DNA from: Candidatus Nomurabacteria bacterium | GTDB lineage: Bacteria > Patescibacteriota > Minisyncoccia > Phycocordibacterales > UBA9973 | Assembly: GCA_023267215.1 (NCBI GenBank) | Contig: JAHFNS010000002.1 | Location: 128,892 to 192,891, forward strand | DNA length: 64,000 bases | Direction of reading: 5' to 3' | Shown: positions 1-64,000 of the stretch, in pieces | How positions within the stretch are numbered: position 1 is the stretch's first letter | Layout of the letters: each line of letters begins with the position of its first letter | Notes under the pieces: model-generated | What the model was told of the DNA's origin: nothing | The model's database searches: none | The model's input: only the letters and a program-made list of their open reading frames with translations | Program-made: the position numbers and the translations under genes

Positions 1-59
1 TAATTTTTTGTCCCTAAGCTGGGCTTAGGGGATTCCTTAAGCCCAGCTTAGGGTCTATA

Positions 60-731
60 TTATCCTCTTGATTCTAAAAATTTAACACTTTCTTCAGGAT
101 TTTCTATTAAAAGATACTGATATTTCAAAACATCCAATGGATTCAAATTCTTAACGAAAACTATTTCAAGCTGTGGCAAGTTTCTGAAACTTTTTTCTGT
201 TTTTTCGCTTCGACCACTTAAGGCAACTAAAATTCTAGGCTTTTTTGAAGCTGCAAGTGGTTTAAATCCAGAAGCTTTTGAAAGATTCTTCATGACTTCT
301 ACTGCCTTCTTTGTTTTATTATCGGACATAGAAAGTGAATCAACAAAAAGTATTTCATTATCTTTCAATTTCTTTGAAAGAACAGAGAAAAGGGCTTGCG
401 CGCGCATTTTCTTTGAAATTTTTCTTTTATAATTCTTTTCGGCTAATGGTCCATGTGTGACGCCTCCACCAACCCAAATAGGAGAACGGGTAGATCCATG
501 ACGAGCTCGTCCTGTTCCCTTTTGTTTCCATGGCTTCTTTCCTCCTCCACGTACCTCTCCGCGATCTTTCGTATCTGCAGTTCCGGCACGTTTATTTGAA
601 CGCATCCCTTCAACAACTTGATGCACTAGATCAGCACGCCATTTAGCAGCAAAAACTTTCGCTGGCAATGTTATTTTGCCTGCTTCCGCTCCTTTCTGAT
701 TATAAATTTTTGCTTCTGTTTTTGTTTCCAT
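60..731 (-). CDS. rplD: 50S ribosomal protein L4
   Basis: 223-aa ORF with conserved L4 core (GRARHGS, PIWVGGGV, KxWKQKGTG); lies downstream of rplC as in the S10 operon. Confidence 0.9.
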   Translation of the reverse strand: METKTEAKIYNQKGAEAGKITLPAKVFAAKWRADLVHQVVEGMRSNKRAGTADTKDRGEVRGGGKKPWKQKGTGRARHGSTRSPIWVGGGVTHGPLAEKNYKRKISKKMRAQALFSVLSKKLKDNEILFVDSLSMSDNKTKKAVEVMKNLSKASGFKPLAASKKPRILVALSGRSEKTEKSFRNLPQLEIVFVKNLNPLDVLKYQYLLIENPEESVKFLESRG

Positions 732-732
732 A

Positions 733-1347
733 TTATCTTGAAATTATTTCAACTAAAGTTCCACGCTTCCCAGCTATCGCTCCTTTCACGAGCATTGTAT
801 TATTTTCTTTATCAATAAATATAACTTTCAAGTTTTTCTGTGTGATACGATCTCCCCCCATTCTTCCTGCCATTCTCATTCCTTTCGGAACGTGAGTACG
901 AAGTCCTCCACCGATAGAACCTGGCTCTCTTTCAGAATGTTTCTGACCGTGTGAACGTGGACCTCCTCCGAAACCATGACGCTTTACGACACCTTGAAAA
1001 CCTTTACCTTTGGAAATACTGGAAACTTGAAGTTTATCTCCTACTACAAAAGTTGAGATATCAATAATGTCACCTTCCTTAGCATCATTCTTATCAGTTG
1101 GTTTTAATTTAAATTCTTTTAATTCTTTATAAAAAGCACCTTTCATTGCTCCACGACTACCCTTTGAAATTCTATGCTCTTTTTGGGTCCCAAAACCTAT
1201 CTGAATAGCATTATATCCATCTTTTGTCTTTTCAAAAACTCTAGTCACCGTCACTGGTTCTGCTTTAACGATAGTCACAGGAAAAACCTGTCCCTCGGGG
1301 GAAAAATATTCTGTCATATTTTCTTTTTTTCCTAATATGAATTTCAT
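733..1347 (-). CDS. rplC: 50S ribosomal protein L3
   Basis: 204-aa ORF starting MKFILGKK..MTEYF, with GKGFQGVVKRHGFGGGP and the Gly-rich C-terminus typical of L3; follows rpsJ. Confidence 0.9.
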   Translation of the reverse strand: MKFILGKKENMTEYFSPEGQVFPVTIVKAEPVTVTRVFEKTKDGYNAIQIGFGTQKEHRISKGSRGAMKGAFYKELKEFKLKPTDKNDAKEGDIIDISTFVVGDKLQVSSISKGKGFQGVVKRHGFGGGPRSHGQKHSEREPGSIGGGLRTHVPKGMRMAGRMGGDRITQKNLKVIFIDKENNTMLVKGAIAGKRGTLVEIISR

Positions 1348-1385
1348 TGTTTTTTTACTCCTAAGCTTAACTTAGGGGCTTTACC

Positions 1386-1805
1386 TTACAGCATTCTTAC
1401 GTCAATATCAACTCCCGAAGGAAGAGAAAGATTAGTAAGTGCTTCAACTGTTTTTCCATTTGGATTTATAATGTCAATCAATCTCTTATGTACTCTTATT
1501 TCAAATTGTTCTCGAGTGTTTTTGTAAATAAAAGATGCACGGTTAACTGTATATTTTTTAATTTCTGTTGGTAATGGAATTGGTCCAATAATAATTGCGT
1601 CATAACGCATGGCTGTATCTATAATTTGTTTAACTGACGCATCCAATATCTTGCTCTCGTAAGCACGAACTCTGATACGTAAAACCACTTTTCCCTCTTC
1701 TTTTTTTGCTCCAATTGTAGAGCGAACTTTTTTAGGAGAAGTTTTTCTAGGCTTTTTCTCAATTAAAACTTTTGGTTTTTTTATTTTTAATTCTTTGGTT
1801 GCCAT
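1386..1805 (-). CDS. rpsJ: 30S ribosomal protein S10 with lysine-rich N-terminal extension
   Basis: C-terminal 100 aa match S10 (LRIRVRAYE...IDIINPNGKTVEAL...LPSGVDIDV); preceded by a roughly 40-aa K-rich extension. An internal GTG near 1690 could be an alternative start. Confidence 0.85.
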   Translation of the reverse strand: MATKELKIKKPKVLIEKKPRKTSPKKVRSTIGAKKEEGKVVLRIRVRAYESKILDASVKQIIDTAMRYDAIIIGPIPLPTEIKKYTVNRASFIYKNTREQFEIRVHKRLIDIINPNGKTVEALTNLSLPSGVDIDVRML

Positions 1806-1811
1806 GGCATA

Positions 1812-3005
1812 TTAACCCAATATTTTTGTGACCACTCCTGCACCTACTGTTTTACCTCCTTCGCGAATAGCAAATCTCTGCGCTTCTTCAAGGGCAACTG
1901 GAGTAACTAATTTAACTGTGATCTTTACTGTATCTCCAGGCATAACCATTTCTACTCCTTCAGCGAGAGTTACATCTCCAGTAACATCTGTCGTACGAAT
2001 ATAGAATTGAGGTTTGTAACCTTTAAAGAATGGGGTGTGACGTCCACCTTCCTCTTTTTTCAAAACATAAATCTCACAAGTAAAATTATCATGTGGAGTA
2101 ACTGTACCTGGCTTTGCAAGGACCTGTCCACGAGTAATATCTTCTTTCTTTAATCCACGAAGCAATACTCCGGCATTGTCTCCAGCCATACCTTCTTGTA
2201 AGTTTTTGTTAAACATTTCAATACCAGTAACGGTTGTTTTTTGAGTAGGTTTAATTCCAACAATTTCTACTTCCTCACCAACCTTTACTACTCCTCTTTC
2301 TATTTTACCAGTAACAACTGTTCCACGGCCTTCGATTGAAAATATATCTTCAACAGGCATAAGGAAAGGTTTGGTAACATCTCTTACTGGAATAGGAATA
2401 TAAGTATCAAGAGCATCGGTTAATTCAAGAATTTTCTTTGCCCATTCATCGTTCAAATCTTTTGCTTCAAGAGCTTTCAAGGCAGAACCTCGAATGATAG
2501 GTGCATTTACACCATCAAAGCCTTGTTTAGTTAGAAGTTCACGAATTTCTTCTTCCACTAAATCAAGCATATCTTTATCATCAACCATATCGCATTTGTT
2601 TAAGAAAACGATCATTTTTGGAACACCAACTTGTTTTGCAAGAAGAACGTGTTCACGGGTTTGTGGCATAGCACCATCTGTAGCGGCAACCACCAAAATA
2701 GCACCGTCCATCTGAGCGGCACCTGTAATCATGTTTTTAATGTAGTCAGCGTGACCTGGAGCATCAATGTGCGCATAGTGACGAGCGTCAGTAGCATATT
2801 CATTGTGTGAAATGTTAATAGTGATTCCACGAGCTTTTTCTTCTGGGGCATTGTCGATTTGGTCAACACCACGAAGTCTGACTGTTTTACCAGCCATATT
2901 AAGCACATGCAAAATTGCCGCAGTTAAGGTTGTCTTACCATGGTCAACGTGACCAATGGTGCCGACGTTAATATGCGGTTTATCTCTTTTAAATTCTTCT
3001 GCCAT
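1812..3005 (-). CDS. tuf: Elongation factor Tu
   Basis: 397 aa with [23 protein letters not shown]-motifs and full EF-Tu domain II/III similarity. Confidence 0.95.
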
Positions 3006-3118
3006 AATATTTTTTTAATAATGAGAACTCAGTGTACGAGAACCAGTCACTAAGGCCTTATTACTAACTTGTCCGCCTCTGGCGGGCTTAATTAAACTAA
3101 TAATTTTAATGCTTTTAT

Positions 3119-3151
3119 AAAAAAACCAACAGAAAAACTGCAAAAGTGCAG
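3119..3151 (-). terminator. Rho-independent terminator downstream of pyrF
   Basis: Hairpin CTGCAAAAGTGCAG (3138..3151); on the minus strand it is followed by a T-rich run (A-run 3119..3137 on +). Confidence 0.5.
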
Positions 3152-3190
3152 TTGTTAGTATAGTAGCAAATTGATAAAAAATGTCAAATC

Positions 3191-4000
3191 TTATGACAGT
3201 GCCCTATATTTTTTAATTTCTTCAAAAAGTTTTCTAGCTTCCTCTTTTGGATTATCTGCAAAAATGATACCCCTAGAAGAATTTATTATTAATCCTAATC
3301 CTTCTTTATTTAATCCTGATTCAATGACTGATTTAACATCCCCTCCTTGTGCCCCTATCCCCGGAACAAGGAAAGTCATATCAGGGACGAATGAGCGAAT
3401 CTTTTTCATTTCTTCTGGATAAGTCGCCCCAACCACTAACATACAATTATTATTTTTATTCCAAATATTTGAAACTTTTTCCGCCACAATTTGCCAAAGT
3501 TTTTTATCTTCAATTTCTAAATCTTGGAATTCTCCTGCTCCAGAATTTGAGGTCCTACAGAGAATTATAGAAGTTTTATCTTTTCTATCTAAAAAAGGTT
3601 TCAGAGCTTCCTCCCCTAAATACGGATGCAAAGTTATCGCATCAAAATTTAACCAATCAAAAGCCATATACACATAGCCATTATTAGTATTACCAATGTC
3701 CGCACGTTTCGCATCTAGGATAGTAAAAATATCTGGATATTTTTGTTGTAAATATTCCATAGTCATTTTTAACTCTTTTAGGCCTTGGTCTCCTCTAGCT
3801 TCGTAAAAAGCAATATTTGGTTTATAAGCAGCCACATATTCATTTGTTTCTTCTATAATATATTTATTAAATTCAAATTGTGGAAATTCTAATTTTAAAA
3901 ATCTTTCAGGAATTTTAGAAAAATCTGCGTCTAAACCTACGCATAAAAGTGAATTAATTTTCTTTGCTCTTTCGTTGTATTTTTCTAAACTATTCATCAT
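3191..4000 (-). CDS. pyrF: Orotidine 5'-phosphate decarboxylase (long/type 2 form)
   Basis: LCVGLDAD, DAKRADIGNT and VPGIGAQGG motifs; last gene of the pyr operon. Confidence 0.85.
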   Translation of the reverse strand: MMNSLEKYNERAKKINSLLCVGLDADFSKIPERFLKLEFPQFEFNKYIIEETNEYVAAYKPNIAFYEARGDQGLKELKMTMEYLQQKYPDIFTILDAKRADIGNTNNGYVYMAFDWLNFDAITLHPYLGEEALKPFLDRKDKTSIILCRTSNSGAGEFQDLEIEDKKLWQIVAEKVSNIWNKNNNCMLVVGATYPEEMKKIRSFVPDMTFLVPGIGAQGGDVKSVIESGLNKEGLGLIINSSRGIIFADNPKEEARKLFEEIKKYRALS

Positions 4001-4004
4001 AAAT

Positions 4005-4676
4005 TTACCTCACCCCTTTGCCCCTCTCCTTATTAAGGAGAGGGGTTGGGGAGAGGTTCTTCTCTATTAAATACTTTTTTCCATGACCAACAGTAATATT
4101 TATCGGCACACCTGCTTTACACAAAGGACAATCCTCGGCAGAATATGTCGGTATGTAAAGATCAGAAAGTGCCCCAAAAGGCACTTTAAAAATATCTATA
4201 TCCAAATCTTTATTTTTATTTACCAAAGCACAAGCTCCAATAATGTTTCCACCAGCATTTTTTACCGCTTCTATAACTTTCAAAACAGACCCACCAGTAG
4301 TGACAATATCTTCAACTATCAAAATATTTTTATTATCTTCTACATATTTTTCATATCCACGAGTAAAAATTTGTTTACCCTCAAGACTTTTTTCAGTATA
4401 TATTCCTAAAACTTCCTTACCATACATTTCACTTAAATGCCCTGCGACATATTGAGAAAGAATAATTCCACCCAAAGCAGGACCCACAACCACTTCAATA
4501 TTTTTATCTTTATATTTTTCTGCTAATATTTTACATATTTCAGAAGTTTCTTTTGTATGTGGATATAAAAAATCTTTATTTACATAAGTGTCAAAATGTA
4601 ATCCTGAAGTACCCACAAAATGCCCCTTCGGTAATATCGCTCCAACTTTATTTAAAATATCAAGAATTTCATTCAT
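4005..4676 (-). CDS. pyrE: Orotate phosphoribosyltransferase
   Basis: PRTase PRPP-binding motif ILIVEDIVTTGGS. The C-terminal 17 aa are encoded by a palindromic repeat element (see repeat copy A). Confidence 0.85.
   Translation of the reverse strand: MNEILDILNKVGAILPKGHFVGTSGLHFDTYVNKDFLYPHTKETSEICKILAEKYKDKNIEVVVGPALGGIILSQYVAGHLSEMYGKEVLGIYTEKSLEGKQIFTRGYEKYVEDNKNILIVEDIVTTGGSVLKVIEAVKNAGGNIIGACALVNKNKDLDIDIFKVPFGALSDLYIPTYSAEDCPLCKAGVPINITVGHGKKYLIEKNLSPTPLLNKERGKGVR
4007..4058. repeat. Palindromic repeat element copy A (CCTCACCCC box + CCCCTCTCCTT/AAGGAGAGGGG hairpin)
   Basis: ACCTCACCCCTTTGCCCCTCTCCTTATTAAGGAGAGGGGTTGGGGAGAGG. It overlaps the pyrE 3' coding end and supplies a GGTGAGG SD-like sequence 8 nt before the pyrF ATG. 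Confidence 0.7.
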
Positions 4677-4680
4677 AATT

Positions 4681-5766
4681 TTATATTAACTTTTCTTTTA
4701 TCTCTCTTGCAAGATATGGGTTCCACATTGCCCCCGTAGCAGACATTACGAAATCTGCTCCTGCTTTTCTGTATTCAAAAAAATCTTCTGGTGTCATCAC
4801 TCCTCCAACACCAATAATTGTAAAATTAAATCCAAATTCTTTTCTTAATTCCTTTAACCTTTTCACCATATAAAGTCCTGCCCATTTTATCGCATGTCCA
4901 CAGATTCCACTACGAAGTCTCCCCTTACCGGGTAATGCTTGGTTCCCATTTTCATCTACAACTTCTGCAGCAATGGTATTAATAGCAGATATTCCCTGCA
5001 CAATATTACCAATCTTTTTCACAAAATTCTTTAATTCCTCAATGTCAGCAAAATATCCAATTTTTATAATTAATGGAATATTTCCAATCACTTCCTTAAT
5101 AGCTTGTGCTACTAATACTGAACGATCAGTATCATAACAAAGTAAATTATTTGTACCTTCATTGGGACAACTTAAATTTACTTCCATCACTTGCACACCT
5201 GTATCTTTTAAAAACTTGGCAGTGATACGATAATCATTAATATATTCTTCTACACTCTGTCCATTTTTCTTGGTCCCTTGAAATGCACCAACTACAATTT
5301 GTCCTGATTTCGCATATTTTATTACTTCTATTAAATCTTTCTGCCAAAAAGTTGGTTCAAAAGAAGGAACTCCAAATGAATTAGTTATAGAGAAAGGTTC
5401 CTGATAATCCCTATTCGCAACTAATTTACTTTGTGCTTTTTCTATTGTTAAATCCCCATTAATTTTTACTGATAAAATATTGGGCCATAAGTGACAAGGA
5501 TATTTCTCACTTCTAACAGTTTTATAAGTAACAATATCAAAACCCTTATCAAGTGCTGCTTTTACAAAATTACCATTAATAAGCGGACCAGCTGGAATAC
5601 CAAAGGGTGAATTTATTTTAAAACCTAAAAAATCATAAAGACGGGAAGGGCTCTCCTTCCCATTCTGGGAAGAAAAGTCCTTCCCGTCAGCAAATGCACC
5701 AAAAGGTCCATTTTTTAAATTTTCTTCATAAGATTTTTCTGGATCATAAAATGGAGTGTAAAGCAT
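4681..5766 (-). CDS. pyrD: Dihydroorotate dehydrogenase (class 1-like)
   Basis: GIPAGPLING, NLSCPN and flavin-binding C-terminal motifs (GVGGV); sits between pyrB and pyrE. Confidence 0.85.
   Translation of the reverse strand: MLYTPFYDPEKSYEENLKNGPFGAFADGKDFSSQNGKESPSRLYDFLGFKINSPFGIPAGPLINGNFVKAALDKGFDIVTYKTVRSEKYPCHLWPNILSVKINGDLTIEKAQSKLVANRDYQEPFSITNSFGVPSFEPTFWQKDLIEVIKYAKSGQIVVGAFQGTKKNGQSVEEYINDYRITAKFLKDTGVQVMEVNLSCPNEGTNNLLCYDTDRSVLVAQAIKEVIGNIPLIIKIGYFADIEELKNFVKKIGNIVQGISAINTIAAEVVDENGNQALPGKGRLRSGICGHAIKWAGLYMVKRLKELRKEFGFNFTIIGVGGVMTPEDFFEYRKAGADFVMSATGAMWNPYLAREIKEKLI
5640..5688. repeat. GC-rich nested palindrome inserted in frame in the pyrD 5' region
   Basis: 10-bp inverted repeat GACGGGAAGG/CCTTCCCGTC flanking an inner CTTCCC..GGGAAG palindrome; encodes DGKDFSSQNGKESPSR in the pyrD N-terminal region. 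Confidence 0.5.
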
Positions 5767-5780
5767 ATTATTATATTTAA

Positions 5781-6698
5781 TTATACCTCAAAAAGATATT
5801 GAAATAATGCCATACGAACATAAAGACCGTTCTCTGCTTGACGAAAATAAGCCGCACGCGAATCTTGGTCTATCTCTTGCTCAATCTCATTTACTCTAGG
5901 CAGGGCATGCATGATGATGGCTTCTTTTTTTAATTTTTCTAAATGTTTCATTTTGAGCAAAAAAGTATCTTTGACTTTTTCATAATCTTTCATATTAACA
6001 AAACGTTCTTTTTGCACACGTGTCATATATAGAACGTCAACTTTAGACAAAACTTCTTCCAAGTTTTTTATTTTTTTGAAAGAAATATTTTTTTTCTTAA
6101 AATAATCAATGTATTCTTTAGGTAATTCTAATTCTTTTGGTGAAACAAAATAAAAAGTATTTTTAGAATATAAATTCAATAGAGGGATAAGAGAATGAAG
6201 TGGTCGGCTATTTAATAAATCTCCGACAAAAGCAAAAGATAAATTGTTAAGTCGCCCATGTTCTTTTTTTATAGTATAAAGATCAAGCAAAGCCTGTGAA
6301 GGGTGTTGATTGTTTCCATCACCAGCATTTATAATCGGCTTACTTGAAACTTTAGCCGCAGCCTCTGCTGTACCCGTTTTGGAATGGCGCATTACTATCA
6401 GGTCCGCATAGGAACAAAGCATTCGTGTCGTATCTTCTATAGATTCTCCTTTATAAGCTGAGGAATTGCTTGTTGCATTCTCTACTGAAATGACACTGGC
6501 TCCCAATTTTAACGCCGCTGTTTCAAAAGACAAACGTGTTCTAGTGGAAGGTTCAAAAAAAACACAAGCAACCACTTTATCTTTTAAAACTTTTTGTACT
6601 TTTCCAGTCTTACATTCTTTCTCCATTTTTTCTGCATTTTTCAAAATTCTTTCAACATCTATCTTCGATAATTGTTTCGTATTTAAAATATGATGCAT
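5781..6698 (-). CDS. pyrB: Aspartate carbamoyltransferase catalytic subunit
   Basis: FFEPSTRTRLSFE carbamoyl-phosphate-binding motif and HPSQALLDL. Confidence 0.9.
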   Translation of the reverse strand: MHHILNTKQLSKIDVERILKNAEKMEKECKTGKVQKVLKDKVVACVFFEPSTRTRLSFETAALKLGASVISVENATSNSSAYKGESIEDTTRMLCSYADLIVMRHSKTGTAEAAAKVSSKPIINAGDGNNQHPSQALLDLYTIKKEHGRLNNLSFAFVGDLLNSRPLHSLIPLLNLYSKNTFYFVSPKELELPKEYIDYFKKKNISFKKIKNLEEVLSKVDVLYMTRVQKERFVNMKDYEKVKDTFLLKMKHLEKLKKEAIIMHALPRVNEIEQEIDQDSRAAYFRQAENGLYVRMALFQYLFEV

Positions 6699-6713
6699 AA
6701 GTTTATTTTTATA

Positions 6714-9700
6714 TTAATTTTGTAAATATTCTTTATACGACTTAATTTCCAAATCTGAAATCTTGTAATGCCCAAGAGCTTTGATAAAAGCCCTAGCTAA
6801 ATGCAAATCAGTAAATAATGGAATCTGATTATCTACTGTGGCTCTCCTTATACGGAATCCATCTGTAATACTATTTAATTTAATCTTACTCTCCAATTTG
6901 TTTTTACTCAAATTCACCACAAAGGCTACCTTCTTACTTATGATAATATCAAGAGCATTTGGGGATTGCTCAAAAGCTTTCCGCACAACCATGCAATCTA
7001 TATTGTGACTTTTTAAAAATTCTGCAGTTGTATCAGTAGCAAAAATTTTATAACCAATATTTATTAATGTATTAACCGCTTCTAAAAATTTAGCTTTATT
7101 GAGACTTCCCCCTAAAGAAAGAAGGACAGTTTTTTTATCAACATCAAACTTATTAGTACTAAAAATTGATTTTAATAACGCTTCATCATAATCTTTACCG
7201 AAACAAGCCACTTCCCCAGTAGAAGACATTTCTACTCTTAACACTGGATCAGCACCAAGCAATCGAGCAAAAGAAAATTGTGGTGATTTCACAATTACAT
7301 TTTTGGGATATATAAATTTATGTGCCAAAGCTTTGCCAAAAAAAGCATCTACTGCTATTTCAGGAAAATTCGCATCCATCGCTTTGGATAAAAGTGGAAA
7401 AGTACGGCTAGCACGCAAATTGACCTCAATAACAGATGGTCGATTGTCTTTAACTAAAAATTGAATATTAAATGGCCCGGTAATATTAAGTTCTTTAGCA
7501 ATTTTTTGAGAAATTTCTCGTAACTGAAATTCTGTAGAAGCATAAACTCTCTGGGTCGGATACACAATAGTAGCATCACCAGAATGGACACCAGCATTCT
7601 CTACATGTTCGGAAATACCATAAATCATAATCTGACCTCCTTGTGCTACTGCATCAAATTCAAGTTCTTTGGCATTTTCTATGTATTGTGAAATAGTAAT
7701 AGGATATTCCCCACTTAATACTACGGCTTTACTTACAAAATTCCGCAATTCATTTTTGTTATAACATACACTCATTGCAGAACCAGAGAGAACATACGAT
7801 GGACGTACTAAAACTGGGAAACCTTCAATCTCTATAAATTTCAAAGCTTTTTGCATGTTAGTGAAACTCTGCCATTTAGGTTGTGTAATGTTTAATTTAT
7901 CTAAAAGAGCAGAAAATAAATTTCGATCTTCGGCTCGATCAATATCAGAAGCACTGGTACCTAAAATGTGAAATCCCTCGGTAGAAAGTTTCTTAGCTAG
8001 ATTATTAGGACGTTGACCACCGACAGATATTATAAGTCCATACGCACATTCGAATTCAAAAATATCAGCTACGGTTTCAAAAGACAAATTCTCAAAATAA
8101 AGACGATCTGACATATCATAATCAGTAGAAACAGTTTCTGGGTTACAATTTATAATAATAGACTTTTTTTTGTGTCTTTTAAGCGCCATAGCCGTATAAA
8201 CACAAGACCAGTCAAATTCAACACTTGAACCAATATGATAGGGGCCACTACCAAGTACTGCAATCGCTTTATCTCCTAGTGGTAATACATCGTTATGATT
8301 ACCATGATATGTCAGATACAAATAATTCGTCTTGGAAGGCACTTCCCCAGCAAGAGTATCAATAGCAAATATGCTTGGTTTAATACCAAAACTTTTTCTT
8401 AATTTACGAATTTGAAATTCTGTCTTTCCACAGAGTATGCCAATTTTCTTATCAGAAAAACCAGTCTGTTTTAATTCAAGCATTTCTTCTTTTTTTATTT
8501 CTTTTTTTTGTTTATGAGTCTTTAACAATTCTTTTTCTACTCGTACAATATTCTCTAATCTAGACAAAAACCAAGGGTTTACACCTGTTATGTTGTAGAG
8601 ATTTTTTACTGTCATCCCCTTCATTAATCCAGCTGTCAAAGCAAAAAGACGTTTTGGTGTAGGAATAGTTAAAAATTTTTTTAATTCTTTTTCATCTTTA
8701 AATCCATTATCAGTCACACCTTCTATGAGACCTGATTGCATGCGTACTGCTTTCTGTAAAGCTTCTTCAAAACTCCTACCAATAGCCATAACTTCCCCCA
8801 CTGATTTCATAGCACTAGTGATTTGTTCTTCTGCGCCTTTAAATTTTTCCAAATCCCATCTCGGCATTTTAATAGCTACATAATCAAGGGCAGGTTCAAA
8901 AAAACTTTGCGTTACTTTTGTAATTTTATTTTTTATTTCAATTAAACTTTTACCCAAAGCAAGTTTAGCTGCCACATAAGCAAGCGGATAACCAGTCGCT
9001 TTCGATGCAAGTGCACTAGAACGAGAAAGACGTGCGTTAACTTCAATAACAAAATAATCTACTTTCCCATCCACAGTAGAAGCAGATGGATTAAGAGCAA
9101 ATTGTACGTTACATTCGCCAACTATCTTGAGACTTTGCACAATTTTTATACTTGCTTCTCTTAAACTATAATACTCTCGATTTGATAATGTTTGACTAGG
9201 TGCAATAACTATAGAATCACCTGTATGAATACCCAATGGGTCAAAATTTTCCATATTACATACGGTTACTATATTATTAAATTCATCTCTAACGACTTCA
9301 TATTCTATTTCTTTAAAGAAATGCAAATATTTTTCTATTAGGACTTGTGGACTTATCGCAAGAGCTCCCTCAACAATTTCTTCCAATTCTTTTTCATTTG
9401 TAGCTACTCCAGATTTCTGTCCACCCAAGGCAAAAGCTGCACGAATCATAAGTGGAAAACCTATTTCTTTTGCAATTTTTTGTGCTCCTTTTAGATTAAC
9501 AGCTGAACCGGAAGGTGGAATGGGAATATCAATACTTTTTAAATGATCAGCAAAAAGTTGCCGATCTTCTGTGAGTTTAATAGATTCTGTGGAAGTTCCT
9601 AAAACTTTTATATTATATTTCTTAAATACACCTTTTGCTTCTAAGTTCAAACCGCAATTGAGTGCAGTCTGTCCACCAAATGAAAGCATAATACCATCTG

Positions 9701-9944
9701 GTTTTTCTTTGGCTATAACTTTTTCCACAAAGTAATCATTAATCGGCAAGAAATAAACTTCATCTGCTAAAGATTTTGATGTCTGAAAAGTGGCAATATT
9801 TGGATTTACTAAAATAACTTTTATTTTTTCTTCCTTCAAGGCTTTTATCGCCTGACTACCGCTATAATCAAATTCACCTGCTTCACCTATTTTTAACGCG
9901 CCAGATCCCAACACTAATATTTTTTTAAATTTTTTCTTATTCAT
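6714..9944 (-). CDS. carB: Carbamoyl-phosphate synthase large subunit
   Basis: 1076 aa with duplicated ATP-grasp halves and an MGS-like C-terminal domain; overlaps the carA stop by 4 nt. Confidence 0.95.
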   Translation of the reverse strand: MNKKKFKKILVLGSGALKIGEAGEFDYSGSQAIKALKEEKIKVILVNPNIATFQTSKSLADEVYFLPINDYFVEKVIAKEKPDGIMLSFGGQTALNCGLNLEAKGVFKKYNIKVLGTSTESIKLTEDRQLFADHLKSIDIPIPPSGSAVNLKGAQKIAKEIGFPLMIRAAFALGGQKSGVATNEKELEEIVEGALAISPQVLIEKYLHFFKEIEYEVVRDEFNNIVTVCNMENFDPLGIHTGDSIVIAPSQTLSNREYYSLREASIKIVQSLKIVGECNVQFALNPSASTVDGKVDYFVIEVNARLSRSSALASKATGYPLAYVAAKLALGKSLIEIKNKITKVTQSFFEPALDYVAIKMPRWDLEKFKGAEEQITSAMKSVGEVMAIGRSFEEALQKAVRMQSGLIEGVTDNGFKDEKELKKFLTIPTPKRLFALTAGLMKGMTVKNLYNITGVNPWFLSRLENIVRVEKELLKTHKQKKEIKKEEMLELKQTGFSDKKIGILCGKTEFQIRKLRKSFGIKPSIFAIDTLAGEVPSKTNYLYLTYHGNHNDVLPLGDKAIAVLGSGPYHIGSSVEFDWSCVYTAMALKRHKKKSIIINCNPETVSTDYDMSDRLYFENLSFETVADIFEFECAYGLIISVGGQRPNNLAKKLSTEGFHILGTSASDIDRAEDRNLFSALLDKLNITQPKWQSFTNMQKALKFIEIEGFPVLVRPSYVLSGSAMSVCYNKNELRNFVSKAVVLSGEYPITISQYIENAKELEFDAVAQGGQIMIYGISEHVENAGVHSGDATIVYPTQRVYASTEFQLREISQKIAKELNITGPFNIQFLVKDNRPSVIEVNLRASRTFPLLSKAMDANFPEIAVDAFFGKALAHKFIYPKNVIVKSPQFSFARLLGADPVLRVEMSSTGEVACFGKDYDEALLKSIFSTNKFDVDKKTVLLSLGGSLNKAKFLEAVNTLINIGYKIFATDTTAEFLKSHNIDCMVVRKAFEQSPNALDIIISKKVAFVVNLSKNKLESKIKLNSITDGFRIRRATVDNQIPLFTDLHLARAFIKALGHYKISDLEIKSYKEYLQN

Positions 9945-11047
9945 TTTATTTTATCCTTTTTATTTATTAAACCAGCTTTTTCTAAAAAGAAATCAAATAT
10001 CCAATCAGTATCAAGTGGCCCTGGAGAACTTTCTGGGTGGAACTGTACAGACATAAAAGGCAATTTTTTATGAATAATCCCTTCATTGGTATTATCGTTA
10101 GCATTATAAAACCATTCTCTAAATCCAGTCGGTATCTTTTTGACAGAAAATCCGTGATTCTGCGTTGTAAGATAACATCGTTTTGTATCATTTTGTACAC
10201 AAGGTTGATTTTGACTACGATGCCCAAATTTAAGTTTGTAAGTAGTACCACCAGAAGCAAGAGCTAAAATTTGATTCCCCAAACAAATACCTAAAATAGG
10301 AATTTTTTGTTTAATAATTTTTTTAACATTTTTTATTGTTGCTTTCGCTTTCATTGGGTCCCCTGGACCATTGGAAATTACCACACCCCTAAATGGAAAA
10401 TCAAGTTTTGTGACATCTGTATCCCAGGGAACTACAACGATTTTAAATCCTCGAGCAACCATCCTCCTCAATATATTAAATTTCATTCCACAGTCTATAA
10501 CTACAATCGTCTCTCTCCCGATACCAAATTCTTTTATTTTTTTTGTAGAAACTTCAGCTGGTAAATTTCTCAAATTTGGATCTACAAAGGAAATTTTTTC
10601 ATTGTTTTTTTTCTGATCAAATTGAATCTTGCCTAACATTACTCCCTCTGTTCTTAATTTTTGAGTAAGTCTTCTGGTATCTTTTATTTCCAATGCTGGG
10701 ATATTTTGTTCTTTCAACCAAGCTCCAAGAGACATTTGAGATGCATGGTGAAACGGTGTATCAATATAATTACAAACTATTAATCCTGATATTTGTATTT
10801 TTTCAGATTCCCATAATTCCTTTCTGGGCACACCATAATTACCAACTAGAGGATATGTTAAAACCAAAATTTGACCTCTAAAAGATGGGTCTGTTAAAGC
10901 TTCTGGGTAACCTACCATACCGGTTGCAAAAACTACTTCACCAGAAATAGATTTTAGAGAAGAAATATTAGCACCAAAACTTTTACCTTCATAGGAACTT
11001 CCGTCTTTTAATATCAATTTAACTTTTTTATTATTTTTACTTCTCAT
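9941..11047 (-). CDS. carA: Carbamoyl-phosphate synthase small (glutamine amidotransferase) subunit
   Basis: GICLGNQILA catalytic-Cys motif and class I GATase His (FHPES). Confidence 0.9.
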   Translation of the reverse strand: MRSKNNKKVKLILKDGSSYEGKSFGANISSLKSISGEVVFATGMVGYPEALTDPSFRGQILVLTYPLVGNYGVPRKELWESEKIQISGLIVCNYIDTPFHHASQMSLGAWLKEQNIPALEIKDTRRLTQKLRTEGVMLGKIQFDQKKNNEKISFVDPNLRNLPAEVSTKKIKEFGIGRETIVVIDCGMKFNILRRMVARGFKIVVVPWDTDVTKLDFPFRGVVISNGPGDPMKAKATIKNVKKIIKQKIPILGICLGNQILALASGGTTYKLKFGHRSQNQPCVQNDTKRCYLTTQNHGFSVKKIPTGFREWFYNANDNTNEGIIHKKLPFMSVQFHPESSPGPLDTDWIFDFFLEKAGLINKKDKIK

Positions 11048-12284
11048 ATATTTTACCTTTTACTATAGTCATAATTACACTCCCCGGAAAAGTCATCCCC
11101 TCAAATGGGGACCATTTGCATTTTGTTTTCAATATTTCTTTTGTAATAAGAACTGGTTTATTCATATCAATTACCGTCAAAGATCCTATATATCCCTCTT
11201 TTACTTCTCCATATTTATTTTTTGTAAATTGATTGATAAATTTAGCTCCATTATAACTGCAAACTCTAACAATTTCTTTTTCTGTAAAATTATGTTCCTT
11301 CATAAGCCAAGTGGCGAAAGGTCCGTAAGTATCTAAATGTGGTATACCAGAAATCCCTTTTTCCTTTTCGGTCATTGTGTGTGGAGCATGATCAGTGGCT
11401 AAATAATCAATATCTCCATTTTTTAAAGCATTAATCAAATAAAAACTTTCCTCTGTCCCGCGAATAGGTGGATTAACTTGAAGCATCTTTTCTCTATTTT
11501 TATCTAAGGCAAATCCATCTTGGTTAGAGAAAAATAAATGATGAGGTGTTATCTCTACCGTTACATTTATTCCACGTGTTTTTGCATCTATTATTTTTTT
11601 AATTCCTTCTATGGTGGAACAATGACAAATTTTCCCAATGAGTTTGTATTTTTCTATTAAATAAAGCGCAAAATCTACAGCAGAGATTTCTGCTTCAGGT
11701 GGTCTTTGCAGTTCGTGAGTCGATTGACCTTTATTCATTTCCAAAATTTCAAAATCTTCACAGTGAAAACTTACATATTGTCCTTCATATAATTTTATAG
11801 TATTTTCTAATTCTTTTTTAGAGCTAAAAAATAATTCTCCTATAGAAGGACCCATAAAAACTTTATAAGGTACAAATTTTGAAAGAGGTTTTGTGTAGAG
11901 TCCAATGCCAGCATAGAGTAATATTTCTATGGAAGACTTTCTAGTTAATTCTTTTTTTTGTTCATAGTTTTCATCATTTGTTGGAGGGACGGGATTATTA
12001 GGCATTTCCGCTATCGCTACCACTCCGCCATTTATAGCAGCCTCCCCAACTGTTTTGAAGTCTTCTTTATAGTCTTGTTTATGACTTATATCTTCTCTTG
12101 CATGAACGTGTATATCTATAAAACCCGGGAAAATTAATTCATCTTTAAAAACAAAATCTGCGGAACCTGTCGGCTCGTTTACTTTAGTAATCAATCCACT
12201 TTCTTGATCAATCTCGATTCTACGACGAATTTGTTCAGTGTTGTTTATAACAACACCTTCTATTGTAAGAATATTATTAGGCAT
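11037..12284 (-). CDS. pyrC: Dihydroorotase (amidohydrolase family)
   Basis: DIHVHARED metal-binding motif and DHAPH motif; first gene of the pyr operon. Confidence 0.8.
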   Translation of the reverse strand: MPNNILTIEGVVINNTEQIRRRIEIDQESGLITKVNEPTGSADFVFKDELIFPGFIDIHVHAREDISHKQDYKEDFKTVGEAAINGGVVAIAEMPNNPVPPTNDENYEQKKELTRKSSIEILLYAGIGLYTKPLSKFVPYKVFMGPSIGELFFSSKKELENTIKLYEGQYVSFHCEDFEILEMNKGQSTHELQRPPEAEISAVDFALYLIEKYKLIGKICHCSTIEGIKKIIDAKTRGINVTVEITPHHLFFSNQDGFALDKNREKMLQVNPPIRGTEESFYLINALKNGDIDYLATDHAPHTMTEKEKGISGIPHLDTYGPFATWLMKEHNFTEKEIVRVCSYNGAKFINQFTKNKYGEVKEGYIGSLTVIDMNKPVLITKEILKTKCKWSPFEGMTFPGSVIMTIVKGKIYEK

Positions 12285-12304
12285 ATAGTTTATTCTTTAT
12301 TAGA

Positions 12305-12332
12305 CAAAAAAATAACCCCACGACAGGGGCTG
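12305..12332 (-). terminator. Weak terminator-like hairpin downstream of the hypothetical gene
   Basis: CCCCACGACAGGGG hairpin followed on the minus strand by a T-run. Confidence 0.35.
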
Positions 12333-12453
12333 TTTTAATAGAAAATATAAAAGAGAGAAAAGTGCGAATATGGGGTCGATTCTTAAGAATTAATTGCATT
12401 CTAAACATTAGGTAGAATAATACACCTTTTTAAAAAGTGAACAAGTGGAAAAC

Positions 12454-13143
12454 TTATTTACTTTTTTCTGTTAATAGTGATAAGGCTTTCTTTACAATTT
12501 TTGTTAACTTTTTAACTACTTCTATCTTCCCCTTATCGTTTAATACATGATAGATAACCGCATCCTTGTCTTTCTCTATAGAATGAATAATATACTCATT
12601 GTCCGCTAACTCTTTACTAGTAAATTCTAATGGTATTTCTTTTCTTAGAAGAACTAGTTTATCTTTTATTTCTGAATTTTTTATATCTTCAGATAAAATA
12701 TCCAAAAAATTTAAAACCGACTGACAAGAATTTACCCTTAAACGATTAGTTTTAAAATAATTAAAAACATCACCTCCCATTGATTCAATAATTTTAATCT
12801 CATTTTCATCTTCCCAGTTATTTCTTTCTTTCTGATTTTCATGAAAACTGTCGGTAAAAATTGGACCCTTTAAAAAACTTTTAAAAGACTCTACTCCCTC
12901 AATAACTTCCTCTTTTTCCAAATCACTTAAATCTTCAAAAACCTCCCCCTCCTTAATTTTTGTATTTTTTATTAGTTCTGAATCTTTCTCTAATCCATAA
13001 TCCACAAAATCTAAAGAGTTATCACTTTCTTCACAAAAAGTAGATAGCTCCTTAACAATCTCAGCTTTTTTTTCACTAATTTTATTTAAAATATTCTCTT
13101 TTTGAGAAACTACAAAATTTCCATCTGGGTTAAAGTCCATCAA
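12454..13143 (-). CDS. Hypothetical acidic protein
   Basis: 229-aa ORF with no recognisable motifs. TATAAT lies 7 nt upstream of the ATG, so the mRNA may be leaderless. Confidence 0.5.
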   Translation of the reverse strand: MMDFNPDGNFVVSQKENILNKISEKKAEIVKELSTFCEESDNSLDFVDYGLEKDSELIKNTKIKEGEVFEDLSDLEKEEVIEGVESFKSFLKGPIFTDSFHENQKERNNWEDENEIKIIESMGGDVFNYFKTNRLRVNSCQSVLNFLDILSEDIKNSEIKDKLVLLRKEIPLEFTSKELADNEYIIHSIEKDKDAVIYHVLNDKGKIEVVKKLTKIVKKALSLLTEKSK

Positions 13144-13187
13144 GTAATTATAACAAATTTTTTATTTTCTTACTGCAATGATAAGTT

Positions 13188-13382
13188 TTATCTTTTCTTA
13201 ATTATTGGCACACCTAGATCTTCACAAATCTTTTTTCCTATATGAGTGTTAATTTCATTATGCCTAGGAATAGTAGATGTCCTACCTGTAAAAGTATTAC
13301 ACCAAACACTATGAGAACCACCTTCCCTCAGAAAAACACACCCATATTTACGAATGTGTTTTATAAGATCAATTTGCTTCAT
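13188..13382 (-). CDS. hicA: HicA-family toxin (mRNA interferase)
   Basis: 64 aa: KELIKxLxKxGxxFxRxGGSH..TIPRHxEIN pattern typical of HicA/YcfA. Confidence 0.75.
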   Translation of the reverse strand: MKQIDLIKHIRKYGCVFLREGGSHSVWCNTFTGRTSTIPRHNEINTHIGKKICEDLGVPIIKKR

Positions 13383-13388
13383 AAGAAA

Positions 13389-13616
13389 TTAAGCACAAAC
13401 AGCAAGATTTTCTCGTGTAATAATAGATCGTCCTTCAGATTTTTTTGATAAAAGACGATTACTTTCAAGTATAAGCAAAAGTGCTTCTTTTAGATTTCTT
13501 TTGGTTTCAGACAAAGTTTTACCTTGAGTATTGACCCCTGGAATTTCCTCTATCCAGCCAGAATACCATTTGCCAGATTTTTTATATAAAGCTGTAAATT
13601 GTCGTGATTGTTTCAT
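13389..13616 (-). CDS. hicB: HicB-family antitoxin (short form)
   Basis: 75 aa with a WYSGWIEEIPGVNTQGKTLSE..L.EAL core resembling the HicB N-terminal domain; 6 nt upstream of hicA. Confidence 0.65.
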   Translation of the reverse strand: MKQSRQFTALYKKSGKWYSGWIEEIPGVNTQGKTLSETKRNLKEALLLILESNRLLSKKSEGRSIITRENLAVCA

Positions 13617-13655
13617 AAGTAAAATATACTAAAAAACCAATCAAAAATCAACAAA

Positions 13656-14648
13656 CTATTTCCTCGTTGCAATGATAGTGCCTGTTATATTATGTCCTTT
13701 ACAATGAGAAAGAACTCCTAAATAAGAATCTATTGATCCTTTTGATAAATTTTCCTTCGCTTTTCGTAATAACCTTTTTTTAGTACTAGTGCGTAAAACT
13801 CTATAATGTGGAAGAATAACATAACCAAGAAAATCTATTCCTTGAGATAATTTTCTAATTTCAACCTTTCTGGGGTGTAATTTTAATTCGAGTTCTGTTT
13901 TTAAAAATTCAAAAATTTTAGGAATGATGGATTCAAGAAATTTTTTTTCCTGAGAAACAATTACAAAATCATCACAATAACGAACATAATATTTTATTTT
14001 CAATTTATGTTTAATATATTGATCAAAAATATTCATATAGACATTAGCAAAAAGTTGGCTTGTCACATTGCCGAGGGGTAATCCTTTCCCTTTAGTTTTT
14101 TCAAAACTTTTTATAATATTATTTAATAACCATTTTGTTTCTGGACATTTAATTTTTGAAAAAAGAATATCTTTTAAAATTTCATGATCTATCGAATCAA
14201 AAAATTTTGAAATATCACACTTCAAAACCCAAACATTGCGAGTATAGTTTTGTGTTTCTTTTCGTAAAAATCTTTCTAATTGATTAACTCCCGAGTGAGT
14301 TCCTTTATTAAATCGACAAGCATATGAATCATATATAAAAGATGAGTCAAAGACCTTATAAAGTTGGCGAAAAATAGCTTGATGCACTACCCTGTCCCGC
14401 ACTTCTGCTTTGTGAATATGTCTGCGTTTTGGGTCATAAACGTAAAATGGTACATACGGTTCATTTATATATGTTTTTCGTCGAAGAGAAAAGTGAATGT
14501 CTAAAATATTTTTTTCTAAATTAAACTCAAATTTTTGTATATCTGGTTTTTTATTTTTTCCACACCGAAATTCTCGCCAAGCGGAAAGAAGATTGGAAGT
14601 TGAAATTATATGATAGAATAAATCACTATGAGTACCCCCCCCCAACAT
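13656..14648 (-). CDS. Diversity-generating retroelement reverse transcriptase
   Basis: RT motifs 2-5 (RDRVVHQAI; LKCDISKFFDSIDHEIL; GLPLGNVTSQLFANVYMN, i.e. the DGR-type [LIV]GxxxSQ; YVRYCDDFVIV). No maturase/endonuclease domains. Cognate TR/VR pair sits 400-900 bp upstream. Confidence 0.85.
   Translation of the reverse strand: MLGGGTHSDLFYHIISTSNLLSAWREFRCGKNKKPDIQKFEFNLEKNILDIHFSLRRKTYINEPYVPFYVYDPKRRHIHKAEVRDRVVHQAIFRQLYKVFDSSFIYDSYACRFNKGTHSGVNQLERFLRKETQNYTRNVWVLKCDISKFFDSIDHEILKDILFSKIKCPETKWLLNNIIKSFEKTKGKGLPLGNVTSQLFANVYMNIFDQYIKHKLKIKYYVRYCDDFVIVSQEKKFLESIIPKIFEFLKTELELKLHPRKVEIRKLSQGIDFLGYVILPHYRVLRTSTKKRLLRKAKENLSKGSIDSYLGVLSHCKGHNITGTIIATRK
14635..14643 (-). repeat. G9 homopolymeric tract (C9 on + strand) in codons 3-5 of the RT gene
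   Basis: ATG TTG GGG GGG GGT (M L G G G); the only G/C run of 7 or more in the window. Candidate slipped-strand phase-variation switch. Confidence 0.6.
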
Positions 14649-14727
14649 CTCCAGTAATATTATTGAGCTCCCCGTTATCCTCCATATAAAGAGATTATAT
14701 AAAATAATATATCAATTAGAAACAAAA

Positions 14728-15015
14728 ATGCCGAAACAAAATAAACTCGGCATTCATAAAAAAGTAGAAGAATATGTTCTACGAATTTTAACTCTTTTGA
14801 TAGATTCTGCACTTCGAAGTAAACAAGACAAAATACAGACCCTAAATCAAGCACGTCGAGATATTGAAGTACTAAAACATCTTATTCGTTTAGAATATGA
14901 ACTTAATATAATAAAAGAAAAACAATATATTATTCTCGCACAAATACTTGAAAAAATATCTATGATGACAACAGGTTGGATAAAATCTTTTGGAACACAA
15001 AAGCCCTTATATTGA
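14728..15015 (+). CDS. Putative Avd-like accessory variability determinant (four-helix-bundle family)
   Basis: 95 aa. The C-terminal half (IEVLKHLIRLEYELNIIKEKQYIILAQILEKISMMTTGWIKSF) resembles the four-helix-bundle Avd family. It lies between TR and RT but on the opposite strand, and the SD is weak, so the call is uncertain. Confidence 0.4.
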   Translation: MPKQNKLGIHKKVEEYVLRILTLLIDSALRSKQDKIQTLNQARRDIEVLKHLIRLEYELNIIKEKQYIILAQILEKISMMTTGWIKSFGTQKPLY

Positions 15016-15027
15016 AGGGCTTTTGCC
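15001..15027. promoter_or_regulatory. Perfect 8-bp stem hairpin immediately 3' of the TR
   Basis: AAGCCCTT-ATATTG-AAGGGCTT followed by TTTTG; overlaps the stop of the Avd-like ORF. Could be a bidirectional terminator and/or the TR-flanking structure used for cDNA priming. Confidence 0.45.
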
Positions 15028-15037
15028 TAGAAACTTC

Positions 15038-15148
15038 TGACGGAGGCCGTTGTCGGGATTACGGTTATCACGATTGTCGTTGCTCACGTTGAACTGACCA
15101 TCGTTATTGCGGTTCATGTTCATGGCATTGCCATCCGAATCAAGGGCC
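15038..15148 (-). repeat. DGR template repeat (TR)
   Basis: 111 nt matching VR 15407..15517 except at 11 positions. All 11 are TR adenines (coding strand). Encodes Asn-rich NAMNMNRNNDGQFNVSNDNRDNRNPDNGLRQ; invariant by inference. Confidence 0.8.
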
Positions 15149-15342
15149 CTTTCTGTGAGAGTCCATCCATACCACCACATGTCTTTAAAAAAAACATATT
15201 GAGTTGTTCCGGCTCTAAAGCCGTCTCTGTTTGGAATCTTTATATTCCCTAGACTCCCACAGGCAGTTTCTATATTATGGCAAACTGTCATCCATTTTAA
15301 AATGGATCAGCTTAACAGCCAAATTATTTATATCATAAAAAA

Positions 15343-15365
15343 AGTCCTCAACATAGTTGAGGACT
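15343..15365 (-). terminator. Strong hairpin and T7 run downstream of the DGR target gene
   Basis: AGTCCTCAAC-ATAG-GTTGAGGACT (10-bp stem); on the minus strand followed by TTTTTTT. Confidence 0.55.
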
Positions 15366-15367
15366 TA

Positions 15368-15389
15368 GGTAACAAGTTAAAAAGTTACC
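15368..15389 (-). promoter_or_regulatory. Small hairpin abutting the 3' end of VR
   Basis: GGTAAC-N10-GTTACC, 4 nt after the target stop codon; position matches the VR-flanking hairpin needed for homing in characterised DGRs. Confidence 0.35.
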
Positions 15390-15393
15390 AGTT

Positions 15394-16146
15394 TTAGAAA
15401 TCTACTTGACGGAGGCCGTGGTCGGGATAACGGTAATCACGATAGTCGTAGCTCACGTCGAACTGACCATCGTTATTGCGGCTCATGCTCATGGCACCGC
15501 CAACCGAATCAAGGGCCGCAAAACGAGTAAGCCCTTTGACGTCGTACATTTTATTAGTTTCAGTACGATATCGGAAAGCAGAGATAATACCTTCTTTTGG
15601 AATCATGAATTTTATATTTTCATTAATTCCATCATCATAACTTTTGTTAAGCAAATCCGGTTCATCCCCACCGACATGACATGTTGCGTAATCACTCGTG
15701 GGACGTACCTGCTGTTCCTTAATGGATTCGGCAATGTTGTCATAATATTTCCAAACCGCATTATTGCCAAATTTTTTTGCATAGGCTTCAAAATATTGAT
15801 CTTCAGTAATATCAGTAAAGATATATTCCAGCCGTTTCATTTTTTCGTTCCATGCAGGAAGCACTATTTTTGACCAATCAATAGTACGACTGAAGAATTT
15901 TTTGTAAAAAACTTCAATTCGTCTTTTTTCTTCAATCCATGGGTCAATTTCAATTCCAAAAATTTCTTTGCAAAAATTTTCGGTAAGTTTTTCAACTTCA
16001 TGATCTGGACTTAAAACAAAGTGATTGGCACTTTCAAATGAAAGCTTTCCACTATCTCCCAAAACACGAGTGATTGTTCCGGCAATTTTAAAGCCGATTG
16101 CAACTAACTGACCTGAGGTGGCAGGTGTAATAACTTGATTTGTCAT
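15394..16146 (-). CDS. DGR variable target protein (C-terminal VR, probable C-type-lectin-like fold)
   Basis: 250 aa. The last 37 residues (GAMSMSRNNDGQFDVSYDYRDYRYPDHGLRQVDF) are encoded by VR; Tyr/Ser/His/Asp replace the TR Asn codons. No signal peptide seen. Confidence 0.8.
   Translation of the reverse strand: MTNQVITPATSGQLVAIGFKIAGTITRVLGDSGKLSFESANHFVLSPDHEVEKLTENFCKEIFGIEIDPWIEEKRRIEVFYKKFFSRTIDWSKIVLPAWNEKMKRLEYIFTDITEDQYFEAYAKKFGNNAVWKYYDNIAESIKEQQVRPTSDYATCHVGGDEPDLLNKSYDDGINENIKFMIPKEGIISAFRYRTETNKMYDVKGLTRFAALDSVGGAMSMSRNNDGQFDVSYDYRDYRYPDHGLRQVDF
15407..15517 (-). repeat. DGR variable repeat (VR)
   Basis: See TR. The 3' (IMH-like) end is GC-rich: CGGCCTCCGTCA. Confidence 0.8.
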
Positions 16147-16171
16147 TTTAGACTCCTCTTTAATTGATTAA

Positions 16172-16185
16172 GAACAATATTGTTC
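16172..16185. promoter_or_regulatory. 14-bp perfect palindrome upstream of the DGR target gene
   Basis: GAACAATATTGTTC, about 15 nt upstream of the AAAGAGGAG SD of the target gene; candidate operator. Confidence 0.3.
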
Positions 16186-16255
16186 CTATTTAGTAGGCTA
16201 GCATATTTACGGTAAAAAGTCAAGCAAAAACCAATAAAAAGGCTCTAAAATAAGT

Positions 16256-18409
16256 TTATTTACGAGACGAGATTATTACTTCAGCCACGTTTTGTGGGAC
16301 TATGTCATAACGTAAAAATTCCATAGTGAAAGATGCACGTCCTTCAGTCATTGAACGAAGACCTGTCATGTATCCGAACATTTCAGAAAGAGGAACAACG
16401 GCACGAAGCGCTTTATTCATTCCGCGATCTTCCATACCTTCAATAATTCCACGCTTGGAAGAAAGATTACCTGTGATGTCTCCCATGAATTTTTCTGGAG
16501 TAACGACTTCCACTTTCATCATTGGTTCAAGAATAACTGGTTTTGCGCGCTTACAAGCATCTTGTACAGCCATAGAAGCTGCGATTTTAAAAGCCATTTC
16601 ATTGGAGTCCACTTCATGGAAAGAACCATCCCAAAGTTCAACAGAAACATTAACCATTTTGAATCCCGCAAGTACTCCGCGATCAAGACCTTCTTTAAAT
16701 CCTTTTTCGCAGGGAGCAATATATTCTTGTGGAATAGCACCTCCTTTAATCGTATTTATAAATTCAAAACCATTCGCTCTTTTTGTATTTTTTGGTAAAT
16801 CTTCCACTTCTTCTTTTGTAAGAGGCGTCATTGGTTTAACTTTAATTTTAACGTGACCGTAGTTTCCACGTCCACCAGATTGTTTTATGTATTTACCTTC
16901 TGCATCTGCATTATTGGTAATGGTCTCACGGTAAGCCACTTGTGGTTTACCTACATTAGCTTCAACAGTAAATTCTCTTTTCATGCGGTCTACAATAATT
17001 TCCAGATGAAGTTCTCCCATTCCAGCAATAATTGTCTCCCCTGTTTCTTGATCAGTACTAACTCGGAAAGTAGGATCTTCTTGTGCGAGACGATTGAGTG
17101 CCATACCCATTTTTTCTTGGTCTGCTTTTGTCTTTGGTTCAATACGAAGTTGAATAACAGGCTCAGGGAAAATTATTCTATCTAACTCAATTGGGTGTTC
17201 TTCGTCACAAATAGTATCAGAAGTGATAGTGTCTTTAAGTCCAACAGCCGCCGCGATTTCTCCAGCAAAAACTTTTTTCATTTCTTCTCGGTCATTCGCA
17301 TGCATACGAAGTATTCGTCCTATACGTTCTTTGTTGCGAGTACGAGGATTATAGATATAAGAACCAGCGGAAAGAGTTCCGGAATAAACTCTAAAGAAAA
17401 TAAGTTGCCCAACAAACGGATCCGTGGCAACCTTAAAGGCTAAAGCAGAAAAAGGCTCTTCGTCCGAAGCATGTCTCATAATAGGTTCATCATTATTGTC
17501 TGGATCTGTCCCCCCAATAGGTGGAATATCAAGCGGAGAAGGAAGATAGTCTACAACACCGTCGAGCACTAGCTGAACTCCTTTATTTTTTAAAGCGGAT
17601 CCAGCATAAACTGGGAAAATTTCATTAGCGATAACTCCTTTTCTTAAAAGTTTTTTCAAAACAACAGCATCAGGAATTTTTCCTTCGAAATAATCATTCA
17701 TGACAGCATCATCTTGTTCTACAATCTTTTCAATAAGTTCATGATGATATTTTTCTGCATCTGCCTTCATATCTTCTGGAATCTCTTTTTCGATAACTTT
17801 ATTACCCATTTCTCCCTCAAAGTAATAAGCTTTCATTGTGAATAAGTCCACAACACCTTCATGTTTTTCTTCAAGACCAATAGGAATTTGCATGCGAACA
17901 GCTTTCTTGGTTAGACGATCTAAAATAGTTGCATATGAATGTTCAAAAGATGCACCTATTCTGTCTAATTTATTTATAAAACAAATACGAGGAACTTTCG
18001 CTTCATCAGCATAACGCCAGTTTGTTTCTGATTGAGGTTCAACTCCAGCCACTCCGTCAAAAACAACAACAGCGCCGTCTAGTACACGAAGAGATCTTTT
18101 CACTTCTACGGTAAAATCTATGTGCCCAGGTGTATCAATAATATTAAAACGGTGTTTTTTACTTTTGTCTGTTGGGGAAGCATAAGTAGGCGTCCAGAAA
18201 CAAGTGACAGCAGCAGAAGTGATAGTGATACCTCTTTCTCTTTCTTGTTCCATCCAGTCTGTGGTAGTCTCTCCATCATGAACCTCTCCTATTTTATGAG
18301 AAACGCCAGTATAAAAAAGCACACGTTCTGTCGTAGTTGTTTTACCAGCATCGATGTGTGCAATAATTCCAATATTTCTAACTTTTTCTAGTGGATAGTC
18401 TCGTTCCAT
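16256..18409 (-). CDS. fusA: Elongation factor G
   Basis: 717 aa; [24 protein letters not shown] and EF-G domains IV/V. Confidence 0.95.
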
Positions 18410-18418
18410 ATATTTATA

Positions 18419-18889
18419 TTACCAAGCGAAATGAGCAAAAGCCTTGTTGGCTTCAGCCATCTTGTGAGTATCTTCTCTTTTCTTGATAGCAGAACCTTCA
18501 TTCTTAGAAGCAGCAATAAGCTCGTCAGCAAGTTTTAAGTGCATTTCACGTCCTTTACCTTTACGAGCAGCATCACGAATCCATCTCATAGCTAGAGCGA
18601 GTCTTCTTTCAGGACGTACTTCTCTTGGCACCTGGTAGTTCGCACCACCAATACGCTTTGAACGAACTTCTGTAAGTGGTCCTGCATTTTTCATTGCTAA
18701 GTCGAAAATCTCAAGAGGATTTGGATTGCCTGTTTTTTCTTTTATAACATCAAAAGCTTTATATACTATCTTTCTTGAAGTTTCTTTTTTACCAGACCAC
18801 ATAACGTAGTTGATAAATTTCTCCAATTTTTGAGAATTATAATTGAAATCTGGCTTAACTATATTTCGATTGTTTATTTTACGTCGCAT
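18419..18889 (-). CDS. rpsG: 30S ribosomal protein S7
   Basis: 156 aa; S7 signature region (RRLALAMRWIRDAAR, AHFAW C-terminus). Confidence 0.9.
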   Translation of the reverse strand: MRRKINNRNIVKPDFNYNSQKLEKFINYVMWSGKKETSRKIVYKAFDVIKEKTGNPNPLEIFDLAMKNAGPLTEVRSKRIGGANYQVPREVRPERRLALAMRWIRDAARKGKGREMHLKLADELIAASKNEGSAIKKREDTHKMAEANKAFAHFAW

Positions 18890-18894
18890 AATTT

Positions 18895-19317
18895 TTATTT
18901 TTTAACTACTTTTGGTCTCTTGTTTCCATAAAGAGATCTACCTTGTCTCCTCTTCTCAACTCCTTGAGTATCGAGTACTCCTCGAACAATGTGATATCTT
19001 ACTCCAATCAAGTCTTTCACACGTCCCCCACGAAGCATCACAACAGAGTGTTCTTGTAGGTTGTGTCCTTCACCAGGGATATAAGCTGTCACTTCCATGC
19101 CATTGGTTAAACGAACTCTAGCAATCTTTCGGAGAGCAGAGTTTGGTTTTTTAGGAGTAGTAGTCGAAACTTTTGTACAGACACCTCTTTTAAAGGGTGC
19201 AGGAAAAAACACTGGTCTATTTTTCAAAACATTAAATCCTCGCGCCAAAGCAACCGTTTTTGACTTGGCTTTGGTTTTAACTCTATTCTTTTTAATTAAT
19301 TGATTTACTGTTGGCAT
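18895..19317 (-). CDS. rpsL: 30S ribosomal protein S12
   Basis: [20 protein letters not shown] core. The ORF-track start at 19338 adds 7 spurious residues; the true start is probably the MPTVNQ Met. Confidence 0.9.
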
Positions 19318-19371
19318 AATTAAACAAAATAGCCCCATAGGACTATTAGAAATAATATACTATTAAAAAAT

Positions 19372-19995
19372 TTAAATTGCAAGCCCGGTAATAAGCTGAT
19401 ATAAATTAGATATTATTGGATATAAGCTGTCAGCAAAGAAAAAAATAAAAACAATTATCAAAATAAGAGAGTATTGTTCTAAAAAAGTAATAATAGAATA
19501 CAAGGAGTTAGGAAGAAGAGAAAAAAGTATTTTAGAACCATCAAGGGGAGGGATAGGAACAAGATTAAAAATAGCCAAACCAAGATTAACTAAAATAATA
19601 GAAGAAATTATAAAACCAAGTCTAACAAACACTCCACTATCTACTCCGCTATTCACAATAAAACGTAAAATGAGTCCAAAAAAAACAGCAATAAAAAGAT
19701 TAGCGATGATACCAGCGGCAGCCACAGCTACTGTCCCCCATTTTTTGTTTGTCAGGTTTAGTGGATTGTATGGTACTGGTTTTGCCCAACCAAACATAAA
19801 TGGAGAATGAGATAAAATGAGGAGCCCTGGTAAAACTATAGAACCAAACATGTCTAAGTGTTTGAGTGGGTTTAGAGTAAGACGCCCTGCATAAAGAGCT
19901 GTCTTGTCACCAAAACGCAACGCAACAAAACCATGAGAAACCTCATGAATAACAACTGACATTATAAGTATGGCTATGAAAAAAATTGTATCCAT
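19372..19995 (-). CDS. Site-2 protease family zinc metalloprotease (peptidase M50)
   Basis: HEVSHG (HExxH) in TM1 and LDG motif in a later TM; polytopic membrane protein. Confidence 0.7.
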   Translation of the reverse strand: MDTIFFIAILIMSVVIHEVSHGFVALRFGDKTALYAGRLTLNPLKHLDMFGSIVLPGLLILSHSPFMFGWAKPVPYNPLNLTNKKWGTVAVAAAGIIANLFIAVFFGLILRFIVNSGVDSGVFVRLGFIISSIILVNLGLAIFNLVPIPPLDGSKILFSLLPNSLYSIITFLEQYSLILIIVFIFFFADSLYPIISNLYQLITGLAI

Positions 19996-20061
19996 TTTAG
20001 CTAAAGCCTAGGGCCTAGTTGCCTAAAGCCTAGTTCTATGATAGCATACAGAAACTACATT

Positions 20062-20310
20062 ATGAAAACATGTGCAATATCAAAAAAAGGTTCATTGGTT
20101 GGAGGCGGGTACTCAAATAGGACTCGTGCCACAAAATTCAACCCAACCGGCAAGAAAAGGAAATATCCAAATCTTCAAAAAAAGAAGGTTTTTGTGCCTG
20201 AATTAAATAAAACTATAAAGATAGAAGTTTCAACTCGAGGCATGAGAACAATCAAGAAAAACGGTATATATAAGACTCTCCTAAAAGCAGGACTCGTAAA
20301 AGCAAAATAA
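20062..20310 (+). CDS. rpmB: 50S ribosomal protein L28
   Basis: CxxxxK..GNNxSHSNRxTKxxxxPNLQ...VSTRGMRTIKKNG pattern of L28; start probably the Met at 20062. Confidence 0.7.
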   Translation: MKTCAISKKGSLVGGGYSNRTRATKFNPTGKKRKYPNLQKKKVFVPELNKTIKIEVSTRGMRTIKKNGIYKTLLKAGLVKAK

Positions 20311-20317
20311 AACTAAA

Positions 20318-20349
20318 ACAAAAAATCCCCAAGTGGGGATTTTTTGTTT
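20318..20349. terminator. Bidirectional rho-independent terminator (rpmB / DEAD-box helicase)
   Basis: ATCCCC-AAGT-GGGGAT hairpin (20325..20340) flanked by an A-run and a T-run. Confidence 0.6.
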
Positions 20350-21622
20350 ATACAAATGTAAGAGCTATTCCTTTCTTACCAGAGCGGCCAGTACGGCCTA
20401 TTCTATGCACATAAGTTTCATAAGTTTGCGGAATATCATAGTTGATGACATGAGTCACATCTGGGATATCAAGGCCGCGGGCTGCGACGTCTGTCGCAAT
20501 TAATATATTTATTTGATCTTTTTTAAATTGTTCTAGGGTACGGATACGCTCACGACTTCTTTTGTCACCGTGAATACAACCTACCTTGAATCCCATATGT
20601 GAAAGCTCTTTAGTAAGAGTATCTACGCTGTGTTTCATCTCTCTAAAAATCAAAACTTTATCTGAACCATCTCTTTTTAATATTTCATGTAATTTTTCTA
20701 ATTTCTCTTCTTTGCTTCTTGTATGGACGACGTCTTGATCGATATTCTTTGCAGTCTCGCCAGATATGACAGAAATGAAAACAGGATCAACTAAAAACTC
20801 TGTTGTTAATTTTTTAACTTCAGGTGAAAGCGTAGCTGAAAAGAAAAGAGTTTGACGATTTTCTTTTGGAACTTTACTAAGGATAAAAACCATATCATCC
20901 CGGAATCCCATATCGAGCATTCTATCTGCCTCGTCGAGAACCACAGAATGACAAGTTGATAAATCTAAGACTTTTCTCATAATCAAATCTTTTATTCTTC
21001 CTGGTGTACCAATGACGAAAGAAACTCCTCTTTTTATTTCTGTTATCTGTTTCATTATCGGAAGTCCACCAACACAAGAGACAGAGAAAATTCCCAAACC
21101 AAAAGATAACATTCTAAAATCAGAATCTATTTGCATAGCGAGCTCTCTTGTTGGAGCCATAATCAAAATAGTTTCCCTTTTATTTTGTCCTTTCGTTTTC
21201 ACAATCTTTTCAATTAAAGGAAGAATAAAAGCTGCTGTTTTCCCTGTTCCGGTATTAGCCATACCGAAAACATCTTTACCTAAAAGAACCGAAGGAATAG
21301 CTTGATCTTGAATAGGTCTCGGATTTATAAATCCTGCTCTCGCTATATTTTTATGAATTTGGGTATCAAAAGGAAAATCAATAAAAGTGTGTTTAGAAAC
21401 ATAAGACTTCTCTTCTACCCGCTCCCCTTTTTTAATAAAACGAGAAAAATCTATGCGCTCAGAAAAACCTCTCTTTTTAGGACGGTTGTTGCTTCTCTTG
21501 AAATTACTGCCAGCAAATTTGTGGACAGGTTTACTAGAAAATTTATGGGCAGGCTTTGATTTTAAACCAAATTTAGAATGCCCGAATTTCTTCGGTTTTG
21601 ATGTAATATTATTTTTGTACAT
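20348..21622 (-). CDS. DEAD-box ATP-dependent RNA helicase with basic N-terminal extension
   Basis: Q-motif, Walker A (MANTGTGKTAAF), DEAD, SAT and HRIGRTGR motifs. Confidence 0.85.
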   Translation of the reverse strand: MYKNNITSKPKKFGHSKFGLKSKPAHKFSSKPVHKFAGSNFKRSNNRPKKRGFSERIDFSRFIKKGERVEEKSYVSKHTFIDFPFDTQIHKNIARAGFINPRPIQDQAIPSVLLGKDVFGMANTGTGKTAAFILPLIEKIVKTKGQNKRETILIMAPTRELAMQIDSDFRMLSFGLGIFSVSCVGGLPIMKQITEIKRGVSFVIGTPGRIKDLIMRKVLDLSTCHSVVLDEADRMLDMGFRDDMVFILSKVPKENRQTLFFSATLSPEVKKLTTEFLVDPVFISVISGETAKNIDQDVVHTRSKEEKLEKLHEILKRDGSDKVLIFREMKHSVDTLTKELSHMGFKVGCIHGDKRSRERIRTLEQFKKDQINILIATDVAARGLDIPDVTHVINYDIPQTYETYVHRIGRTGRSGKKGIALTFV

Positions 21623-21678
21623 AATGGGTCACTCCCAATATGTTATTAGTCGAGAATGATGTTTAAAGAATAGCATTT

Positions 21679-22194
21679 CTATTCTTTTTTGTCAAATTGT
21701 CTACCAACTACATTGTTTGAATCTTTTTTATTGAAAAGCACTTCACTATTTTCAAGTAAATAAACATTTTTTATACCAGCAGAAATCATTGTATTCCAAC
21801 AGGGCTTGCAACACCACCAATGTCCCCACAGATAAAGATCTGCTTCTTTAATATCAAACCCATGATCTAGAGCATCCTTAATCGCACGAGCCTCGCCATG
21901 GTTCCTGGGATGACACCCTTCACAAAGTTCATAACCCTCCCCTGTTGGTATGTGTTGCTTAACCCGTTCACATTCATGTGTCTCATGATAAGTACTACCA
22001 TTTGCACCACGACCAATGACTTTTTCATTTTTCACTATCAAACTAGTATTTGGCATTTCTTTGTCTAAAGAATTCTCTTTTGCATATTCTTTAGCCTCAA
22101 TCATATATTTGTTCGTCATGGGCATATATAAAATACTACGTCCTTCAGGAATATATGGAACTTCAATTTTAGGTTTTTTTGTATAACTTTCCAT
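21679..22194 (-). CDS. dCMP deaminase (cytidine/deoxycytidylate deaminase family)
   Basis: H(G)EARAI zinc-ligand motif and PCxxC (CKPCWNTMISAGI). Confidence 0.7.
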   Translation of the reverse strand: MESYTKKPKIEVPYIPEGRSILYMPMTNKYMIEAKEYAKENSLDKEMPNTSLIVKNEKVIGRGANGSTYHETHECERVKQHIPTGEGYELCEGCHPRNHGEARAIKDALDHGFDIKEADLYLWGHWWCCKPCWNTMISAGIKNVYLLENSEVLFNKKDSNNVVGRQFDKKE

Positions 22195-22223
22195 AAAGTT
22201 TTAATTCTTATATAATACACTAT

Positions 22224-23075
22224 ATGACAACTTTTGACACAATCTATCAGGGGCTTATTAAAAGAATAATGACAGAAGGTATTGATGAAGTAATTGAGAG
22301 AACGGGTCATACTTCAAAAGCATTACCCGGACTTTCATTTTCTATAGATATTGAAAAGGACGGTTTTCCTATCCTTACCTTACGTAAAAATCCTATAAAA
22401 TCACCTATAGCTGAACAAATATGGTTTATTCAAGGAGAAAAAGACGCAACGTTTTTAAGAAAATTTACAAAGATCTGGGACGCATTTATGGAAACAGATG
22501 GGACAATTTCATCTGCTTATGGATGGCGTTGGCGACATCATTTTGGAAGAGACCAACTAGGAAAAACTATAGAACTTTTAGAAAAAGAACCAGTCTCCCG
22601 ACATGGAGTGATAATTACTTGGGACCCAAAAGACGACGGATACGGAGGAACACCTAAAAAAAACGTGCCTTGCCCTTTCGCTTTTACGATAAATATACTT
22701 GGCGGTCGTTTAAATATGCATAATATAGTTCGTTCCAATGATATGATGCTCGGCTGTCCTTTTGATGTATTTGGCTTTGCTCTTTTGCAATGTATGATTG
22801 CACAACGTCTCGACTTACGCCCTGGAATATATACTCATTCAATATCAAATGCTCATATTTATGACACTCATTACGAAGGAGCTAAAGAACTTATCTCAAG
22901 AACAAACAACCATCCGAAGGTAGACCTACATTTACCAAAAGATGCATTTCGTAGAGCTGAACAAAAAGACGAAAATCTAATTGCAGAAATTTTAACAGAT
23001 TTGCAAGCTCAATATAATCCACTTCCTCCAATAAATGGTCTAGAAATTATTCCACAATATCCAGATGTAAAATAA
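22224..23075 (+). CDS. thyA: Thymidylate synthase
   Basis: Catalytic PCPFAF (PCH/PC-like) region and RSNDMMLGCPFDVFGFALLQCMIAQ, aligning with the ThyA active-site segment. Confidence 0.85.
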   Translation: MTTFDTIYQGLIKRIMTEGIDEVIERTGHTSKALPGLSFSIDIEKDGFPILTLRKNPIKSPIAEQIWFIQGEKDATFLRKFTKIWDAFMETDGTISSAYGWRWRHHFGRDQLGKTIELLEKEPVSRHGVIITWDPKDDGYGGTPKKNVPCPFAFTINILGGRLNMHNIVRSNDMMLGCPFDVFGFALLQCMIAQRLDLRPGIYTHSISNAHIYDTHYEGAKELISRTNNHPKVDLHLPKDAFRRAEQKDENLIAEILTDLQAQYNPLPPINGLEIIPQYPDVK

Positions 23076-23105
23076 TGAGTATTATAATATAAAAATAAAA
23101 TTTTT

Positions 23106-23882
23106 ATGTCAGGAATTGAAAAATTTATTAAAACAAAAGAAGATTTTAAAAAATCTTATGAGGGATTAAAAAACGAATCTAGACTCATTACTTTTGATGG
23201 AGTAGATGGAGCAGGAAAAACAGAAATCTTAAAAAGAGTGATTGAAAAATTAAAAGAAAGGTTTAAAAATGAAGGGAAAAATCCAGATGATATTGTTTAT
23301 TTAAAATGCACCAGTTTGAGAGATACAAACAGTCAAAAAAATATAAGTGAAACCATTAACAAATGTAGAGATGAAAACAATTTTTGGGACAAAAATAAAA
23401 TCGACTATATTTTAAATCTCTGGTCAGCAAAATTAAATAGGTCTTATGGTGATCATATTCTTCCTTTAACTAGAAAGGGTAAAACTGTTATCCTTGATAG
23501 ATCTGAAATTGATATATTTCGGGCAGGTATAGAGTGGGGAAACAAAGAACTGGTAGATAAAATAAAAGAATATATGGAAAATGGGACATTAACCCACGGG
23601 ATAACTGCTGCTAATAGAATATTTGTCTCTAGTGAAACAAACGACGCTTATAAAAACTTAACTGAGCGATCTAAATCATTATCTAAAAATGATCCAAGAT
23701 CACTTGATGAAATGAAAAGTCGCGTTAAAAATGAAGAAGAGGCTGAAAAACTAATAGTTGAAATACAAAAAGAAAAACCAAATGTAATAAAAGTTGAAAA
23801 CAAACGAATTGAAAATGAAAAGGAAAGAAATGTGCAGTTTGAAAAAATTGCAGAAAAAATTATCAGCAATTTAAAATTATAA
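23106..23882 (+). CDS. Thymidylate kinase-like P-loop nucleotide kinase with K/E-rich C-terminal tail
   Basis: Walker A ITFDGVDGAGKT and LPLTRKGKTVILDRSEIDIFRAG, resembling the TMK LID/DR(Y/F) region; assignment to tmk versus dNK uncertain. Confidence 0.5.
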   Translation: MSGIEKFIKTKEDFKKSYEGLKNESRLITFDGVDGAGKTEILKRVIEKLKERFKNEGKNPDDIVYLKCTSLRDTNSQKNISETINKCRDENNFWDKNKIDYILNLWSAKLNRSYGDHILPLTRKGKTVILDRSEIDIFRAGIEWGNKELVDKIKEYMENGTLTHGITAANRIFVSSETNDAYKNLTERSKSLSKNDPRSLDEMKSRVKNEEEAEKLIVEIQKEKPNVIKVENKRIENEKERNVQFEKIAEKIISNLKL

Positions 23883-23899
23883 TATTAATACATACAAAT

Positions 23900-24424
23900 A
23901 TGATTCTATCTATAATAGCTGCCATTGGTAAAAATAATGAGATAGGAAAAAAGAATGAGCTTCTTTGGAATTTACCTGCGGATATGAAACATTTTAAAGA
24001 AGCAACCTCAGGCCACACAGTTATAATGGGACAAAAGACTTTTGAATCCATTGGCCATCCTCTTCCAAATAGAAGAAACATTGTTTTAACTCAAGATAAT
24101 TTATTTCAAAGAGAAGGAATAGAAATAGTCCACTCTCTAGAAGAACTTGATGCTTTGCTTAAGACCTCACCCCAACTCTCTCCAGGAAAGGAAGAAAAAG
24201 ATGAGGAGGTTTTTGTAATTGGAGGTGGACAAATATATAAATTATTTATAGATAAAGCAGATAAACTTTACATCACTCACGTCAATGCATCTTTCCCTGA
24301 CGCTGACGCATTTTTCCCAGAAATTATTCCAATAGTCTTTCTAGAAACTTCTAGAGAAGAACATAAAAAAGACGAAAAAAACGCATATGACTATGCGTTT
24401 ACTACATATACTAGATTTCAATAA
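23900..24424 (+). CDS. folA: Dihydrofolate reductase
   Basis: ILSIIAAIGKNNEIGKKNELLWNLPADMKHFKEATSGHTVIMGQKTFESIG N-terminal DHFR signature. Contains an in-frame degenerate repeat copy (24164..24200). Confidence 0.8.
   Translation: MILSIIAAIGKNNEIGKKNELLWNLPADMKHFKEATSGHTVIMGQKTFESIGHPLPNRRNIVLTQDNLFQREGIEIVHSLEELDALLKTSPQLSPGKEEKDEEVFVIGGGQIYKLFIDKADKLYITHVNASFPDADAFFPEIIPIVFLETSREEHKKDEKNAYDYAFTTYTRFQ
24164..24200. repeat. Degenerate palindromic repeat copy E inside folA (in frame)
   Basis: ACCTCACCCCAACTCTCTCCAGGAAAGGAAG encodes TSPQLSPGKEEK. The same frame and peptide theme as the RluA insert (TSPPSSPSKGEG). Confidence 0.4.
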
Positions 24425-24427
24425 ATT

Positions 24428-24757
24428 TTAAGGGTCTTCATCTGTCTTTACTCTAATCAATACTTCTCTACCATCAGGAGTTTTCTCTTTTTTATAAACT
24501 CTTTTTGTATTTATTTCAACTTTTCTTACAAGTTCTTTTTCTAAATCGTAGCCAAGGATTTCACACATTCCAAGTAAAAAAATAGCTACATCTGCAAGTT
24601 CTTCTGATACACCTTCCTGTCCGCGATTATGTTTTGAAAAAGCTTCAGAAAGTTCTTCGTGTGCACGACAAAATTCAAGGGCAATGTCTGTGGTATTAAA
24701 ACCATGTCTTACCTTATTTGCCATCACTTCTTCTTGTAATTTCTTTAAATCAACCAT
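24428..24757 (-). CDS. MazG-like nucleotide pyrophosphohydrolase (small all-alpha NTP-PPase)
   Basis: 109 aa with an EELSEA....EELADVAIFLL pattern of the MazG/NTP-PPase family. Confidence 0.6.
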   Translation of the reverse strand: MVDLKKLQEEVMANKVRHGFNTTDIALEFCRAHEELSEAFSKHNRGQEGVSEELADVAIFLLGMCEILGYDLEKELVRKVEINTKRVYKKEKTPDGREVLIRVKTDEDP

Positions 24758-24839
24758 AATATAAATATACTCTTTCGATAATAAAAAGGCAAAAAGTATA
24801 AAAATGAAAACCGCCCTCCGAACGATTTTCGAAAAGCGG

Positions 24840-25421
24840 TTAAATAGTTATTTTTTTTAGAATTTCATTCCAATTAAAAACCCTTACCACACCCTTGGGT
24901 AAAATATCTCTATTCCAAGGATTATCATAAGCTAAAACTTTTATGCCATTTAAGGAACAATCTTTGATATGCATCAGATCATCCTCAACTATTATTTGGG
25001 CATTCAATTCTAGACAAACCTTTGATTTCTTGATTCTTTCTCCTTCTGGATGATAGGAATTTGTGTGATGAATATCTGAAAACATCCCCCCAAAATTTTT
25101 ACTAACCCATTCTCTAGTTTCTTGGATTAAAGAATATTTTCTACCAGTTACTATAAAAAAATTATATCCTAATTCTTTTAATGAAGAAATAGTTTCAACA
25201 GAACCAGAGACAGGAATAATTTCCTTAAAATAATCAGACATATAAAAATTATCAATTCTATATCTAGTTTCTTGTTCTGAAACACCCAAAATCATGGGAT
25301 ACTGATAAGAAAAGAAATCTTTTTTTTCTAATTTTGTCCCATATTTATTATTATGGAACAAAATAAAATTACTGGTAAAATCACCCAGTACATCATCAAT
25401 GTCTACAGCGATATTGTCCAT
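24840..25421 (-). CDS. 5'(3')-deoxyribonucleotidase (HAD superfamily, NT5C-like)
   Basis: N-terminal HAD motif VDIDDVLGDF (DxDxV) and overall NT5C-like length. Confidence 0.6.
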   Translation of the reverse strand: MDNIAVDIDDVLGDFTSNFILFHNNKYGTKLEKKDFFSYQYPMILGVSEQETRYRIDNFYMSDYFKEIIPVSGSVETISSLKELGYNFFIVTGRKYSLIQETREWVSKNFGGMFSDIHHTNSYHPEGERIKKSKVCLELNAQIIVEDDLMHIKDCSLNGIKVLAYDNPWNRDILPKGVVRVFNWNEILKKITI

Positions 25422-25521
25422 TTTTTGTTCCTCTAATAATTTAATTTAAAAAAGAATTATTTTTCTTTAAACTACCCCAAAACACCCTAAAAGTAAAGTA
25501 TCTGGAGATTGAGATGCTTTA

Positions 25522-26238
25522 CTAGCTCTTTTTTATTTTTTGGAAAAGTGGCAAATACAAATCCTCTTTTGGATCGATAAGGAGTTCTTTTTTATTTACT
25601 TTTTCTATAAATTCTACTGGTGCGTCTGTTATAAGGGCAAGGGGTTGCTGTTCTTTCCCTTCTCCCATACAAAGCACGGCAGCGGTAGCAAGACTATCTG
25701 CTATATCAGTTTTAGACATTTTTAAAACTCTACCAAAAATATCTTTTTTACCTATATAATTTTTTATCCCTTTAAATCCTGAATAACCAAGAGCTACTCC
25801 AACAACCCCTGCTCGCAGTGGAAAAATTCTACTATCAGTAATTAAAACACCTAAATTTTTTATTTTAAATTTTTTCTTTAGTTCTTTTCTAATAAAATCT
25901 GAAGATCGAAAACTATCTTTGGGCAAAAGAACAAACTTTCCTTTTGCATTAGATTCATCTATTCCAGCTGAAGCCATGACCATTCCATCTTTAATGGTAA
26001 GCCAAACAAGCTTAGTTTTGATAGCAAAACTGCTTTCTTTTTTTATAAGTTTTATTTTCTGAGTATTTTTTTCTTTCTTATTTTCAAATTCAACTGTTCT
26101 GTCTTCCGAAAGAGAAACAATTTTAGAAGTGATAACTAAAACAGATTTTTCTGGAATCTTTTTTATATATTTTTGAATGAATTTTATTAAATCTTCATTC
26201 TCTTTAAATATTCTGGTTCTGATTGGAATAATTTTCAT
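25522..26238 (-). CDS. CofE-like protein (F420-0:gamma-glutamyl ligase family homolog)
   Basis: VLVITSKIVSLSEDR, SAGIDESNAKG..LLPKD, GVLITDSR..RAGVVGVALGYSGF...YIGKKDIFGR and LCMGEGKE align with conserved CofE blocks as recalled from memory. Confidence 0.65.
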   Translation of the reverse strand: MKIIPIRTRIFKENEDLIKFIQKYIKKIPEKSVLVITSKIVSLSEDRTVEFENKKEKNTQKIKLIKKESSFAIKTKLVWLTIKDGMVMASAGIDESNAKGKFVLLPKDSFRSSDFIRKELKKKFKIKNLGVLITDSRIFPLRAGVVGVALGYSGFKGIKNYIGKKDIFGRVLKMSKTDIADSLATAAVLCMGEGKEQQPLALITDAPVEFIEKVNKKELLIDPKEDLYLPLFQKIKKS

Positions 26239-26878
26239 TGTTATTTTTGCCTCTTAATAAACGAATCCCTAAATACGAAAGTGGAGTATAAAGAAAACCC
26301 ATAAATATTTTATAGGTCCACCATGGAATAATAATCAACAAGATAGTTTTTACGGGTAAGATACCAAGATAAGCAATAAACATAAAAATAGCAGAGTCAA
26401 AAAATTCTGACCAAATATTGGACAAATTTGAACGTAGCCAGAATTTCTTTTCACCTATACGTTTCTTTAAAAAGAAAAAAGAAAAAACATCCTGATATTG
26501 ACCAATAGCGAAAGCGACAAGTGAAGCTATAGAAAAACGAACTGAAAGTCCAAAAATCTGATTATACCCTTCTTTTACCCAAAGACCTTCATAAGCCCAA
26601 GGCATCACATTAGAGACCAAAGAATACAACAAAAATAAAGCAATACTTACAACACCAGCAAAAACAAAATTATTTGCCATTTTCTTTCCATACACTTCCC
26701 CAATGATATCCGTCATACAAAACACAATAGGAAAAGAAAAAACTGCCACAGAAAGATGTGTACCAAAAAGAAAAGGCATCAATTTTATTCCTAAAGTATT
26801 CGCAGCAAAAAGAGAACTTATGTAAAGCGTTAAACAGATAAGAATTTTCTTGTAATCCCTTTCAGTTAGTGTTTGCAT
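26204..26878 (-). CDS. YhhQ/Vut_1-family membrane protein (queuosine precursor transporter family)
   Basis: 6-TM protein; SFPIVFCMTDIIGEVYG and WLRSNLSNIWSEFFDSAIFMFIAYLG blocks resemble YhhQ. Confidence 0.6.
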   Translation of the reverse strand: MQTLTERDYKKILICLTLYISSLFAANTLGIKLMPFLFGTHLSVAVFSFPIVFCMTDIIGEVYGKKMANNFVFAGVVSIALFLLYSLVSNVMPWAYEGLWVKEGYNQIFGLSVRFSIASLVAFAIGQYQDVFSFFFLKKRIGEKKFWLRSNLSNIWSEFFDSAIFMFIAYLGILPVKTILLIIIPWWTYKIFMGFLYTPLSYLGIRLLRGKNNNENYSNQNQNI

Positions 26879-26914
26879 TATAATTTTTACTAGAACCTAT
26901 CAACTAGAACCTAA

Positions 26915-27337
26915 TTAAATTACATCTATACCCATACTTCGAGCAGATCCAGCAATAATATTTATAGCCCCTTCGTCATCTTTTGCATTTAAATCTTTCA
27001 TTTTTTTCTTTGCTATCTCTAGCGCCTGAGCGCGAGTGATCTTTCCAGCTTTAGTAGTGATATTTTTACCTGATCCTTTCTCTACACCAGCAGCTTTCAA
27101 AATAAGCCCTGTAGCTGGAGGAGTCTTTACAACGAAATCATAACTTCTATCTTCATAAACAGTGATATTAACAGACACCTTGTCTCCCGCCATTTTAGAA
27201 GTAGCAGCATTAAATTTAGTGACAAAATCTCCAATATTTATCCCTGCTTGACCAAGTGCAGGTCCAAGCGGTGGAGCAGGAGTTGCTTTTGCTGCTTCTA
27301 TTTGTAATTTTATTTTTTTTGTTATTTTTTTTGCCAT
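26915..27337 (-). CDS. rplK: 50S ribosomal protein L11
   Basis: [16 protein letters not shown] signature. Confidence 0.9.
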
Positions 27338-27393
27338 AATTTTATTTATTCTTTCCTTTATAACTTTTTAAACCTTATGAACTTTATATTAAT

Positions 27394-27939
27394 CTATGTT
27401 TTCTTAACTTGCAAGAAATCAAGTTCGACTGGAGTCTCACGACCAAACATTGACACAAGTACTTTTATTTTACCACGTTCTTGATCTATTGAATTTACTT
27501 TTCCCTCTAGATCCTTAAATGGGCCATCAACAATTCGAACTGTCTCATCTATTGCAAGATCGATATTGTGTTTAGCCACTCCGGTATCCATTTTCTTAAA
27601 CAGATATTCTACTTCTTCGTTTTTTAATGGAACCGGATTTACTCCAGCGCCAACGAACCCAGTGACTCTCGGAGTATTGCGAACAACGTACCAAGAATCA
27701 TCTGTAACAATCATATCAACTAAAACATAACCAGGATAAATCTTTTCTTCCACTTCTACTCGTTTCCCTCCTTTTATTTTTATCTTTTTTTCAATTGGCA
27801 CTATAACATTAAAAATTTTCTCATTCATACCCAATGAATCAATACGCTGTTTTAGATTACGTAAAACTACGTTTTCATATCCAGCATAAGTATGAATAGC
27901 ATACCAATTTCTTACTCCCTCTGTTTCTTGTTTAGACAT
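27394..27939 (-). CDS. nusG: Transcription termination/antitermination factor NusG
   Basis: NGN domain (WYAIHTYAGYENVV) and C-terminal KOW (GPFKDLEGKV). Confidence 0.9.
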   Translation of the reverse strand: MSKQETEGVRNWYAIHTYAGYENVVLRNLKQRIDSLGMNEKIFNVIVPIEKKIKIKGGKRVEVEEKIYPGYVLVDMIVTDDSWYVVRNTPRVTGFVGAGVNPVPLKNEEVEYLFKKMDTGVAKHNIDLAIDETVRIVDGPFKDLEGKVNSIDQERGKIKVLVSMFGRETPVELDFLQVKKT

Positions 27940-27943
27940 TGTT

Positions 27944-28129
27944 TTAGAAAGAAATTATTTTTTGCAAACCTTGTAAGAAAATGAAATCAAAAATACCTAA
28001 AAGATAAGCTATCAAGACAGAAAGAATGACTACTATTAATGTATAAAAAAGAGTCTGATTTTTAGTAGGCCAAATTACGTGTTTTAACTCTATTTTTGTT
28101 TCTTTAAAATATTCAATAATTTTTGACAT
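27944..28129 (-). CDS. secE: Preprotein translocase subunit SecE
   Basis: 61-aa single-TM protein, with VIWPTKNQTL followed by a TM helix; immediately upstream of nusG. Confidence 0.75.
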   Translation of the reverse strand: MSKIIEYFKETKIELKHVIWPTKNQTLFYTLIVVILSVLIAYLLGIFDFIFLQGLQKIISF

Positions 28130-28149
28130 ATTTTTATTTTCTAAATCTT

Positions 28150-28175
28150 TTAAAAAAGCCCCTTTTCAAGGGCTC
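28150..28175 (-). terminator. Terminator-like hairpin downstream of the SIMPL gene / upstream of secE
   Basis: AGCCCC-TTTTCAA-GGGCT with a T-run on the minus strand. Confidence 0.45.
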
Positions 28176-28228
28176 TTTTATATTACTCTTTTATTCCAAA
28201 ATAGTCAAATTCAAATTGATGAAATTTT

Positions 28229-29065
28229 TTATCTTATTTCATAAGTAATAGAGACATCTGAGGTTATGGTATTTTCTCCTTTTGGCAATAAGGCTTGAGC
28301 AGCTGAACCAGAAGCACTATCCATCATGACTGCCTTGGCAGAATACATTGGTGTAGGGTAATTTCCTCCCTCATTAAAAGAGGTTATTTTACCTAAGTGA
28401 ATTCCTAAATCTTTTGCCAAAACTTCTGCTTTGGATTTTGCATCATCAATTGCTTTTTTGCGAGCCTGTGCTTTTAACCCATCTTCGTTATCAATCGCGA
28501 AATTAGGACCACTTAGATCAGAAACACCTAATGTTCCAAGTCCTTGCATTATTTTCCCTACATCATCAGTATTTCTAACTTTCACAGTTATACTTTCTGA
28601 TGCAGTATATCCAGTGATTACTTGTTTACTAGGAGGACAATAATAAGCCGAGGAAGTACTTATAGTGGTTCCTGCTGTACCAGCACCCATAGGAATAGGC
28701 GGACAAACTGCTTGTTTATATTCGTATTTTGGATAAAAAGAAGCATTAGCTGTCTTTATATCTTTTTCAAGAACACCATCTGTCTTTAAAAGATCTAGGG
28801 AACTTTTTTCAATTCCTGCAACGAGAATTTGCGCTTCCTTTACAGTTTTAGCATCTTTGCTAATAGAAAAATAAACATTGGCAATATCAGGTACTGCATT
28901 TACTTCTCCATGCCCAGAAAAAGTTATATTATTTTCTGGTTTATTATTCTCGCTACGAATAGATTCAGTCAAAAGACTAACACCAACAGCTATCAAAAAA
29001 ACAACAAGAAAAATTCTTAAACCTTTATACAATCTCATTTTTTGTTCTGGTAATATATTTATCAT
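28229..29065 (-). CDS. SIMPL-domain (DUF541/YggE-like) membrane-anchored protein
   Basis: N-terminal signal anchor, then a domain with a YxxxxSISxD / ITSDVSITYEI pattern typical of SIMPL proteins. Confidence 0.55.
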   Translation of the reverse strand: MINILPEQKMRLYKGLRIFLVVFLIAVGVSLLTESIRSENNKPENNITFSGHGEVNAVPDIANVYFSISKDAKTVKEAQILVAGIEKSSLDLLKTDGVLEKDIKTANASFYPKYEYKQAVCPPIPMGAGTAGTTISTSSAYYCPPSKQVITGYTASESITVKVRNTDDVGKIMQGLGTLGVSDLSGPNFAIDNEDGLKAQARKKAIDDAKSKAEVLAKDLGIHLGKITSFNEGGNYPTPMYSAKAVMMDSASGSAAQALLPKGENTITSDVSITYEIR

Positions 29066-29070
29066 AAAAA

Positions 29071-29508
29071 TTATTTTTCTTTAATTCCTAATAATTCGAC
29101 TTCAAAATTAATAGTGGCATTTGCAGGTATAACTCCAGGAACTCCGGTCGGCCCATAAGCATCTTCTGGAGGTATTTTAAGAAACTTCTTTTCACCTATT
29201 TTCATTCCGACTATTCCTTTATCCCAACCAGGGATAACTTGTTGTGCTCCCAAGGTAAATTCAAACGGTTTTACGTGATTAAATTTTGGATCAACATTAG
29301 AATCAAATGGAGTACCATCTTCTAACGTGCCTGTGTAATTCATAGAAACAGTGTCACCTATTTTAGCAATTTTTTCTTCTGGCATTGTATTCTTATTATT
29401 AATTGTAATAAAAACTAAAACTCCTATAACAACGATTACTATTAAAAACCACCAAATAATATTTTTTTTCATGAGTTCTAAAAAATTTAATGTTTGATAA
29501 TAGAACAA
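29071..29508 (-). CDS. FKBP-type peptidyl-prolyl cis-trans isomerase (membrane anchored)
   Basis: GDTVSMNYTGTLEDGTPFDS...FEFTLGAQQVIPGWDKGIVGMKIGEKK FKBP core. Confidence 0.8.
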   Translation of the reverse strand: MFYYQTLNFLELMKKNIIWWFLIVIVVIGVLVFITINNKNTMPEEKIAKIGDTVSMNYTGTLEDGTPFDSNVDPKFNHVKPFEFTLGAQQVIPGWDKGIVGMKIGEKKFLKIPPEDAYGPTGVPGVIPANATINFEVELLGIKEK

Positions 29509-29526
29509 TTATACACCCAAGGAACA

Positions 29527-30540
29527 CTAAATCAAATTGACTTCTCTTTCTAGTTTCAAGCCAAATTTATCTTCAACAGAGTTTATAACTTGTAGAGAAA
29601 AATTCTCTATTTCTTTTCCCGTTGCTCCGCCATAGTTTACGAGTATTAATGCTTGTTTTTCGTGCATACCGACATTGCCGACTCTCTTCCCCTTCCATCC
29701 ACATTGCTCTATAAGCCAACCAGCTGGAATTTTAATAAGATCATCTTCTTTAAAATAAGGAATATCGGGGTATCTTTTCTGTAAATCTTCTAATTTTTCT
29801 TCAGTGATAAAAATATTTTTAAAGAAACTTCCTGTATTTCCTAAAACTTTTGGATTTGGTAATTTACTCTGACGTATAAAAACAATGGCATCACTTATAT
29901 CTCTAGAACTTTTTATTTCAATTTTATTTTCTGTTAAATATTCTTGCAAAACTTTATAATTAATATTTTTTTTCTCTTTTCTGCTTAATTTCACAGTTAT
30001 GGCAGAAATAAAATATTTTCCTTTTAATTTATTTTTAAAAATACTTTCTCGATAACCAAATTCACATTCTTTATTTGAAAAAACTTTTTTTTCTCCCGTT
30101 TCAATATTATAAGCTTCAACATTTTCTAATGTATCTTTTAATTCAGCTCCATACGCTCCTATATTCTGCATCGGCGATGCTCCAACTGTTCCTGGGATAA
30201 AAGATAAATTCTCAAGACCCCAAAATCCTTGGTTAACTGAGAAAAGTACTAAATCATGCCATTTTTCTCCTCCCATAGATCTCACTAAAACAAAATCAGA
30301 ATTATTTTCTATGATTTCAATCCCCTTTAATTTATTAAAAATAACAATACCGTCAAAATCTTTTGTAAATAAAACATTACTTCCCCCACCAAAAAATAAT
30401 TTTTGATTGTTTTTAAATTCAACAGACGTTAAGAGTTCTTTTAAATCTGTCTCTTTGTTTATTTCAACAAAAAATTTTGCATGCACGGTTATTCCGAAAG
30501 TATTCAATCTGGTTAAATTATAATTTTTGGAAATTTTCAT
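29527..30540 (-). CDS. murB: UDP-N-acetylenolpyruvoylglucosamine reductase
   Basis: FAD-binding N-terminal domain (FFGGGSNVLF) and GAYGAE motif; MurB C-terminal domain. Confidence 0.8.
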   Translation of the reverse strand: MKISKNYNLTRLNTFGITVHAKFFVEINKETDLKELLTSVEFKNNQKLFFGGGSNVLFTKDFDGIVIFNKLKGIEIIENNSDFVLVRSMGGEKWHDLVLFSVNQGFWGLENLSFIPGTVGASPMQNIGAYGAELKDTLENVEAYNIETGEKKVFSNKECEFGYRESIFKNKLKGKYFISAITVKLSRKEKKNINYKVLQEYLTENKIEIKSSRDISDAIVFIRQSKLPNPKVLGNTGSFFKNIFITEEKLEDLQKRYPDIPYFKEDDLIKIPAGWLIEQCGWKGKRVGNVGMHEKQALILVNYGGATGKEIENFSLQVINSVEDKFGLKLEREVNLI

Positions 30541-30550
30541 CTTATATTGA

Positions 30551-31924
30551 TTAACTAAAAAGAAAAATTATTGTACCAATACTCACGATAAATAACAAAA
30601 AAACTGTAAACCAACCTAGGGCATTGGTGCTTTTTTTATTTTTGAAATTTCCCATTATCTCTTCACTTGCACTTATTTTCACAATAAAATACAAGATCAC
30701 AGGTGAAATGATGCCATTGAAAACAGCTGAATAAATAAGGGTTTTTATAGGGTCAAGGCCAATAAAATTCAAGATTATACCTAAAATCATCGCTACGATT
30801 ATCACTCCATAAAAAGAAGAAGCTTGTTTCAATTTTCTATAAAGTCCAGACTTCCAATTAAAAGTTTCAGATAAAGCGTAAGAAGCTGATCCTGCAAGTA
30901 TTGGGATAGCTAAAAGCCCAACACCTAAAATTCCAATTGCAAATAATATAAATGCAAAGTTTCCAGCAAAAGGTTTTAAGGCAAGTGCTGCATCAGCTGC
31001 TGTACCTATGTTTGTAATTCCATTTTGAAATAAAGTTGCCGCACAAGTCGCTATTATGAAAAACATAATAAGATTGGAAAACAACATTCCGGACCAACTA
31101 TCTATTCTCATTTTATGAATATCTTCCACGGTATTGAGAGCTCGCCTTGATTCTTCTGTCTTTTCTCCTTTCAATATTTGTTCTTCCACTTCCTGACTCG
31201 TCTGCCAGAAAAACAAATAAGGACTTATGGTTGTACCGAAAGCGGCACAGATTAAAATTATTTCCTCTTTTGAAAAAGTGATTGTCGGAATAACTAAATG
31301 TTTAAAGACATCTCCCCAATTGATCTGTACTGAAAAAGCAGAAAACACATAAGCAAATAAAACTAAGGCCAAATATTTTAAATATTTTGAATATTTTTTA
31401 TATGAAACAAATATTTGTAGAGCCAAGGAAAGAATAGCAAAGCCAAAAATTAAAAAAGCAAAACTCACATATGGGAAAATAAGTTGAGTGCCTTTAGCCA
31501 TTGCTCCCAAGTCTGCTCCGATGTTGAAGACATTTGCAAAAAGTAAGAGCACCGTACAAAAATATAAAAGTTTTTTTGAAAAATGCCTTTTGATGTTCGT
31601 TGCGAGACCAACGCCTGTCGTGAGCCCAATACGAGCACACATTTCTTGAATGACACCCATTAAAGGAAAAGAAAAAAGAGAAAGCCAAATCAAATTAAAA
31701 CCTCTGGACGCTCCCATTTGTGAATATGTGGCAATACCCGAAGGGTCATCATCCGCAGCGCCAGTCGTGAGACCAGGACCTAAAGTTTTCCAATATTCTT
31801 TCGCTTCTTTAATCGGTTGCTCGTTTTCTATGTCGTGCTTTATTTCTCGCTCTAATTCTACGCTTTTTTCCAAGACTTCTGCTGGGGCACTAAATATTTT
31901 TTCCAAAAGGCTTTTCTTTGACAT
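30551..31924 (-). CDS. NRAMP-family divalent metal (Mn/Fe) transporter
   Basis: GPGLTTGAADDDPSGIATYSQMGASRGFNLIW...MGVIQEMCARIGLTTG matches the Nramp consensus; about 11 TM. Confidence 0.75.
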   Translation of the reverse strand: MSKKSLLEKIFSAPAEVLEKSVELEREIKHDIENEQPIKEAKEYWKTLGPGLTTGAADDDPSGIATYSQMGASRGFNLIWLSLFSFPLMGVIQEMCARIGLTTGVGLATNIKRHFSKKLLYFCTVLLLFANVFNIGADLGAMAKGTQLIFPYVSFAFLIFGFAILSLALQIFVSYKKYSKYLKYLALVLFAYVFSAFSVQINWGDVFKHLVIPTITFSKEEIILICAAFGTTISPYLFFWQTSQEVEEQILKGEKTEESRRALNTVEDIHKMRIDSWSGMLFSNLIMFFIIATCAATLFQNGITNIGTAADAALALKPFAGNFAFILFAIGILGVGLLAIPILAGSASYALSETFNWKSGLYRKLKQASSFYGVIIVAMILGIILNFIGLDPIKTLIYSAVFNGIISPVILYFIVKISASEEIMGNFKNKKSTNALGWFTVFLLFIVSIGTIIFLFS

Positions 31925-32000
31925 ATATTATAAGGTCATTGTAGCTTATAAAATACAAAAATAAAAGGCTCAAAGGATAAAAATTCCTCTGAGCCAAAAA

Positions 32001-32711
32001 CTATTCCATATTATTTCCCATCCACGGTATCACGACATGATGAGGGTTTCGCGTACAATTGAAGATATTATCACCCATGGACGCAAGATTGTATCTACTT
32101 ATTTCAAAATTACCATAATCATAATTATGAATTATTATTATGAAATATCCACAATCATATTTAGAAATAAAAGACATAATAGCTGGGCAATTACTATTGA
32201 CTATTTTTTGAGGGATTTTCCCCGAGTTTTTTTTCAAAAAGTTTTCTATCTCTCTTTCGGACAAACAAAGACTGTCTAAATCAGAAGAAACAGAAAGAAA
32301 TATTTCGGTATAAGTCCTGTCGGAACATAGCTCATACCTTTCTACTGTGATCGGATTATTTCTAGTCACAACATCATTACCTTCTTTCCATTGTTCTTTA
32401 ATATCAAAACAACGATCTTCATTTCCCCTAAATTGCCCTATATTGTGAGAAATTTCAGTCAATGATTTTTCTTCTTCAGAACCATCTATAACAATTGGTT
32501 CTTCTTTGATTAGTCGTAGAATTTTTTGTGACTTAAGTCTCTGGATTGCATTTTTTGCCATGAAATCGATGAACCCAGAATCCAGAATGGCATTTGATGA
32601 AATTTGATCATTACCATTATAAAACTTCACTCTTTCTCTAAAATCAGAAAAAAACTGTTGGCAAAAACCTATCTCAGATATTATACTTTTTATTCTTAAA
32701 TCTCGTGACAT
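32001..32711 (-). CDS. Hypothetical protein
   Basis: 236-aa ORF with a strong AAGGAGGTG SD; no recognisable motifs. Confidence 0.5.
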   Translation of the reverse strand: MSRDLRIKSIISEIGFCQQFFSDFRERVKFYNGNDQISSNAILDSGFIDFMAKNAIQRLKSQKILRLIKEEPIVIDGSEEEKSLTEISHNIGQFRGNEDRCFDIKEQWKEGNDVVTRNNPITVERYELCSDRTYTEIFLSVSSDLDSLCLSEREIENFLKKNSGKIPQKIVNSNCPAIMSFISKYDCGYFIIIIHNYDYGNFEISRYNLASMGDNIFNCTRNPHHVVIPWMGNNME

Positions 32712-32875
32712 GAGCCACCTCCTTTTTTAATGAACACTCATCACCCCCTACGTTTTTTCAGAGGCACCAAGATATTCTCTTTAGAGATTACATTGGATAT
32801 CGTGCAGTGTCAATAGCAACCGGTAATGTGTACACTCCTTCCCCATATACGCCATGGCTGATATGAGGGAATTTA

Positions 32876-32900
32876 ACAGGCAAGGCCTGTTTATTTTTTA
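32876..32900 (+). terminator. Plus-strand-oriented hairpin and T-run in the 186-nt gap (possible end of a small + strand transcript)
   Basis: ACAGGC-AAG-GCCTGT followed by TTATTTTTT. The orientation is wrong for terminating the flanking minus-strand genes. Confidence 0.35.
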
Positions 32901-33473
32901 CTCTCGAAGCACAAGGATAGAACCATCATTATTTAATTTGATTAGTTTGGAAGCTTTTGCTTCAATCTCCCCTCCGTCTATATAAAGATCCACTTTCTCA
33001 CCAAAGTATTTTTTCGCTTCTTCAATATTTTTAGCCGGAGGCAACGCCTCCGTATTTGCAGAAGGAGCAATAAGTGGGCCAGTTTTTAAAAGAAGATTTC
33101 TAAGTGATTTGGGAAAAGGCAATCTGAAAGCAAAAGGATCCAAAACAACACTTACTGGACCTGGCCAATAATTTTCTAAAATTTTCTTTTTTTCTTCTGA
33201 TAAAATAATTTCAAATTTTTCGAGTTCTTTAATATCCCCAATCAAAATAATACACGGTTTATTTGAATTTCTTTTTTTTATTTCATAAATCCTTTCTACT
33301 GTATTTTCTTCCAAAGCTTTCCCCACTATTCCATAAATAGTATCCGTCGGCATGACAACCACTCCATCTTTTTTTAATACTTTTATCAAATTTTGATTAT
33401 TCCAAATATTTTCTTGCATATTATTTAAATTTAAAATTCCTATGACCATTATCTTTGCTAGAAATTTGAACAA
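32898..33473 (-). CDS. tsaC: L-threonylcarbamoyladenylate synthase (YrdC/Sua5 family)
   Basis: VVMPTDTIYGIVG motif and YrdC fold length; overlaps the tsaE 3' end. Confidence 0.75.
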   Translation of the reverse strand: MFKFLAKIMVIGILNLNNMQENIWNNQNLIKVLKKDGVVVMPTDTIYGIVGKALEENTVERIYEIKKRNSNKPCIILIGDIKELEKFEIILSEEKKKILENYWPGPVSVVLDPFAFRLPFPKSLRNLLLKTGPLIAPSANTEALPPAKNIEEAKKYFGEKVDLYIDGGEIEAKASKLIKLNNDGSILVLRE

Positions 33474-33888
33474 ATTTAGAATGTTTCGGCATAGCCTTTG
33501 AAATATTTTCTGGCCATTCGATAAAAACTAAATGCTCGTCGTTACCTATAATTTCTTCCCAACCTAAATGTAATAATTCCTTTTCACTTTCTAGACGATA
33601 CGCATCTATGTGAAAGAAAAATTTATAATTAGACCCCCTCGCCCTTTGGGCACTCCCCCGACGCCTCGCGAGAGAGTACTTTTTCATAATGACATAAGTC
33701 GGGCTAAAGACTCTCTCTTTTATTCCCAGATGTTTAGTAACTAATTTTGTGAAAGCTGTTTTGCCAGCACCTAAGTCTCCAGAAAGACCAACAACCAAAG
33801 CACCTTTGTGCTTTTTCTTGCCTTTCAATATCTTATCCAAAAATGTTTTCGCAATCTTTTCAGTTTCTTTTATATTTTTTGAAAGCAT
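33421..33888 (-). CDS. tsaE: tRNA t6A biosynthesis ATPase TsaE (YjeE)
   Basis: LSGDLGAGKT Walker A, SPTY and HIDAYRL motifs. Contains an in-frame GC-rich insert (33633..33680). Confidence 0.7.
   Translation of the reverse strand: MLSKNIKETEKIAKTFLDKILKGKKKHKGALVVGLSGDLGAGKTAFTKLVTKHLGIKERVFSPTYVIMKKYSLARRRGSAQRARGSNYKFFFHIDAYRLESEKELLHLGWEEIIGNDEHLVFIEWPENISKAMPKHSKFVQISSKDNGHRNFKFK
33633..33680. repeat. GC-rich palindromic in-frame insert within tsaE
   Basis: ACCCCCTCGCCCTTTGGGCACTCCCCCGACGCCTCGCGAGAGAGTAC encodes SLARRRGSAQRARGSNYK between the conserved SPTY and HIDAYRL blocks; contains the CTCGCGAG palindrome. Confidence 0.45.
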
Positions 33889-33903
33889 CTTTATGTATTA
33901 AAA

Positions 33904-34869
33904 TTATAAAATCCAATTAAATAAATACCCAGTAAAAATAATACCAACTCCAACGATACTTGCAAATATCAAAATAAGCTTTGTTTTCATTACTTTTTTT
34001 AGAATCATAAACTCTGGCAGGGATAATGCTGTGACGGCCATCATAAAAGAAAGTGTCGTCCCTATAGCCACGCCTTTTTCTGTTAAAGCACTGACAAGAG
34101 GAATGATACCAGCAGCATTAGAATAAAGAGGGATACCGATGATTACAGCAAGGGGTACGGCATACCATTTATCTGCACTTGCATATTGTGCCAAGAAATC
34201 TGTCGGTATATAGCCATGGATCCATGCTCCGACTCCTATTCCAATTACAACAAACAACCAAACTCTATCTAAAATATCCAAAGTATAATTTTTCGCATAA
34301 ACAATTCTCTCTCTATTGGACATTCTAGAAAAACCATCACCTCCATTTATTTTATTTTCATAAACAAAAGATTCTACTAGATTTTCTACTTTCATTTTAC
34401 CAATAATAATTCCAGCAAAAAAAGAAATAAAGAGTCCGCTTATTATATATATGAATGCAATTTTGAAGCCAAACATTCCTAAAAGTAAGACAAGGGCTAC
34501 TTCATTTATCATAGGTGAGGCAACCAAAAAAGAAAAAGTTGTACCCAATGGAACTCCAGCTTGTATAAAACCTAAAAATAATGGTATAGCCGAACAAGAA
34601 CAAAAAGGAGTGATAATGCCAAGCAAAGAAGCTAAAACGTTTCCTATATATTTATTTTTATGCGACAAAATTGCTCGAATTCTTTCTGGTGGTAAATATG
34701 ATCTAATTATTGAAACAACAAAAATAATAACCGAAAGTAAAATAAATATTTTTATAGTGTCATAGATAAAAAAATTAACCGTATTCGCCGGTAGTGTTTC
34801 AGGAATGAAATTTAAAACTTTATAAGTAAGCCAATCTGCCAATAATTGTATAGGGTAAAAAATGTTCAT
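33904..34869 (-). CDS. DUF318/ArsP-like permease
   Basis: Polytopic membrane protein with an ITPFCSCSAIP motif typical of the predicted-permease (ArsP-like) family. Confidence 0.5.
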   Translation of the reverse strand: MNIFYPIQLLADWLTYKVLNFIPETLPANTVNFFIYDTIKIFILLSVIIFVVSIIRSYLPPERIRAILSHKNKYIGNVLASLLGIITPFCSCSAIPLFLGFIQAGVPLGTTFSFLVASPMINEVALVLLLGMFGFKIAFIYIISGLFISFFAGIIIGKMKVENLVESFVYENKINGGDGFSRMSNRERIVYAKNYTLDILDRVWLFVVIGIGVGAWIHGYIPTDFLAQYASADKWYAVPLAVIIGIPLYSNAAGIIPLVSALTEKGVAIGTTLSFMMAVTALSLPEFMILKKVMKTKLILIFASIVGVGIIFTGYLFNWIL

Positions 34870-34988
34870 AATTGGGTGCCTATTCGGTTATGCTCCGAAT
34901 CTGAGGGTTCCACAAACCCTAGTGCTGCTATTACACCATAGGCACCATGTAATGCTAGTTATAACATACTTTCTTTATTTTTTAAAAT

Positions 34989-35600
34989 TTACTTATAGTC
35001 TGGGCTTTCCTCCGTTATACCTGCCCTAAAATTAGATAATCTAGCAAAAGCGTATAAAACGCTTGAGAGACGATTGAGATAAGCCTTGGTAGATGCTTTT
35101 ATTTCTACTTTCCCTTCCTTGTCCTTCGAAACCTCGGCAGAGTAAGAATCAGCTACTGCAATCACTCTCCTCTCTGCCCTGCGAGAAATAGTACGAGCAA
35201 CATCAAAGAGCGAAGCAAGTTCTGTCCCCCCAGAAATGAAAAATGATTTTATAGGTGGAAGTTCTTTTTCTATGGTATCAACTATATTTTCTATTTCTTT
35301 TAATTTTTCCTCATCAATAGACATCGAAGCCCCTGCAAGCTCTGCTTGAATGATAAATAAATTTTTCTGAATATCATGAACTATTTCATCAACTGCCAAG
35401 GCCTCGCCTTTTTGAGGACTTAAGGCAAGGCCTTTTAAATCTAATTTTTCTTTTTTTGCTTTCACTTTGCAAAGCCCGAGAAAAGAATTTATTTCATCTA
35501 AAGAACCAAGTGCTTCAGCAATAATAGAACTTTTTGAGATGCGTTGATCACAACTAAATGTTTTTGTTGTTCCATTGTCCCCTTTTCTTGTATAAAGCAT
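34989..35600 (-). CDS. ATP:cob(I)alamin adenosyltransferase, PduO type
   Basis: N-terminal LYTRKGDNGTT...AEALGSLDEINSFLG signature of PduO/MMAB-type adenosyltransferases. Confidence 0.7.
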   Translation of the reverse strand: MLYTRKGDNGTTKTFSCDQRISKSSIIAEALGSLDEINSFLGLCKVKAKKEKLDLKGLALSPQKGEALAVDEIVHDIQKNLFIIQAELAGASMSIDEEKLKEIENIVDTIEKELPPIKSFFISGGTELASLFDVARTISRRAERRVIAVADSYSAEVSKDKEGKVEIKASTKAYLNRLSSVLYAFARLSNFRAGITEESPDYK

Positions 35601-35608
35601 ATTTTTAT

Positions 35609-36283
35609 CTAACGTTTTATAATTAATTCCTCTTCCAGAGTTTCTTTTTTTAAATTTTCTACAATTTTTTCTGCCACAAATTCTGGTTCCATATAATTTT
35701 TATAATCTACTGGTTTTGTTTTCCCAAAAAAATCTGTTTGCATGCCTGCTGGATATGCTGCAATTACAGAAATATTTTCCATACTTAAAGTCTTGCGAAG
35801 CAATTCTGTAAACCCTCGTACTGCCCACTTGCTCGATGAATAAATAGAAGAAAGAGGGCTCGGATCAAAAGCTCTTGAGGAAATTATATTTAAGATAGTT
35901 CCAAATTTTTGTTTCTTCATATATTTAATTACTGAACGAGAACCAAAAAAAGTTCCAAAAAAATTAACCTCCATAACCTCATGTGCTAAAACAGAATCAA
36001 TTTCTTCAATAGACACATGCTCCATACCAATACCAGCATTATTAATCCAAATATCTATTCTGCCAAATTGAGTAACTACTTTTTCTGCCAAACTTTGTAA
36101 TTCATTCTCTTTCGTCACATCTACCTTTATTCCTAAAATACCTTCCTCTAAATTTATGAATTCACTTTCATCTCGTGAGCAGACAATAACTTTCGAACCC
36201 TCTTTTAAAAAACAAGAAGCCATAGCTTTCCCTAAGCCCTTTGACCCTCCTGTAATAACTACTATTTTATCTTTTAGTTGCAT
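35609..36283 (-). CDS. Short-chain dehydrogenase/reductase (SDR)
   Basis: VVITGGSKGLGKA Rossmann motif, NNAG, and a YxxxK catalytic region. Confidence 0.8.
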   Translation of the reverse strand: MQLKDKIVVITGGSKGLGKAMASCFLKEGSKVIVCSRDESEFINLEEGILGIKVDVTKENELQSLAEKVVTQFGRIDIWINNAGIGMEHVSIEEIDSVLAHEVMEVNFFGTFFGSRSVIKYMKKQKFGTILNIISSRAFDPSPLSSIYSSSKWAVRGFTELLRKTLSMENISVIAAYPAGMQTDFFGKTKPVDYKNYMEPEFVAEKIVENLKKETLEEELIIKR

Positions 36284-36302
36284 AATTTGATTTTAGCATT
36301 TT

Positions 36303-37112
36303 TTAACCTCTTTGCCTGTTAATTTCAGAAACAACAATAGAGGTAGCCACGGCGACATTGAGCGAACTAGCTGAACCTTGTATTGGTATTTTGACCATAT
36401 CATCTGCCAAATCTTTATATCCAGCACTCAAACCCCATTTTTCATTTCCTGCTAAAAGAATAACGGGGGCTTTAAAATTATATTCATAGATAGAATATTT
36501 TCCATTCTCATCGGTACCAACAACTTTTAATTCTGGATATCTTATTTTCATTTCTTTTATCCAAGGCTCAAGTTCTTTTTGAGAAGGAAGCCGTACAATG
36601 GGCAGTGAGAATAAAGAGCCCGTCGTAGCACTTATTGTTTCTGGGTCATAAAGGTCCACAGCATGACCCGTAATGATTAGTCCATCAACCCCCAGAGCAT
36701 CACAAGATCGAACAATTGTCCCAAGATTGCCTGGACTTGAAGGTCTGTCAAAAACAACTATCAGTGGAATATTTTTAATTTTTATTTTATTTAAACCATC
36801 TTTAGGTATTTCCGATAGTGCAAGCAATTCAGAAGGTTCTTCTTTATTGCTTAACTTTTTTAAAAGTTCGATAGAAAGATCATAATGTGTTTCGGCCTTT
36901 GAATTCTTTAAAATATTTTTTGCCCAATCAGATAAACCTTTCTCTGATGAATAAAAGAAGGATTTGATTTCCCAATTATATTTAAGAGCATTATTTACAT
37001 TACGAACACCTTCAAAAATAAAACCTTCATGATTTCTCTTTTCTCTGTTTGTTTTCAATGCATTCAAAATCTGAAATTGTGCATTTTCTTTTCCGATTTT
37101 TACTACTTTCAT
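36303..37112 (-). CDS. SpoU/TrmH-family RNA 2'-O-methyltransferase
   Basis: PGNLGTIVRSCDALGVDGLII and SLNVAVA motifs of the SPOUT class. Confidence 0.75.
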   Translation of the reverse strand: MKVVKIGKENAQFQILNALKTNREKRNHEGFIFEGVRNVNNALKYNWEIKSFFYSSEKGLSDWAKNILKNSKAETHYDLSIELLKKLSNKEEPSELLALSEIPKDGLNKIKIKNIPLIVVFDRPSSPGNLGTIVRSCDALGVDGLIITGHAVDLYDPETISATTGSLFSLPIVRLPSQKELEPWIKEMKIRYPELKVVGTDENGKYSIYEYNFKAPVILLAGNEKWGLSAGYKDLADDMVKIPIQGSASSLNVAVATSIVVSEINRQRG

Positions 37113-37138
37113 AAAATTTAAATAAACATTACCTCAAG

Positions 37139-37223
37139 TGCGCGGGAGAGGATTCGAACCTCCATGCCCTTGCGGGCGCTACCACCTCAAGGTAGTACGT
37201 CTGACCAGTTTCGCCACCCGCGC
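37139..37223 (-). tRNA. tRNA-Leu (anticodon GAG), class II with long variable arm
   Basis: Hand fold: acceptor GCGCGGG/CCCGCGC, anticodon stem CTACC/GGTAG, loop TTGAGGT, variable-arm hairpin GCCC-GCAA-GGGC, T-arm GGAGG-TTCGAAT-CCTCT. No encoded CCA. Confidence 0.8.
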
Positions 37224-37224
37224 A

Positions 37225-37905
37225 TTATTTTGTCAAATATTTCCTTTGTTGTTTCTTTTCTATCTCTAAAGCTCTTTGTATTTTGAGCTTCTTTCTTGAT
37301 AAACAAACAACTTTCTGATTATAGTACATTTTCTTTATTACTTCCATCGCTTCTTTTTTGCCATATTTCAACTGAAAAGTACGTCCCCTGCCGTCTTTCC
37401 CAATATGACCAAAAACACCAACTCTACTTTCTAATTCTTCTCTTAGCCAATCAATATGTTTTTTACTCGCAGAAACAAATTCTAAATAAAACATATGACT
37501 TGAACGCCACCTTGGATCCCAATATGAATAAAAACATCCATCTCCGTCAAAACACCCCCTTAAAAAATCAAAAAAATATTTACTAGGAATTTTTAACTTT
37601 CCCATTGTCAATGACTTTTTAGGAGTTAAACCAATAGACAAAAGAAAATCATAAAATATTCTATTCTTAAATTGAATCCTCAAACATTCATCCCCTTTTA
37701 AATTCCATTTATTTCCTATCTTAAAGTTTACCCCTACACACTTGGAAAAATTTAGTAATTGCTCCCTGTCCTTCGAGGTTAAATCGACTAGCAGGCCATC
37801 ACTTGATAAACATCCATCTGTAGCAATTAAACCTATTGCATAGGCTAAATTCCCATTCCAGGTTTCATTTATAATTCTTTTTGGTTCTGGTCCTCTCTTC
37901 CCCAT
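37225..37905 (-). CDS. LAGLIDADG homing endonuclease (double-motif), free-standing, abutting tRNA-Leu
   Basis: Two dodecapeptide motifs: LAYAIGLIATDGCL and FLRGCFDGDGCF. The stop codon is 1 nt from the tRNA 5' end. Confidence 0.75.
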   Translation of the reverse strand: MGKRGPEPKRIINETWNGNLAYAIGLIATDGCLSSDGLLVDLTSKDREQLLNFSKCVGVNFKIGNKWNLKGDECLRIQFKNRIFYDFLLSIGLTPKKSLTMGKLKIPSKYFFDFLRGCFDGDGCFYSYWDPRWRSSHMFYLEFVSASKKHIDWLREELESRVGVFGHIGKDGRGRTFQLKYGKKEAMEVIKKMYYNQKVVCLSRKKLKIQRALEIEKKQQRKYLTK

Positions 37906-37954
37906 ATGAATATTATATCACCTCAAGTACATAGCGTCTACTAATTATTACCAA

Positions 37955-37986
37955 CATAAAAATCCACCGAGAGAGTGGATTTTTAT
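37955..37986. terminator. Bidirectional terminator hairpin (rplS side)
   Basis: ATCCAC-CGAGAGA-GTGGAT flanked by an A-run and a T-run. Confidence 0.55.
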
Positions 37987-38007
37987 GTTTTGCTTTTTAT
38001 AATTTTT

Positions 38008-38409
38008 TTATTTTTCTGTTTTTTCCACTTCTACCTCCTCGTCAGCAACTGAGACAACAGAACGTAATTTTCGGCGGACATCTTTTACTGCTTTAACTCG
38101 TACATAATATAGTTTTGATTTACGAGCTCGAGATTTCTTAGTTATTTCAATTTTATCAACAGCTGGAGAATAAAGTGGAAAGATTCTTTCTACGCCTACA
38201 CCTGAAGCTATTCTGCGAACGGTGAAAGTCGCACCGATTTCTGTACCATGTTTGCGAGCAAGAACGATACCTTCAAAAGCCTGCAGACGTGTCTTCCCTT
38301 TTTCATCTAAGACTTTGGACCAAACACGAATAGTATCTCCTGAATTGAAATCAAGCTTCCCTCTGTCTTCAACATTTACTGAAGTAAGTTTTGTTTTATC
38401 TATTTTCAT
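38008..38409 (-). CDS. rplS: 50S ribosomal protein L19 with C-terminal extension
   Basis: SGDTIRV...RLQAFEGIV...GVERIFPLYSP core. The ORF track extends to a TTG at 38448, but the MKIDKTK Met at 38409 fits the L19 N-terminus. Confidence 0.85.
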   Translation of the reverse strand: MKIDKTKLTSVNVEDRGKLDFNSGDTIRVWSKVLDEKGKTRLQAFEGIVLARKHGTEIGATFTVRRIASGVGVERIFPLYSPAVDKIEITKKSRARKSKLYYVRVKAVKDVRRKLRSVVSVADEEVEVEKTEK

Positions 38410-38452
38410 AACAGTTTTTAATCTAACATAAACCAATTCTAAAGGCAAATTA

Positions 38453-38496
38453 ACTCACCTCACCCCTAAGCCCCTCTCCTTGTAAAGTAGAGGGGT
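38453..38496. repeat. Palindromic repeat element copy B (intergenic)
   Basis: ACTCACCTCACCCCTAAGCCCCTCTCCTTGTAAAGTAGAGGGGT. Confidence 0.65.
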
Positions 38497-38504
38497 ATTA
38501 AAGA

Positions 38505-40208
38505 CTAGGCAAATTCCTGTTGATAGCATTTCACACAATAAACTATCTCTGGTCCATCTGGGGCATAAGGTGTATAAATGTTTATATTACATTTTGCACA
38601 GGTTCTATGATACATTTTAGGTTTTGTCATTCTCTCAAATCTTTCATTTTCTCTGCATTTAGGACATTCATGTGGGACTGGTAAATTCATCTTACGAAGT
38701 AAATCTAATTCTCCTTTTACTATTTTGTATCCATTTTTACATTTTTCACATTCAATTATCTCATCCAAAACTTTTTCATCTATATCTTTTATTGTATCTG
38801 GCAAAGAATCTGTTTTCTTTGTAGTTTTATAAATTGTGCCTTCTCTGTCTTCCCAAAAATAACCCTCTTCTAAAACTTCTCCCTTTGTTTTTGGAAAAAA
38901 TTTAATTGCATTTGATTTATTGTATGGGAACTTACTAAATTCCGGTGGAAAAAATTCTCCATAGTAAAATTTCCGTCCAAGCTTGTCTATGTATGGATTC
39001 TTTTTCATATCTTCAATAATTTTATCTCTGAGTTTTTCATATTCCTCTTTTGTATACTCTTTATTTAAAATACAGTATTTTTTTCTTTTTAAATTTACAC
39101 AACCAAAATTATTTTTACCAGTGATATTCCATGAACAGTATTGCAAATCCAAACTCTCTGACCAACAATAATTGGAGAATAATATTAGATTGGTGCCCTC
39201 TCCTACTCCCGTACTTTCATAAATTTGGCTTACATTGTTTCCCCAACCAGAATAATCCCAGCAATCTTTAGCTGACGGGACAGTAATAAATTGAGTCCAT
39301 TTACAATCTTCGGCACCACCAACCATATAAACTTCCTTTGAATTTTTAGAACTGTAAACATCTTCACCTGTCACATTTAAATTTTTTGAGTTTCCATTAT
39401 ACTCTCTATATGGCAAGGTATTCCAAAACTCATGTACTTTCTCTTTAAGAGACTGTAACGACATCCAAGAATCAAGTTTCAACTCTTTGACTTTTTCTTG
39501 ATATTCTTCTTTTGTGTACTTAATATTAAAAATATAATAAGAAGCACCTCGCAGATTTACACATCCAATACAATTAGTGCAACTTGAACAATTGCGAGAA
39601 AACCATACATTCACACAATCACGACATTCATATGAGAAAAAAGTTTGATAACTTTTATTAACCCCAACACATTCATAACATAATTCTGAATAAAACCCTC
39701 GTAAACAATCTAAACTCGATTTTAGATTATTTAATAATGAGGAATAGTAGACATTCTCACAATAATCTGCCCAAAAAGTTAAATAGCAATCTTTAGACCA
39801 CCCTATACCATTAGAATATTCGGAATTCTTTATAGTTAAATGATCTGCTTCAAGAAGAGCAAAAGGAGTTTTATCAAAAAGTTTTTTTAATTGTTCTAAA
39901 AAGGGTTTGCTTGGATCATAATCCATTGCGTATTCTGTCCCATCCCAACTATCTCCCCACCAACAAGTCGGGCAATAACCTATCACTTCTTTATCTGGTG
40001 GATAAACAGAAACAGATCTAGCTCCACATTTATCACAATTGCGCCAATATAGATTCCAAGTATTCTGAAAAGAGATACGTCTAATAAATCGACATTCCGG
40101 ACACCAAGTCGGAGGAGGCACCTTCATTTTTTCATAAAAATTAAAATCCTCCGGCTCAATTGTGAAGTCTTGCTTACAGTTCTGGCAATTTCTAACTTCA
40201 GTTTGCAT
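38505..40208 (-). CDS. Cysteine-rich protein with multiple CxxC zinc-ribbon-like motifs and an internal duplicated module
   Basis: 567 aa. There are 4 CxxC pairs at each terminus and two internal repeats ending ..C.NL(R/K)...Y.I.N..YTKEEY(Q/E)K. Function unknown. Confidence 0.5.
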   Translation of the reverse strand: MQTEVRNCQNCKQDFTIEPEDFNFYEKMKVPPPTWCPECRFIRRISFQNTWNLYWRNCDKCGARSVSVYPPDKEVIGYCPTCWWGDSWDGTEYAMDYDPSKPFLEQLKKLFDKTPFALLEADHLTIKNSEYSNGIGWSKDCYLTFWADYCENVYYSSLLNNLKSSLDCLRGFYSELCYECVGVNKSYQTFFSYECRDCVNVWFSRNCSSCTNCIGCVNLRGASYYIFNIKYTKEEYQEKVKELKLDSWMSLQSLKEKVHEFWNTLPYREYNGNSKNLNVTGEDVYSSKNSKEVYMVGGAEDCKWTQFITVPSAKDCWDYSGWGNNVSQIYESTGVGEGTNLILFSNYCWSESLDLQYCSWNITGKNNFGCVNLKRKKYCILNKEYTKEEYEKLRDKIIEDMKKNPYIDKLGRKFYYGEFFPPEFSKFPYNKSNAIKFFPKTKGEVLEEGYFWEDREGTIYKTTKKTDSLPDTIKDIDEKVLDEIIECEKCKNGYKIVKGELDLLRKMNLPVPHECPKCRENERFERMTKPKMYHRTCAKCNINIYTPYAPDGPEIVYCVKCYQQEFA

Positions 40209-40212
40209 AGTA

Positions 40213-40965
40213 TTATTTTAACACCTCTATAAACTCTTTGGGTAGTGGTGATTCAACTTTTATTATTTTTCCTTTCAAATCTTTAAAGACAATAGATTTA
40301 GCATGTAGGGCCAATCTATCTATACCTTTAGGAGAGGGGTGCCCTCCATTATAAAGTGAATCACAAACTACTGGATGATTTATAAATTTCATATGCACTC
40401 GAATCTGATGTGTACGACCCGTTTTCGGACGCACTTCTAAATAAGTAAATTTAGCCCCCTCTCCTTTAGAAGGAGAGGACGGGGGTGAGGTAAATCTTTT
40501 CAAAACAGTATATTCAGTGATAGCTTCTCGAAGTTCCCCTCTCGCCCCACGTCCTGCTAACCTTTTACGAAAATCATTTCCACTTCGTCCAATTGGTTTT
40601 CTTATAGTTCCTCTATCATTTTTCATAGAACCTAAAACAATTGCATTATAAACTTTTTTTATTTCTCTTCCTTTAAATTGTTCTTTCAAAAATTCATAAG
40701 CTTTTTGATTCTTTGCTAAAAGTAAAACACCAGAAGTATCTTTATCTAGGCGATGTACTATACCTGGACGAGGAAGAAGCTCAAAAAATTTATCGTCATT
40801 TTTTATCTTAATTGGTTCTCCAACATTTTTTGTTTTAGGATAATTTTTTAAAAACCAATCAGAAATTGTTTTTTCTTTACTTCTACCATCTGGATGCACC
40901 GAAACACCAGAGGGTTTATCTATGGCTAAAATATTCGAATCTTCATAAAGTATTTTAATTTTCAT
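40213..40965 (-). CDS. RluA-family pseudouridine synthase carrying an in-frame repeat insertion
   Basis: NILAIDKPSGVSVHP and HRLDKDTSGVLLLAKN catalytic motifs; TGRTHQIRVH. A 14-aa TSPPSSPSKGEGAK segment is encoded by repeat copy D. Confidence 0.8.
   Translation of the reverse strand: MKIKILYEDSNILAIDKPSGVSVHPDGRSKEKTISDWFLKNYPKTKNVGEPIKIKNDDKFFELLPRPGIVHRLDKDTSGVLLLAKNQKAYEFLKEQFKGREIKKVYNAIVLGSMKNDRGTIRKPIGRSGNDFRKRLAGRGARGELREAITEYTVLKRFTSPPSSPSKGEGAKFTYLEVRPKTGRTHQIRVHMKFINHPVVCDSLYNGGHPSPKGIDRLALHAKSIVFKDLKGKIIKVESPLPKEFIEVLK
40453..40494. repeat. Palindromic repeat element copy D (reverse orientation, in frame inside the RluA-family gene)
   Basis: GCCCCCTCTCCTTTAGAAGGAGAGGACGGGGGTGAGGTAAAT is the reverse complement of the family consensus. 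Confidence 0.65.
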
Positions 40966-41705
40966 ATAATTAATTCTTTAAGTCTTTCCATCCAACCTAA
41001 AATCGTAAGAAATAATTTGGTATCATTAACTGACACATCTAATGTACCATATGGTAAAGTATTTCTCTTGTTTTTACTAGCGTTGCTTCTTTTTATATAT
41101 GTTTTATAAAATTGATTTATTGGAATCTGTGATACTTCAGACCAATATTTTTCAGAATTTTTCACATTGGTTTGAGAAAATGTATGTATATGACCACGAA
41201 ATTTTTCTTCTGGGACCAAACATATTTCTCTAAAAAATTTCATTATAATTTTAATTATATCTGGGTCGCTGTTTGTAAGACGTGCAATTCCTCTTTTTGT
41301 TTTTCCTCCTTCACCTAAATATAGAGCAATCCCTATCATTTTTAAGTCATTTTGAGAGATATTACTAATTTCTTTTTTAGCACCATTAATAATGAGATCA
41401 CTTCTCTTTTTTGTATTTGCAATTCGACTTACTCTTCTTTTTTCAATAGAGTTTACACTACGTCCATTCTGAGATAACAAACTTTTTTGTTTTTCATTTA
41501 GAACAACATCTCGTACCCATAAACTTACACTTGCTTTTGATACATTAAGAACATTTTTTATTTCATTTATAGATTTTCCTTGTCTACGTAAAATTATAGC
41601 TCTCCTTTTTTCATTAACTTTCATATATAGAGTATACCGTATGTATAGTATTATATCAAGGTTTAATAAAGAAACTATTGAAATAAACCCGAAAATACTA
41701 TACAC
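40962..41705 (-). CDS. Putative HTH plus LAGLIDADG-like endonuclease
   Basis: N-terminal HTH (RRQGKSINEIKNVLNVSKASVSLWVRDV); central MIGIALYLGEGG...DPDIIKIIMKFF resembles a single LAGLIDADG motif. Flanked by tRNA-Val and tRNA-Arg. Confidence 0.45.
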   Translation of the reverse strand: MYSIFGFISIVSLLNLDIILYIRYTLYMKVNEKRRAIILRRQGKSINEIKNVLNVSKASVSLWVRDVVLNEKQKSLLSQNGRSVNSIEKRRVSRIANTKKRSDLIINGAKKEISNISQNDLKMIGIALYLGEGGKTKRGIARLTNSDPDIIKIIMKFFREICLVPEEKFRGHIHTFSQTNVKNSEKYWSEVSQIPINQFYKTYIKRSNASKNKRNTLPYGTLDVSVNDTKLFLTILGWMERLKELII

Positions 41706-41722
41706 TTCCCTTGTGTGTATCT

Positions 41723-41798
41723 GCGCGCTTAGCTCAGTTGGTAGAGCAACTCATTTACACTGAGAAGGTCGGGGGTTCGAGTCCCTCAGCGCGCACCA
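41723..41798 (+). tRNA. tRNA-Val (anticodon TAC), CCA encoded
   Basis: Acceptor GCGCGCT/AGCGCGC, D-arm GCTC-AGTTGGTA-GAGC, anticodon loop TTTACAC, T-arm GGGGG-TTCGAGT-CCCTC, then ACCA. Confidence 0.8.
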
Positions 41799-41799
41799 G

Positions 41800-41871
41800 G
41801 CCTTCGTAGTTCAATGGATAGAACGAAAGGTTTCTAACCTTTTAATGTAGGTCCGATTCCTACCGAAGGCA
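41800..41871 (+). tRNA. tRNA-Arg (anticodon TCT)
   Basis: Acceptor GCCTTCG/CGAAGGC, anticodon stem AAAGG/CCTTT, loop TTTCTAA, T-arm GTAGG-TCCGATT-CCTAC. Starts 1 nt after tRNA-Val. Confidence 0.75.
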
Positions 41872-41875
41872 CATT

Positions 41876-42547
41876 TTATTTAAATCTCTCAAGAGCGATT
41901 GCAATAGCTCCTGCATATTTGAAAGATTCCTCACGGGTCATTTCAGGAATATCTTTACTTGTATCTAAAATATTTGTCCAAACATTAGCTAATTCTACTT
42001 TTGTTTTCAAACCTAAAGAAAAATATTCAGCTAATTTTTCCAAATTATCATTATCACCACATAAAATTATTTTTTTAATTGGAGGTTTTATTTTTGTCTC
42101 TATATCTTTATATGTATGCCAATATATAAAATGTTTCATTAATGCATCACGCAAATCTGGAATTTCTACTCCTCTTATATTTAAAATAATTGAAGACATT
42201 ACAATATTATTAGAAACAATAAAAACTCCAACACTTTTATTTCCTAAATCTACAATCATATATGTCTCTTTATCCCCTCTTTTTATTAAAACATTCGCAA
42301 TAGTCTCTGCTTTATGTTCTATCGACGAAAAAGTATAAACAGACTCCACTTTAAATTCTTTTTTAAAAGAATTTAAAGTTTCTTTCATCTTTTCTTTATC
42401 TCCTTCCAAAATCCCTTCTTCAATTTTTTTTTCTCCATAACGATTCACCTTAAAACTATTTCCTATTTTAATAAGTTCTATAAATTTAATAGATTCATCT
42501 CCAATATCTGCTCCATGAGAAATTGATTTAAATAAATTTTTAAACAT
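41876..42547 (-). CDS. PilM-like (actin-fold) type IV pilus assembly protein, short form
   Basis: N-terminal ADIGDESIKFIEL and C-terminal YAGAIAIALERF resemble the PilM termini. It is shorter than canonical PilM. Confidence 0.4.
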   Translation of the reverse strand: MFKNLFKSISHGADIGDESIKFIELIKIGNSFKVNRYGEKKIEEGILEGDKEKMKETLNSFKKEFKVESVYTFSSIEHKAETIANVLIKRGDKETYMIVDLGNKSVGVFIVSNNIVMSSIILNIRGVEIPDLRDALMKHFIYWHTYKDIETKIKPPIKKIILCGDNDNLEKLAEYFSLGLKTKVELANVWTNILDTSKDIPEMTREESFKYAGAIAIALERFK

Positions 42548-42562
42548 TGAAATATTATAACA

Positions 42563-42895
42563 CTATCTTGCTCTTGTCCCGACAGTAACATCATTATTTG
42601 GTTCTAAAAGAGAAAATTTTCCATCTTCAGTTGAAACAGCTAATATCATTCCCTGACTCTCTATTCCACGAATTGTTTTCGGCTCTAAATTGGCAATAAA
42701 CATACATTTTTTGCCAACTAATACAGTATAATCCGGAAAATATAAGGAGATACCTGAAACTATTTGTCTCGAAGTCTCTTCTCCTAGGTCAACAGACAAT
42801 TTTAGTAATTTGTCAGTATCCGGAACTTTCTCTGCCGATAAAATTTTCCCAACGACAATATCTATTTTTTTAAAATCTTCTAATGTAATTATCAT
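42563..42895 (-). CDS. tRNA-binding domain protein (CsaA/Trbp111/EMAP-like)
   Basis: 110 aa; an IVVGKILSAEKVPDTDKLLKLSVDLGEE..RQIVSGI OB-fold signature. Confidence 0.7.
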   Translation of the reverse strand: MIITLEDFKKIDIVVGKILSAEKVPDTDKLLKLSVDLGEETSRQIVSGISLYFPDYTVLVGKKCMFIANLEPKTIRGIESQGMILAVSTEDGKFSLLEPNNDVTVGTRAR

Positions 42896-43329
42896 TTGTT
42901 TATTTTATCTAAATATCTTTGTAATATCAAAGCAGCCGCAGAAGCATCTATCCTTCCACTTTTGATTTGTTTCACCTTACTATGCACCTGAGACTGATTT
43001 AAACTTTTTTTAGTGTCAGTTCCCTTGCGAGCTTCAACAGATGTTAAAAATTCTTTTTCTTTATGAACTGGTAAATTAAATTTTTCTTTAAGTTCTGAAA
43101 TAAAGACCTCAATCCTTGCAGACAATGTATTTAATTTTCCAGAAAAATCTACTGATTCTCCTATCACTATTTGGGTAACATTTTCTGTTTTTATTATTTC
43201 TTTAAGCCTATCAAAAGTATCCACATTATTAAGTATGATTTCCTTTGGGAAAGCTAAAACACCATCTTCGTCTGAAATAGCTACACCTATCCTCTTTGTC
43301 CCGTAATCTATACCCAAAAATCTTTTCAT
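42892..43329 (-). CDS. ruvX: Holliday-junction resolvase-like protein YqgF/RuvX
   Basis: LGIDYGTKRIGVAISD N-terminal motif. Confidence 0.8.
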   Translation of the reverse strand: MKRFLGIDYGTKRIGVAISDEDGVLAFPKEIILNNVDTFDRLKEIIKTENVTQIVIGESVDFSGKLNTLSARIEVFISELKEKFNLPVHKEKEFLTSVEARKGTDTKKSLNQSQVHSKVKQIKSGRIDASAAALILQRYLDKINK

Positions 43330-43375
43330 ATTTAAGATATTAGCACAAAAATTTTACTTCTGGTATAATATAAAA

Positions 43376-43645
43376 ATGATGGATCAATTTTATACACAAT
43401 CGTTTTTTCCTATTAATAATAACTGGGCAATTCTTGGTTTTATAGTATTAGGTCTTTGGATCTTGTTTTGGAAAGGTTGTTCGTTGTGGATAGCTACTAA
43501 AAATGACAAGAAGTTGTGGTTTGCGATACTTCTTATTTTTAATACTATTGGTATTTTAGAAATTATCTTCATTTTCTTTGTTGCAAAAAAGAAATGGAGT
43601 GACATAAAAGAAATATTTTCTAAAACAAAACAAACTGAATTATAA
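43376..43645 (+). CDS. Small membrane protein (2 TM), hypothetical
   Basis: 89-aa ORF with two hydrophobic helices, followed by a strong terminator. Confidence 0.4.
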   Translation: MMDQFYTQSFFPINNNWAILGFIVLGLWILFWKGCSLWIATKNDKKLWFAILLIFNTIGILEIIFIFFVAKKKWSDIKEIFSKTKQTEL

Positions 43646-43670
43646 TTTTTAATTAAAAAACATTATTTAA

Positions 43671-43708
43671 AATACCCAGCTACTAGCGAGTAGCTGGGTA
43701 TTTTATTT
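43671..43708 (+). terminator. Rho-independent terminator (14-bp stem)
   Basis: AATACCCAGCTACT-AGCG-AGTAGCTGGGTATT followed by TTATTTTA. Confidence 0.6.
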
Positions 43709-43727
43709 TAAAGATTTAAATATTTAT

Positions 43728-44252
43728 TTGTGGTATACTAGATTAGTGGAACAGTATGAAAGAAATCCAAATACTTTTTGCATTATCTGTAAAAAAGCAA
43801 TTTACAGAAAACCAAGCCAAATAAAAAGAAATAAAAGTGGAGTTTTTTGTAGTATGGATTGCTATGGCATTAGTCAAAGAAAAGAAAAACCATGTATAGT
43901 TTGTGGAAAAATGATCATGTCAAAATTTAACAAAAAGACTTGTAGCAGAAGTTGTGCAAATATACATAGAGCTGGAATAAAATATAAGATTGGAAGTCCA
44001 CGAAGTAAAGTAAAATCTCAACAAGCTGTAAAGATAAAGCTGCTTAAAGAAAGAGGAAAAAAATGTGAAAAATGTGATTATAATAAATATGAGATATTAC
44101 AAGTTCATCATAAAGATAGAAATAAAAATCATAATGATTTAGAAAATCTTGAATTAATTTGTCCAAACTGTCATTATGAAGAACATTTCTTAAAAAAGAG
44201 TTGGTTGAGAAATAAGATTGAAAAAGAAGAAAAAAAGGATATACTAGATTAA
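43728..44252 (+). CDS. HNH endonuclease with N-terminal Cys-rich zinc-ribbon region
   Basis: CEKCDYNKYEILQVHHKDRNKNHNDLENLELICPNCH is an HNH motif; several CxxC pairs lie upstream. It ends 14 nt before tRNA-Ser. Confidence 0.65.
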   Translation: MWYTRLVEQYERNPNTFCIICKKAIYRKPSQIKRNKSGVFCSMDCYGISQRKEKPCIVCGKMIMSKFNKKTCSRSCANIHRAGIKYKIGSPRSKVKSQQAVKIKLLKERGKKCEKCDYNKYEILQVHHKDRNKNHNDLENLELICPNCHYEEHFLKKSWLRNKIEKEEKKDILD

Positions 44253-44266
44253 CTAACAAAAAACAA

Positions 44267-44349
44267 GGAGGGTTGCGCCGAATGGTAAGGCACTTGTCTT
44301 GAAAACAAGCGGGCGAAAGCCCTTAGAGGTTCGAGTCCTCTACCCTCCG
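44267..44349 (+). tRNA. tRNA-Ser (anticodon TGA), class II
   Basis: Acceptor GGAGGGT/ACCCTCC, anticodon stem CTTGT/ACAAG, loop CTTGAAA, variable-arm hairpin GGGC-GAAA-GCCC, T-arm AGAGG-TTCGAGT-CCTCT. Confidence 0.75.
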
Positions 44350-44374
44350 CAGGAAAAACTTGTTATCGGCAGAC

Positions 44375-44394
44375 CCACAGTCATATGACTGTGG
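44375..44394. promoter_or_regulatory. 20-nt perfect palindrome upstream of the 44449 gene
   Basis: CCACAGTCATATGACTGTGG, about 55 nt upstream of the start codon; candidate operator. Confidence 0.35.
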
Positions 44395-44448
44395 TGCGAC
44401 CCGACGGCATGATTACCTAAAAGAGTAATTTTAAGCTAAAATAAGAAT

Positions 44449-45414
44449 ATGGAAGGACAAAATTTTGGGTTAAAAAGCAATAATTTAGACTTAGAAAAAT
44501 CTTCGGCTCAGAATGATTTAGACTCTTTGCTAAGAGAAAAAGGTGTTGAAAATGTTCCTAAAATTGAAACCAATTTCTTTTTTCATAAACACTCAACAGC
44601 AGAAGACGGACAAGCGGTGGGTGAACGTCTAAAAAATGCAGATATTCTTATTCAGGAAAACGCTGGTTGGGATTCTGCTCGACTTGATATTTTCAACGAC
44701 GTATCGAATGGTATCCTGACCCCTGAACAAGCGATGGATATGGAAAAGCATAATGGAAAGCCATTTTTGTGGAAAGACTTCTATGCTTCGTTACTCGACG
44801 GTTTGTATAAATCAGACAAGAGAGTAATGCTTGTGGACGTTCCGAATGATAATGTTGTCTTTAAAAACCTTATGGGCCTATATGCGTCCAATGGTGCCTA
44901 CAATAACCTCATTAACAAGTCCTTACCTTACGAGGAAGCGCTAAGGAGAATTGGTAATGTCTCAAAATTTGAATCTGACATGCAGAAGGCTCGCGAAGAT
45001 TATATTTTAGAAAAACTTCCAGAAGCTCTAGCTGAAACATTGAAGCAGAATCCTGATCTCCAGAAAAAAGAAAACTTGAAAATACTTTTCTCAATGGGAG
45101 GTTTTCACACTCGCCTATATCACGAGATGAAAAAATTAGGGAATGATGTAAGTCGAGAATTCTCAAACATGCCATACAGTTTTGATCCTCGAATGTCTGC
45201 TGAGCGCAGTATTCATTTCAAGGGAATGGAGGAGTCAAAATATTTGTTGCCTAAAATAGCCCTCTATCTTATCCTAAAGAAAGAGCTACCAAACCTAGAG
45301 ATAACACATGACGTTATATCTGTTTTCTCGGATGAGGAAATTAAAAGCCTTTATGAAAAATACCAGACAGCTTCTTCGGAAGAGTTTAAAGAATACTTCG
45401 AGTCGATATTATAG
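44449..45414 (+). CDS. Hypothetical protein (locally GC-elevated gene)
   Basis: 321-aa ORF with no recognisable motifs; its base composition is visibly more GC-rich than its neighbours. Confidence 0.5.
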   Translation: MEGQNFGLKSNNLDLEKSSAQNDLDSLLREKGVENVPKIETNFFFHKHSTAEDGQAVGERLKNADILIQENAGWDSARLDIFNDVSNGILTPEQAMDMEKHNGKPFLWKDFYASLLDGLYKSDKRVMLVDVPNDNVVFKNLMGLYASNGAYNNLINKSLPYEEALRRIGNVSKFESDMQKAREDYILEKLPEALAETLKQNPDLQKKENLKILFSMGGFHTRLYHEMKKLGNDVSREFSNMPYSFDPRMSAERSIHFKGMEESKYLLPKIALYLILKKELPNLEITHDVISVFSDEEIKSLYEKYQTASSEEFKEYFESIL

Positions 45415-45475
45415 ACTCCGACCCACATGCCTCGCACTGGAAATAATATCTTAATAATTTTGATATAATATAAAT

Positions 45476-46120
45476 ATGAAAATCAGTAAGATAACACAAT
45501 CTCTTTTATTAATGTCTCTCGTGGTTGTTGTCTTTAATATTGCTCGTCTTGATATGTGGGGTACGACCAATCTTTTGTATTTAATTTGGAATCTTTTTTT
45601 GGCCTGGATACCATATATCATTTCTTCATGTTTTATAAAAAAAGAGACATCTGTAAATTATTTCATTCCAATTTTTGTCGTCTGGATTTTGTTTTTTCCT
45701 AATGCACCATATTTAGTAACAGATGTTTTACATATAGCCTCAAGTTTATCAATATCATTATGGTATGACAGTTTGCTGTTCTTCTTTTTCGGATGGATAG
45801 GTTTACTTTTAAGTATATTATCACTCTCCCATGTTTATAATTATTTAAAAGTTCATTTAAGTTATTTAACTTCAGAAATTATTATTTTTGTTATCTGTTT
45901 AATATCAAGTTTTGGAATATATTTAGGTAGATTCGAACGATGGAATAGTTGGGATATATTCGTTGATCCATTACATTTAATAAAAGACTCTCTTTATATT
46001 TCGACCAACCTAATATACGTAAAAACACCCTTATTATTTATAGGTGTTTTTACGATATTTATGTATTTTACTTACAAAACAATAACTGTTTTAGTAACCA
46101 AACAAATGTGCAAAGAATGA
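45476..46120 (+). CDS. Integral membrane protein, hypothetical (DUF1361-like?)
   Basis: 214 aa with about 6 TM helices; family assignment is a guess. Confidence 0.45.
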   Translation: MKISKITQSLLLMSLVVVVFNIARLDMWGTTNLLYLIWNLFLAWIPYIISSCFIKKETSVNYFIPIFVVWILFFPNAPYLVTDVLHIASSLSISLWYDSLLFFFFGWIGLLLSILSLSHVYNYLKVHLSYLTSEIIIFVICLISSFGIYLGRFERWNSWDIFVDPLHLIKDSLYISTNLIYVKTPLLFIGVFTIFMYFTYKTITVLVTKQMCKE

Positions 46121-46909
46121 ACCAATACCACCAAAGAATCCCCTACTGGGTTGCTTGTTTGTTCCTGTTGTTATTGGTTGTGCTTGATCAATAACAGTCG
46201 AAGCAACAACTGCATTACCATTCACTGTGCCTTGTGCAATTATATTATCTCCGACAACCACGTTGGAAATCAATATGGTGTTTGATCCTTTCATTATTTT
46301 TGCATTAGTTGTATCTATGGTATAAGTCACATTACTTTTGTTTGTAATAGTTAACGTTACTCCATTAATTAGAGAAACGGTACCAGCGACAATTGGTTGT
46401 CCATTACCTGCAAACAATGGATTATTTTGTGCATCTTTGTTTTCCATCTTTTTTACATCACCATTTACACCACGTCCTAAGAATCCATCACGGATATTTA
46501 TAGCAACAACGTTAGTACCAGTCACAGTGCCTTGTATGGAGACATTGTCCCCGACAAGAATACTTGTAATAGTACCAGCAACATTATTTTTCATAATTTT
46601 TGCATTTGTTGCATCTACTGTATATGTAACAGTTGTAGATGTAGTGTTTGTAGAATCTGTTTTGATAAATTGTTTGCTAACAACAGCAATAGTATTACCA
46701 TTAATAGCTGAAACTGTACCGAAAACTCCCCCTTTCATCATTCCCCAATTTCCTTTACCTACATTATCTCCACGATTACGCATCATGCTACCAATACCAT
46801 TATTAGATTGATTAACAATTGTATTATCAGCTAAAACAGGCAAAGCTCCTGCTAAAACTGTTAAAACAGCAAAGACTATAAATGTATAGATATATTTTGT
46901 ATTTTTCAT
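46091..46909 (-). CDS. Secreted protein with internally duplicated roughly 75-aa domain
   Basis: Signal peptide begins at the MKNTKYIYTF Met (46909). Two repeats (TVTYTVDATNAKIMKNNVAGTITSILVGDNVSIQGTVTGTNVVA and VTYTIDTTNAKIMKGSNTILISNVVVGDNIIAQGTVNGNAVVA). The ORF-track start at 46993 is probably spurious. Confidence 0.5.
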   Translation of the reverse strand: MKNTKYIYTFIVFAVLTVLAGALPVLADNTIVNQSNNGIGSMMRNRGDNVGKGNWGMMKGGVFGTVSAINGNTIAVVSKQFIKTDSTNTTSTTVTYTVDATNAKIMKNNVAGTITSILVGDNVSIQGTVTGTNVVAINIRDGFLGRGVNGDVKKMENKDAQNNPLFAGNGQPIVAGTVSLINGVTLTITNKSNVTYTIDTTNAKIMKGSNTILISNVVVGDNIIAQGTVNGNAVVASTVIDQAQPITTGTNKQPSRGFFGGIGSFFAHLFGY

Positions 46910-47051
46910 ATGTAATTTTTTTATTAATAATTTACAGAATACGACATAATCTGTATATAGATGTATACGTCTTGTAAAAATGAAATGGTGCATTAAATTT
47001 AATACCTATTTTAGATAGACTTAAAATAACTGTGGGGGTATAATTGTATTA

Positions 47052-47519
47052 ATGAATGAAAATAAAGAAATAGAATGGTCTGCTTTAGAATACGAAAAAA
47101 AAGAGCGAAGTAATGATTGGTTTTGGGCTCTTGGTGTTATTGTCGTAGCTTCCTCCGTTGCTTCTTTTATTTACGGTAATTTCTTTTTTGGTTTACTTTT
47201 AATAATAGGCGGAGTATTACTTGGTTTTTTTGCAGTTAAAAAACCGGACTTGGTTTTTTACGAAATAAATAAAAATGGATTAAAAATAAGAAGTCGTCTT
47301 TATCCTTATAAAAATATAAAATCTTTTTGGATAAAAAAGGAAAGAGAAAACCCTACTCTTTTTATAAAATCAGGAAGAATTTTTATGCCAATAATTTCAA
47401 TGCCAGTAAAGAGAGAAATAGTAGAAGATATAAAAAAAATGATGCTTGAAAATGATGTTTTAGAAGAAGAGATGAAAGAACATGTCTCTGAAAAAATAAT
47501 GGATTCTTTGGGATTCTAG
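47052..47519 (+). CDS. Membrane-anchored bacterial PH-like (DUF304/YdbS-like) protein
   Basis: Two N-terminal TM helices followed by a roughly 80-aa domain with a bPH_2-like pattern. Confidence 0.4.
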   Translation: MNENKEIEWSALEYEKKERSNDWFWALGVIVVASSVASFIYGNFFFGLLLIIGGVLLGFFAVKKPDLVFYEINKNGLKIRSRLYPYKNIKSFWIKKERENPTLFIKSGRIFMPIISMPVKREIVEDIKKMMLENDVLEEEMKEHVSEKIMDSLGF

Positions 47520-47567
47520 TTATTGAAAAGTGGATTTTTAAACTTAAAATTGTTAATCTAACAATAT

Positions 47568-47639
47568 CCTCTCGTCGTTCAATGGATAGGACGTAACTTT
47601 GCGGAAGTTATGATGCAGGTTCGATTCCTGCCGAGAGGA
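47568..47639 (+). tRNA. tRNA-Arg (anticodon GCG by hand fold)
   Basis: Acceptor CCTCTCG/CGAGAGG, D-arm GTTC-AATGGATA-GGAC, anticodon stem TAACT/AGTTA, loop TTGCGGA, T-arm GCAGG-TTCGATT-CCTGC. Confidence 0.7.
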
Positions 47640-47665
47640 CAAGAATTTATGCTACACTTGTTATT

Positions 47666-48226
47666 ATGCATTCCGAAGAAACTGACGAGCAAATAATCAT
47701 TTTATTTAAAACTGGAAATGAAGAAGTATTTAAGATTTTAATAGATCGATATACACCCATCCTTTATAATTTTGTCGCGCGTTTAACAGATAAAGATAAT
47801 GCTAGCGATATTCTTCAAGAAACTTTCATAAAAGTTTGGAAAAATCTAAAAAAATTTGACGAAGAAAAAGCCAGTTTCAAAACTTGGATTTTTACGATTG
47901 CTAAAAATACGACTACTGATTTTTTAAGAAAGAAAAAAAGTTTAATTTTTTCTGATTTTGGAAAAGATGAAGAAGAGAATTCTTTTGAAAACAACATACC
48001 TGATGAAGATTTATTACCAGATGAAATCTTACAAAGAACACAAGATTTTGAGTTACTTAATAAAACATTAGAAAAACTCACAATAAATTACAGAACAATT
48101 TTAATACTTCACTACCAAGAAGATATGACTTTTAAAGAAATAGGAGAAATTTTAGATAAACCTTTAAACACCATTAAAAATCAACACTACAGAGCTATCT
48201 TCGAATTACGAAAAATGTTAACATAA
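47666..48226 (+). CDS. RNA polymerase sigma factor, ECF (sigma-70 region 2/4) family
   Basis: Region 2 (ILQETFIKVWKNL..F..WIFTIAKN) and region 4 HTH at the C-terminus. Confidence 0.8.
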   Translation: MHSEETDEQIIILFKTGNEEVFKILIDRYTPILYNFVARLTDKDNASDILQETFIKVWKNLKKFDEEKASFKTWIFTIAKNTTTDFLRKKKSLIFSDFGKDEEENSFENNIPDEDLLPDEILQRTQDFELLNKTLEKLTINYRTILILHYQEDMTFKEIGEILDKPLNTIKNQHYRAIFELRKMLT

Positions 48227-48285
48227 GCACCAAAAATAATTATTTAACGTATGTATAGTATAATGAACTAGTTTTAGTAAATTTT

Positions 48286-48885
48286 ATGTCATTTGATTCA
48301 CTCATCCCCAATTTTTTATTTTTAGTAACTAGTTACAAATATCTACTTCTGTTTATGAGTATTGTTATAGAGGGGCCCATTTTAATGGTCGCTTCTGGTT
48401 TCCTTATTCTTTTAGGATTTTTTGAACCAATTCCGACGTTCCTTGTAATTATCTCTGGTGATTTATTAGGAGATATTATTTGGTATTATATCGGCTATTT
48501 TTTTGCTCCACCATTTATAAGAAAATATGGAAAATTCTTCAAAATAACCCCAGAAATATTTGAAAAAGCAAAGATTCTCTTTCATAAAAATCAAAACAAG
48601 ATATTATTGATTTCTAAGGTAACCATTGGATTTGGAATGTCATTAGCGACACTCATGGCAGCTGGTGCTTCTCACATTTCCTTAAAGAGATATGCCCTAC
48701 TAAACTTTTTAGGGGAATTGTTTTTAGTAAGTGTTCTTTTGACTATCGGATATTTTTTTGGGCAAATGTATGTTTCTATATCTGGCATGATGAAAATTTA
48801 TTTTCTGATAGGAACTATTATTGCGATAATTATTTTTATTTTTTATTTCAGTAAATATATTAAAAATACCGTCATAAAAATTTAA
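48286..48885 (+). CDS. DedA/SNARE-associated family membrane protein
   Basis: A membrane protein with a G..L...YY.GY........K...I......K .........KVTIGFG DedA signature. Confidence 0.7.
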   Translation: MSFDSLIPNFLFLVTSYKYLLLFMSIVIEGPILMVASGFLILLGFFEPIPTFLVIISGDLLGDIIWYYIGYFFAPPFIRKYGKFFKITPEIFEKAKILFHKNQNKILLISKVTIGFGMSLATLMAAGASHISLKRYALLNFLGELFLVSVLLTIGYFFGQMYVSISGMMKIYFLIGTIIAIIIFIFYFSKYIKNTVIKI

Positions 48886-48901
48886 ATTTTATTAGAATTA
48901 A

Positions 48902-49636
48902 ATGCAAAATATGAAACTTTCAATTATCATTCCCACTTTAGAAGAAGAAAAAATTCTTGAAAAGATGTTAATTTCTTTAAAAGAATTAAACAAAATAGAT
49001 TATGAAGTGATAGTTTCTGATGGACATTCAAAAGATAAAACAGTAGAAATCGCAAAAAAATATGCAAATAAAGTGATAGAACATGACGGACTCACTCGCC
49101 AAACAATAGCCGCTGGCAGAAATGCTGGAGCCAATATCGCACAAGGAGATTTTTTGGTATTTTTAGATGCAGACGTTTTTATTCCAGAAATAAATACTTT
49201 TTTTACAAAAGCGATTTCAAAATTTGAAAAAGAAAAAAGGTTGGTTGCTCTTGTCCCCTATTTAAAAACATTACCTGAATATGAAAAATGGAGTGATTAT
49301 ATCTCTCTAATTATTTTAAATTCTATTTACTATTTTATGAATAATATTTTACAAAAAGGTTCGGCTGGTGGTGAATTTCAAATGTTTCGTAGAGAAACAT
49401 TTGAAAAAATAGGAGGCTATAATAAAAATATGGTAGTTTGTGAAGACATCGAAATGCTTATGCGAATGTCTAAAATAGGGAAAACTAGACTCGATACCTC
49501 TCTTATTGTAATGCATACCTCACGTAGAGCCCATAATGAAGGTTGGATTTCTCTTTGGAGAAAATGGATTTTCAATGCTATTTCAAATATTATTTTCAAA
49601 AAACCAGCTGTTGGGGAATGGAATGTATCTCGCTAA
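48902..49636 (+). CDS. Family 2 glycosyltransferase
   Basis: LSIIIPTLEEE...YEVIVSDGHSKDKT and DAD motifs of GT-A fold GT2 enzymes. Confidence 0.75.
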   Translation: MQNMKLSIIIPTLEEEKILEKMLISLKELNKIDYEVIVSDGHSKDKTVEIAKKYANKVIEHDGLTRQTIAAGRNAGANIAQGDFLVFLDADVFIPEINTFFTKAISKFEKEKRLVALVPYLKTLPEYEKWSDYISLIILNSIYYFMNNILQKGSAGGEFQMFRRETFEKIGGYNKNMVVCEDIEMLMRMSKIGKTRLDTSLIVMHTSRRAHNEGWISLWRKWIFNAISNIIFKKPAVGEWNVSR

Positions 49637-49680
49637 AAGAAACGCACCAAAATTTATTATTAAACGTATATAAAAGAAAC

Positions 49681-50097
49681 ATGGAAAAAGAACTAAAAAA
49701 AGCGTTCCAAAAAGCTAAATTTGAAGAAAATTCTAATTTAGCTTCAAATATTTGGCAAAATATAATTATTCGCAACAGACGTATCGCTCGCTTAAAGTTG
49801 TGGACTTTTTCTTTGACTGGATTGATTTCACTGTCAGGTATCATTCCTGCTTGGAAAGCATTACTAAGCGACTTGGCCCAATCTGGTTTTTATGAATATC
49901 TATCTTTGATCTTTTCTAATGATGGATCTTTCTTTCACTATTCGAAAGAAATAATGCTCTCTATCGCCGAATCAATACCAACCATGAGTATCATAATGTC
50001 CTTATCTTTAGTCTTTGTCCTTTTCCTTTCACTCAAACATGTAACAAAACAAATTATTAATAATAACCAAATATTTTCACAGGCCTCCCCTGTATAA
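49681..50097 (+). CDS. Membrane protein, hypothetical (anti-sigma-like topology)
   Basis: Probable start at the MEKELKK Met: a cytoplasmic N-terminal segment followed by TM helices. The ORF-track start at 49543 overlaps the GT2 gene and is unlikely. Confidence 0.4.
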   Translation: MEKELKKAFQKAKFEENSNLASNIWQNIIIRNRRIARLKLWTFSLTGLISLSGIIPAWKALLSDLAQSGFYEYLSLIFSNDGSFFHYSKEIMLSIAESIPTMSIIMSLSLVFVLFLSLKHVTKQIINNNQIFSQASPV

Positions 50098-50114
50098 TTA
50101 CACAAGGAAACCCT

Positions 50115-50657
50115 GTGGTTTTTAAATTTATGAAAAAAACATACGAAGACATAAAGAGTTTTTTGAAAAAGGTTTTTGAGTCAAAAATTTTAGTCAAATT
50201 TTTATACGTGATCGGAATTATTATAATAGCCATACTTATATTTTCAGCTGGAATTTCTATTGGTTTTCATAAAGCAGGTTTTGGTAGAGATTGGGGAGAA
50301 AATTATGAACGTAATTTTGGTATGAGACCTGATCGTATGATGTTTGGTGGAAATAATTTTCCAAATGCTCATGGAGCAACAGGTAAAATAATAAAAATAG
50401 AATTACCAACAATAATAGTGCAAGACAAATACAATACTGAAAAAGTAATTTTAATAAAAGATGACACACAAATACAAGAAACAATGCAAAATATTAAAAT
50501 GAGTAATCTTGCTGTTGATGATTATATAATTGTTATTGGCACCCCAAACGAACAAGGACAAATAGAAGCAAAATTTATTAGAGTAATGCCATTTGGCATG
50601 CCTGGTACAATCCTACCTCCACAAACACCAGCAATACCACCAACACCTATAAAATAA
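50115..50657 (+). CDS. Membrane-anchored hypothetical protein with Pro-rich C-terminus
   Basis: 180 aa with a single N-terminal TM helix. Confidence 0.4.
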   Translation: MVFKFMKKTYEDIKSFLKKVFESKILVKFLYVIGIIIIAILIFSAGISIGFHKAGFGRDWGENYERNFGMRPDRMMFGGNNFPNAHGATGKIIKIELPTIIVQDKYNTEKVILIKDDTQIQETMQNIKMSNLAVDDYIIVIGTPNEQGQIEAKFIRVMPFGMPGTILPPQTPAIPPTPIK

Positions 50658-50661
50658 ACAT

Positions 50662-52350
50662 ATGAGAAATTATTTCACAAAAATTAAAGCTTATGTCGTT
50701 AAGCATAAAATCATTAGCATCATCATTTTAATCATAATATTACTAATCATTTATTGGGGATACGGGAAACTCACAAGCACTGGAGGAGAAACACAATACA
50801 TAACAACTACAGTACAAAAAGGAACAATCGTTTCATCTATCACAGCTTCTGGTCAAATAGAAAGTTCTAGCCAAATAGATTTGAAAGCAAATACTTCTGG
50901 CACCATTACTTATGTCGGGGTAAAACCTGGAGACAAAGTTTTAAAAGGTAAAACACTTTTCTCAATTGATAATAAAGATGCACAAAAAGTTATCCGCGAT
51001 GCAGAAATAAGTTTGCAATCCGCACAAATCGCTTTGGATAAACTAAAAATACAAAACTCAAATGATAATATGAATGCTGACTTAGCAAAATCATATGATG
51101 ATGGATTTAATACTGTTTCTAATACATTTCTTGATCTACCAGGAATCATGACAGGTCTTGATAGTATGTTCTTTAAAAGCACTATTAGTGGAGGAACAGG
51201 TCAATTAAATATAGATTGGTATGAAGGGCAAGCTTCAAGCGAAGATCAAGATAAAGTAAAATCTTACAAAAAAAGTTTTGTAGATTCTTACAATCTTGCT
51301 CTAGCAGCCTACAACACCAGTTCTGATAACTATAAAACAGTCTCACGAACTTCAGACAATACAACCATCGAGAGACTCATATCTCAAACTTATGACACTA
51401 GTAAATTAATATCTGATGCCATAAAAAATGCTAATAACTATCTTGATATTATCAATGATTCAATGCAAAGACATAATTTTAACATCCCCACAATAATTAA
51501 TACAAATAAAACAAGCTTGAGTAGTTATACTTCTAAAACCAACACTGCTTTATTAAATTTGCTTTCAATAAAAACAAGTATAAAAGGATATAAGGATGCT
51601 TTTCCTAATTCTAGTTTAGATTTACAATCATCTGAATTATCTATAAAACAAAAAGAAAATACTTTACAGGATGCGAAAGATAAACTATCAGATTATTATG
51701 TTGTCGCTCCATTTAATGGAACAATAGCAAGTGTTGTAGCAAAAGTTGGAGATATCTCATCTGGAATTCTTGGTTCAATAATCACAAACCAACAGATAGC
51801 ATTACTTTCTATGAACGAAGTAGATGTATCGAAAATAAAATTGGGACAAAAAGCAACTGTAACTTTTGATGCAATAGATAATTTGTCTATAACTGGTACT
51901 GTCGCCGAAATTGATACACTTGGTACAGTTTCTCAAGGTGTCGTATCATATAGTGTAAAAATTGCATTAGATACCGAAGACGTACGTGTAAAACCAGGAA
52001 TGAGTATTTCTGCATCAATTATTACTGATTCAAAAACAGATGTACTGATAGTGCCGACAAGTGCAATAAAAACACAAGGTAATATAAAATATGTACAAAT
52101 GTTTGGCTCTCCTCTATCTACTCCTCTTGCAGGATCACAAGGGACACCTTCAACAATAGCACCAAATCAAATTACTGTTGAAACAGGACTAACTGATGAC
52201 ACTAATACAGAAATTATTTCTGGAGTTAAAGAAGGAGATCAAATAGTGTCGCGTACCATTACAAGCACAACTACAAAAACTCCAACAGCCACCTCCCTTC
52301 TAGGAGGAAACACTCGTGGTCTTAGTGGAGGGGGAAATTTTGGAAGATAA
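50662..52350 (+). CDS. Periplasmic adaptor (HlyD/MacA-like membrane fusion protein), extended
   Basis: N-terminal TM helix; a biotinyl-lipoyl-like hairpin (GTITYVGVKPGDKVLKGKTLFSID), a long coiled coil and a beta-barrel (VVAPFNGTIASV). Gly-rich C-terminus. Confidence 0.7.
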   Translation: MRNYFTKIKAYVVKHKIISIIILIIILLIIYWGYGKLTSTGGETQYITTTVQKGTIVSSITASGQIESSSQIDLKANTSGTITYVGVKPGDKVLKGKTLFSIDNKDAQKVIRDAEISLQSAQIALDKLKIQNSNDNMNADLAKSYDDGFNTVSNTFLDLPGIMTGLDSMFFKSTISGGTGQLNIDWYEGQASSEDQDKVKSYKKSFVDSYNLALAAYNTSSDNYKTVSRTSDNTTIERLISQTYDTSKLISDAIKNANNYLDIINDSMQRHNFNIPTIINTNKTSLSSYTSKTNTALLNLLSIKTSIKGYKDAFPNSSLDLQSSELSIKQKENTLQDAKDKLSDYYVVAPFNGTIASVVAKVGDISSGILGSIITNQQIALLSMNEVDVSKIKLGQKATVTFDAIDNLSITGTVAEIDTLGTVSQGVVSYSVKIALDTEDVRVKPGMSISASIITDSKTDVLIVPTSAIKTQGNIKYVQMFGSPLSTPLAGSQGTPSTIAPNQITVETGLTDDTNTEIISGVKEGDQIVSRTITSTTTKTPTATSLLGGNTRGLSGGGNFGR

Positions 52351-52356
52351 AAGAGA

Positions 52357-53037
52357 ATGATAGAAATAAAAGACATTACAAAGGTATATAAAAGTAGTGT
52401 GGAAGATTTTCAGGCCTTAAAAGGTATCAGCTTCACAATTTCCGATGGAGAATATGTTGCTATTATGGGTCCTTCTGGTTCTGGTAAATCAACTCTCATG
52501 CACATACTAGGAGCGTTAGACAGTCCAACTTCTGGTACATATTTTTTAGACGGGAAAGATGTCTCAAAATTATCTGATGATGAACTAGCTGATATTCGCA
52601 GAGACAAAATTGGTTTCGTTTTTCAAGCTTTCAATCTTTTACCTCGTACTACAGTCTTGCAAAATGTTTCTCTTCCTCTTGTCTATGAAGGAATCCATGG
52701 CAGAGAACGAGACGAACGCGCAAAAAAAGCACTTATAGATGCAGGATTAGAAGAAAGTCATTTTGGACATCTTTCTAATCAACTTTCTGGGGGTCAAATC
52801 CAACGTGTGGCCATAGCTCGTGCATTAGTAAACAATCCGACACTTATTTTAGCTGACGAACCGACAGGCAACCTTGATACTAAGACAGGAGAAATAGTTT
52901 TGGATACTTTTCAAAAGTTAAATCGTAATTTTGGACGCACTATAATATTAATCACCCACGAACAAGACGTGGCAGATCATGCCGATAGAATTATTCATAT
53001 AAAAGATGGAATAATCTTAAGCGACATTAAAAAATAA
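52357..53037 (+). CDS. ABC transporter ATP-binding protein (MacB/LolD-like)
   Basis: Walker [11 protein letters not shown], signature LSGGQ, Walker [12 protein letters not shown]. Confidence 0.9.
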
Positions 53038-53047
53038 AACAAAAAAA

Positions 53048-54271
53048 ATGAAATTGAAAGATATTTTAGAAGAAACATATAGTGCTCTCTCTTCAAATAA
53101 AATCCGCTCTGGACTTACAATGCTTGGTATTGTAATTGGTATCAGTTCTGTTATAGCTATGACAGCTATAGGTAATGGCGCACAAAGTTCTATTACTGAT
53201 TCTATTCAATCTATTGGCTCCAACCTTATTACTGTCCGTCCTGGGGCAGCACGTGGAGTAGGTATACAAGTAAGTGCTGGACGAGGTTCAGCAAAATCTC
53301 TTACCTTAGCAGACTCAAGTGCAATCATGACAAGTGTTTCATCAGTAAAAAATGTCGCAGCAGAAGTTTCTGGACGTTATCAAGTGACAGCTAAAGGTAC
53401 AAACACAAATACAACAGTGGACGGTATCACTTCAAGTTATGCCTATGTACATAATATAGAGATGGTAGAAGGATCATTCATTACAGATCAAAATGTTGAG
53501 AGTGGGGCAAAAGTCGCAGTGGTCGGACCTACTGTACAGTCAGATTTATTTGGTGGAGATGGGAGTGCTCTGGGACAGACGATTCGTATAAAAAATATGC
53601 AATTTAAAGTTGTGGGTATTACACAATCAAAAGGTGGAACAGGATTTAATAATTCCGATGAAATGATTTTCATTCCGATTACCACAGCACAAAGATATTT
53701 CTCTGGAGACCAATATGTCACTTCTATCAGTGTCGGAGCGACAAACGCAGATACAACCTCACAAGTACAGGCAGATGTTACTACTCTTTTTTTAAACAGA
53801 CATCATATAACTGACCCTGCACTTGCAGACTTTTCTACGCTCAATCAAGCAGACATTATAGCTACAGCTTCTTCTATCACTAGCACTTTCACTACTTTGC
53901 TCGCAGCCATTGCTGGTATTTCTCTACTTGTTGGAGGTATTGGCATAATGAACATGATGTTGACGACCGTCACAGAAAGAACACGCGAAATCGGACTCCG
54001 AAAAGCGATTGGTGCAAAGAGAAAAGATATCAGTAGTCAATTTTTATTAGAAGCAGTGATGCTCACTTTCCTTGGTGGAATCATCGGTGTACTTTTAGGT
54101 TGGTTCATTTCTTTTATCATAACCAAGTTAGGAATAATCACAACAAAAGTTTCCATTGGTTCAGTTTTCTTGGCCTTCGGTGTTTCAGCTTTTATTGGAA
54201 TCGTCTTTGGATATTATCCAGCGACAAGAGCATCAAAATTAAATCCAATTGACGCTTTGAGGTTTGAGTAA
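53048..54271 (+). CDS. ABC transporter permease (FtsX/MacB-like, 4 TM with large periplasmic domain)
   Basis: MacB-type topology with a C-terminal FtsX domain (RTREIGLRKAIGA motif). Confidence 0.85.
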   Translation: MKLKDILEETYSALSSNKIRSGLTMLGIVIGISSVIAMTAIGNGAQSSITDSIQSIGSNLITVRPGAARGVGIQVSAGRGSAKSLTLADSSAIMTSVSSVKNVAAEVSGRYQVTAKGTNTNTTVDGITSSYAYVHNIEMVEGSFITDQNVESGAKVAVVGPTVQSDLFGGDGSALGQTIRIKNMQFKVVGITQSKGGTGFNNSDEMIFIPITTAQRYFSGDQYVTSISVGATNADTTSQVQADVTTLFLNRHHITDPALADFSTLNQADIIATASSITSTFTTLLAAIAGISLLVGGIGIMNMMLTTVTERTREIGLRKAIGAKRKDISSQFLLEAVMLTFLGGIIGVLLGWFISFIITKLGIITTKVSIGSVFLAFGVSAFIGIVFGYYPATRASKLNPIDALRFE

Positions 54272-54279
54272 AAAAACAT

Positions 54280-54726
54280 ATGAATAAAAATAAAAAAATT
54301 ATTTTTGGAGTAATAGGAGTTGTAATTTTAGCAGGAGTATTTTATGGAGGAATGATTTATGGAAAAAACCAAACTTCCACAGGAGGAATTAACGCAAATA
54401 TGCAAAATCGTGTAGGACAATTTGGTGCTGGTAATAGAAATAATAGAACAACAGGAGGAGGATTTGTCTCTGGAGAAATTATTTCAAAAGATGATAAAAG
54501 TATCACAGTTAAAATTATGAATAATGATCCATCAGCAACTAATACAAATACTGGATCAAAAATTATTTTCTTTGATACGAGTACAACAATCTCAAAAATG
54601 GCTGCTGGGTCTTTAAATGATTTGGTAGCAGGCACACAAGTTTCAATCACAGGATCTGCAAATACTGACGGTAGTGTGACGGCAAAAACTATCCAAATAA
54701 GGCCACAGACAAAACTCAATAAATAA
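54280..54726 (+). CDS. Secreted/membrane-anchored hypothetical protein
   Basis: 148 aa with an N-terminal TM/signal and a Gly/Asn-rich low-complexity segment. Confidence 0.45.
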   Translation: MNKNKKIIFGVIGVVILAGVFYGGMIYGKNQTSTGGINANMQNRVGQFGAGNRNNRTTGGGFVSGEIISKDDKSITVKIMNNDPSATNTNTGSKIIFFDTSTTISKMAAGSLNDLVAGTQVSITGSANTDGSVTAKTIQIRPQTKLNK

Positions 54727-54728
54727 AT

Positions 54729-54767
54729 TCACCTCACCCCTACCCCTCTCCTTAATAAGGAGAGGGG
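54729..54767. repeat. Palindromic repeat element copy C (intergenic)
   Basis: TCACCTCACCCCTACCCCTCTCCTTAATAAGGAGAGGGG, immediately after the 54280 gene stop. Confidence 0.65.
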
Positions 54768-54906
54768 TTTTGTCTTCTGTAATAATTTTATTTTTAACAC
54801 GTCAACACTAAAGGATGATAGTCCATACCTTGACTTTATTGGTAAAGGTGATATACTACAAGTTAACAAATCTGTACAAAAATTGAAAACTAAATAGAGG
54901 TATAAA

Positions 54907-55641
54907 GTGAAAAAAATAATTATTTTTCTTGTTGTCCTATTGGGGACAACTTTAGCCCAAAAAGAATCACTGGAAACAAAAATGTTTTTCCCAACGAGAG
55001 AAGCAGCGGAAAAAGCATTTTATTCGGGTGATTTCCGATATTATTTATCGGACCCTAAAAACATAAAAAGCTATCCACCATTTTCTGCAAAAGGTCTTCC
55101 AAGATCTTATGTAGTTCTGGAGGTTGTTAGAGAAAATTCTGGAAAGTCGCCTGCATGGGTATTACTCGCCCCAGGTACACCATCAGTATTTAATTTCCAC
55201 GGAGTACCAATTCAAGATGGACGGTGTTGGAATAAAATTCTTGAAGCTTATCCCGTTCTACTTAATGGACGAGATGGTAAGGACGGAATTAATGGAAAAG
55301 ATGGACAAAATGGTAAAGATGGACCTCCTGGGAAAGATGGAGAAATAGTAATCATTCCATCAGAAGACAATACTCCTTCCAACTGGACAATTTGGAAAAC
55401 TCTTACCACTGGAGGAGCAGGAATTGGAGGATATTTTATTGGTCATAATAATTTTAAAAAAACGATCACTAATATAACAAGAATTCCACCGGTCGCAGTA
55501 CAAACCGGCAACGGGACAATAATCTATGGTCCTGAACGTGTAAATGTTAGTACTAGTAATGAATTTAATGAACCTATAGCAATAATGTGTGGTTTATTAA
55601 GTGCAGGAGTTACTTTCCTGCTAAATTGGTTCGTGTTTTAA
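54907..55641 (+). CDS. Collagen-like (GXY)9 repeat protein with signal peptide and C-terminal hydrophobic anchor
   Basis: GRDGKDGINGKDGQNGKDGPPGKDGE run of GXY triplets. N-terminal signal peptide; C-terminal TM. Confidence 0.6.
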   Translation: MKKIIIFLVVLLGTTLAQKESLETKMFFPTREAAEKAFYSGDFRYYLSDPKNIKSYPPFSAKGLPRSYVVLEVVRENSGKSPAWVLLAPGTPSVFNFHGVPIQDGRCWNKILEAYPVLLNGRDGKDGINGKDGQNGKDGPPGKDGEIVIIPSEDNTPSNWTIWKTLTTGGAGIGGYFIGHNNFKKTITNITRIPPVAVQTGNGTIIYGPERVNVSTSNEFNEPIAIMCGLLSAGVTFLLNWFVF

Positions 55642-55777
55642 ATCATTTAGTGTGGAGGTTTTATTCTTTTTTAAGATTAACTCTTCCACAGCTTTTCAAA
55701 GTTATTGATATTTTTAGATAAATGTGGATAATTTTGAAGAGCTAAAAAACTCTTTTAAAATAGTAATAATAAAAATT

Positions 55778-58759
55778 ATGAATAAAAAAATAAAACTGAC
55801 AATATTAGGTATCTTAACTCTCGTTGGGCTTTTTACTAGTATAAATATAACTTCTGCTGGTAGAACTCCAATAGTTACTTGCAACAGTGCTACTATTTAT
55901 GGAACTGTCTGGCCAAACAATACTACAGTGAGTGCTTGGTTTGAATGGGGAAATAACATATCAACAGTTCAAAATGGAGGTGGAACTAAAATTGGATTTC
56001 AACAAGTTAATAATACCACTGAACTCAGTGCAAATTTGTCAGGACTAAATCAAAATACAACTTATTATTACAGATTGGTTGTTCAAAGTGGTAGTGATTA
56101 CATTCCTGCCACAACCGAATCCTTTTCTACTACTACTTGCCAAATTGTAAACCCTCCCGTCAATGGTGGCTGGAGTGACTGGAGTTCAAAAGATAATTCT
56201 TGTGGTGTTTCCGGAGTTCAAACTCGCTCTTGTACAAACCCTACTCCAGCTAATGGTGGAGCATATTGTTCCGGTCCTTCTACTCAAACATATACAAATC
56301 CACAATGTCCTATTATAAATACTCCCGTCAATGGAGGATGGAGTGACTGGAGTTCAAAAGATAATTCCTGTGGTATTTCCGGAGTTCAAACTCGTAGTTG
56401 TAATAACCCAACTCCAGCTTACGGAGGAGCATATTGCTCAGGCCCTTCTTATCAATCATATACAAATCCAGTATGTCCTAATTTAATTTTACCTCCTGTT
56501 GTTTCATTAACAGCAACTCCGACATCAGTATCTTACGGTGGTTCTTCTACTTTATCTTGGAACTCAACAAACAATCCATCATGTATCGCCAATGGTGGTT
56601 GGTCAGGGCAAAAAGCAATGAGGGGCAATGAGTCAACTGGCGCTTTGAATTTCAATACTACTTATAATATTACATGTACAAACAGTGCAGGCTCAGACAG
56701 TAAATCAGTCACAGTGAGTGTTTTACAACAACCGGTTATTCAAAATCCAAGTGGAACAATCTATGCCTCTTCTTGTTTTATACAACTTAATCAATCTACT
56801 TGTGAATCAAAAGTTTCTTGGAATACTTATAATTTAACTCCCGGAGCCTTGACAGCTGTCACCAGAAGCAATCCACCCGTAACAGTATTTACCACGACAT
56901 CCGGAAATAATTTAAGTGATTATATAAATTATGGAAACAGTATTTATTTCTTATATCACAATCAGCAACAGTTGGCATCCGCCCCAGTAAATGCCTCTTG
57001 TGTCTCTGGCACTACTTATATTGGAGGTATTTGTATAGCTCCTGTTGTAAATTATCCTGTAAATGGTGGTTGGGGACCTTGGAGTTCTAAAGATAATTCT
57101 TGTGGAGCGTCTGGAATCCAAATCCGTAGTTGTAATAATCCTAGCCCAGCAAATGGTGGACTAGATTGTTCTGGTTTATCTTCTCAATCATATACAAATC
57201 CGGCTTGTCCTATTACCCAAACTCCCGTCAACGGTGGTTGGGGAGCTTGGAGTTCTAAAGATAATTCTTGTGGTATTTCCGGAGTTCAAACTCGTAGTTG
57301 TAATAATCCTTATCCAGCAAATGGCGGACTAGATTGTTTAGGTACCTCTTCTCGAACTTATACAAATCCACAATGCCCTATCACTCAAACTCCCGTAAAC
57401 GGTGGTTGGGGAGCTTGGAGTACAAAAGATAATTCTTGTGGAGCTTCTGGGATTCAAACTCGTAGTTGTAATAATCCTAGTCCATCAAATGGTGGGCTAG
57501 ATTGTTCAGGAGCTTCTACTCAAACATACGTAAATCCTCAATGTTCTTATCCTGTTTACACTTGCCAAGATTATTCCGCTACAAATTATGGAGGTTCTTT
57601 ACCTTGTAATTATTATCAAGCTCCTTTAGTTTGCCAAGATCCAAGTGCTACCAACTACAGAGGTGGTTTACCTTGTAATTATTACAATAATTATATTCAA
57701 ACCTGCCAGGATCCTTCTGCAACAAATTATCGTGGGACATTGCCTTGTAATTATTATTACCAACCTATTTTAACTTGCCAAGATCCTTCTGCCTTAAATT
57801 ACAGAGGAACACTTCCTTGCACGTATAATACATATATTAACAATAAACCAACTGTAAATATTTCTACAGATCAAAGTACTGTATCCTTTAATGGAACTAC
57901 TTTTGTTCGTTGGTATACAACCAATGCAACCTCTTGTTATGCAAGTGATGGATCTATCGGTTGGGCAGGAGCAAAAAGCATTGGACCAGGAAGTTTTTAC
58001 ACAGGATCATTAACTTCTGGTAAAACTTACACTATTACTTGTACAAACAGTTTTGGGTCTGCGACTGATAGCACAAATGTATCTGTTCGTTCTCAAACCA
58101 CAACAACAATCACAACCAGACGTGCTCCAACTTCTCTCGTACTTATTACCTCTTCTGTAGATCGTAATCAACCAATAGTGCCTACCATAGACAATACTAG
58201 ACCAAAACCAGGAGATGAAATCAATTACACCGTAAATTATCAAAATATCGGCACAGGATCTATCACTAGTCTCAATCTAAGAGTAGACCTCCCTTACGAA
58301 GTAAATTACATATTGTCTAATCCAAACAATCCAACCATTTCTGGTAATACTTTAATTTTCAATTTAGGAACCCTAAAAGCAAACGGACAAGGCACGGTGA
58401 CAATAAGAGTGCGAGTACGAGAAAACATACCAGCCGGAACAAATTTAAATTTCCCTGCTACTTTGAGTTATGTTGACCCAGGAGGTCAACCACAATCAGT
58501 AATGGCTAATGTCTCTGCTCAAGTTTGGAGTGAACCACCAATAACACAACTGGTAAATCCAAACGACAAAGAAACAGTACAATTAGGAGCACTCGCTTTC
58601 CTGTTTGGTAACAGTTTTGTTCCAAGCACACTAATAGGATGGCTTCTTATTATTCTATTAATTACTCTGGTTGTTTTAGCCGTAAGAAAAGCGTACTACG
58701 GACCAAATGCAATTTTTGTTCCACAAACTTTAGAAAAAAGTAAAAAAATAAATGGATAA
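55778..58759 (+). CDS. Large surface protein with 5 thrombospondin type-1-like repeats, Cys-rich 24-aa repeats, Ig-like domains, a DUF11-like domain and a C-terminal TM anchor
   Basis: Five repeats of VNGGW(S/G)xWSSKDNSCG.SG.QTRSCNNP.PANGG..CSG.S.Q.YTNP.CP (WSxWS and CS.TCG-like core). Four repeats of CQDPSATNYRG.LPCNYY. DUF11-like segment (INYTVNYQNIGTGS...GTVTIRVRV). The start is probably the Met at 55778. Confidence 0.7.
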   Translation: MNKKIKLTILGILTLVGLFTSINITSAGRTPIVTCNSATIYGTVWPNNTTVSAWFEWGNNISTVQNGGGTKIGFQQVNNTTELSANLSGLNQNTTYYYRLVVQSGSDYIPATTESFSTTTCQIVNPPVNGGWSDWSSKDNSCGVSGVQTRSCTNPTPANGGAYCSGPSTQTYTNPQCPIINTPVNGGWSDWSSKDNSCGISGVQTRSCNNPTPAYGGAYCSGPSYQSYTNPVCPNLILPPVVSLTATPTSVSYGGSSTLSWNSTNNPSCIANGGWSGQKAMRGNESTGALNFNTTYNITCTNSAGSDSKSVTVSVLQQPVIQNPSGTIYASSCFIQLNQSTCESKVSWNTYNLTPGALTAVTRSNPPVTVFTTTSGNNLSDYINYGNSIYFLYHNQQQLASAPVNASCVSGTTYIGGICIAPVVNYPVNGGWGPWSSKDNSCGASGIQIRSCNNPSPANGGLDCSGLSSQSYTNPACPITQTPVNGGWGAWSSKDNSCGISGVQTRSCNNPYPANGGLDCLGTSSRTYTNPQCPITQTPVNGGWGAWSTKDNSCGASGIQTRSCNNPSPSNGGLDCSGASTQTYVNPQCSYPVYTCQDYSATNYGGSLPCNYYQAPLVCQDPSATNYRGGLPCNYYNNYIQTCQDPSATNYRGTLPCNYYYQPILTCQDPSALNYRGTLPCTYNTYINNKPTVNISTDQSTVSFNGTTFVRWYTTNATSCYASDGSIGWAGAKSIGPGSFYTGSLTSGKTYTITCTNSFGSATDSTNVSVRSQTTTTITTRRAPTSLVLITSSVDRNQPIVPTIDNTRPKPGDEINYTVNYQNIGTGSITSLNLRVDLPYEVNYILSNPNNPTISGNTLIFNLGTLKANGQGTVTIRVRVRENIPAGTNLNFPATLSYVDPGGQPQSVMANVSAQVWSEPPITQLVNPNDKETVQLGALAFLFGNSFVPSTLIGWLLIILLITLVVLAVRKAYYGPNAIFVPQTLEKSKKING

Positions 58760-59417
58760 AGTTAGTATACGGATAAATAAATATTTAGCTTTAAAAAAAA
58801 TCTCCACAAGAAAAGGGGCTGATGAACTAGTGAAAAAAAAGAAAGTTTTTATAAATGGTAAATTGGCCGTACTTGGTAGTCAAGTAAATGAAAACGATAA
58901 AGTAGAAGTAAAAGGTGTAGAAAAAAAAGAATATCTTTACTTCGCCTATAATAAACCAACAGATGTGGAAACAAATTCTCCTAAAAAAGACCTCTTCCCT
59001 TTAGGGAGACTGGATAAAAATTCGCATGGACTCATAATTCTTACTAATGATGGAAGAATTACAGATCAACTATTAAATCCAAAGTTTTCTCATGAAAAAG
59101 AATATTTAGTAAAAACAAAAGAAAAATTACGCTCAAGTTTTAAACAAAAAATGGAAGCTGGGGTTAATATTGAAGGATATGTCACTAAAAAATGTGCTGT
59201 AAAAATAATAAATGAAAATACTTTTAAAGTGATATTAACTGAAGGAAAAAAACATCAAATCAGGAGAATGTGCGCAAATCTTTTCCAAGAAGTGGCTGAC
59301 CTAAAAAGAGAAAGAATTATGAATATTAAACTCGGAAGCCTCAAATCGGGGGCTTTTAGAGAGATAAAAGGTGAAGAATTAGTGGTATTCCTAGATAAAG
59401 TGCTTAAACAAGCTTAA
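58752..59417 (+). CDS. Pseudouridine synthase, RsuA/RluB family (S4 domain + catalytic domain)
   Basis: An S4-like N-terminal (INKYLA...) and an RLDKNSHGLIILTNDG catalytic Asp motif. Confidence 0.8.
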   Translation: MDKVSIRINKYLALKKISTRKGADELVKKKKVFINGKLAVLGSQVNENDKVEVKGVEKKEYLYFAYNKPTDVETNSPKKDLFPLGRLDKNSHGLIILTNDGRITDQLLNPKFSHEKEYLVKTKEKLRSSFKQKMEAGVNIEGYVTKKCAVKIINENTFKVILTEGKKHQIRRMCANLFQEVADLKRERIMNIKLGSLKSGAFREIKGEELVVFLDKVLKQA

Positions 59418-59531
59418 AAAACCTTGACAAATAACTTCTAATATACTATACTTAATAAACAAATAGGTGCGAAAAGAGTCGATTTCTAAAGCAATCTTAC
59501 TTTGTATTTAACAATCTAATCAAAAAAATCA

Positions 59532-59729
59532 ATGACTGGTACAATAAAAAGACTCACTGATAAAGGTTTCGGTTTCATCACAGGAGAAGGACTACAGAAA
59601 GATTTATTCTTTCATAGTAATTCTCTAGTTGGTGTAAGCTTCGACGAACTTCATGAAGGTGATACTGTTTCTTTTGAAACAGAGGAATCTCCAAAAGGTT
59701 TGAATGCTACAAACGTACAACGTGCGTAA
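59532..59729 (+). CDS. Cold-shock protein (CspA family)
   Basis: GTIKRLTDKGFGFITGEG...FFH RNP1/RNP2 motifs. Confidence 0.85.
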   Translation: MTGTIKRLTDKGFGFITGEGLQKDLFFHSNSLVGVSFDELHEGDTVSFETEESPKGLNATNVQRA

Positions 59730-59745
59730 TATTCACTTTATCTAA

Positions 59746-59777
59746 ATAAAAAAAGCCCCACTTGGGGCTTTTTTTAT
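59746..59777. terminator. Bidirectional rho-independent terminator (csp / rpsT)
   Basis: AGCCCCA-CTT-GGGGCT flanked by A7 and T7 runs. Confidence 0.65.
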
Positions 59778-59784
59778 TGTAAAT

Positions 59785-60036
59785 TTATTTAACTAATTTT
59801 GATAAACGAGATTTCTTACGAGCAGCATTATTCTTTTTTATAACACCCTTTTTTGCTGTCTTATCTATAATAGCAAAAGCAGAACTTAACAACTTCCCTG
59901 CTTCCTTCTTATCTGTCTTCGCAGTTTTCTCAATCTTTTTAATTACGTCTTTCATGGCATGCTTTTGACGATCGTTAAAAGCCTTCTTGCGAAGTGACCC
60001 ACGAATTGCTTTTTTAGCTGATTTTATGATTGGCAT
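59785..60036 (-). CDS. rpsT: 30S ribosomal protein S20
   Basis: MPIIKSAKKAIRGSLRKKAFNDRQKHAMK... S20 pattern. The ORF-track start at 60072 adds 12 residues that overlap ruvA upstream; the Met at 60036 is more likely. Confidence 0.8.
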   Translation of the reverse strand: MPIIKSAKKAIRGSLRKKAFNDRQKHAMKDVIKKIEKTAKTDKKEAGKLLSSAFAIIDKTAKKGVIKKNNAARKKSRLSKLVK

Positions 60037-60100
60037 ATATGCTAATCTAACAGAAAACTCCCCAAAATGCAAACCTCTATATAAATGCTATAATAAAGCT

Positions 60101-60679
60101 ATGATTGGAAGCATAAAAGGGAAAATAATCTTAAAAACTGACAAGTTTTTGATAGTGGAAACAGGTGGCGTTGGTTATAAAACAAACGTCTCACCAGATA
60201 CTTTATCTAAATTAAAAAATCCAAAAGATGACGTGTTTTTCTTCATACATACTCACGTAAGAGAAGATGCTCTTGATCTTTATGGGTTTTTAAATCAAGA
60301 AGAATTAGAATTTTTTGAAATGCTTATAAATGTCTCCGGCATCGGACCAAAAGGCGCACTAGGTATTTTAGGAATCGCTTCTATCGAAACATTAAAAAGA
60401 GCAATAGGCACAGGAGACACAGCATACCTCACAAAAATTTCTGGCATCGGTAGAAAAACTGCAGAAAAAATAGTTATTGAACTTCGAGACAAAATGCAAA
60501 ATAAAAATACAGAAGAAAAAGGTGGCACTTCCCTTCGAGATGAGCTCGATGCTCTAGAAGCATTGAAATCTCTCGGCTATTCTCAAAACGAAGCCCGTGA
60601 TGCTCTAAAAAAAATTTCTCCCGACGCAAATACGAATACAAAAATCCGTGAGGCTCTAAAAATTTTAGCTAATAAATAA
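60101..60679 (+). CDS. ruvA: Holliday junction DNA helicase RuvA
   Basis: MIGSIKGKI...VETGGVGY OB domain, two HhH motifs (GIGPKGA, GIGRKTA) and a C-terminal domain III. The internal Met at 60101 is taken as the start. Confidence 0.8.
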   Translation: MIGSIKGKIILKTDKFLIVETGGVGYKTNVSPDTLSKLKNPKDDVFFFIHTHVREDALDLYGFLNQEELEFFEMLINVSGIGPKGALGILGIASIETLKRAIGTGDTAYLTKISGIGRKTAEKIVIELRDKMQNKNTEEKGGTSLRDELDALEALKSLGYSQNEARDALKKISPDANTNTKIREALKILANK

Positions 60680-60775
60680 AAGATAAAATAATGCTTTTTT
60701 CGGCATACGCAATATTAATTTCGTAAACCATTGTCAGGTTCGAGTGCGAGCCGTGAAAAAGTATTATTTTATCTT

Positions 60776-61618
60776 TTATTTCCCAAAAAAATAATTTTTC
60801 AAACCACTAAAAGTAAGATTAGCCATATTGGTATACATTTGGTGACGTGCGAGACTGTTACCAAATCTATAAATATAACCATATTCTATAAGTACAGATT
60901 TTACACTCTTTAAAAGAGTGCCGTTAGAACCTAAAGCGATCAAACTCTGGTCAGGGGTCAACCCTTCTAATTCTTTTTCATAAGTACTTGGAATATACTT
61001 TTTTGAAATTTGTGAAAAAATGCTTTTCGCTAATTTTGTACTCTCTTTAGAATTAACCATCTGTTCTTCTGGCATATAAACAGTAAAACCTTTATAAATA
61101 CCTTTAGCCCATGTATTCTCACGTGGATAATCATTAAAATGAATATGTATGACAGCATCTATTTTATTTTCATCTGCCCATTTATTTATGCCATACAACC
61201 TAAGAGCAACATCTTCGGTAGCTTTATTGTGTACCACTTCTATTTTTTTAACAAAACTTCCATTATTAATTTTATCTTGCATATTTTTTTTAGCATTTTC
61301 TTCAAAAGAAATAATCTCTGGTTGATGAAAAGAAAAATAATTAGTAAATTCTGTCGTATAACCAAGAACATCGCGAGTAATATAAACTTTAAATCTTTTA
61401 TCCTTTTTGAGGATATTATAAATTTTTGTTGCCAATACTAAATTCATATCTGCTTCTTTTAGGTTTCCATATTGTGAACCCCATATTTCATCATCATGTC
61501 CAGGAACTAAGAGAATTTTAATAGTATCTTTTTGTGTTGAGACAACAGCAAAAACATCATGTGGTACAAGAAAAATTAAGACAAAAAATATGAACAATGT
61601 GATGAAAATCTTTTTCAT
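60776..61618 (-). CDS. N-acetylmuramoyl-L-alanine amidase (Amidase_3/CwlD-like)
   Basis: Signal peptide, then ILLVPGHD...E..NL.LA..I...L......VYITRD and IHFN motifs of zinc amidase_3. Confidence 0.7.
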   Translation of the reverse strand: MKKIFITLFIFFVLIFLVPHDVFAVVSTQKDTIKILLVPGHDDEIWGSQYGNLKEADMNLVLATKIYNILKKDKRFKVYITRDVLGYTTEFTNYFSFHQPEIISFEENAKKNMQDKINNGSFVKKIEVVHNKATEDVALRLYGINKWADENKIDAVIHIHFNDYPRENTWAKGIYKGFTVYMPEEQMVNSKESTKLAKSIFSQISKKYIPSTYEKELEGLTPDQSLIALGSNGTLLKSVKSVLIEYGYIYRFGNSLARHQMYTNMANLTFSGLKNYFFGK

Positions 61619-61632
61619 TGTATAATCATAAC

Positions 61633-62499
61633 ATGCCAGAGCTACCAGAAGTAGAAACCACAGTTAGGGGATTAAAAAAGAAAATAATAGATCTTACTAT
61701 AAAAGACGTCTGGACAGACCTTGCCACAAAAGACAAACGTCAGCATGATGCGGTTGCAAATCCGAAGTATTTTTTGCTATTCAAAAAAGAAATTTTGAAT
61801 AAAAAAATTATCTCAGTAGAAAGACGAGCAAAAAATATTTTAATAAATCTGTCTGGTGGCCCCGCCAAGGACGGGGTAAAAAAAACAATATTGATTCATT
61901 TAAAAATGACTGGGCATTTACTTTTTAATAACAAAGATAAATTTATACATCTTCTTTTTACCCTCTCTGGTAAAAATTATTTAGCTTTTTCTGATATTCG
62001 TAAGTTTGGCAAAATAACTTTACTTGATACAAAAACTGCTCATGATACAAGACATTTAAACAATATTGGCCCAGAACCCTTGGATAAAAATTTTACTTGG
62101 CAAAAATTAAAAGAAAGATTAATTAAAAAGCCACAGGGTAAAATAAAGACCGTTTTAATGGATCAATCTCTCCTCTCGGGTATCGGTAATATTTATTCTG
62201 ATGAAATACTTTGGCAGGCAGGAATCCATCCGGAAAGAAAAATAAAAGATATAAAAGATGAAGAATTTAAAAAAATATTTACTGCAATGCAAACTATTTT
62301 AAAGAAAAGTATTAGCTTGGGTGGAGATTCAATGTCTGATTATATAAATCTATTTGGCAAAAAAGGTAAATTCCAGCTTTGCCATAATGCCTACAGACGC
62401 ACAGGAGAAAAATGTGGAAAGAAAAACTGTAAAGGCATTATTCTAAGAAAAATAATAAATGGTCGCAGCGCACATTTTTGCTCAGTGCATCAAAAATAA
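61633..62499 (+). CDS. mutM: Formamidopyrimidine-DNA glycosylase
   Basis: N-terminal MPELPEVE catalytic Pro, H2TH motif, and a C-terminal zinc finger CxxC...CxxC. Confidence 0.85.
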   Translation: MPELPEVETTVRGLKKKIIDLTIKDVWTDLATKDKRQHDAVANPKYFLLFKKEILNKKIISVERRAKNILINLSGGPAKDGVKKTILIHLKMTGHLLFNNKDKFIHLLFTLSGKNYLAFSDIRKFGKITLLDTKTAHDTRHLNNIGPEPLDKNFTWQKLKERLIKKPQGKIKTVLMDQSLLSGIGNIYSDEILWQAGIHPERKIKDIKDEEFKKIFTAMQTILKKSISLGGDSMSDYINLFGKKGKFQLCHNAYRRTGEKCGKKNCKGIILRKIINGRSAHFCSVHQK

Positions 62500-62540
62500 A
62501 TTCATTATGAAAATAAATTTAAAAAAGGTAATATATTAAT

Positions 62541-63392
62541 ATGTTAGTATTTTTTAGTTATATATTTTATTTCATCGCTGCAAGTGCTTCCCCTCTCCAG
62601 AGACGTTGGCTTGCAACAAAGAAAAATGCGGACAACAAAGGCCAAATTCATTTTGCATTTCAAGTAACTTTTATTACTATCGTTTTAAGTTTAGTCTTGC
62701 CATTTTTTAGTACTTTCTATTTAGAAGGAAATCCTCTTTATCTGGTCGGACTTTCATTAGTTTGTGGAATCTTTGGTGCTGGATATTTTATTAGCTCATA
62801 CACAGCACAAAAACACGTAGAAGCAGGCGTTTCAACACTCGTAAGTAATATTTATACACCAATCACAATAGTTTTAGCCATGCTATTTTTAAACGAAAGT
62901 TTAACAACTATCCAAATTTTTGGAACAGTACTTTTGCTTGTTGGTATGGCCATTGTTTCAAAAAAACACAGAATAGGAAAATTTAAATTCGATAAATACT
63001 TTATGCTGATGATTCTCTCCGGCGTAATGCTTGGTGTTTCTCTCACAGCTGAACGAGCTCTAATGAAAATGACTGGATTTTCGGCTGGTACAATGCTTTC
63101 TTGGTGGGCACAATGTGCTTTCTTGGGAATAGCTACTATTGTCACAAAAAATAAAAGTGAGTATTCAAAAAAAGATATTACAATAACGGGAGTTTTACGA
63201 TTTCTTCAATCACTTTCATGGGTAATATTATTATTTGTTGTAGGAAATTTGAGTCTAGTGTCTGCAATTACTACATTTAAGGTTGTGATTATTTTTATAG
63301 CAGCAGCTTTGTTTCTTAAGGAACGTGAAGATCTTCTATTAAAAATTGCTGGTAGTATCATTGCTTTAACTGGTTTACTTTTAATGAAATAG
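62541..63392 (+). CDS. EamA/DMT-superfamily-like 10-TM permease
   Basis: Two repeated 5-TM halves, each ending in an EamA-like ..FLNE(S/R)L.....G..L...G motif. Confidence 0.5.
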   Translation: MLVFFSYIFYFIAASASPLQRRWLATKKNADNKGQIHFAFQVTFITIVLSLVLPFFSTFYLEGNPLYLVGLSLVCGIFGAGYFISSYTAQKHVEAGVSTLVSNIYTPITIVLAMLFLNESLTTIQIFGTVLLLVGMAIVSKKHRIGKFKFDKYFMLMILSGVMLGVSLTAERALMKMTGFSAGTMLSWWAQCAFLGIATIVTKNKSEYSKKDITITGVLRFLQSLSWVILLFVVGNLSLVSAITTFKVVIIFIAAALFLKEREDLLLKIAGSIIALTGLLLMK

Positions 63393-63555
63393 GGTTTTTA
63401 TATAAAATAAAGAAACATAAAATTTAGAAAGCCTTGCGCAGGAGCTTAGAAAATAAAGGAGGTATTCCGACTATTATTTTCTTGAGCGACGAGAAGTTCG
63501 CTGGCTAAGCAACGCCCAGATAGATTGCTTTATAAATTTTGATATTTCTTTATTT

Positions 63556-64000
63556 TTATATCTTCAATATCCCAAAAAGAGCAATTCCGCAAGCGACGGA
63601 GACGTTGAGCGACTCTTTTTTGCCTCGCATTGGAATTTCGGCAATTATGTCACATTTTGCAAGTATATTTTTTGGAATTCCCGTTACTTCTGCCCCCACA
63701 ATAAAAACATTTTTCTTTTGTAATTTCACTTTTTTATAATCAATAGATTTTTTATCTTGTTCTATGCCTATTATTAAATAATTCTCTTCTTTTAATTTTT
63801 TAAGTAGAGGTAGAATATTTTTTTTATACTCCCAAAATACAAATTCCTCAGCACCCAAAGATGATTTTGCTAAATCCCCCCTCTTCCTACCAAAACGGTC
63901 AAGTGGTGTGGGGGTGTAACCTGTTAAATAAATTTTATTAATACCAGCTGCATCAGCAGTCCGAAACATAGCGCCAACATTTGTGACACTCCTAATATCA
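63556..64000 (-). CDS. SpoU/TrmH-family RNA methyltransferase (5' end runs off the window)
   Basis: In-frame translation upstream of the listed Met continues as ..NVGAMFRTADAAG, the N.GAI.RTA motif, to the window edge. A C-terminal SLNVSVACGI motif is present. Confidence 0.65.
   Translation of the reverse strand, partial: DIRSVTNVGAMFRTADAAGINKIYLTGYTPTPLDRFGRKRGDLAKSSLGAEEFVFWEYKKNILPLLKKLKEENYLIIGIEQDKKSIDYKKVKLQKKNVFIVGAEVTGIPKNILAKCDIIAEIPMRGKKESLNVSVACGIALFGILKI

Follow-up and report, generated by a model that had tools for sequence, protein, structure and literature searches.

A conserved G run in the 5' overlap of avd and the reverse transcriptase gene: a candidate contingency switch in Patescibacteria diversity-generating retroelements

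The retroelement and its genes

The window analyzed here, a 64-kb stretch of DNA with a G+C content of 33.2%, contains a genuine diversity-generating retroelement (DGR). Its parts and their putative signals are as follows.

13656..14648, minus strand: DGR reverse transcriptase (RT) ORF of 330 aa in the assembled sequence; it begins MLGGGTHS... at a non-conserved ATG (14648..14646)
14611..14619, plus strand: TGATAGAAT, an extended -10-like box whose end lies 8 nt ahead of the avd ATG; putative avd promoter
14628..14630, plus strand: conserved avd start ATG; only C8 or C11 brings it into the frame of the avd body
14632..14727, plus strand: region coding for the N-terminal helix of Avd, open and in frame with the avd body
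14635..14643: homopolymer, G9 in the RT sense (minus) and C9 in the avd sense (plus), within the 5' overlap of avd and RT
14683..14685, minus strand: conserved RT start ATG; only G8 or G11 brings it into the frame of the RT body
14694..14699, minus strand: TATAAT, a -10-like box whose end lies 8 nt ahead of the conserved RT ATG; putative RT promoter
14728..15015, plus strand: avd ORF as predicted by the gene caller, 95 aa from an internal ATG, lacking the first 20 Avd profile positions
15028..15148, minus strand: template repeat (TR), from the TR/VR comparison
15395..15517, minus strand: variable repeat (VR), at the 3' end of the target gene
15394..16146, minus strand: DGR target gene, 250 aa, without a Pfam family

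The RT ORF matches RVT_1 (E 1.7e-26), has 7609 homologues, and contains LGNVTSQ (in the context ...LPLGNVTSQLF...), which conforms to the [I/V/L]GxxxSQ signature by which DGR RTs are defined (PMC7826257). The VR (15517..15395) differs from the TR (15148..15028) by 12 substitutions, and all 12 lie at TR adenines, six of them changed to T, five to G and one to C; the repeats also differ by two single-base indels at the 3' end. What the DGR of the window shows is historical A-to-N differences only. The order of TR (15148..15028, minus), avd (14628/14728..15015, plus) and RT (14685/14648..13656, minus) is the architecture B3 layout, and avd lies opposite to the RT strand in 114 of the 118 related loci with an avd match.

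The 95-aa avd product, which is the one in public gene calls, falls under the Pfam bAvd cut-off and aligns with positions 21-104 only of the NF033474 profile. Adding the open region at 14632..14727 extends this match to positions 1-104 (44 to 50.6 bits) and raises the bAvd score from 37.1 to 41.5 bits, past the cut-off of 40. The region contains no ATG, GTG or TTG, and as assembled it is preceded by a TGA stop (14629..14631). In-frame ATT or ATC codons at 14650..14667 are candidate non-canonical avd starts; they are not conserved features. When the run is read as C8, the product is recognized as a four-helix-bundle Avd (NF033474 DivGenRetAVD, E 1.9e-13, positions 1-104).

A G9 run shared by two opposed reading frames

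On the plus strand, the letters at 14635..14643 are CCCCCCCCC. This G9 is the longest G/C run in the window and the only one of at least 7, the runners-up being five C6 runs, and runs of at least 9 are expected there about 0.014 times under an independent-base model and about 0.05 times under a first-order Markov model. An Rfam scan of 14300..15450 gave sub-threshold chance matches only, so the run is unexplained by any known RNA element. We dropped a possible tie to the G/C-rich IMH element of DGRs, as the window offers no second run of this kind.

The initial annotation of this DNA correctly picked out the run, and it read the opening of the RT ORF on the minus strand (ATG TTG GGG GGG GGT ACT) and the GGAG placed 1 nt 5' of ATG 14648 as they are. 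It took that ATG as the RT start, considered RT the only gene affected, and assumed that G9 is the ON state; here our reading departs from it. The conserved RT ATG at 14685 lies 12 codons further upstream in the G8 frame, with TATAAT 8 nt upstream of it and no Shine-Dalgarno sequence. The same run also forms codons 3-5 of the oppositely oriented avd, read from the conserved ATG at 14628. The two ATGs thus stand head-to-head in a 58-bp 5' overlap that spans the run, and the CAT that is the complement of the avd ATG is kept a few nt past the run across relatives. ATG 14685 is probably the native RT start and ATG 14648 is probably not; a real start at 14685 would also account for the badly spaced GGAG.

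Frame checks in silico define the states. At G8 or G11, RT is in frame with ATG 14685, from which it reads MEDNGELNNITGDVGGGTHS..., and this genome would encode an Avd of 128 aa and an RT of 342 aa, both full-length simultaneously. At G6, G9 or G12, it is ATG 14648 that is in frame with RT, as the initial annotation had it for G9, and at G7 or G10 RT has no start codon. At the assembled length, ATG 14685 opens a dead-end ORF of 19 codons, and a TAA closes the 9-codon ORF that starts at avd ATG 14628. Because G9 is one base over the ON length of G8, with both genes severed from their conserved ATGs, the majority genotype of the window is probably OFF. In that state, avd would be cut to the N-terminally truncated 95-aa ORF and RT would be left with a non-conserved internal ATG that has no usable ribosome-binding site. 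RT does keep an in-frame ATG, so it may not be fully off.

The putative avd promoter box sits inside the RT coding region. In our own motif count over 63 loci, a -10-like box precedes the RT ATG in 48% and the avd ATG in 29%, versus 5% at control ATGs in both cases, while an SD-like motif precedes the RT ATG in 1 of 63 loci and the avd ATG in 2 of 63. From these motifs we infer a leaderless or near-leaderless RT mRNA and a leaderless-type avd start, which places the predicted transcription starts near 14687 (minus) and 14627 (plus). A generic sigma-70 promoter and terminator scan singled out no promoter at the overlap; the TATAAT box is unlisted in this simple scan because of its weak -35.

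Conservation of the run and its reading frames

The initial annotation proposed comparing homologous DGR RTs and inspecting related genomes for length heterogeneity. The run proves to be no oddity of this genome. A G7-G15 run occupies this position of the RT 5' end in 95 related Patescibacteria loci out of 145 that could be scored, most often as G10 (32 loci), G9 (27), G8 (16) or G11 (11), and always as G on the RT-sense strand. These relatives range down to about 45% RT identity and from 30 to 57% G+C, and the background in 658 kb of their flanks is 14 G/C runs of at least 7. A GGG motif is widespread at the RT N-terminus, and within 90%-identity RT clusters the members switch frame precisely at this motif. 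Six further loci with the same two-gene design have (GA)6-10 or (CT)6 at the run position, three of them ON and three OFF; one (L098) has (GA)7 where its relative L012 has G10. The run typifies Patescibacteria DGRs of the TR-(avd)-RT type. As in simple-sequence-repeat (SSR) contingency loci, the G9 is an uninterrupted, over-represented repeat in a 5' coding position, and in silico the repeat number shifts the frame in the window, in de-replicated relatives and at the dinucleotide-repeat loci.

The frame statistics come from 71 de-replicated related loci. In each of these, the conserved ATG leads into a full-length Avd (119-143 aa) in exactly one length class. RT is co-phased with it: an RT ATG is in frame in that class in 65 of 71 loci, versus 27 of 142 (19%, about chance) for the other classes (p=1e-25). 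As assembled, 20 loci (28%) are ON, 32 (45%) are at +1 and 19 are at -1, a distribution for which uniformity is not rejected (p=0.11). The +1 class is the commonest; its excess is not significant, yet it would suit a fixed recoding event.

Every OFF allele can be restored to both full-length ORFs by one single-base change; the OFF alleles are not decaying. Among repeat-less relatives of the same architecture, 18 of 21 (86%) are intact (Fisher p=5e-6). Two examples are L082 (81% RT identity), in which GCAGATAGAGG replaces the run, and L089, in which it is replaced by GGTGGAGGT.

Run length varies between near-identical genomes

One groundwater strain is represented by nine assemblies (L161-L169), which have G9, G10, G11 or G12 between identical flanks, although consensus lengths of G9-G12 runs from short-read assemblies carry some error. 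The assemblies go back to SRR2177986, SRR2177956 and the ANAN16-1 samples, and G9 and G12 are the ON lengths in this strain. Two of these assemblies (L162 and L164) differ at the run only over 4,023 nt compared, while two G6 runs in the neighboring gatA are invariant across all nine. Similarly, L118 (G9) and L121 (G8) differ by the run and one SNP over 3,359 nt. The run is therefore polymorphic among near-identical genomes of relatives.

For the window's own strain, public gene calls (NCBI, ENA and Logan) contain G9 alone. The hypothetical G8 products are absent from a protein cluster collection, where the cluster look-up gave only G9-type products for this genome, and exact-protein look-ups with the window's RT and the neighboring EF-G returned no matches. 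Since the strain is on record as G9 only, switching in this organism is extrapolated from relatives.

VR diversification appears to continue in lineages whose consensus allele is OFF, with VR differences between near-identical genomes, as seen between L014 and L016, between L096 and L097, and between L173 and the rest of L172-L176. In these cases the OFF length is constant across samples despite the VR divergence: both L014 and L016 have G10, both L096 and L097 (97% identity) have G9, and all five assemblies L172-L176 have G9. A constant OFF length combined with diverging VRs speaks for a stable allele that is somehow still expressed no less than it does for fast switching.

A proposed switch and its alternatives

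We consider it fairly likely that the run is an SSR contingency switch in the avd/RT overlap that toggles Avd and RT together. Both reading frames, RT leftwards from 14685 and avd rightwards from 14628, would cross one G:C run, in which slipped-strand mispairing at DNA replication would gain or lose one G. One length class (here G8 or G11) would leave both genes in frame, and the other two would cut both from their conserved starts. cDNA synthesis needs Avd and RT jointly. Thus, the gain or loss of one base would start or stop adenine mutagenesis of the target gene, reversibly, in each cell lineage. A possible fitness rationale is that a risky mutator would be confined to a subpopulation. We infer both that the polymorphism arises by replication slippage and that no functional protein comes from OFF alleles. 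The initial suggestion of a slippage-prone frame switch on a DGR stands in its core, given a site kept in about 100 loci, a frame-random length and a range from G9 to G12 in one strain; its restriction to RT does not, and its start codon and its assigned state probably do not.

It is tempting to go further and see a heritable, stochastic master switch over most Patescibacteria DGRs, and here we are evenly divided. Under such a scheme, selection would long have kept an unstable repeat, poly-G or in some lineages (GA)n/(CT)n, in which one slippage event toggles the whole machinery. Most cells of most populations would carry OFF alleles, and bursts of target-protein diversification would take place in a minority. 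A genome with several DGRs would have independent switches and hence combinatorial states.

However, could the same data arise without a change in the DNA? The 72% of alleles that are out of frame, none of them decayed, and the VRs that still diversify under a stable OFF consensus are also what a programmed slippery site would leave, where RNA polymerase stutters or ribosomes shift by +1 or -1 on GGG-G or CCC-C, so that Avd and RT are made constitutively at a low, length-tuned level regardless of genomic length. The C run does offer CCC-C, a classic +1 shift-prone proline site, and +1 is the commonest class (45%). Both GGG-G and CCC-C could re-pair, but the (GA)n and (CT)n repeats that stand in for the G run could not, and they are not tRNA-slippery in the +1/-1 sense. 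Homologues at such sites usually share one frame offset, whereas the fixed out-of-frame relation expected of programmed recoding gives way here to three phases in proportions for which uniformity is not rejected (p=0.11). In addition, run lengths differ at the DNA level between otherwise identical genomes. G/C runs are poor RNA-polymerase slippage substrates in Escherichia coli and Buchnera, with no insertions at G or C runs in transcriptome-wide data (PMC5574713), and an intragenic G-tract in Bifidobacterium breve works via replication slippage (PMC9187656). We therefore judge recoding an unlikely explanation in place of the DNA switch. The two are compatible, and both could operate.

The remaining alternatives carry less weight. 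It is doubtful that the run switches RT only, with G9 as ON, ATG 14648 as the RT start and avd as an independent 95-aa gene. That ATG does open an unbroken 330-aa ORF at G9 and is used in public gene calls, but it is not conserved, a non-ON-frame ATG occurs in just 19% of frame classes (about chance), and it lacks a usable Shine-Dalgarno sequence, while the G8 frame has, 12 codons upstream, the conserved ATG with its -10 box. Moreover, the 95-aa Avd lacks profile positions 1-20, which are encoded in frame just upstream and reachable only from 14628 at C8. A structural role, with frame effects incidental, is more doubtful still. What poly-G, (GA)n and (CT)n share is a homopurine:homopyrimidine make-up, which would suit H-DNA between face-to-face promoters, but H-DNA leaves the co-phasing of both conserved ATGs unexplained, and a canonical four-tract G-quadruplex is impossible from a single G9. 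The widespread GGG at the RT N-terminus might instead point to a Gly3/Pro3 peptide. Such a motif needs no pure homopolymer at 30-40% G+C and must stay in frame, and intact close relatives have unrelated residues (in L082, IADRG in RT and STSIC in Avd); with 72% of alleles out of frame, we rejected the protein-level motif. Least probable of all is a sequencing or assembly artefact, by which homopolymer miscalling would scatter the lengths among relatives and G8 (ON) would be the real sequence here. Errors are common in long G runs. The reads of SRR2177986 were assembled as G10 by one program and as G11 by another, and runs of G26 and C39 occur at contig ends in two loci. Against this, the run is contig-internal in many studies, platforms and assemblers, and its range of G7-G15 overall and G9-G12 within one strain exceeds noise of one base in either direction. 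Five independent assemblies share one OFF length, nearby G6 runs never vary, repeat-less loci are in frame, and the G9-type proteins of this genome appear in NCBI, ENA and Logan records.

Implications

Many DGRs look inactive in metagenomes while others diversify fast. If the contingency switch proposed here is real, a large share of known DGR diversity, namely the Patescibacteria set, carries a binary switch of its own whose state shows directly in the sequence. It would be a contingency locus governing a hypermutation system, the first proposed for this radiation as far as we can tell. Its design would be unusual in that a single repeat in a head-to-head coding overlap co-switches two partner proteins, and it would be a case of a mutator under second-order selection for evolvability. 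There is also a practical consequence. Gene callers systematically mis-annotate such loci, with truncated Avd and with RT starts in three frames, and apparent frameshifts there should not be taken for pseudogenes.

Comparison with known systems

The Bordetella phage BPP-1 DGR (avd-TR-brt) shares with the window an [I/V/L]GxxxSQ RT, an Avd, adenine-specific changes from TR to VR, and a target whose C-terminus holds the VR. Its avd is co-directional with brt, unlike the opposite strands of the window, and we know of no repeat switch in it. The architecture B3 DGRs of the CPR set, from the same bacterial radiation, are described with exactly the layout seen here, namely target/VR, TR, reverse-strand avd and RT (Wu et al. 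2018, PMC5758913). That survey gives gene order only, and term searches of its text turned up neither the 5' overlap nor a repeat in it. We found no published description of a run-based avd/RT switch, and full-text literature searches brought up no paper in which homopolymers, repeats, phase variation or slippage are connected with DGRs, although an earlier mention is possible, e.g., in the principal study of DGRs from this radiation (Paul et al. 2017, PMC5436926).

Outside DGRs, at the fimbrial switch hifA/hifB of Haemophilus influenzae, a single simple repeat between divergent genes likewise toggles both (van Ham et al. 1993, as summarized in PMC11868660). There, by that summary, (TA)n alters the -35/-10 spacing of overlapping promoters and control is transcriptional, whereas the repeat described here lies in both coding regions and would act through the frame. 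In the Bifidobacterium breve pilus locus, an out-of-frame consensus G-tract is rescued by slippage in a subpopulation, as we propose here, and such tracts are conserved genus-wide (PMC9187656). That system concerns a single gene of other function, and its slippage was demonstrated by maximum-depth sequencing, while the window is known from assembled sequence. Campylobacter jejuni, Neisseria and Haemophilus have poly-G/C contingency loci in which slipped-strand mispairing of an intragenic homopolymer turns translation ON or OFF; there too an uninterrupted, over-represented G/C run of at least 7 lies close to the start of an ORF, in an AT-rich background (PMC11868660, PMC4965091). These loci are also length-polymorphic between near-identical strains, with ON and OFF alleles coexisting by frame. 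However, they mostly control surface structures or restriction-modification in host-associated pathogens, whereas the locus described here, known from its sequence, is a mutagenic retroelement of uncultured Patescibacteria in which one run serves two oppositely read genes.

A G run at the start of the DGR reverse transcriptase

The window carries C9 at 14635..14643 (+), read on the minus strand as ATG TTG GGG GGG GGT ACT from an ATG at 14648. At a G+C content of 33.2%, the second-longest G/C runs are five C6, and the expected number of runs of at least nine is 0.014 with independent bases and ~0.05 under a first-order model. The initial annotation described the sequence, position and rarity of the run correctly, as it did the GGAG 1 nt upstream of the ATG. 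The element around the run is a genuine diversity-generating retroelement (DGR), with a reverse transcriptase (RT), an accessory protein (Avd), and a template and a variable repeat (TR and VR):

13656..14648 (-), RT ORF (RVT_1, E 1.7e-26) with the DGR signature LGNVTSQ
14728..15015 (+), avd ORF by the gene caller, 95 aa, between TR and RT on the strand opposite RT
15148..15028 (-), TR, paired with the VR
15517..15395 (-), VR, with 12 substitutions relative to the TR, all at template adenines
15394..16146 (-), DGR target gene, 250 aa, with the VR at its end

The signature motif is as defined in PMC7826257, and the TR-(avd)-RT order is architecture B3, which makes up 90% of the candidate-phyla-radiation DGR set in Wu et al. 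2018 (PMC5758913). The nearest RT homologues are exclusively from Patescibacteria (Paceibacteria, Nomurabacteria, Saccharibacteria and Uhrbacteria).

The DGR is chromosomal, between gene groups at 9941..12284 and 16256..19338 (-); one flank holds genes that, from their translations, we take to resemble carA and dihydroorotase, and the other holds EF-G, S7 and S12 genes. Hairpins flanking the VR are known from other DGRs, and here a hairpin with an 11-bp stem, then a T-run, lies at 15342..15366 (-), directly past the target gene stop and VR end, with three promoter-like sites after it (15351..15274, -), upstream of the TR. It may serve as a VR-flanking hairpin, as a terminator between the target gene and a TR transcribed on its own, or as both. 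A sub-threshold Rfam CRISPR direct-repeat match (25 bits; gathering score 35) at 14992..15027 (-), in the gap between TR end and avd stop, is probably a chance hairpin. Directly downstream of RT is a pair encoding a HicB-like protein (UPF0150, 75 aa) and a HicA toxin (64 aa) (13188..13616, -). Ribosomal-protein genes lie near some DGRs of this radiation (Wu et al. 2018, PMC5758913).

One run, two reading frames

The 95-aa avd product matches Avd profiles from position 21 onward only. The 96 nt upstream of its ORF are open in the same frame, contain no ATG, GTG or TTG, and encode the missing first helix; with them added, the NF033474 match covers positions 1-104 and the Pfam bAvd score passes its cut-off. 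The conserved starts and their motifs are as follows:

14628..14630 (+), conserved avd ATG, just past the run; in frame at C8, a 9-codon ORF at C9
14611..14619 (+), -10-like box before the avd ATG, TGATAGAAT
14685..14683 (-), conserved RT ATG, in frame with the RT body at G8 (MEDNGELNNITGDVGGGTHS...)
14699..14694 (-), -10-like box before the RT ATG, TATAAT

Since both frames cross the run, it lies within a 58-bp head-to-head overlap of avd and RT. In the window, RT would start at ATG 14685 with G8, at ATG 14648 with G9, and nowhere with G10. The initial annotation took G9 as the ON length of an RT switch; G9 does keep RT open from ATG 14648, but the conserved RT ATG requires G8. G9 is thus one base over the ON length, a +1 allele in which avd is severed from its ATG, and RT from its conserved promoter-proximal ATG, leaving RT a non-conserved internal ATG with no ribosome-binding site. 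Judged from these frames, the majority genotype is probably OFF, and would certainly be Avd-deficient.

A -10-like box ends 7-11 nt before the conserved RT ATG in 48% of loci, and in 25% it is a perfect TATAAT. The avd ATG is preceded by such a box in 29%, compared with 5% for control ATGs. Shine-Dalgarno-like motifs occur at 1/63 (RT) and 2/63 (avd) loci. These motifs suggest that both starts are of the leaderless type, with putative promoters, which would explain the poor GGAG spacing pointed out earlier.

Conservation of the run and its phase

Genome and metagenome collections yielded 160 related loci, 145 of them scorable at the RT 5' end. Comparison with these homologues, as the initial annotation had proposed, found a similar tract at the same RT position: an uninterrupted G7-G15 in 95 of 145 loci (G10 in 32, G9 in 27, G8 in 16, G11 in 11), always G on the RT-sense strand, across RT identities down to ~45% and locus G+C of 30-57%. 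The flanks contain 14 G/C runs of at least 7 in 658 kb, one of them at the start of a second RT copy. A CAT triplet a few bases past the run (RT sense), the avd ATG, is kept across relatives. Six more loci have dinucleotide repeats at the run position, just upstream of the RT body: (GA)6-10 in L033, L041, L098, L128 and L138, and (CT)6 in L058. Three are ON and three OFF under the same co-phased two-gene frame rule, and in L098 (GA)7 takes the position that G10 occupies in its relative L012.

At each locus we varied the run length by -1, 0 and +1, and counted 71 de-replicated loci. Exactly one length class let the conserved ATG open a full-length Avd (119-143 aa), and that class had an ATG 10-25 codons upstream in the RT-body frame in 65/71, versus 27/142 for the other classes (p=1e-25). 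Therefore avd and RT are co-phased, and one length turns both on. As assembled, 20 loci are ON, 32 one base too long and 19 one base too short, no different from uniform (p=0.11); the run is kept and its phase is not. Of 21 relatives that share the architecture but lack a repeat, 18 have both genes intact (Fisher p=5e-6); L082 (81% RT identity) has GCAGATAGAGG in place of the run, and the repeat-less L089 has GGTGGAGGT. No OFF allele shows further decay, and a one-base change restores both ORFs every time.

Upstream of RT in two loci are very long runs, C39 in L061 (positions 1-39, the locus start) and G26 in one metagenome locus; each is probably either an artefact of assembly or two-colour chemistry or a runaway expansion. 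C39 is not a G tract, and the G26 locus, without determinable phase, was left out of the phase counts. Several genomes have a pair of DGRs with separate G runs (L053/L056 on the same contig; L045/L047 and L065/L067 in the same genomes; L057 with two RT copies, 3000 and 5555). Two DGRs on one contig are in different OFF phases (+1, -1). Such independent runs would allow combinatorial states.

Length variation and recent activity

Length heterogeneity among related genomes, a further check proposed at the outset, was found. A groundwater Nomurabacteria strain is represented by nine assemblies, with G9 (ON), G10, G11 (six assemblies) or G12 (ON) between identical flanks. A single sequencing run, SRR2177986, yielded G10 by one assembler and G11 by another. 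The consensus length of a long G run is subject to some error. Every other difference among the nine is in the VR, and the neighbouring gatA has two G6 runs that are invariant. The run is the sole difference between L162 and L164 over 4,023 nt, and between L118 (G9) and L121 (G8) there is one SNP besides the run difference over 3,359 nt. A second species has G9 (OFF) in five assemblies, and a 97.6%-identical strain has G11. Within 90%-identity RT clusters, some N-termini switch frame exactly at the GGG motif; the nine groundwater assemblies belong to one such cluster.

Near-identical genomes sharing an OFF length differ mainly in VRs (L014 vs L016, L096 vs L097, L173 vs L172-L176), so the machinery worked recently in those lineages. 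How could OFF genomes have been active? Either phase variation produced transient ON variants, or some low-level decoding of OFF alleles persists. At four positions inside the TR, L016 has A whereas L014 (2528..2542) carries G or C; these differences could reflect mis-assembly of VR/TR reads or genuine TR change.

A candidate two-gene contingency switch

We consider it rather probable that the run is a slipped-strand contingency switch, in which a change in length would put Avd and RT in or out of frame together. The slippage switch proposed initially gains partial support and is broadened considerably; its restriction to RT is the less likely reading, as avd crosses the same run. A switch is favoured because length differences are seen directly in DNA and all three phases occur, and because unrelated repeat types stand in for poly-G. 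A structural motif or a sequencing or assembly artefact is less likely. The main rival is recoding, in which slippage during transcription or translation would keep expression constant and low. It fits the stability of OFF lengths in some populations, but we regard it as unlikely: phase is random among loci, dinucleotide variants replace poly-G, and one transcriptome-wide study found RNA polymerase not prone to slip on G/C runs (PMC5574713). Recoding and DNA switching could also act together. For the window's own organism, switching is extrapolated from relatives.

The run also accounts for a systematic annotation artefact. In public protein calls P0001-P0164, RT starts in three frames or downstream of the run (e.g., MENNRELNN..., ...IWRIIGSS..., MLGAWREF...), and Avd is called as truncated products of ~95-101 aa.

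A full-text literature search, whose coverage did not extend to Paul et al. 2017, the key DGR paper for this radiation, found no repeat switch described in any DGR. In bifidobacteria, a comparable G-tract acts through replication slippage (PMC9187656), which further favours a switch here. Simple-repeat phase variation is itself known; here it would be applied to a mutagenic retroelement, by way of the coding overlap of two genes.

Follow-up and report, generated by a model that had tools for sequence, protein, structure and literature searches.

What kind of sequence are twelve codons in the folA gene of a Candidatus Nomurabacteria genome (Patescibacteria/CPR, ~33% GC) that resemble a short repeat found elsewhere in the same DNA: an ordinary part of DHFR, a repeat that is still at work as nucleic acid, or the remains of a repeat that has become protein sequence? 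We approached this question within a window, by which we mean the whole 64-kb stretch of DNA that was analysed. The two features at issue are the following.

23900..24424, plus strand: folA (DHFR) ORF of 174 aa, matching PF00186 (DHFR_1) with E 2.7e-57
24164..24199, plus strand: segment of 12 codons (36 bases, TSPQLSPGKEEK) in frame in folA, a probable decayed copy of a triplex-type repeat

The segment consists of the codons ACC TCA CCC CAA CTC TCT CCA GGA AAG GAA GAA AAA, read as TSPQLSPGKEEK, and makes up codons and residues 89-100 of DHFR. An earlier sequence-only reading of this DNA had given its sequence, its in-frame position and its translation correctly, with ACC beginning at 24164, while the end that it gave, 24200, has to be moved to 24199, where the repeat-derived part stops; 24200 is the first base of the next codon. 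The same reading had taken the segment to be an insertion, and the DHFR alignments bear this out. Solved DHFRs from the PDB show an alignment gap of ~11 residues opposite TSPQLSPGKEE, and a TSPQ(P/L)SP... segment occurs in only seven of the 120 closest homologues, window protein included, and is absent from 113. Broad sharing of the segment among DHFR homologues, which the reading had named as contrary to its claim, is thus not what the comparison shows. The nearest relatives (77-83% identity) have a short loop at this place, either ...LLKKTSxPEEE... (165-167 aa) or ...LLDKDTE... (161 aa). That the short 'KKTSxP' loop might itself be a still older, partly deleted remnant was considered and found unsupported, with no residual profile similarity and no GC excess (loop-minus-gene GC of such DHFR loops averages -0.03).

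In the AF2 model of the protein, which has a mean pLDDT of 90.3, the insert lies between a helix (residues 80-89) and a strand (103-107), running from the last helix residues through the joining loop, and residues 91-100 are the lowest block of the protein (pLDDT 63). As modelled, the insert forms a surface loop of low confidence in a DHFR that is otherwise predicted confidently, and it is placed away from the catalytic core. The joint between this helix and strand we take to be the alphaE-betaE connection of established DHFR nomenclature, in the adenosine-binding subdomain and away from the active site. Other, unrelated short inserts are found in the same loop of other homologues, namely ESIRQAQ-type inserts in P0002, P0008, P0039, P0059 and P0076 (in P0002 as an extra ESIRQAQ within a 'KKTSTPE' background), ..GHS.. 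inserts in P0037, P0056 and P0114, and further inserts in P0045, P0103 and L077. The DHFR alphaE-betaE loop is thus either a hot spot for insertions or a site that tolerates them.

Outside folA, the window holds four intact copies of the repeat.

4007..4057, no strand assigned: E1, a full double copy and nested palindrome, ACCTCACCCC..CCCCTCTCCTT-ATT-AAGGAGAGGGG..GGGGAGAGGT, recognised by hairpin, profile and triplex rule
38457..38495, plus strand: E2, an intergenic copy between rplS (38008-38448, minus strand) and a 567-aa zinc-finger ORF, with one stem mismatch
40213..40965, minus strand: RluA-family pseudouridine synthase ORF carrying E3
40455..40491, minus strand: E3, an intact in-frame copy in the RluA gene (TSPPSSPSKGEGA), recognised by hairpin, profile and the DNA of homologues
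54731..54768, plus strand: E4, a copy beginning 5 bases 3' of the stop of ORF 54280-54726, followed by TTTTGTCTT

All four are built of a box, a spacer of 2-4 nt and then a hairpin, CCCCTCTCCTT-loop-AAGGAGAGGGG (on the other strand CCCCTCTCC-loop-GGAGAGGGG). In the folA copy the box ACCTCACCCC is exact (10/10), seven of the eight bases of the left arm CTCTCTCC are kept, and the right arm is worn down to GGAAGAAAA. The window has five exact occurrences of the 10-mer ACCTCACCCC, one in folA and one in each of the four intact copies (at 4007, 38457, 40491 on the minus strand, and 54731). With at most one mismatch allowed the count rises to seven; shuffles give 1.07 +/- 1.08, and not one of 100 has as many as seven. 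An nhmmer profile built on 102 metagenome copies, none of them from the window or from DHFR genes, returned E4 (E 8e-8), E3 (6e-7), E1 (2e-5), the folA copy (7.6e-4; 16.2 bits) and E2 (8.5e-4), and the first match beyond the repeat copies and their weaker reverse-strand hairpin echoes had E = 0.43, at 40329-40339. This last stretch, CCCCTCTCCTA, was tried as a second decayed RluA copy and rejected, as it encodes the conserved HPSPKG block and the homologues are equal in length.

With 16 bits and no structure, the folA segment is identified as a repeat copy largely by its 10-nt box and by positional homology with intact copies elsewhere. In five of the six other DHFR carriers the DNA shows the copy intact, at a codon position and with a length identical to those in the window, reading ACC TCA CCC CA(A/G) CCC TCT CCT nnn nAA G(G/T)A GAG GGn, and in all carrier DNAs compared the repeat stands 3' of LL[K/R/Q] and 5' of EE. 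The box is read as Thr-Ser-Pro both in folA and in RluA, in the same frame, as the DNA of the RluA copy confirms. The proposal that the folA segment and the RluA insert are the same element thus held up on two counts, the intact copies at the identical DHFR codon and the shared frame of the RluA copy.

The BoxC/PIT motif, a G/C-rich sequence capable of intrastrand triplexes, was reportedly treated in earlier papers by Bergler in 1992 and by Hoyne and Maher in 2000 and 2002, and to our knowledge the origin and function of BoxC/PIT/TM-type repeats have been open since the 1990s. In E. coli the TM_ECO (BoxC, PIT) motif is CCCTCNCCC-N3-6-GGGNGAGGG-N3-GGGNGAGGG, for example CCCTCTCCCTGAGGGAGAGGGTTAGGGTGAGGGG (Holder et al. 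2015, PMC4666352); it has no promoter or terminator activity, marks unstable loci, and formed a triplex in vitro, none being detectable in vivo (PMC4666352). The reverse complement of the window repeat, CCCCTCTCC-loop-GGAGAGGGG-N2-4-GGGG(T/A)GAGG, follows the same plan of a C-block, a loop, a complementary G-block, a short loop and a second G-block mirroring the first, in nearly the same letters (CCCTCTCCC-GGGAGAGGG-GGGTGAGGG in E. coli, CCCCTCTCC-GGAGAGGGG-GGGGTGAGG in the window), and both are multi-copy and dispersed, often in inverted pairs, across phyla. Given this mirror third-block design, the box ACCTCACCCC corresponds to the complementary strand of the third, triplex-forming block. 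The two differ in setting, since the E. coli motif is always intergenic (PMC4666352), whereas window copies lie in frame in folA and RluA and E1 ends pyrE, and the window host has a Patescibacteria genome of 33% GC.

Two rules were applied to the copies. Watson-Crick pairing of the C-rich block with the first G-rich block (9-nt stems, at most one mismatch) gave 9/9 pairs in both halves of E1 and in E4, 8/9 in E2 and E3, and 5/9 in the folA copy. The triad rule, by which the second G-rich block mirrors the first in purine-motif triads (G*G, A*A or T*A), gave 9/9 in E1, E2 and E4, 8/9 in E3, 7/9 in the folA remnant and 9/9 in the E. coli controls; E1 and E4 pass both tests with 9/9 each, like the E. 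coli TM_ECO controls. A sequence-independent finder that looks for a hairpin with a mirror third block picked out both halves of E1 together with E2, E3 and E4 and no other site in the window; 20 shuffles gave no match. Neither strand of the window contains the literal TM_ECO pattern, the register being shifted by one base and the loops differing (2-7 nt). Judged by these comparisons, the window repeat is a variant of the BoxC/PIT/TM_ECO motif and not TM_ECO sensu stricto, and the folA copy a decayed member of the triplex motif and not an active one, with blocks 2 and 3 kept (GGAGAGAGTTGGGGTGAGG, 17/19 identical to E. coli TM blocks 2-3) and block 1 lost. When metagenome contigs were scanned with the pattern ACCTCACCCC N0-6 CCTCTCC, the repeat was found in at least 120 public contigs with GC contents from 31% to 71%, and the complementary arm GGAGAGGG, although absent from the search pattern, lay 3' of the pattern in 112 of the 130 matches listed.

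The window is rich in copies, with six half-units in its 64 kb; three (L035, L042) were found in ~1.1 Mb of related-genome loci fetched for other reasons, loci selected for inserts being left out. Three of the five window loci overlap coding sequence, two of them (folA and RluA) in frame inside enzymes. The third is E1, which on the minus strand provides a pyrE-like ORF (4005-4676, minus strand) with its final 17 residues (NLSPTPLLNKERGKGVR) and its stop codon, in a frame that differs from that of folA and RluA and yields the peptide NLSPTPLL..RGKGVR*; E1 fills the entire gap between this ORF and the next (3191-4000, minus strand). Other frames are also used in metagenome ORFs (PSP..GEG.GVRS and PLS..RRG.GGEV), and in low-GC metagenome contigs the repeat occurs inside long ORFs that match Pfam families well, among them those for the type I restriction R subunit, UvrD, QueG, FecR and MetH. 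The pure-pyrimidine and pure-purine blocks hold almost no stop codons, which makes read-through possible.

In RluA, ten of 120 homologues have TSPQPSPYKGEG-type inserts, all at one hairpin turn, which in most homologues, the nearest ones included, is a short EDKKN or ENKKI and in whose place E3 stands, and the carriers are scattered over the tree. Their DNA has the same repeat in the same frame, with about five codons of the empty allele (4-5 residues) replaced, which a plain cut-and-paste model does not predict; the folA repeat possibly also replaces loop residues rather than just adding to them. The ATTT motifs flanking the RluA site are present in the empty allele too, and by inspection no target-site duplication flanks any copy in the window. 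In related bacteria the RluA turn carries at least two further families of longer, palindrome-like in-frame inserts, likewise scattered over the tree (P0165 and P0179 with EAPISKNFSSCALPRVRGGTLGEKNFQKSSLA; P0155, P0172 and P0184 with TLPAPSLRREGN...KGEG). We found no paper on such inserts in Patescibacteria.

Several observations concern the surroundings of the other copies. The 567-aa ORF beside E2 (38505-40208, minus strand) is cysteine-rich, has a weak treble-clef zinc-finger match and lies between RluA and rplS, an order that recurs in L209 and L210 with an ORF of 566-578 aa. E4 is the sole match to a terminator consensus among the copies in a scan of 36000-55900, with no match for E2 or E3 there nor for E1 in a scan of 3000-5000; E4 with TTTTGTCTT (54742-54768) is the top terminator-like site of the 20-kb scan and lies directly after ORF 54280-54726, and this copy may have been recruited to serve as a terminator. 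A search of the window with Rfam gave five tRNAs above threshold and no match on the repeats. Beside tRNA genes stand two free-standing minus-strand ORFs, 37225-37905 with a LAGLIDADG_3 match (tRNA gene 37139-37223) and 40962-41705 with no Pfam match (tRNA gene or genes 41723-41871), which may be homing-endonuclease-type genes.

The neighbourhood of folA itself has features of its own. Between thyA and folA lies a 258-aa P-loop ORF (23106-23882, plus strand) with a weak thymidylate-kinase match below the Pfam threshold, and since in the relatives L001 and L003 thyA and folA stand side by side with 3-4 nt between them, this ORF looks like a lineage-specific addition to the nucleotide-metabolism cluster, which continues downstream with MazG-like, NT5C and F420-ligase-like genes. 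In the folA neighbourhood of L003 (14204-15633) a reverse transcriptase gene (RVT_1) stands beside a bAvd gene, a pairing that marks a diversity-generating retroelement; the part of the window that corresponds to this region has no such pair.

How far the folA copy has decayed can be read from its intact counterparts. Against the intact DHFR consensus the window copy shows CCC>CTC, CCT>CCA and GGA GAG GGA>GAA GAA AAA, which destroys the hairpin, mostly through G-to-A and C-to-T changes. Of the six changes in the stem, five are GC-to-AT transitions, as fits an AT-rich genome. Folded as single-stranded DNA, the folA copy reaches -3.3 kcal/mol (z +0.98), no better than shuffles, while the intact copies range from -7.3 to -19.3 kcal/mol with z from -2.4 to -6.4 (E1: -19.3, z -6.4). 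The hairpin is lost, and the bases just 3' of the segment hold no T run. The description of the segment as degenerate at the nucleotide level was therefore right, the check for a hairpin remnant by folding having given the values just quoted, and the suggestion that it is retained as a peptide was right for the length of the loop, though not for the motif, whose residues have drifted (P>L, GEG>EEK). A downstream candidate for a right outer arm (GGGGTGAGGT), namely GATGAGGAGGT (GAT GAG GAG GT), was dismissed, as it is the conserved DHFR 'DEEV' block (D/E-E-E-V/N codons), also present in insert-free homologues.

The age of the insertion is approached through divergence and phylogeny. Among the five intact DHFR copies nucleotide identity is 89% within the repeat vs 72% outside it, and identity at third positions of identical codons is 87.5% in the repeat (91/104) vs 60% elsewhere (649/1080). 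Identity as high as this means that the intact intragenic copies arose later than their genes, have been homogenised or are under nucleotide-level constraint. The window copy has 69-75% nucleotide identity to the intact DHFR copies vs 69-70% for the rest of the gene, a gene-like divergence that fits long neutral decay, and it makes an older insertion, as the sequence-only reading had proposed, plausible while falling short of proof. In a weakly resolved NJ tree of DHFR the carriers stand in three places and the window protein among non-carriers, so that a single old insertion needs several losses and an independent insertion needs fast decay; the tree is compatible with either one old insertion and several losses or several independent insertions. 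The data show that the folA segment is an insert, that it belongs to this repeat family, that its hairpin has gone and that it falls in a surface loop modelled with low confidence; its present neutrality, its route of insertion and its age are what we infer.

In all likelihood, folA 24164-24199 is a molecular fossil, an in-frame BoxC/PIT/TM-type half-unit whose structure has decayed and which is kept as a 12-residue surface loop. A half-unit of ~36 nt of a dispersed GC-rich repeat would have entered the codons of the DHFR alphaE-betaE surface loop, keeping the reading frame and lying in sense orientation. It would have consisted of the box ACCTCACCCC, a spacer of 2-4 nt and a hairpin CCC(C)TCTCC-loop-GGAGAGGG(G), its length, a multiple of three, making it translatable, and frame 0 would have given the Pro/Ser/Gly/Glu-rich peptide TSPQPSPxKGEG, which a surface loop could tolerate. 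In the window lineage the nucleic-acid structure would no longer be maintained, and mutation biased towards AT, for the most part G>A and C>T, would have erased the right arm of the hairpin while the 12-codon length was kept. The segment most likely has no present function.

Other accounts of the segment have to be set against these data. The retention of blocks 2 and 3 in much of their length (7/9 triads) would suit a nucleic-acid element that still works, its mirror repeat CCTCACCCC-AA-CTCTCTCC (antisense GGAGAGAG-TT-GGGGTGAGG) acting as H-DNA, as a triplex or protein target, or as a recombination, replication or mRNA pause site, and the conserved third positions of the intact DHFR copies (87.5% vs 60%) may point to constraint on those copies, or just to their youth. 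Yet the Watson-Crick arm of the window copy is gone (5/9 pairs), its folding is at the level of shuffles, its divergence from the other copies has kept pace with that of the rest of the gene, and the E. coli motif itself is without a stable in vivo triplex, promoter or terminator activity (PMC4666352), all of which makes a working element improbable. A peptide module such as a linker or modification site, in which TSPQxSP...(GEG) would be selected at the protein level in DHFR and RluA and the likeness in DNA would be secondary, could account for a frame and orientation that two unrelated enzymes share, also across many lineages, and for the kept length of the window copy. It does not sit well with identical DNA in intergenic positions and in other frames (pyrE, metagenome ORFs), with conserved positions that are the synonymous ones, with the lack of the loop in most close DHFR homologues or with the drift of the motif residues in the window, and we hold it to be very improbable.

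The shortness of the folA copy, of which only the box and 7/8 of an arm remain, leaves room for a chance resemblance, that is, an ordinary lineage-specific loop expansion that contains the 10-mer. The statistics of the exact box, the E of 7.6e-4 from a profile of independent copies and the intact copies in six homologues at the same codon and of the same length together effectively refute it; we give it next to no credence.

A decayed repeat kept as loop residues has parallels elsewhere. Rickettsia palindromic elements (RPE) lie in frame in genes (Ogata et al. 2000 Science 290:347; 2002 Genome Res; both as summarised in PMC10969869), and they are likewise palindromic repeats in frame in unrelated housekeeping genes, as the folA and RluA repeats are, translated as fold-compatible extra surface peptides that are absent from orthologues and decay with time. 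They differ in being ~100-150 bp long and Rickettsia-specific, whereas the window unit is 36-51 bp and has a motif of many phyla, a separation made on description, and RPEs are not reported to be triplex-type mirror repeats. REP/RAYT systems are also short, GC-rich, dispersed and non-autonomous hairpin repeats, and the candidate partner considered below, DUF559, is flanked by inverted repeat copies as RAYT genes are by REPs; unlike a RAYT, this candidate enzyme has a PD-(D/E)XK Vsr-like fold and not a Y1 transposase fold, and the ends of the window copies carry no GTAG/CGTC tag. Correia and ERIC elements are bacterial MITEs of the kind that fuse with ORFs. Another is the Coxiella QMITE (PMC5896051). 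Like these, the window repeat is small and non-autonomous and sometimes lands in genes to create in-frame fusions, but its unit is much shorter, it has no target-site duplication, and terminal inverted repeats are present in E1 only.

What could spread such a repeat is suggested by its company in other genomes. Of the 120 contigs listed in the scan, picked by the repeat pattern alone, seven contain a coding segment for DUF559 (PF04480, Vsr-like PD-(D/E)XK), and in six of the seven (L119, L103, L105, L147, L160, L174) it directly adjoins the repeat, often with inverted pairs; in L119 (3424-7683, minus strand) a complete DUF559 domain with inverted flanking repeats lies in frame in the activation domain of a 1420-aa MetH ORF. 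Conversely, when 120 DUF559 homologues were collected by protein similarity alone, ~15 of them had a repeat-type peptide at one terminus, as with TSPPGPLSKGEGE and LPSPSGEGPGVR. Of three DUF559 loci chosen blind, L212 and L213 have triplex-type repeats on both sides, and in L214 the finder detects a repeat just after the stop, with a box and hairpin separated by a long spacer readable ~50 bp upstream; the repeat letters differ between these taxa and the hairpin-plus-mirror design is kept. In E. coli K-12, TM_ECO no. 9 lies ~170 bp beyond ycjD, the DUF559 gene of that strain (NC_000913 1351204-1351760, L211). The Vsr/DUF559 clan includes a homing endonuclease (PMC3424549). By tblastn at E <= 1e-3 there is no DUF559 in the window, and we found no paper linking DUF559 or ycjD with BoxC or these repeats.

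The link between repeat and DUF559 is an association only, in a small sample, and it hints at a REP/RAYT-like partnership. Because DUF559 genes elsewhere are flanked by such repeats, a DUF559 (Vsr-like) endonuclease acting in trans is a likely but unproven source of repeat mobility. Going further, we offer as a tentative idea that BoxC/PIT/TM repeats might be non-autonomous partners of DUF559, in the manner of REP/RAYT, that have repeatedly colonised permissive surface loops of essential enzymes (folA, rluA and the end of pyrE) in AT-rich, small-genome Patescibacteria, with intact copies kept at the nucleotide level or re-inserted and abandoned ones decaying into loop residues.

Taken alone, the folA segment is most likely a neutral scar, and it provides a clean, datable case of a selfish or structure-forming repeat turned into protein sequence in an essential enzyme. 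The association with DUF559, if true, would offer a testable answer to the question of what spreads these repeats. As different repeat families occur in the same two loops, the DHFR alphaE-betaE loop and the RluA turn, in many lineages, these loops also provide a natural map of insertion-tolerant sites. For the BoxC/PIT/TM family, described as strictly intergenic in E. coli, the finding widens the known behaviour, in that its members here act like the protein-coding palindromes of Rickettsia, and do so in the Candidate Phyla Radiation.

Follow-up and report, generated by a model that had tools for sequence, protein, structure and literature searches.

Introduction

How does the gene of a homing endonuclease come to stand a single nucleotide ahead of a tRNA gene in a bacterial chromosome, and is it present there as a mobile element or as a part of the host? 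LAGLIDADG homing endonucleases cleave both DNA strands in a site-specific manner at a target of 14-22 bp, and their usual home is a self-splicing intron or an intein, though this is not obligatory. The monomeric double-motif class of these enzymes has two LAGLIDADG motifs, each with a conserved catalytic acidic residue at its end. In the AT-rich window analysed here (the whole 64-kb stretch of DNA, 64,000 nucleotides), a gene of this class is found between the gene of ribosomal protein L19 and a tRNA-Leu(GAG) gene. A preliminary description of the locus had proposed that a homing endonuclease cassette invaded the tRNA locus and left a 9-bp target duplication, ACCTCAAGT, at its two ends, or alternatively that this repeat was fortuitous.

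Locus architecture and related loci

On the minus strand, the gene order of the locus is a Cys-rich zinc-finger ORF, rplS, a terminator hairpin, the LAGLIDADG ORF, tRNA-Leu(GAG) and a SpoU-type methyltransferase gene. The features of the locus are as follows.

38008..38448, minus strand: rplS (ribosomal protein L19; Pfam Ribosomal_L19, E 6.4e-31), the conserved gene on the left of the insertion site
37953..37989, no strand assigned: intrinsic terminator hairpin of rplS with A and T runs at its sides (terminator scan)
37912..37946, minus strand: tRNA-Leu(GAG)-derived fragment, predicted cassette promoter and possible operator (promoter scan and locus comparison)
37920..37928, plus strand: upstream 9-mer, anticodon-loop-derived part of the fragment (minus strand ACTTGAGGT, family consensus CCTTGAGGT)
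37225..37905, minus strand: free-standing double-motif LAGLIDADG homing endonuclease gene, 226 aa, stop codon within the coordinates (Pfam LAGLIDADG_3)
37138..37223, minus strand: tRNA-Leu(GAG), intact (ARAGORN; Rfam tRNA model, 47.7 bits)
37131..37139, plus strand: downstream 9-mer, a chance match outside the element, not in any other locus
36303..37112, minus strand: SpoU/TrmH-type methyltransferase gene (Pfam SpoU_methylase), the variable right flank outside the element

The ORF coordinates and both dodecapeptide motifs of the preliminary description, AIGLIATDGCL (with D30) and LRGCFDGDGCF (with D122), were all confirmed, and its distance of 1 nt between the ORF stop codon and the tRNA 5' end was found to be exact, the single intervening base being 37224.

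Two sets of related loci were compared with the window. One was retrieved through the ORF and holds 72 species-level genome loci with an ORF identity of 44-82%. The other holds 80 metagenome loci which were chosen by L19 protein similarity, and the counts in this rplS-sampled set were taken among the loci with enough downstream sequence. Among the 72 ORF-bearing loci, the L19 gene is located just upstream of the ORF in 67 and trmD is found upstream in 54, and tRNA-Leu(GAG) follows directly downstream on the same strand in 69, the exceptions being two contig ends and one odd tRNA call. In every related locus, 0-25 nt separate the ORF stop from the tRNA, and a hairpin similar to that of the window follows rplS in most loci. 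On the other side of the tRNA the gene content is variable. A SpoU/TrmH-type gene is present 3' of the tRNA in just one other ORF-retrieved locus, and the closest relative, L153 (95% amino acid identity), has a different gene downstream of the tRNA.

Structure and conservation of the predicted endonuclease

The protein matches Pfam LAGLIDADG_3 (PF14528) with 29.9 bits against a cut-off of 22.5, and no WhiA Pfam match was found in it. A profile search of the PDB with 50 homologues gave I-Tsp061I (2dch) as the best match with an E-value of 2e-5, followed by weaker matches to I-CreI, I-DmoI and I-AniI. The AlphaFold model (pLDDT 81.7, pTM 0.82) shows the alpha-beta-beta-alpha-beta-beta-alpha repeat twice, with an additional basic helix at the C-terminus (residues 203-225). 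Foldseek matched this model to E-DreI, I-Tsp061I, I-AniI and I-DmoI with a probability of 1.00, E-values of 1e-7 to 1e-5 and TM scores of 0.5-0.6, at a sequence identity of ~15-20%. Both D30 and D122 are invariant in the intact copies (74/74). Judged by the fold matches and these invariant aspartates, the protein has kept the fold and the catalytic residues of an active endonuclease. The dN/dS values are 0.07-0.2 for the close, less saturated pairs of intact copies and, as judged from codon comparison, the intact copies are under purifying selection.

A homology search at E <= 0.001 has identified 3,723 proteins, the top 120 of which are 71-100% identical to the query. The close matches come from metagenome-assembled genomes of Paceibacteria and Nomurabacteria, which belong to the candidate phyla radiation (CPR). 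No phage vector was found in IMG/VR, where the relatives have at most 34% identity except in a few local matches of very short length.

Empty, filled and decayed sites

Taken by themselves, the ORF-retrieved loci suggest a universally conserved, domesticated core gene. This reading was rejected as an ascertainment bias, since the loci had been picked through the ORF itself, and the combination of ORF and tRNA therefore looked universal; the rplS-sampled loci are mostly empty. The comparison of the tRNA-Leu(GAG) locus for presence or absence of the ORF, which the preliminary description had recommended, has thus yielded empty sites through the rplS sampling. An ORF universally present at this position with no empty sites, named there as the outcome that would speak against the proposal, was not observed, as 47-49 rplS-sampled loci have no ORF and carry tRNA-Leu(GAG) 15-407 nt after rplS. 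The ORF or the promoter block is present in 12 rplS-sampled loci. In ten of these the ORF is full-length or nearly so and abuts the tRNA, in another the end of the contig truncates it, and in the last the contig stops just after the block. Moreover, two loci (L138 and L146) have retained only C-terminal relics of the ORF beside the tRNA (E 1e-9 and 1e-6, respectively), and decayed copies are found with a frameshift (L072 and L143), an in-frame stop (L033) or an N-terminal truncation (L062).

The L19 gene is also found upstream of the bare tRNA at the empty sites. One near-identical rplS terminator is common to the empty loci L075, L077, L081 and L084 and the ORF-bearing loci L002, L004, L006 and L010. 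Such near-identical terminators are followed either by ~16 nt and then the tRNA, or by ~8 nt and then the promoter block, the ORF and the tRNA. The cassette site has the rplS terminator on one side and position +1 of the tRNA-Leu(GAG) gene on the other. As the tRNA is already present after rplS at empty sites, it is a resident of the locus and not cargo, and the earlier view of ORF and tRNA as one repeat-flanked module had to be given up. The invasion of the tRNA locus by a homing endonuclease cassette, on the other hand, stands as a reading because empty, filled, decaying and relic states form a series at one fixed site.

Vertical and horizontal inheritance

Presence and absence of the ORF are interleaved on the L19 distance tree. 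In this tree, built on 123 columns only, the nearest neighbour has the same ORF state in 65 of 121 cases, and parsimony gives 29 changes against a mean of 37.7 with shuffled labels. For the same genome pairs, the mean pairwise identity is 61% for the ORF, 59% for L19 and 53% for TrmD, and the correlation of ORF divergence with host divergence (rho 0.43) is close to that between the two host genes (rho 0.47). Since the ORF matches L19 and TrmD in conservation and tracks the host, long vertical inheritance with repeated loss fits these data, and from the sequences compared it would fit about as well as frequent horizontal homing. The divergence of the ORF is compressed in comparison to that of the host genes, the copies of close hosts being relatively divergent and those of distant hosts relatively similar. 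This compression hints at transfer, to be read with saturated synonymous sites and a short L19 tree. With synonymous sites saturated between the species representatives, a low-dS scan for recent transfer was uninformative.

The 9-bp repeat

Both positions which the preliminary description gave for ACCTCAAGT, 37131-37139 and 37920-37928, were reproduced, and these are its sole occurrences in the 64-kb window. The close variant it placed in the tRNA anticodon stem-loop is ACCTCAAG, located at 37184-37191 in the anticodon arm. Its estimate that less than one match is expected by chance agrees with our value of 0.51. The weight given to the repeat does not survive, as two or more matches were obtained in 8 of 100 shuffles and the window has 737 exact 9-mer direct-repeat pairs lying 500-1000 nt apart; with 737 comparable pairs, some 9-mer is to be expected at both flanks of any 800-bp module. 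The downstream copy is absent from ~70 related loci, and L153 has ACCTCAAGT at neither flank. The pair of ACCTCAAGT copies, taken as a target duplication, is fortuitous. LAGLIDADG homing proceeds by double-strand-break repair and makes no target-site duplications.

Transposition of an ORF and tRNA module into ACCTCAAGT, with the 9-bp repeat left as a target-site duplication, could explain why the 9-mer is found exactly twice in the window and precisely at the two flanks. It is refuted by the locus comparisons, where no other locus has the downstream copy, the 95%-identical relative lacks both and the tRNA is resident at empty sites. Considering also that no transposase is present, that the window has so many similar 9-mer pairs and that homing of this kind leaves no duplication, this explanation is hardly credible. 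The target-duplication part of the invasion proposal is lost with it, the downstream copy being specific to the window.

The alternative of a fortuitous repeat, also raised in the preliminary description, holds for the downstream copy and fails for the upstream one, which is located inside a conserved 35-nt block. The upstream 9-mer resembles an anticodon stem-loop because it is part of a ~30-nt copy of the tRNA region from the D-loop to the anticodon arm. With this conserved tRNA copy upstream, the genuine direct repeat encloses the ORF alone. Its two copies, ~30 nt in length, are the fragment on the 5' side of the ORF and, on the 3' side, the 5' half of the complete tRNA.

The tRNA-derived fragment as a predicted promoter block

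The 35-nt block (37912-37946) is conserved in ~60 of the 72 genome loci and in 8 of the 10 rplS-sampled ORF-bearing loci whose upstream region can be read, and also in L103. The block consensus, AATTGGTAGACGCTAyTACCTTGAGGTGATATAAT-N6-ATG, aligns to positions ~14-43 of the canonical tRNA-Leu(GAG) with 28 matches out of 30 and one extra T (1 gap), and the score of this alignment was reached by none of 2000 shuffles. The spacer between GTAGAC and CTTGAG is 8 nt in all fragments (57/57) against 7 nt in all functional tRNAs (113/113).

The promoter scan of the block gave a sigma-70 score of 10/12 plus TG. The -35 element TAGACG is located at 37935-37940 and is followed by a 17-nt spacer, an extended -10 element TGATATAAT at 37912-37920 and 6 nt to the ATG. 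The TATAAT-N6-ATG spacing is kept in 35 of 55 loci, and this recurrent 6-nt distance from the -10 element to the ATG would imply a leaderless or nearly leaderless mRNA. In divergent loci the -10 element sits 17 nt 3' of TTGAG, which serves there as the -35 element, and TTGGTAGACGCTAT is conserved in these loci despite its place upstream of the promoter hexamers. The block is kept under two different promoter geometries.

Concerted evolution of the fragment with the resident tRNA was considered and rejected. The fragment is conserved more strongly than the D-arms of the adjacent functional tRNAs and does not track the tRNA variant of its own genome, which argues against gene conversion and for a separate selection on the fragment. 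No further copies of the block, as a sign of a regulon, were found in the 64-kb window within 3 mismatches. Besides its predicted role as a promoter, the fragment is probably also a non-cleavable operator or else a homology arm.

Expression and absence of an intron

Co-transcription of the ORF and the tRNA is the simplest arrangement in view of the 0-25 nt gap, the upstream terminator and no evident internal promoter, and tRNA-Leu(GAG) is probably transcribed together with the ORF. A separate tRNA promoter in the 3' end of the ORF was considered, with a TTGACA located 8 nt before the tRNA, and rejected as no usable -10 element follows. In ~11 loci, the ORF lacks a stop codon and reads in frame into the tRNA; most of these stop-less ORFs end at a TAA or TAG 4-9 codons inside the tRNA, near the D-loop.

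In a group I intron of a tRNA, the ribozyme core is found within the tRNA, usually in the anticodon loop. The Rfam search of positions 36000-39000 at E up to 1 has identified the tRNA alone, with no ribozyme or intron model match. The distance from the fragment to the ATG is typically ~16 nt, and with ORF-tRNA gaps of 0-25 nt a ribozyme would not fit on either side. An intron, of group I or another type, was rejected, as no intron model matched, the tRNA is uninterrupted and the ORF stands apart from all host genes.

The tRNA gene as probable target

The tRNAs of the empty sites are near-uniform from the D-loop to the 3' strand of the anticodon stem, with the sequence GAAACTGGTAGACGCACTACCTTGAGGTGGTAG. 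At most one change from this canonical D-loop-to-anticodon-arm sequence is found in 23 of 48 empty-site tRNAs against 0 of 61 ORF-bearing ones (Mann-Whitney p 1.4e-8, uncorrected for phylogeny); the two sets of tRNAs are drawn from different collections, and the contrast is correlative and ignores kinship. The ORF-bearing tRNAs have a minimum of 2 and a median of 7 changes from canonical. Their excess diversity is confined to the D-arm, with a ratio of 1.69 in comparison to empty sites, and the anticodon stem (~1.4), the ratios elsewhere being 0.72 for the T-arm and ~1.1 for the acceptor.

The tRNA of the window, like that of L153, is identical to a common empty-site allele (L077 type) in the aligned region from D-loop to anticodon arm, except for one extra D-loop C, and it is 2 changes away from canonical. 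As it is so near to canonical, the target model fails unless the D-loop insertion blocks cutting. The divergence pattern of the tRNAs fits an enzyme that would cut the canonical tRNA gene, the carriers having resistant alleles, and the homing target is probably the tRNA-Leu(GAG) gene. The data point to a candidate target of roughly 22-30 bp within AACTGGTAGACGCACTACCTTGAGGTGG, with candidate resistant variants in nature.

Proposed mechanism and alternative explanations

The locus is likely to hold a free-standing mobile LAGLIDADG homing endonuclease cassette of ~730 bp, made up of the promoter block and the ORF, which occurs in a subset of Paceibacteria. In the mechanism that we propose, one leaderless transcript, with its start on the ATG or only slightly away from it, would cover the ORF and the tRNA, and the 3' end of the mRNA would be set when RNase P, as is established for tRNA processing, cleaves at the 5' end of the tRNA. 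In empty alleles, the canonical tRNA-Leu(GAG) gene would be cut by the enzyme within its D-arm/anticodon-arm region, and repair of the break from a filled allele would copy the cassette in (intronless homing). Filled genomes may escape self-cutting as their functional tRNA has diverged from canonical, in the window by the one extra D-loop C, and the upstream fragment may remain uncut as it carries a 1-bp insertion. This fragment would be the promoter and probably also a non-cleavable operator or homology arm.

A more ambitious version of this scheme is put forward tentatively, as a possibility that we favour less than its negation. The cassette may be a self-contained homing unit, in which the frozen, 1-bp-shifted copy of the site (tRNA 14-43) would act as promoter, autoregulatory operator and universal left arm at once, the intact tRNA would be the right arm and the signal for the mRNA 3' end, and pressure from the endonuclease would speed up compensatory evolution of the D-arm and anticodon stem. 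If this holds, an arms race between a selfish nuclease and an essential tRNA gene would be taking place in cellular chromosomes across Paceibacteria.

Two explanations without mobility were weighed against the mobile cassette. The ORF may be a domesticated LAGLIDADG host factor, a DNA-binding regulator or nuclease that acts on the tRNA-Leu(GAG) operon through a tRNA-like operator and is inherited vertically with repeated loss in some lineages. The identity of the ORF at the level of L19 and TrmD (61, 59 and 53%), its divergence in correlation with that of the host, the strong purifying selection with invariant residues, the conservation of the upstream block beyond promoter needs and the tight, conserved linkage to an essential tRNA would all agree with such a role. 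Against it, the ORF is missing in most rplS-sampled relatives, some of which have an L19 closer to that of the window than many ORF-bearing genomes do, and a core gene beneficial to the host is unlikely to be missing from as many as roughly 80% of the relatives sampled. Copies with a frameshift, truncated copies and relics occur too. Domesticated scaffolds such as WhiA have lost the catalytic residues, whereas the catalytic aspartates are kept here. On balance we regard domestication as unlikely.

Alternatively, an immobile endonuclease gene may have been kept only because its promoter drives the essential tRNA-Leu(GAG), with the block conserved purely as a promoter. The position of the tRNA 0-25 nt after the ORF with no separate promoter evident, the rplS terminator upstream and the good -35 and -10 elements in the block are what this explanation would require. 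It leaves unexplained the purifying selection at the amino acid level and the invariant catalytic residues, and it does not account for the conservation of GGTAGACGCTA even where the -35 element has shifted downstream to TTGAG. The relic loci also show that the ORF can be deleted with the tRNA kept. These factors make promoter capture as the sole cause of retention very unlikely, and the mobile cassette is preferred to both.

Significance and comparison with known systems

This study describes a large and well-sampled endonuclease family at one fixed chromosomal site, for which the empty, intact, decayed and relic states are all present in public metagenomes, so that the whole homing cycle is visible. 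It offers a tractable system for intronless homing and for the coevolution of endonuclease and target in uncultivated bacteria. The endonuclease is a possible new meganuclease scaffold, and its locus has a built-in candidate operator. There is also a lesson for sampling: retrieval through the gene of interest made it seem universal, and sampling through a neighbouring gene led to the opposite conclusion.

In function, the cassette comes closest to SegB of phage T4. This GIY-YIG endonuclease is free-standing, its gene belongs to the T4 tRNA cluster, and a conserved tRNA motif forms part of the site that it recognises (PMC2330249). Like SegB and the other free-standing Seg and Mob endonucleases (PMC2330249, PMC2988022), the gene is located between conserved genes in a tRNA region and is missing in related genomes. 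The recognition site in conserved tRNA gene sequence and the spread through double-strand-break repair with co-conversion of the flanks would be further shared traits, the former inferred and the latter proposed for the present locus. In contrast to the Seg and Mob enzymes, which are of the GIY-YIG or HNH type, the enzyme here is a LAGLIDADG protein, its host is the cellular chromosome of uncultivated Paceibacteria and not a phage, and the cassette abuts the tRNA 5' end (0-25 nt) with a partial tRNA copy as its promoter. In case of I-TevI, the operator over its own promoter mimics the homing site (PMC2988022). The fragment described here is similarly a look-alike, predicted to be non-cleavable, of the presumed homing site and overlaps the promoter of its own gene, and is thereby a candidate operator. 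I-TevI belongs to another enzyme family, and the mimic here, a recognisable 30-nt stretch of the target gene that has gained a 1-bp insertion, supplies both the -35 and the -10 element.

The closest structural relatives are the intron-encoded monomeric LAGLIDADG enzymes. LAGLIDADG genes of CPR bacteria are known from rRNA insertions (PMC11270868), and a limited full-text literature search found no report of a tRNA-linked free-standing LAGLIDADG gene in this radiation. With I-Tsp061I (2dch), I-DmoI, I-AniI and the genes of the CPR rRNA insertions, the present enzyme shares the fold, the two LAGLIDADG helices, the catalytic aspartates, a length of ~200-250 aa and, by inference, a conserved structural-RNA gene as target. 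Unlike these, it is encoded outside any intron or rRNA insertion and the tRNA is uninterrupted; it also differs from I-Tsp061I, I-DmoI and I-AniI in the extra basic C-terminal helix and in an identity of only ~15-20%. Integrative elements of tRNA genes that carry a replacement tRNA segment resemble the cassette in that a partial tRNA duplicate flanks the insert and an intact tRNA is kept. Their duplicate is the 3' end of the tRNA, whereas here it is 5'-internal (positions 14-43), and here the insert is a single endonuclease gene with no integrase. As far as can be read from the sequences, what appears to be new is a free-standing LAGLIDADG cassette in a cellular chromosome, fixed at the 5' end of its presumed target tRNA and provided with a promoter derived from that target.

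Gene neighbourhood of tRNA-Leu(GAG)

The gene order trmD, rplS, tRNA-Leu(GAG) was found to be widely conserved (37138-40960, minus strand, in the window; L001-L152 among the related loci). The tRNAs with G36-G37 form a substrate class of TrmD, which introduces m1G37, and tRNA-Leu(GAG) falls in this class since it bears G36-G37. The linkage of trmD to this tRNA gene may be functional or coincidental. One further gene of the window lies between trmD and rplS:

38505-40208, minus strand, Cys-rich protein of 567 aa with many CxxC pairs

The sole Pfam match of this protein is a sub-threshold treble-clef zinc finger. All but 7 of 72 related loci lack a homologue, and the gene thus appears to be a second variable insertion within the trmD-rplS operon. 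The rplS-tRNA junction is also tolerant of insertions other than the LAGLIDADG cassette, because L073, a close relative with 82% identity in L19, has ORFs of 481 aa and 91 aa after rplS (L073:2933-4708), with tRNA-Leu(GAG) 1.9 kb downstream.

Junction of the LAGLIDADG ORF with the tRNA

The LAGLIDADG ORF of approximately 11 related loci lacks its own stop codon and runs in frame into the tRNA (...KKY/ARVL, then stop). These 3' ends include the following:

L005, L010, L011, L021, L032, L041, L055, L056 and L069, around locus positions 4650-4700, stopless LAGLIDADG ORF 3' ends

In most of the approximately 11 loci a TAA or TAG is reached 4-9 codons inside the tRNA, around the D-loop; for L021 no stop was seen in the approximately 30 nt shown of the tRNA read-through. 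RNase P processing of such an ORF-tRNA transcript would yield a non-stop mRNA, and this could therefore limit endonuclease expression in the stopless loci.

A consensus TTGACA, made by Leu-Thr codons near the ORF end, is placed 8 nt ahead of the tRNA 5' end (37231-37236, minus strand), and it recurs ahead of the tRNA in L153 (the closest relative), L070 and L072. No matching -10 element was found downstream of the 37231-37236 hexamer.

On the other side of the tRNA, the 9-mer which the preliminary description read as one copy of a flanking repeat (37131-37139) puts GAGGT 20 nt upstream of the start codon of the SpoU methyltransferase gene (minus strand; the stretch ahead of the gene is 37113-37137). 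No Shine-Dalgarno sequence was found at normal distance from the start of this gene or of its L007 homologue, and the translation initiation signals of this genome may be atypical.

Possible traces of cassette loss

The ORF-free loci L078, L102, L144 and L149 carry non-canonical tRNA-Leu alleles, 11-12 changes from the canonical sequence, which resemble the kind found in ORF-bearing genomes. This is the state expected after a resistant allele loses the cassette. In the ORF-free locus L090, a degenerate copy of the 5' half of its own tRNA-Leu (L090:1725-1798) precedes the functional tRNA by 74 nt; it is exact at positions 1-17 and continues as ACGCACTAC...GGTAGTGCG. This partial copy may have been left behind by loss of the cassette or by repair of a break, and its arrangement with the tRNA echoes the fragment-plus-tRNA layout.
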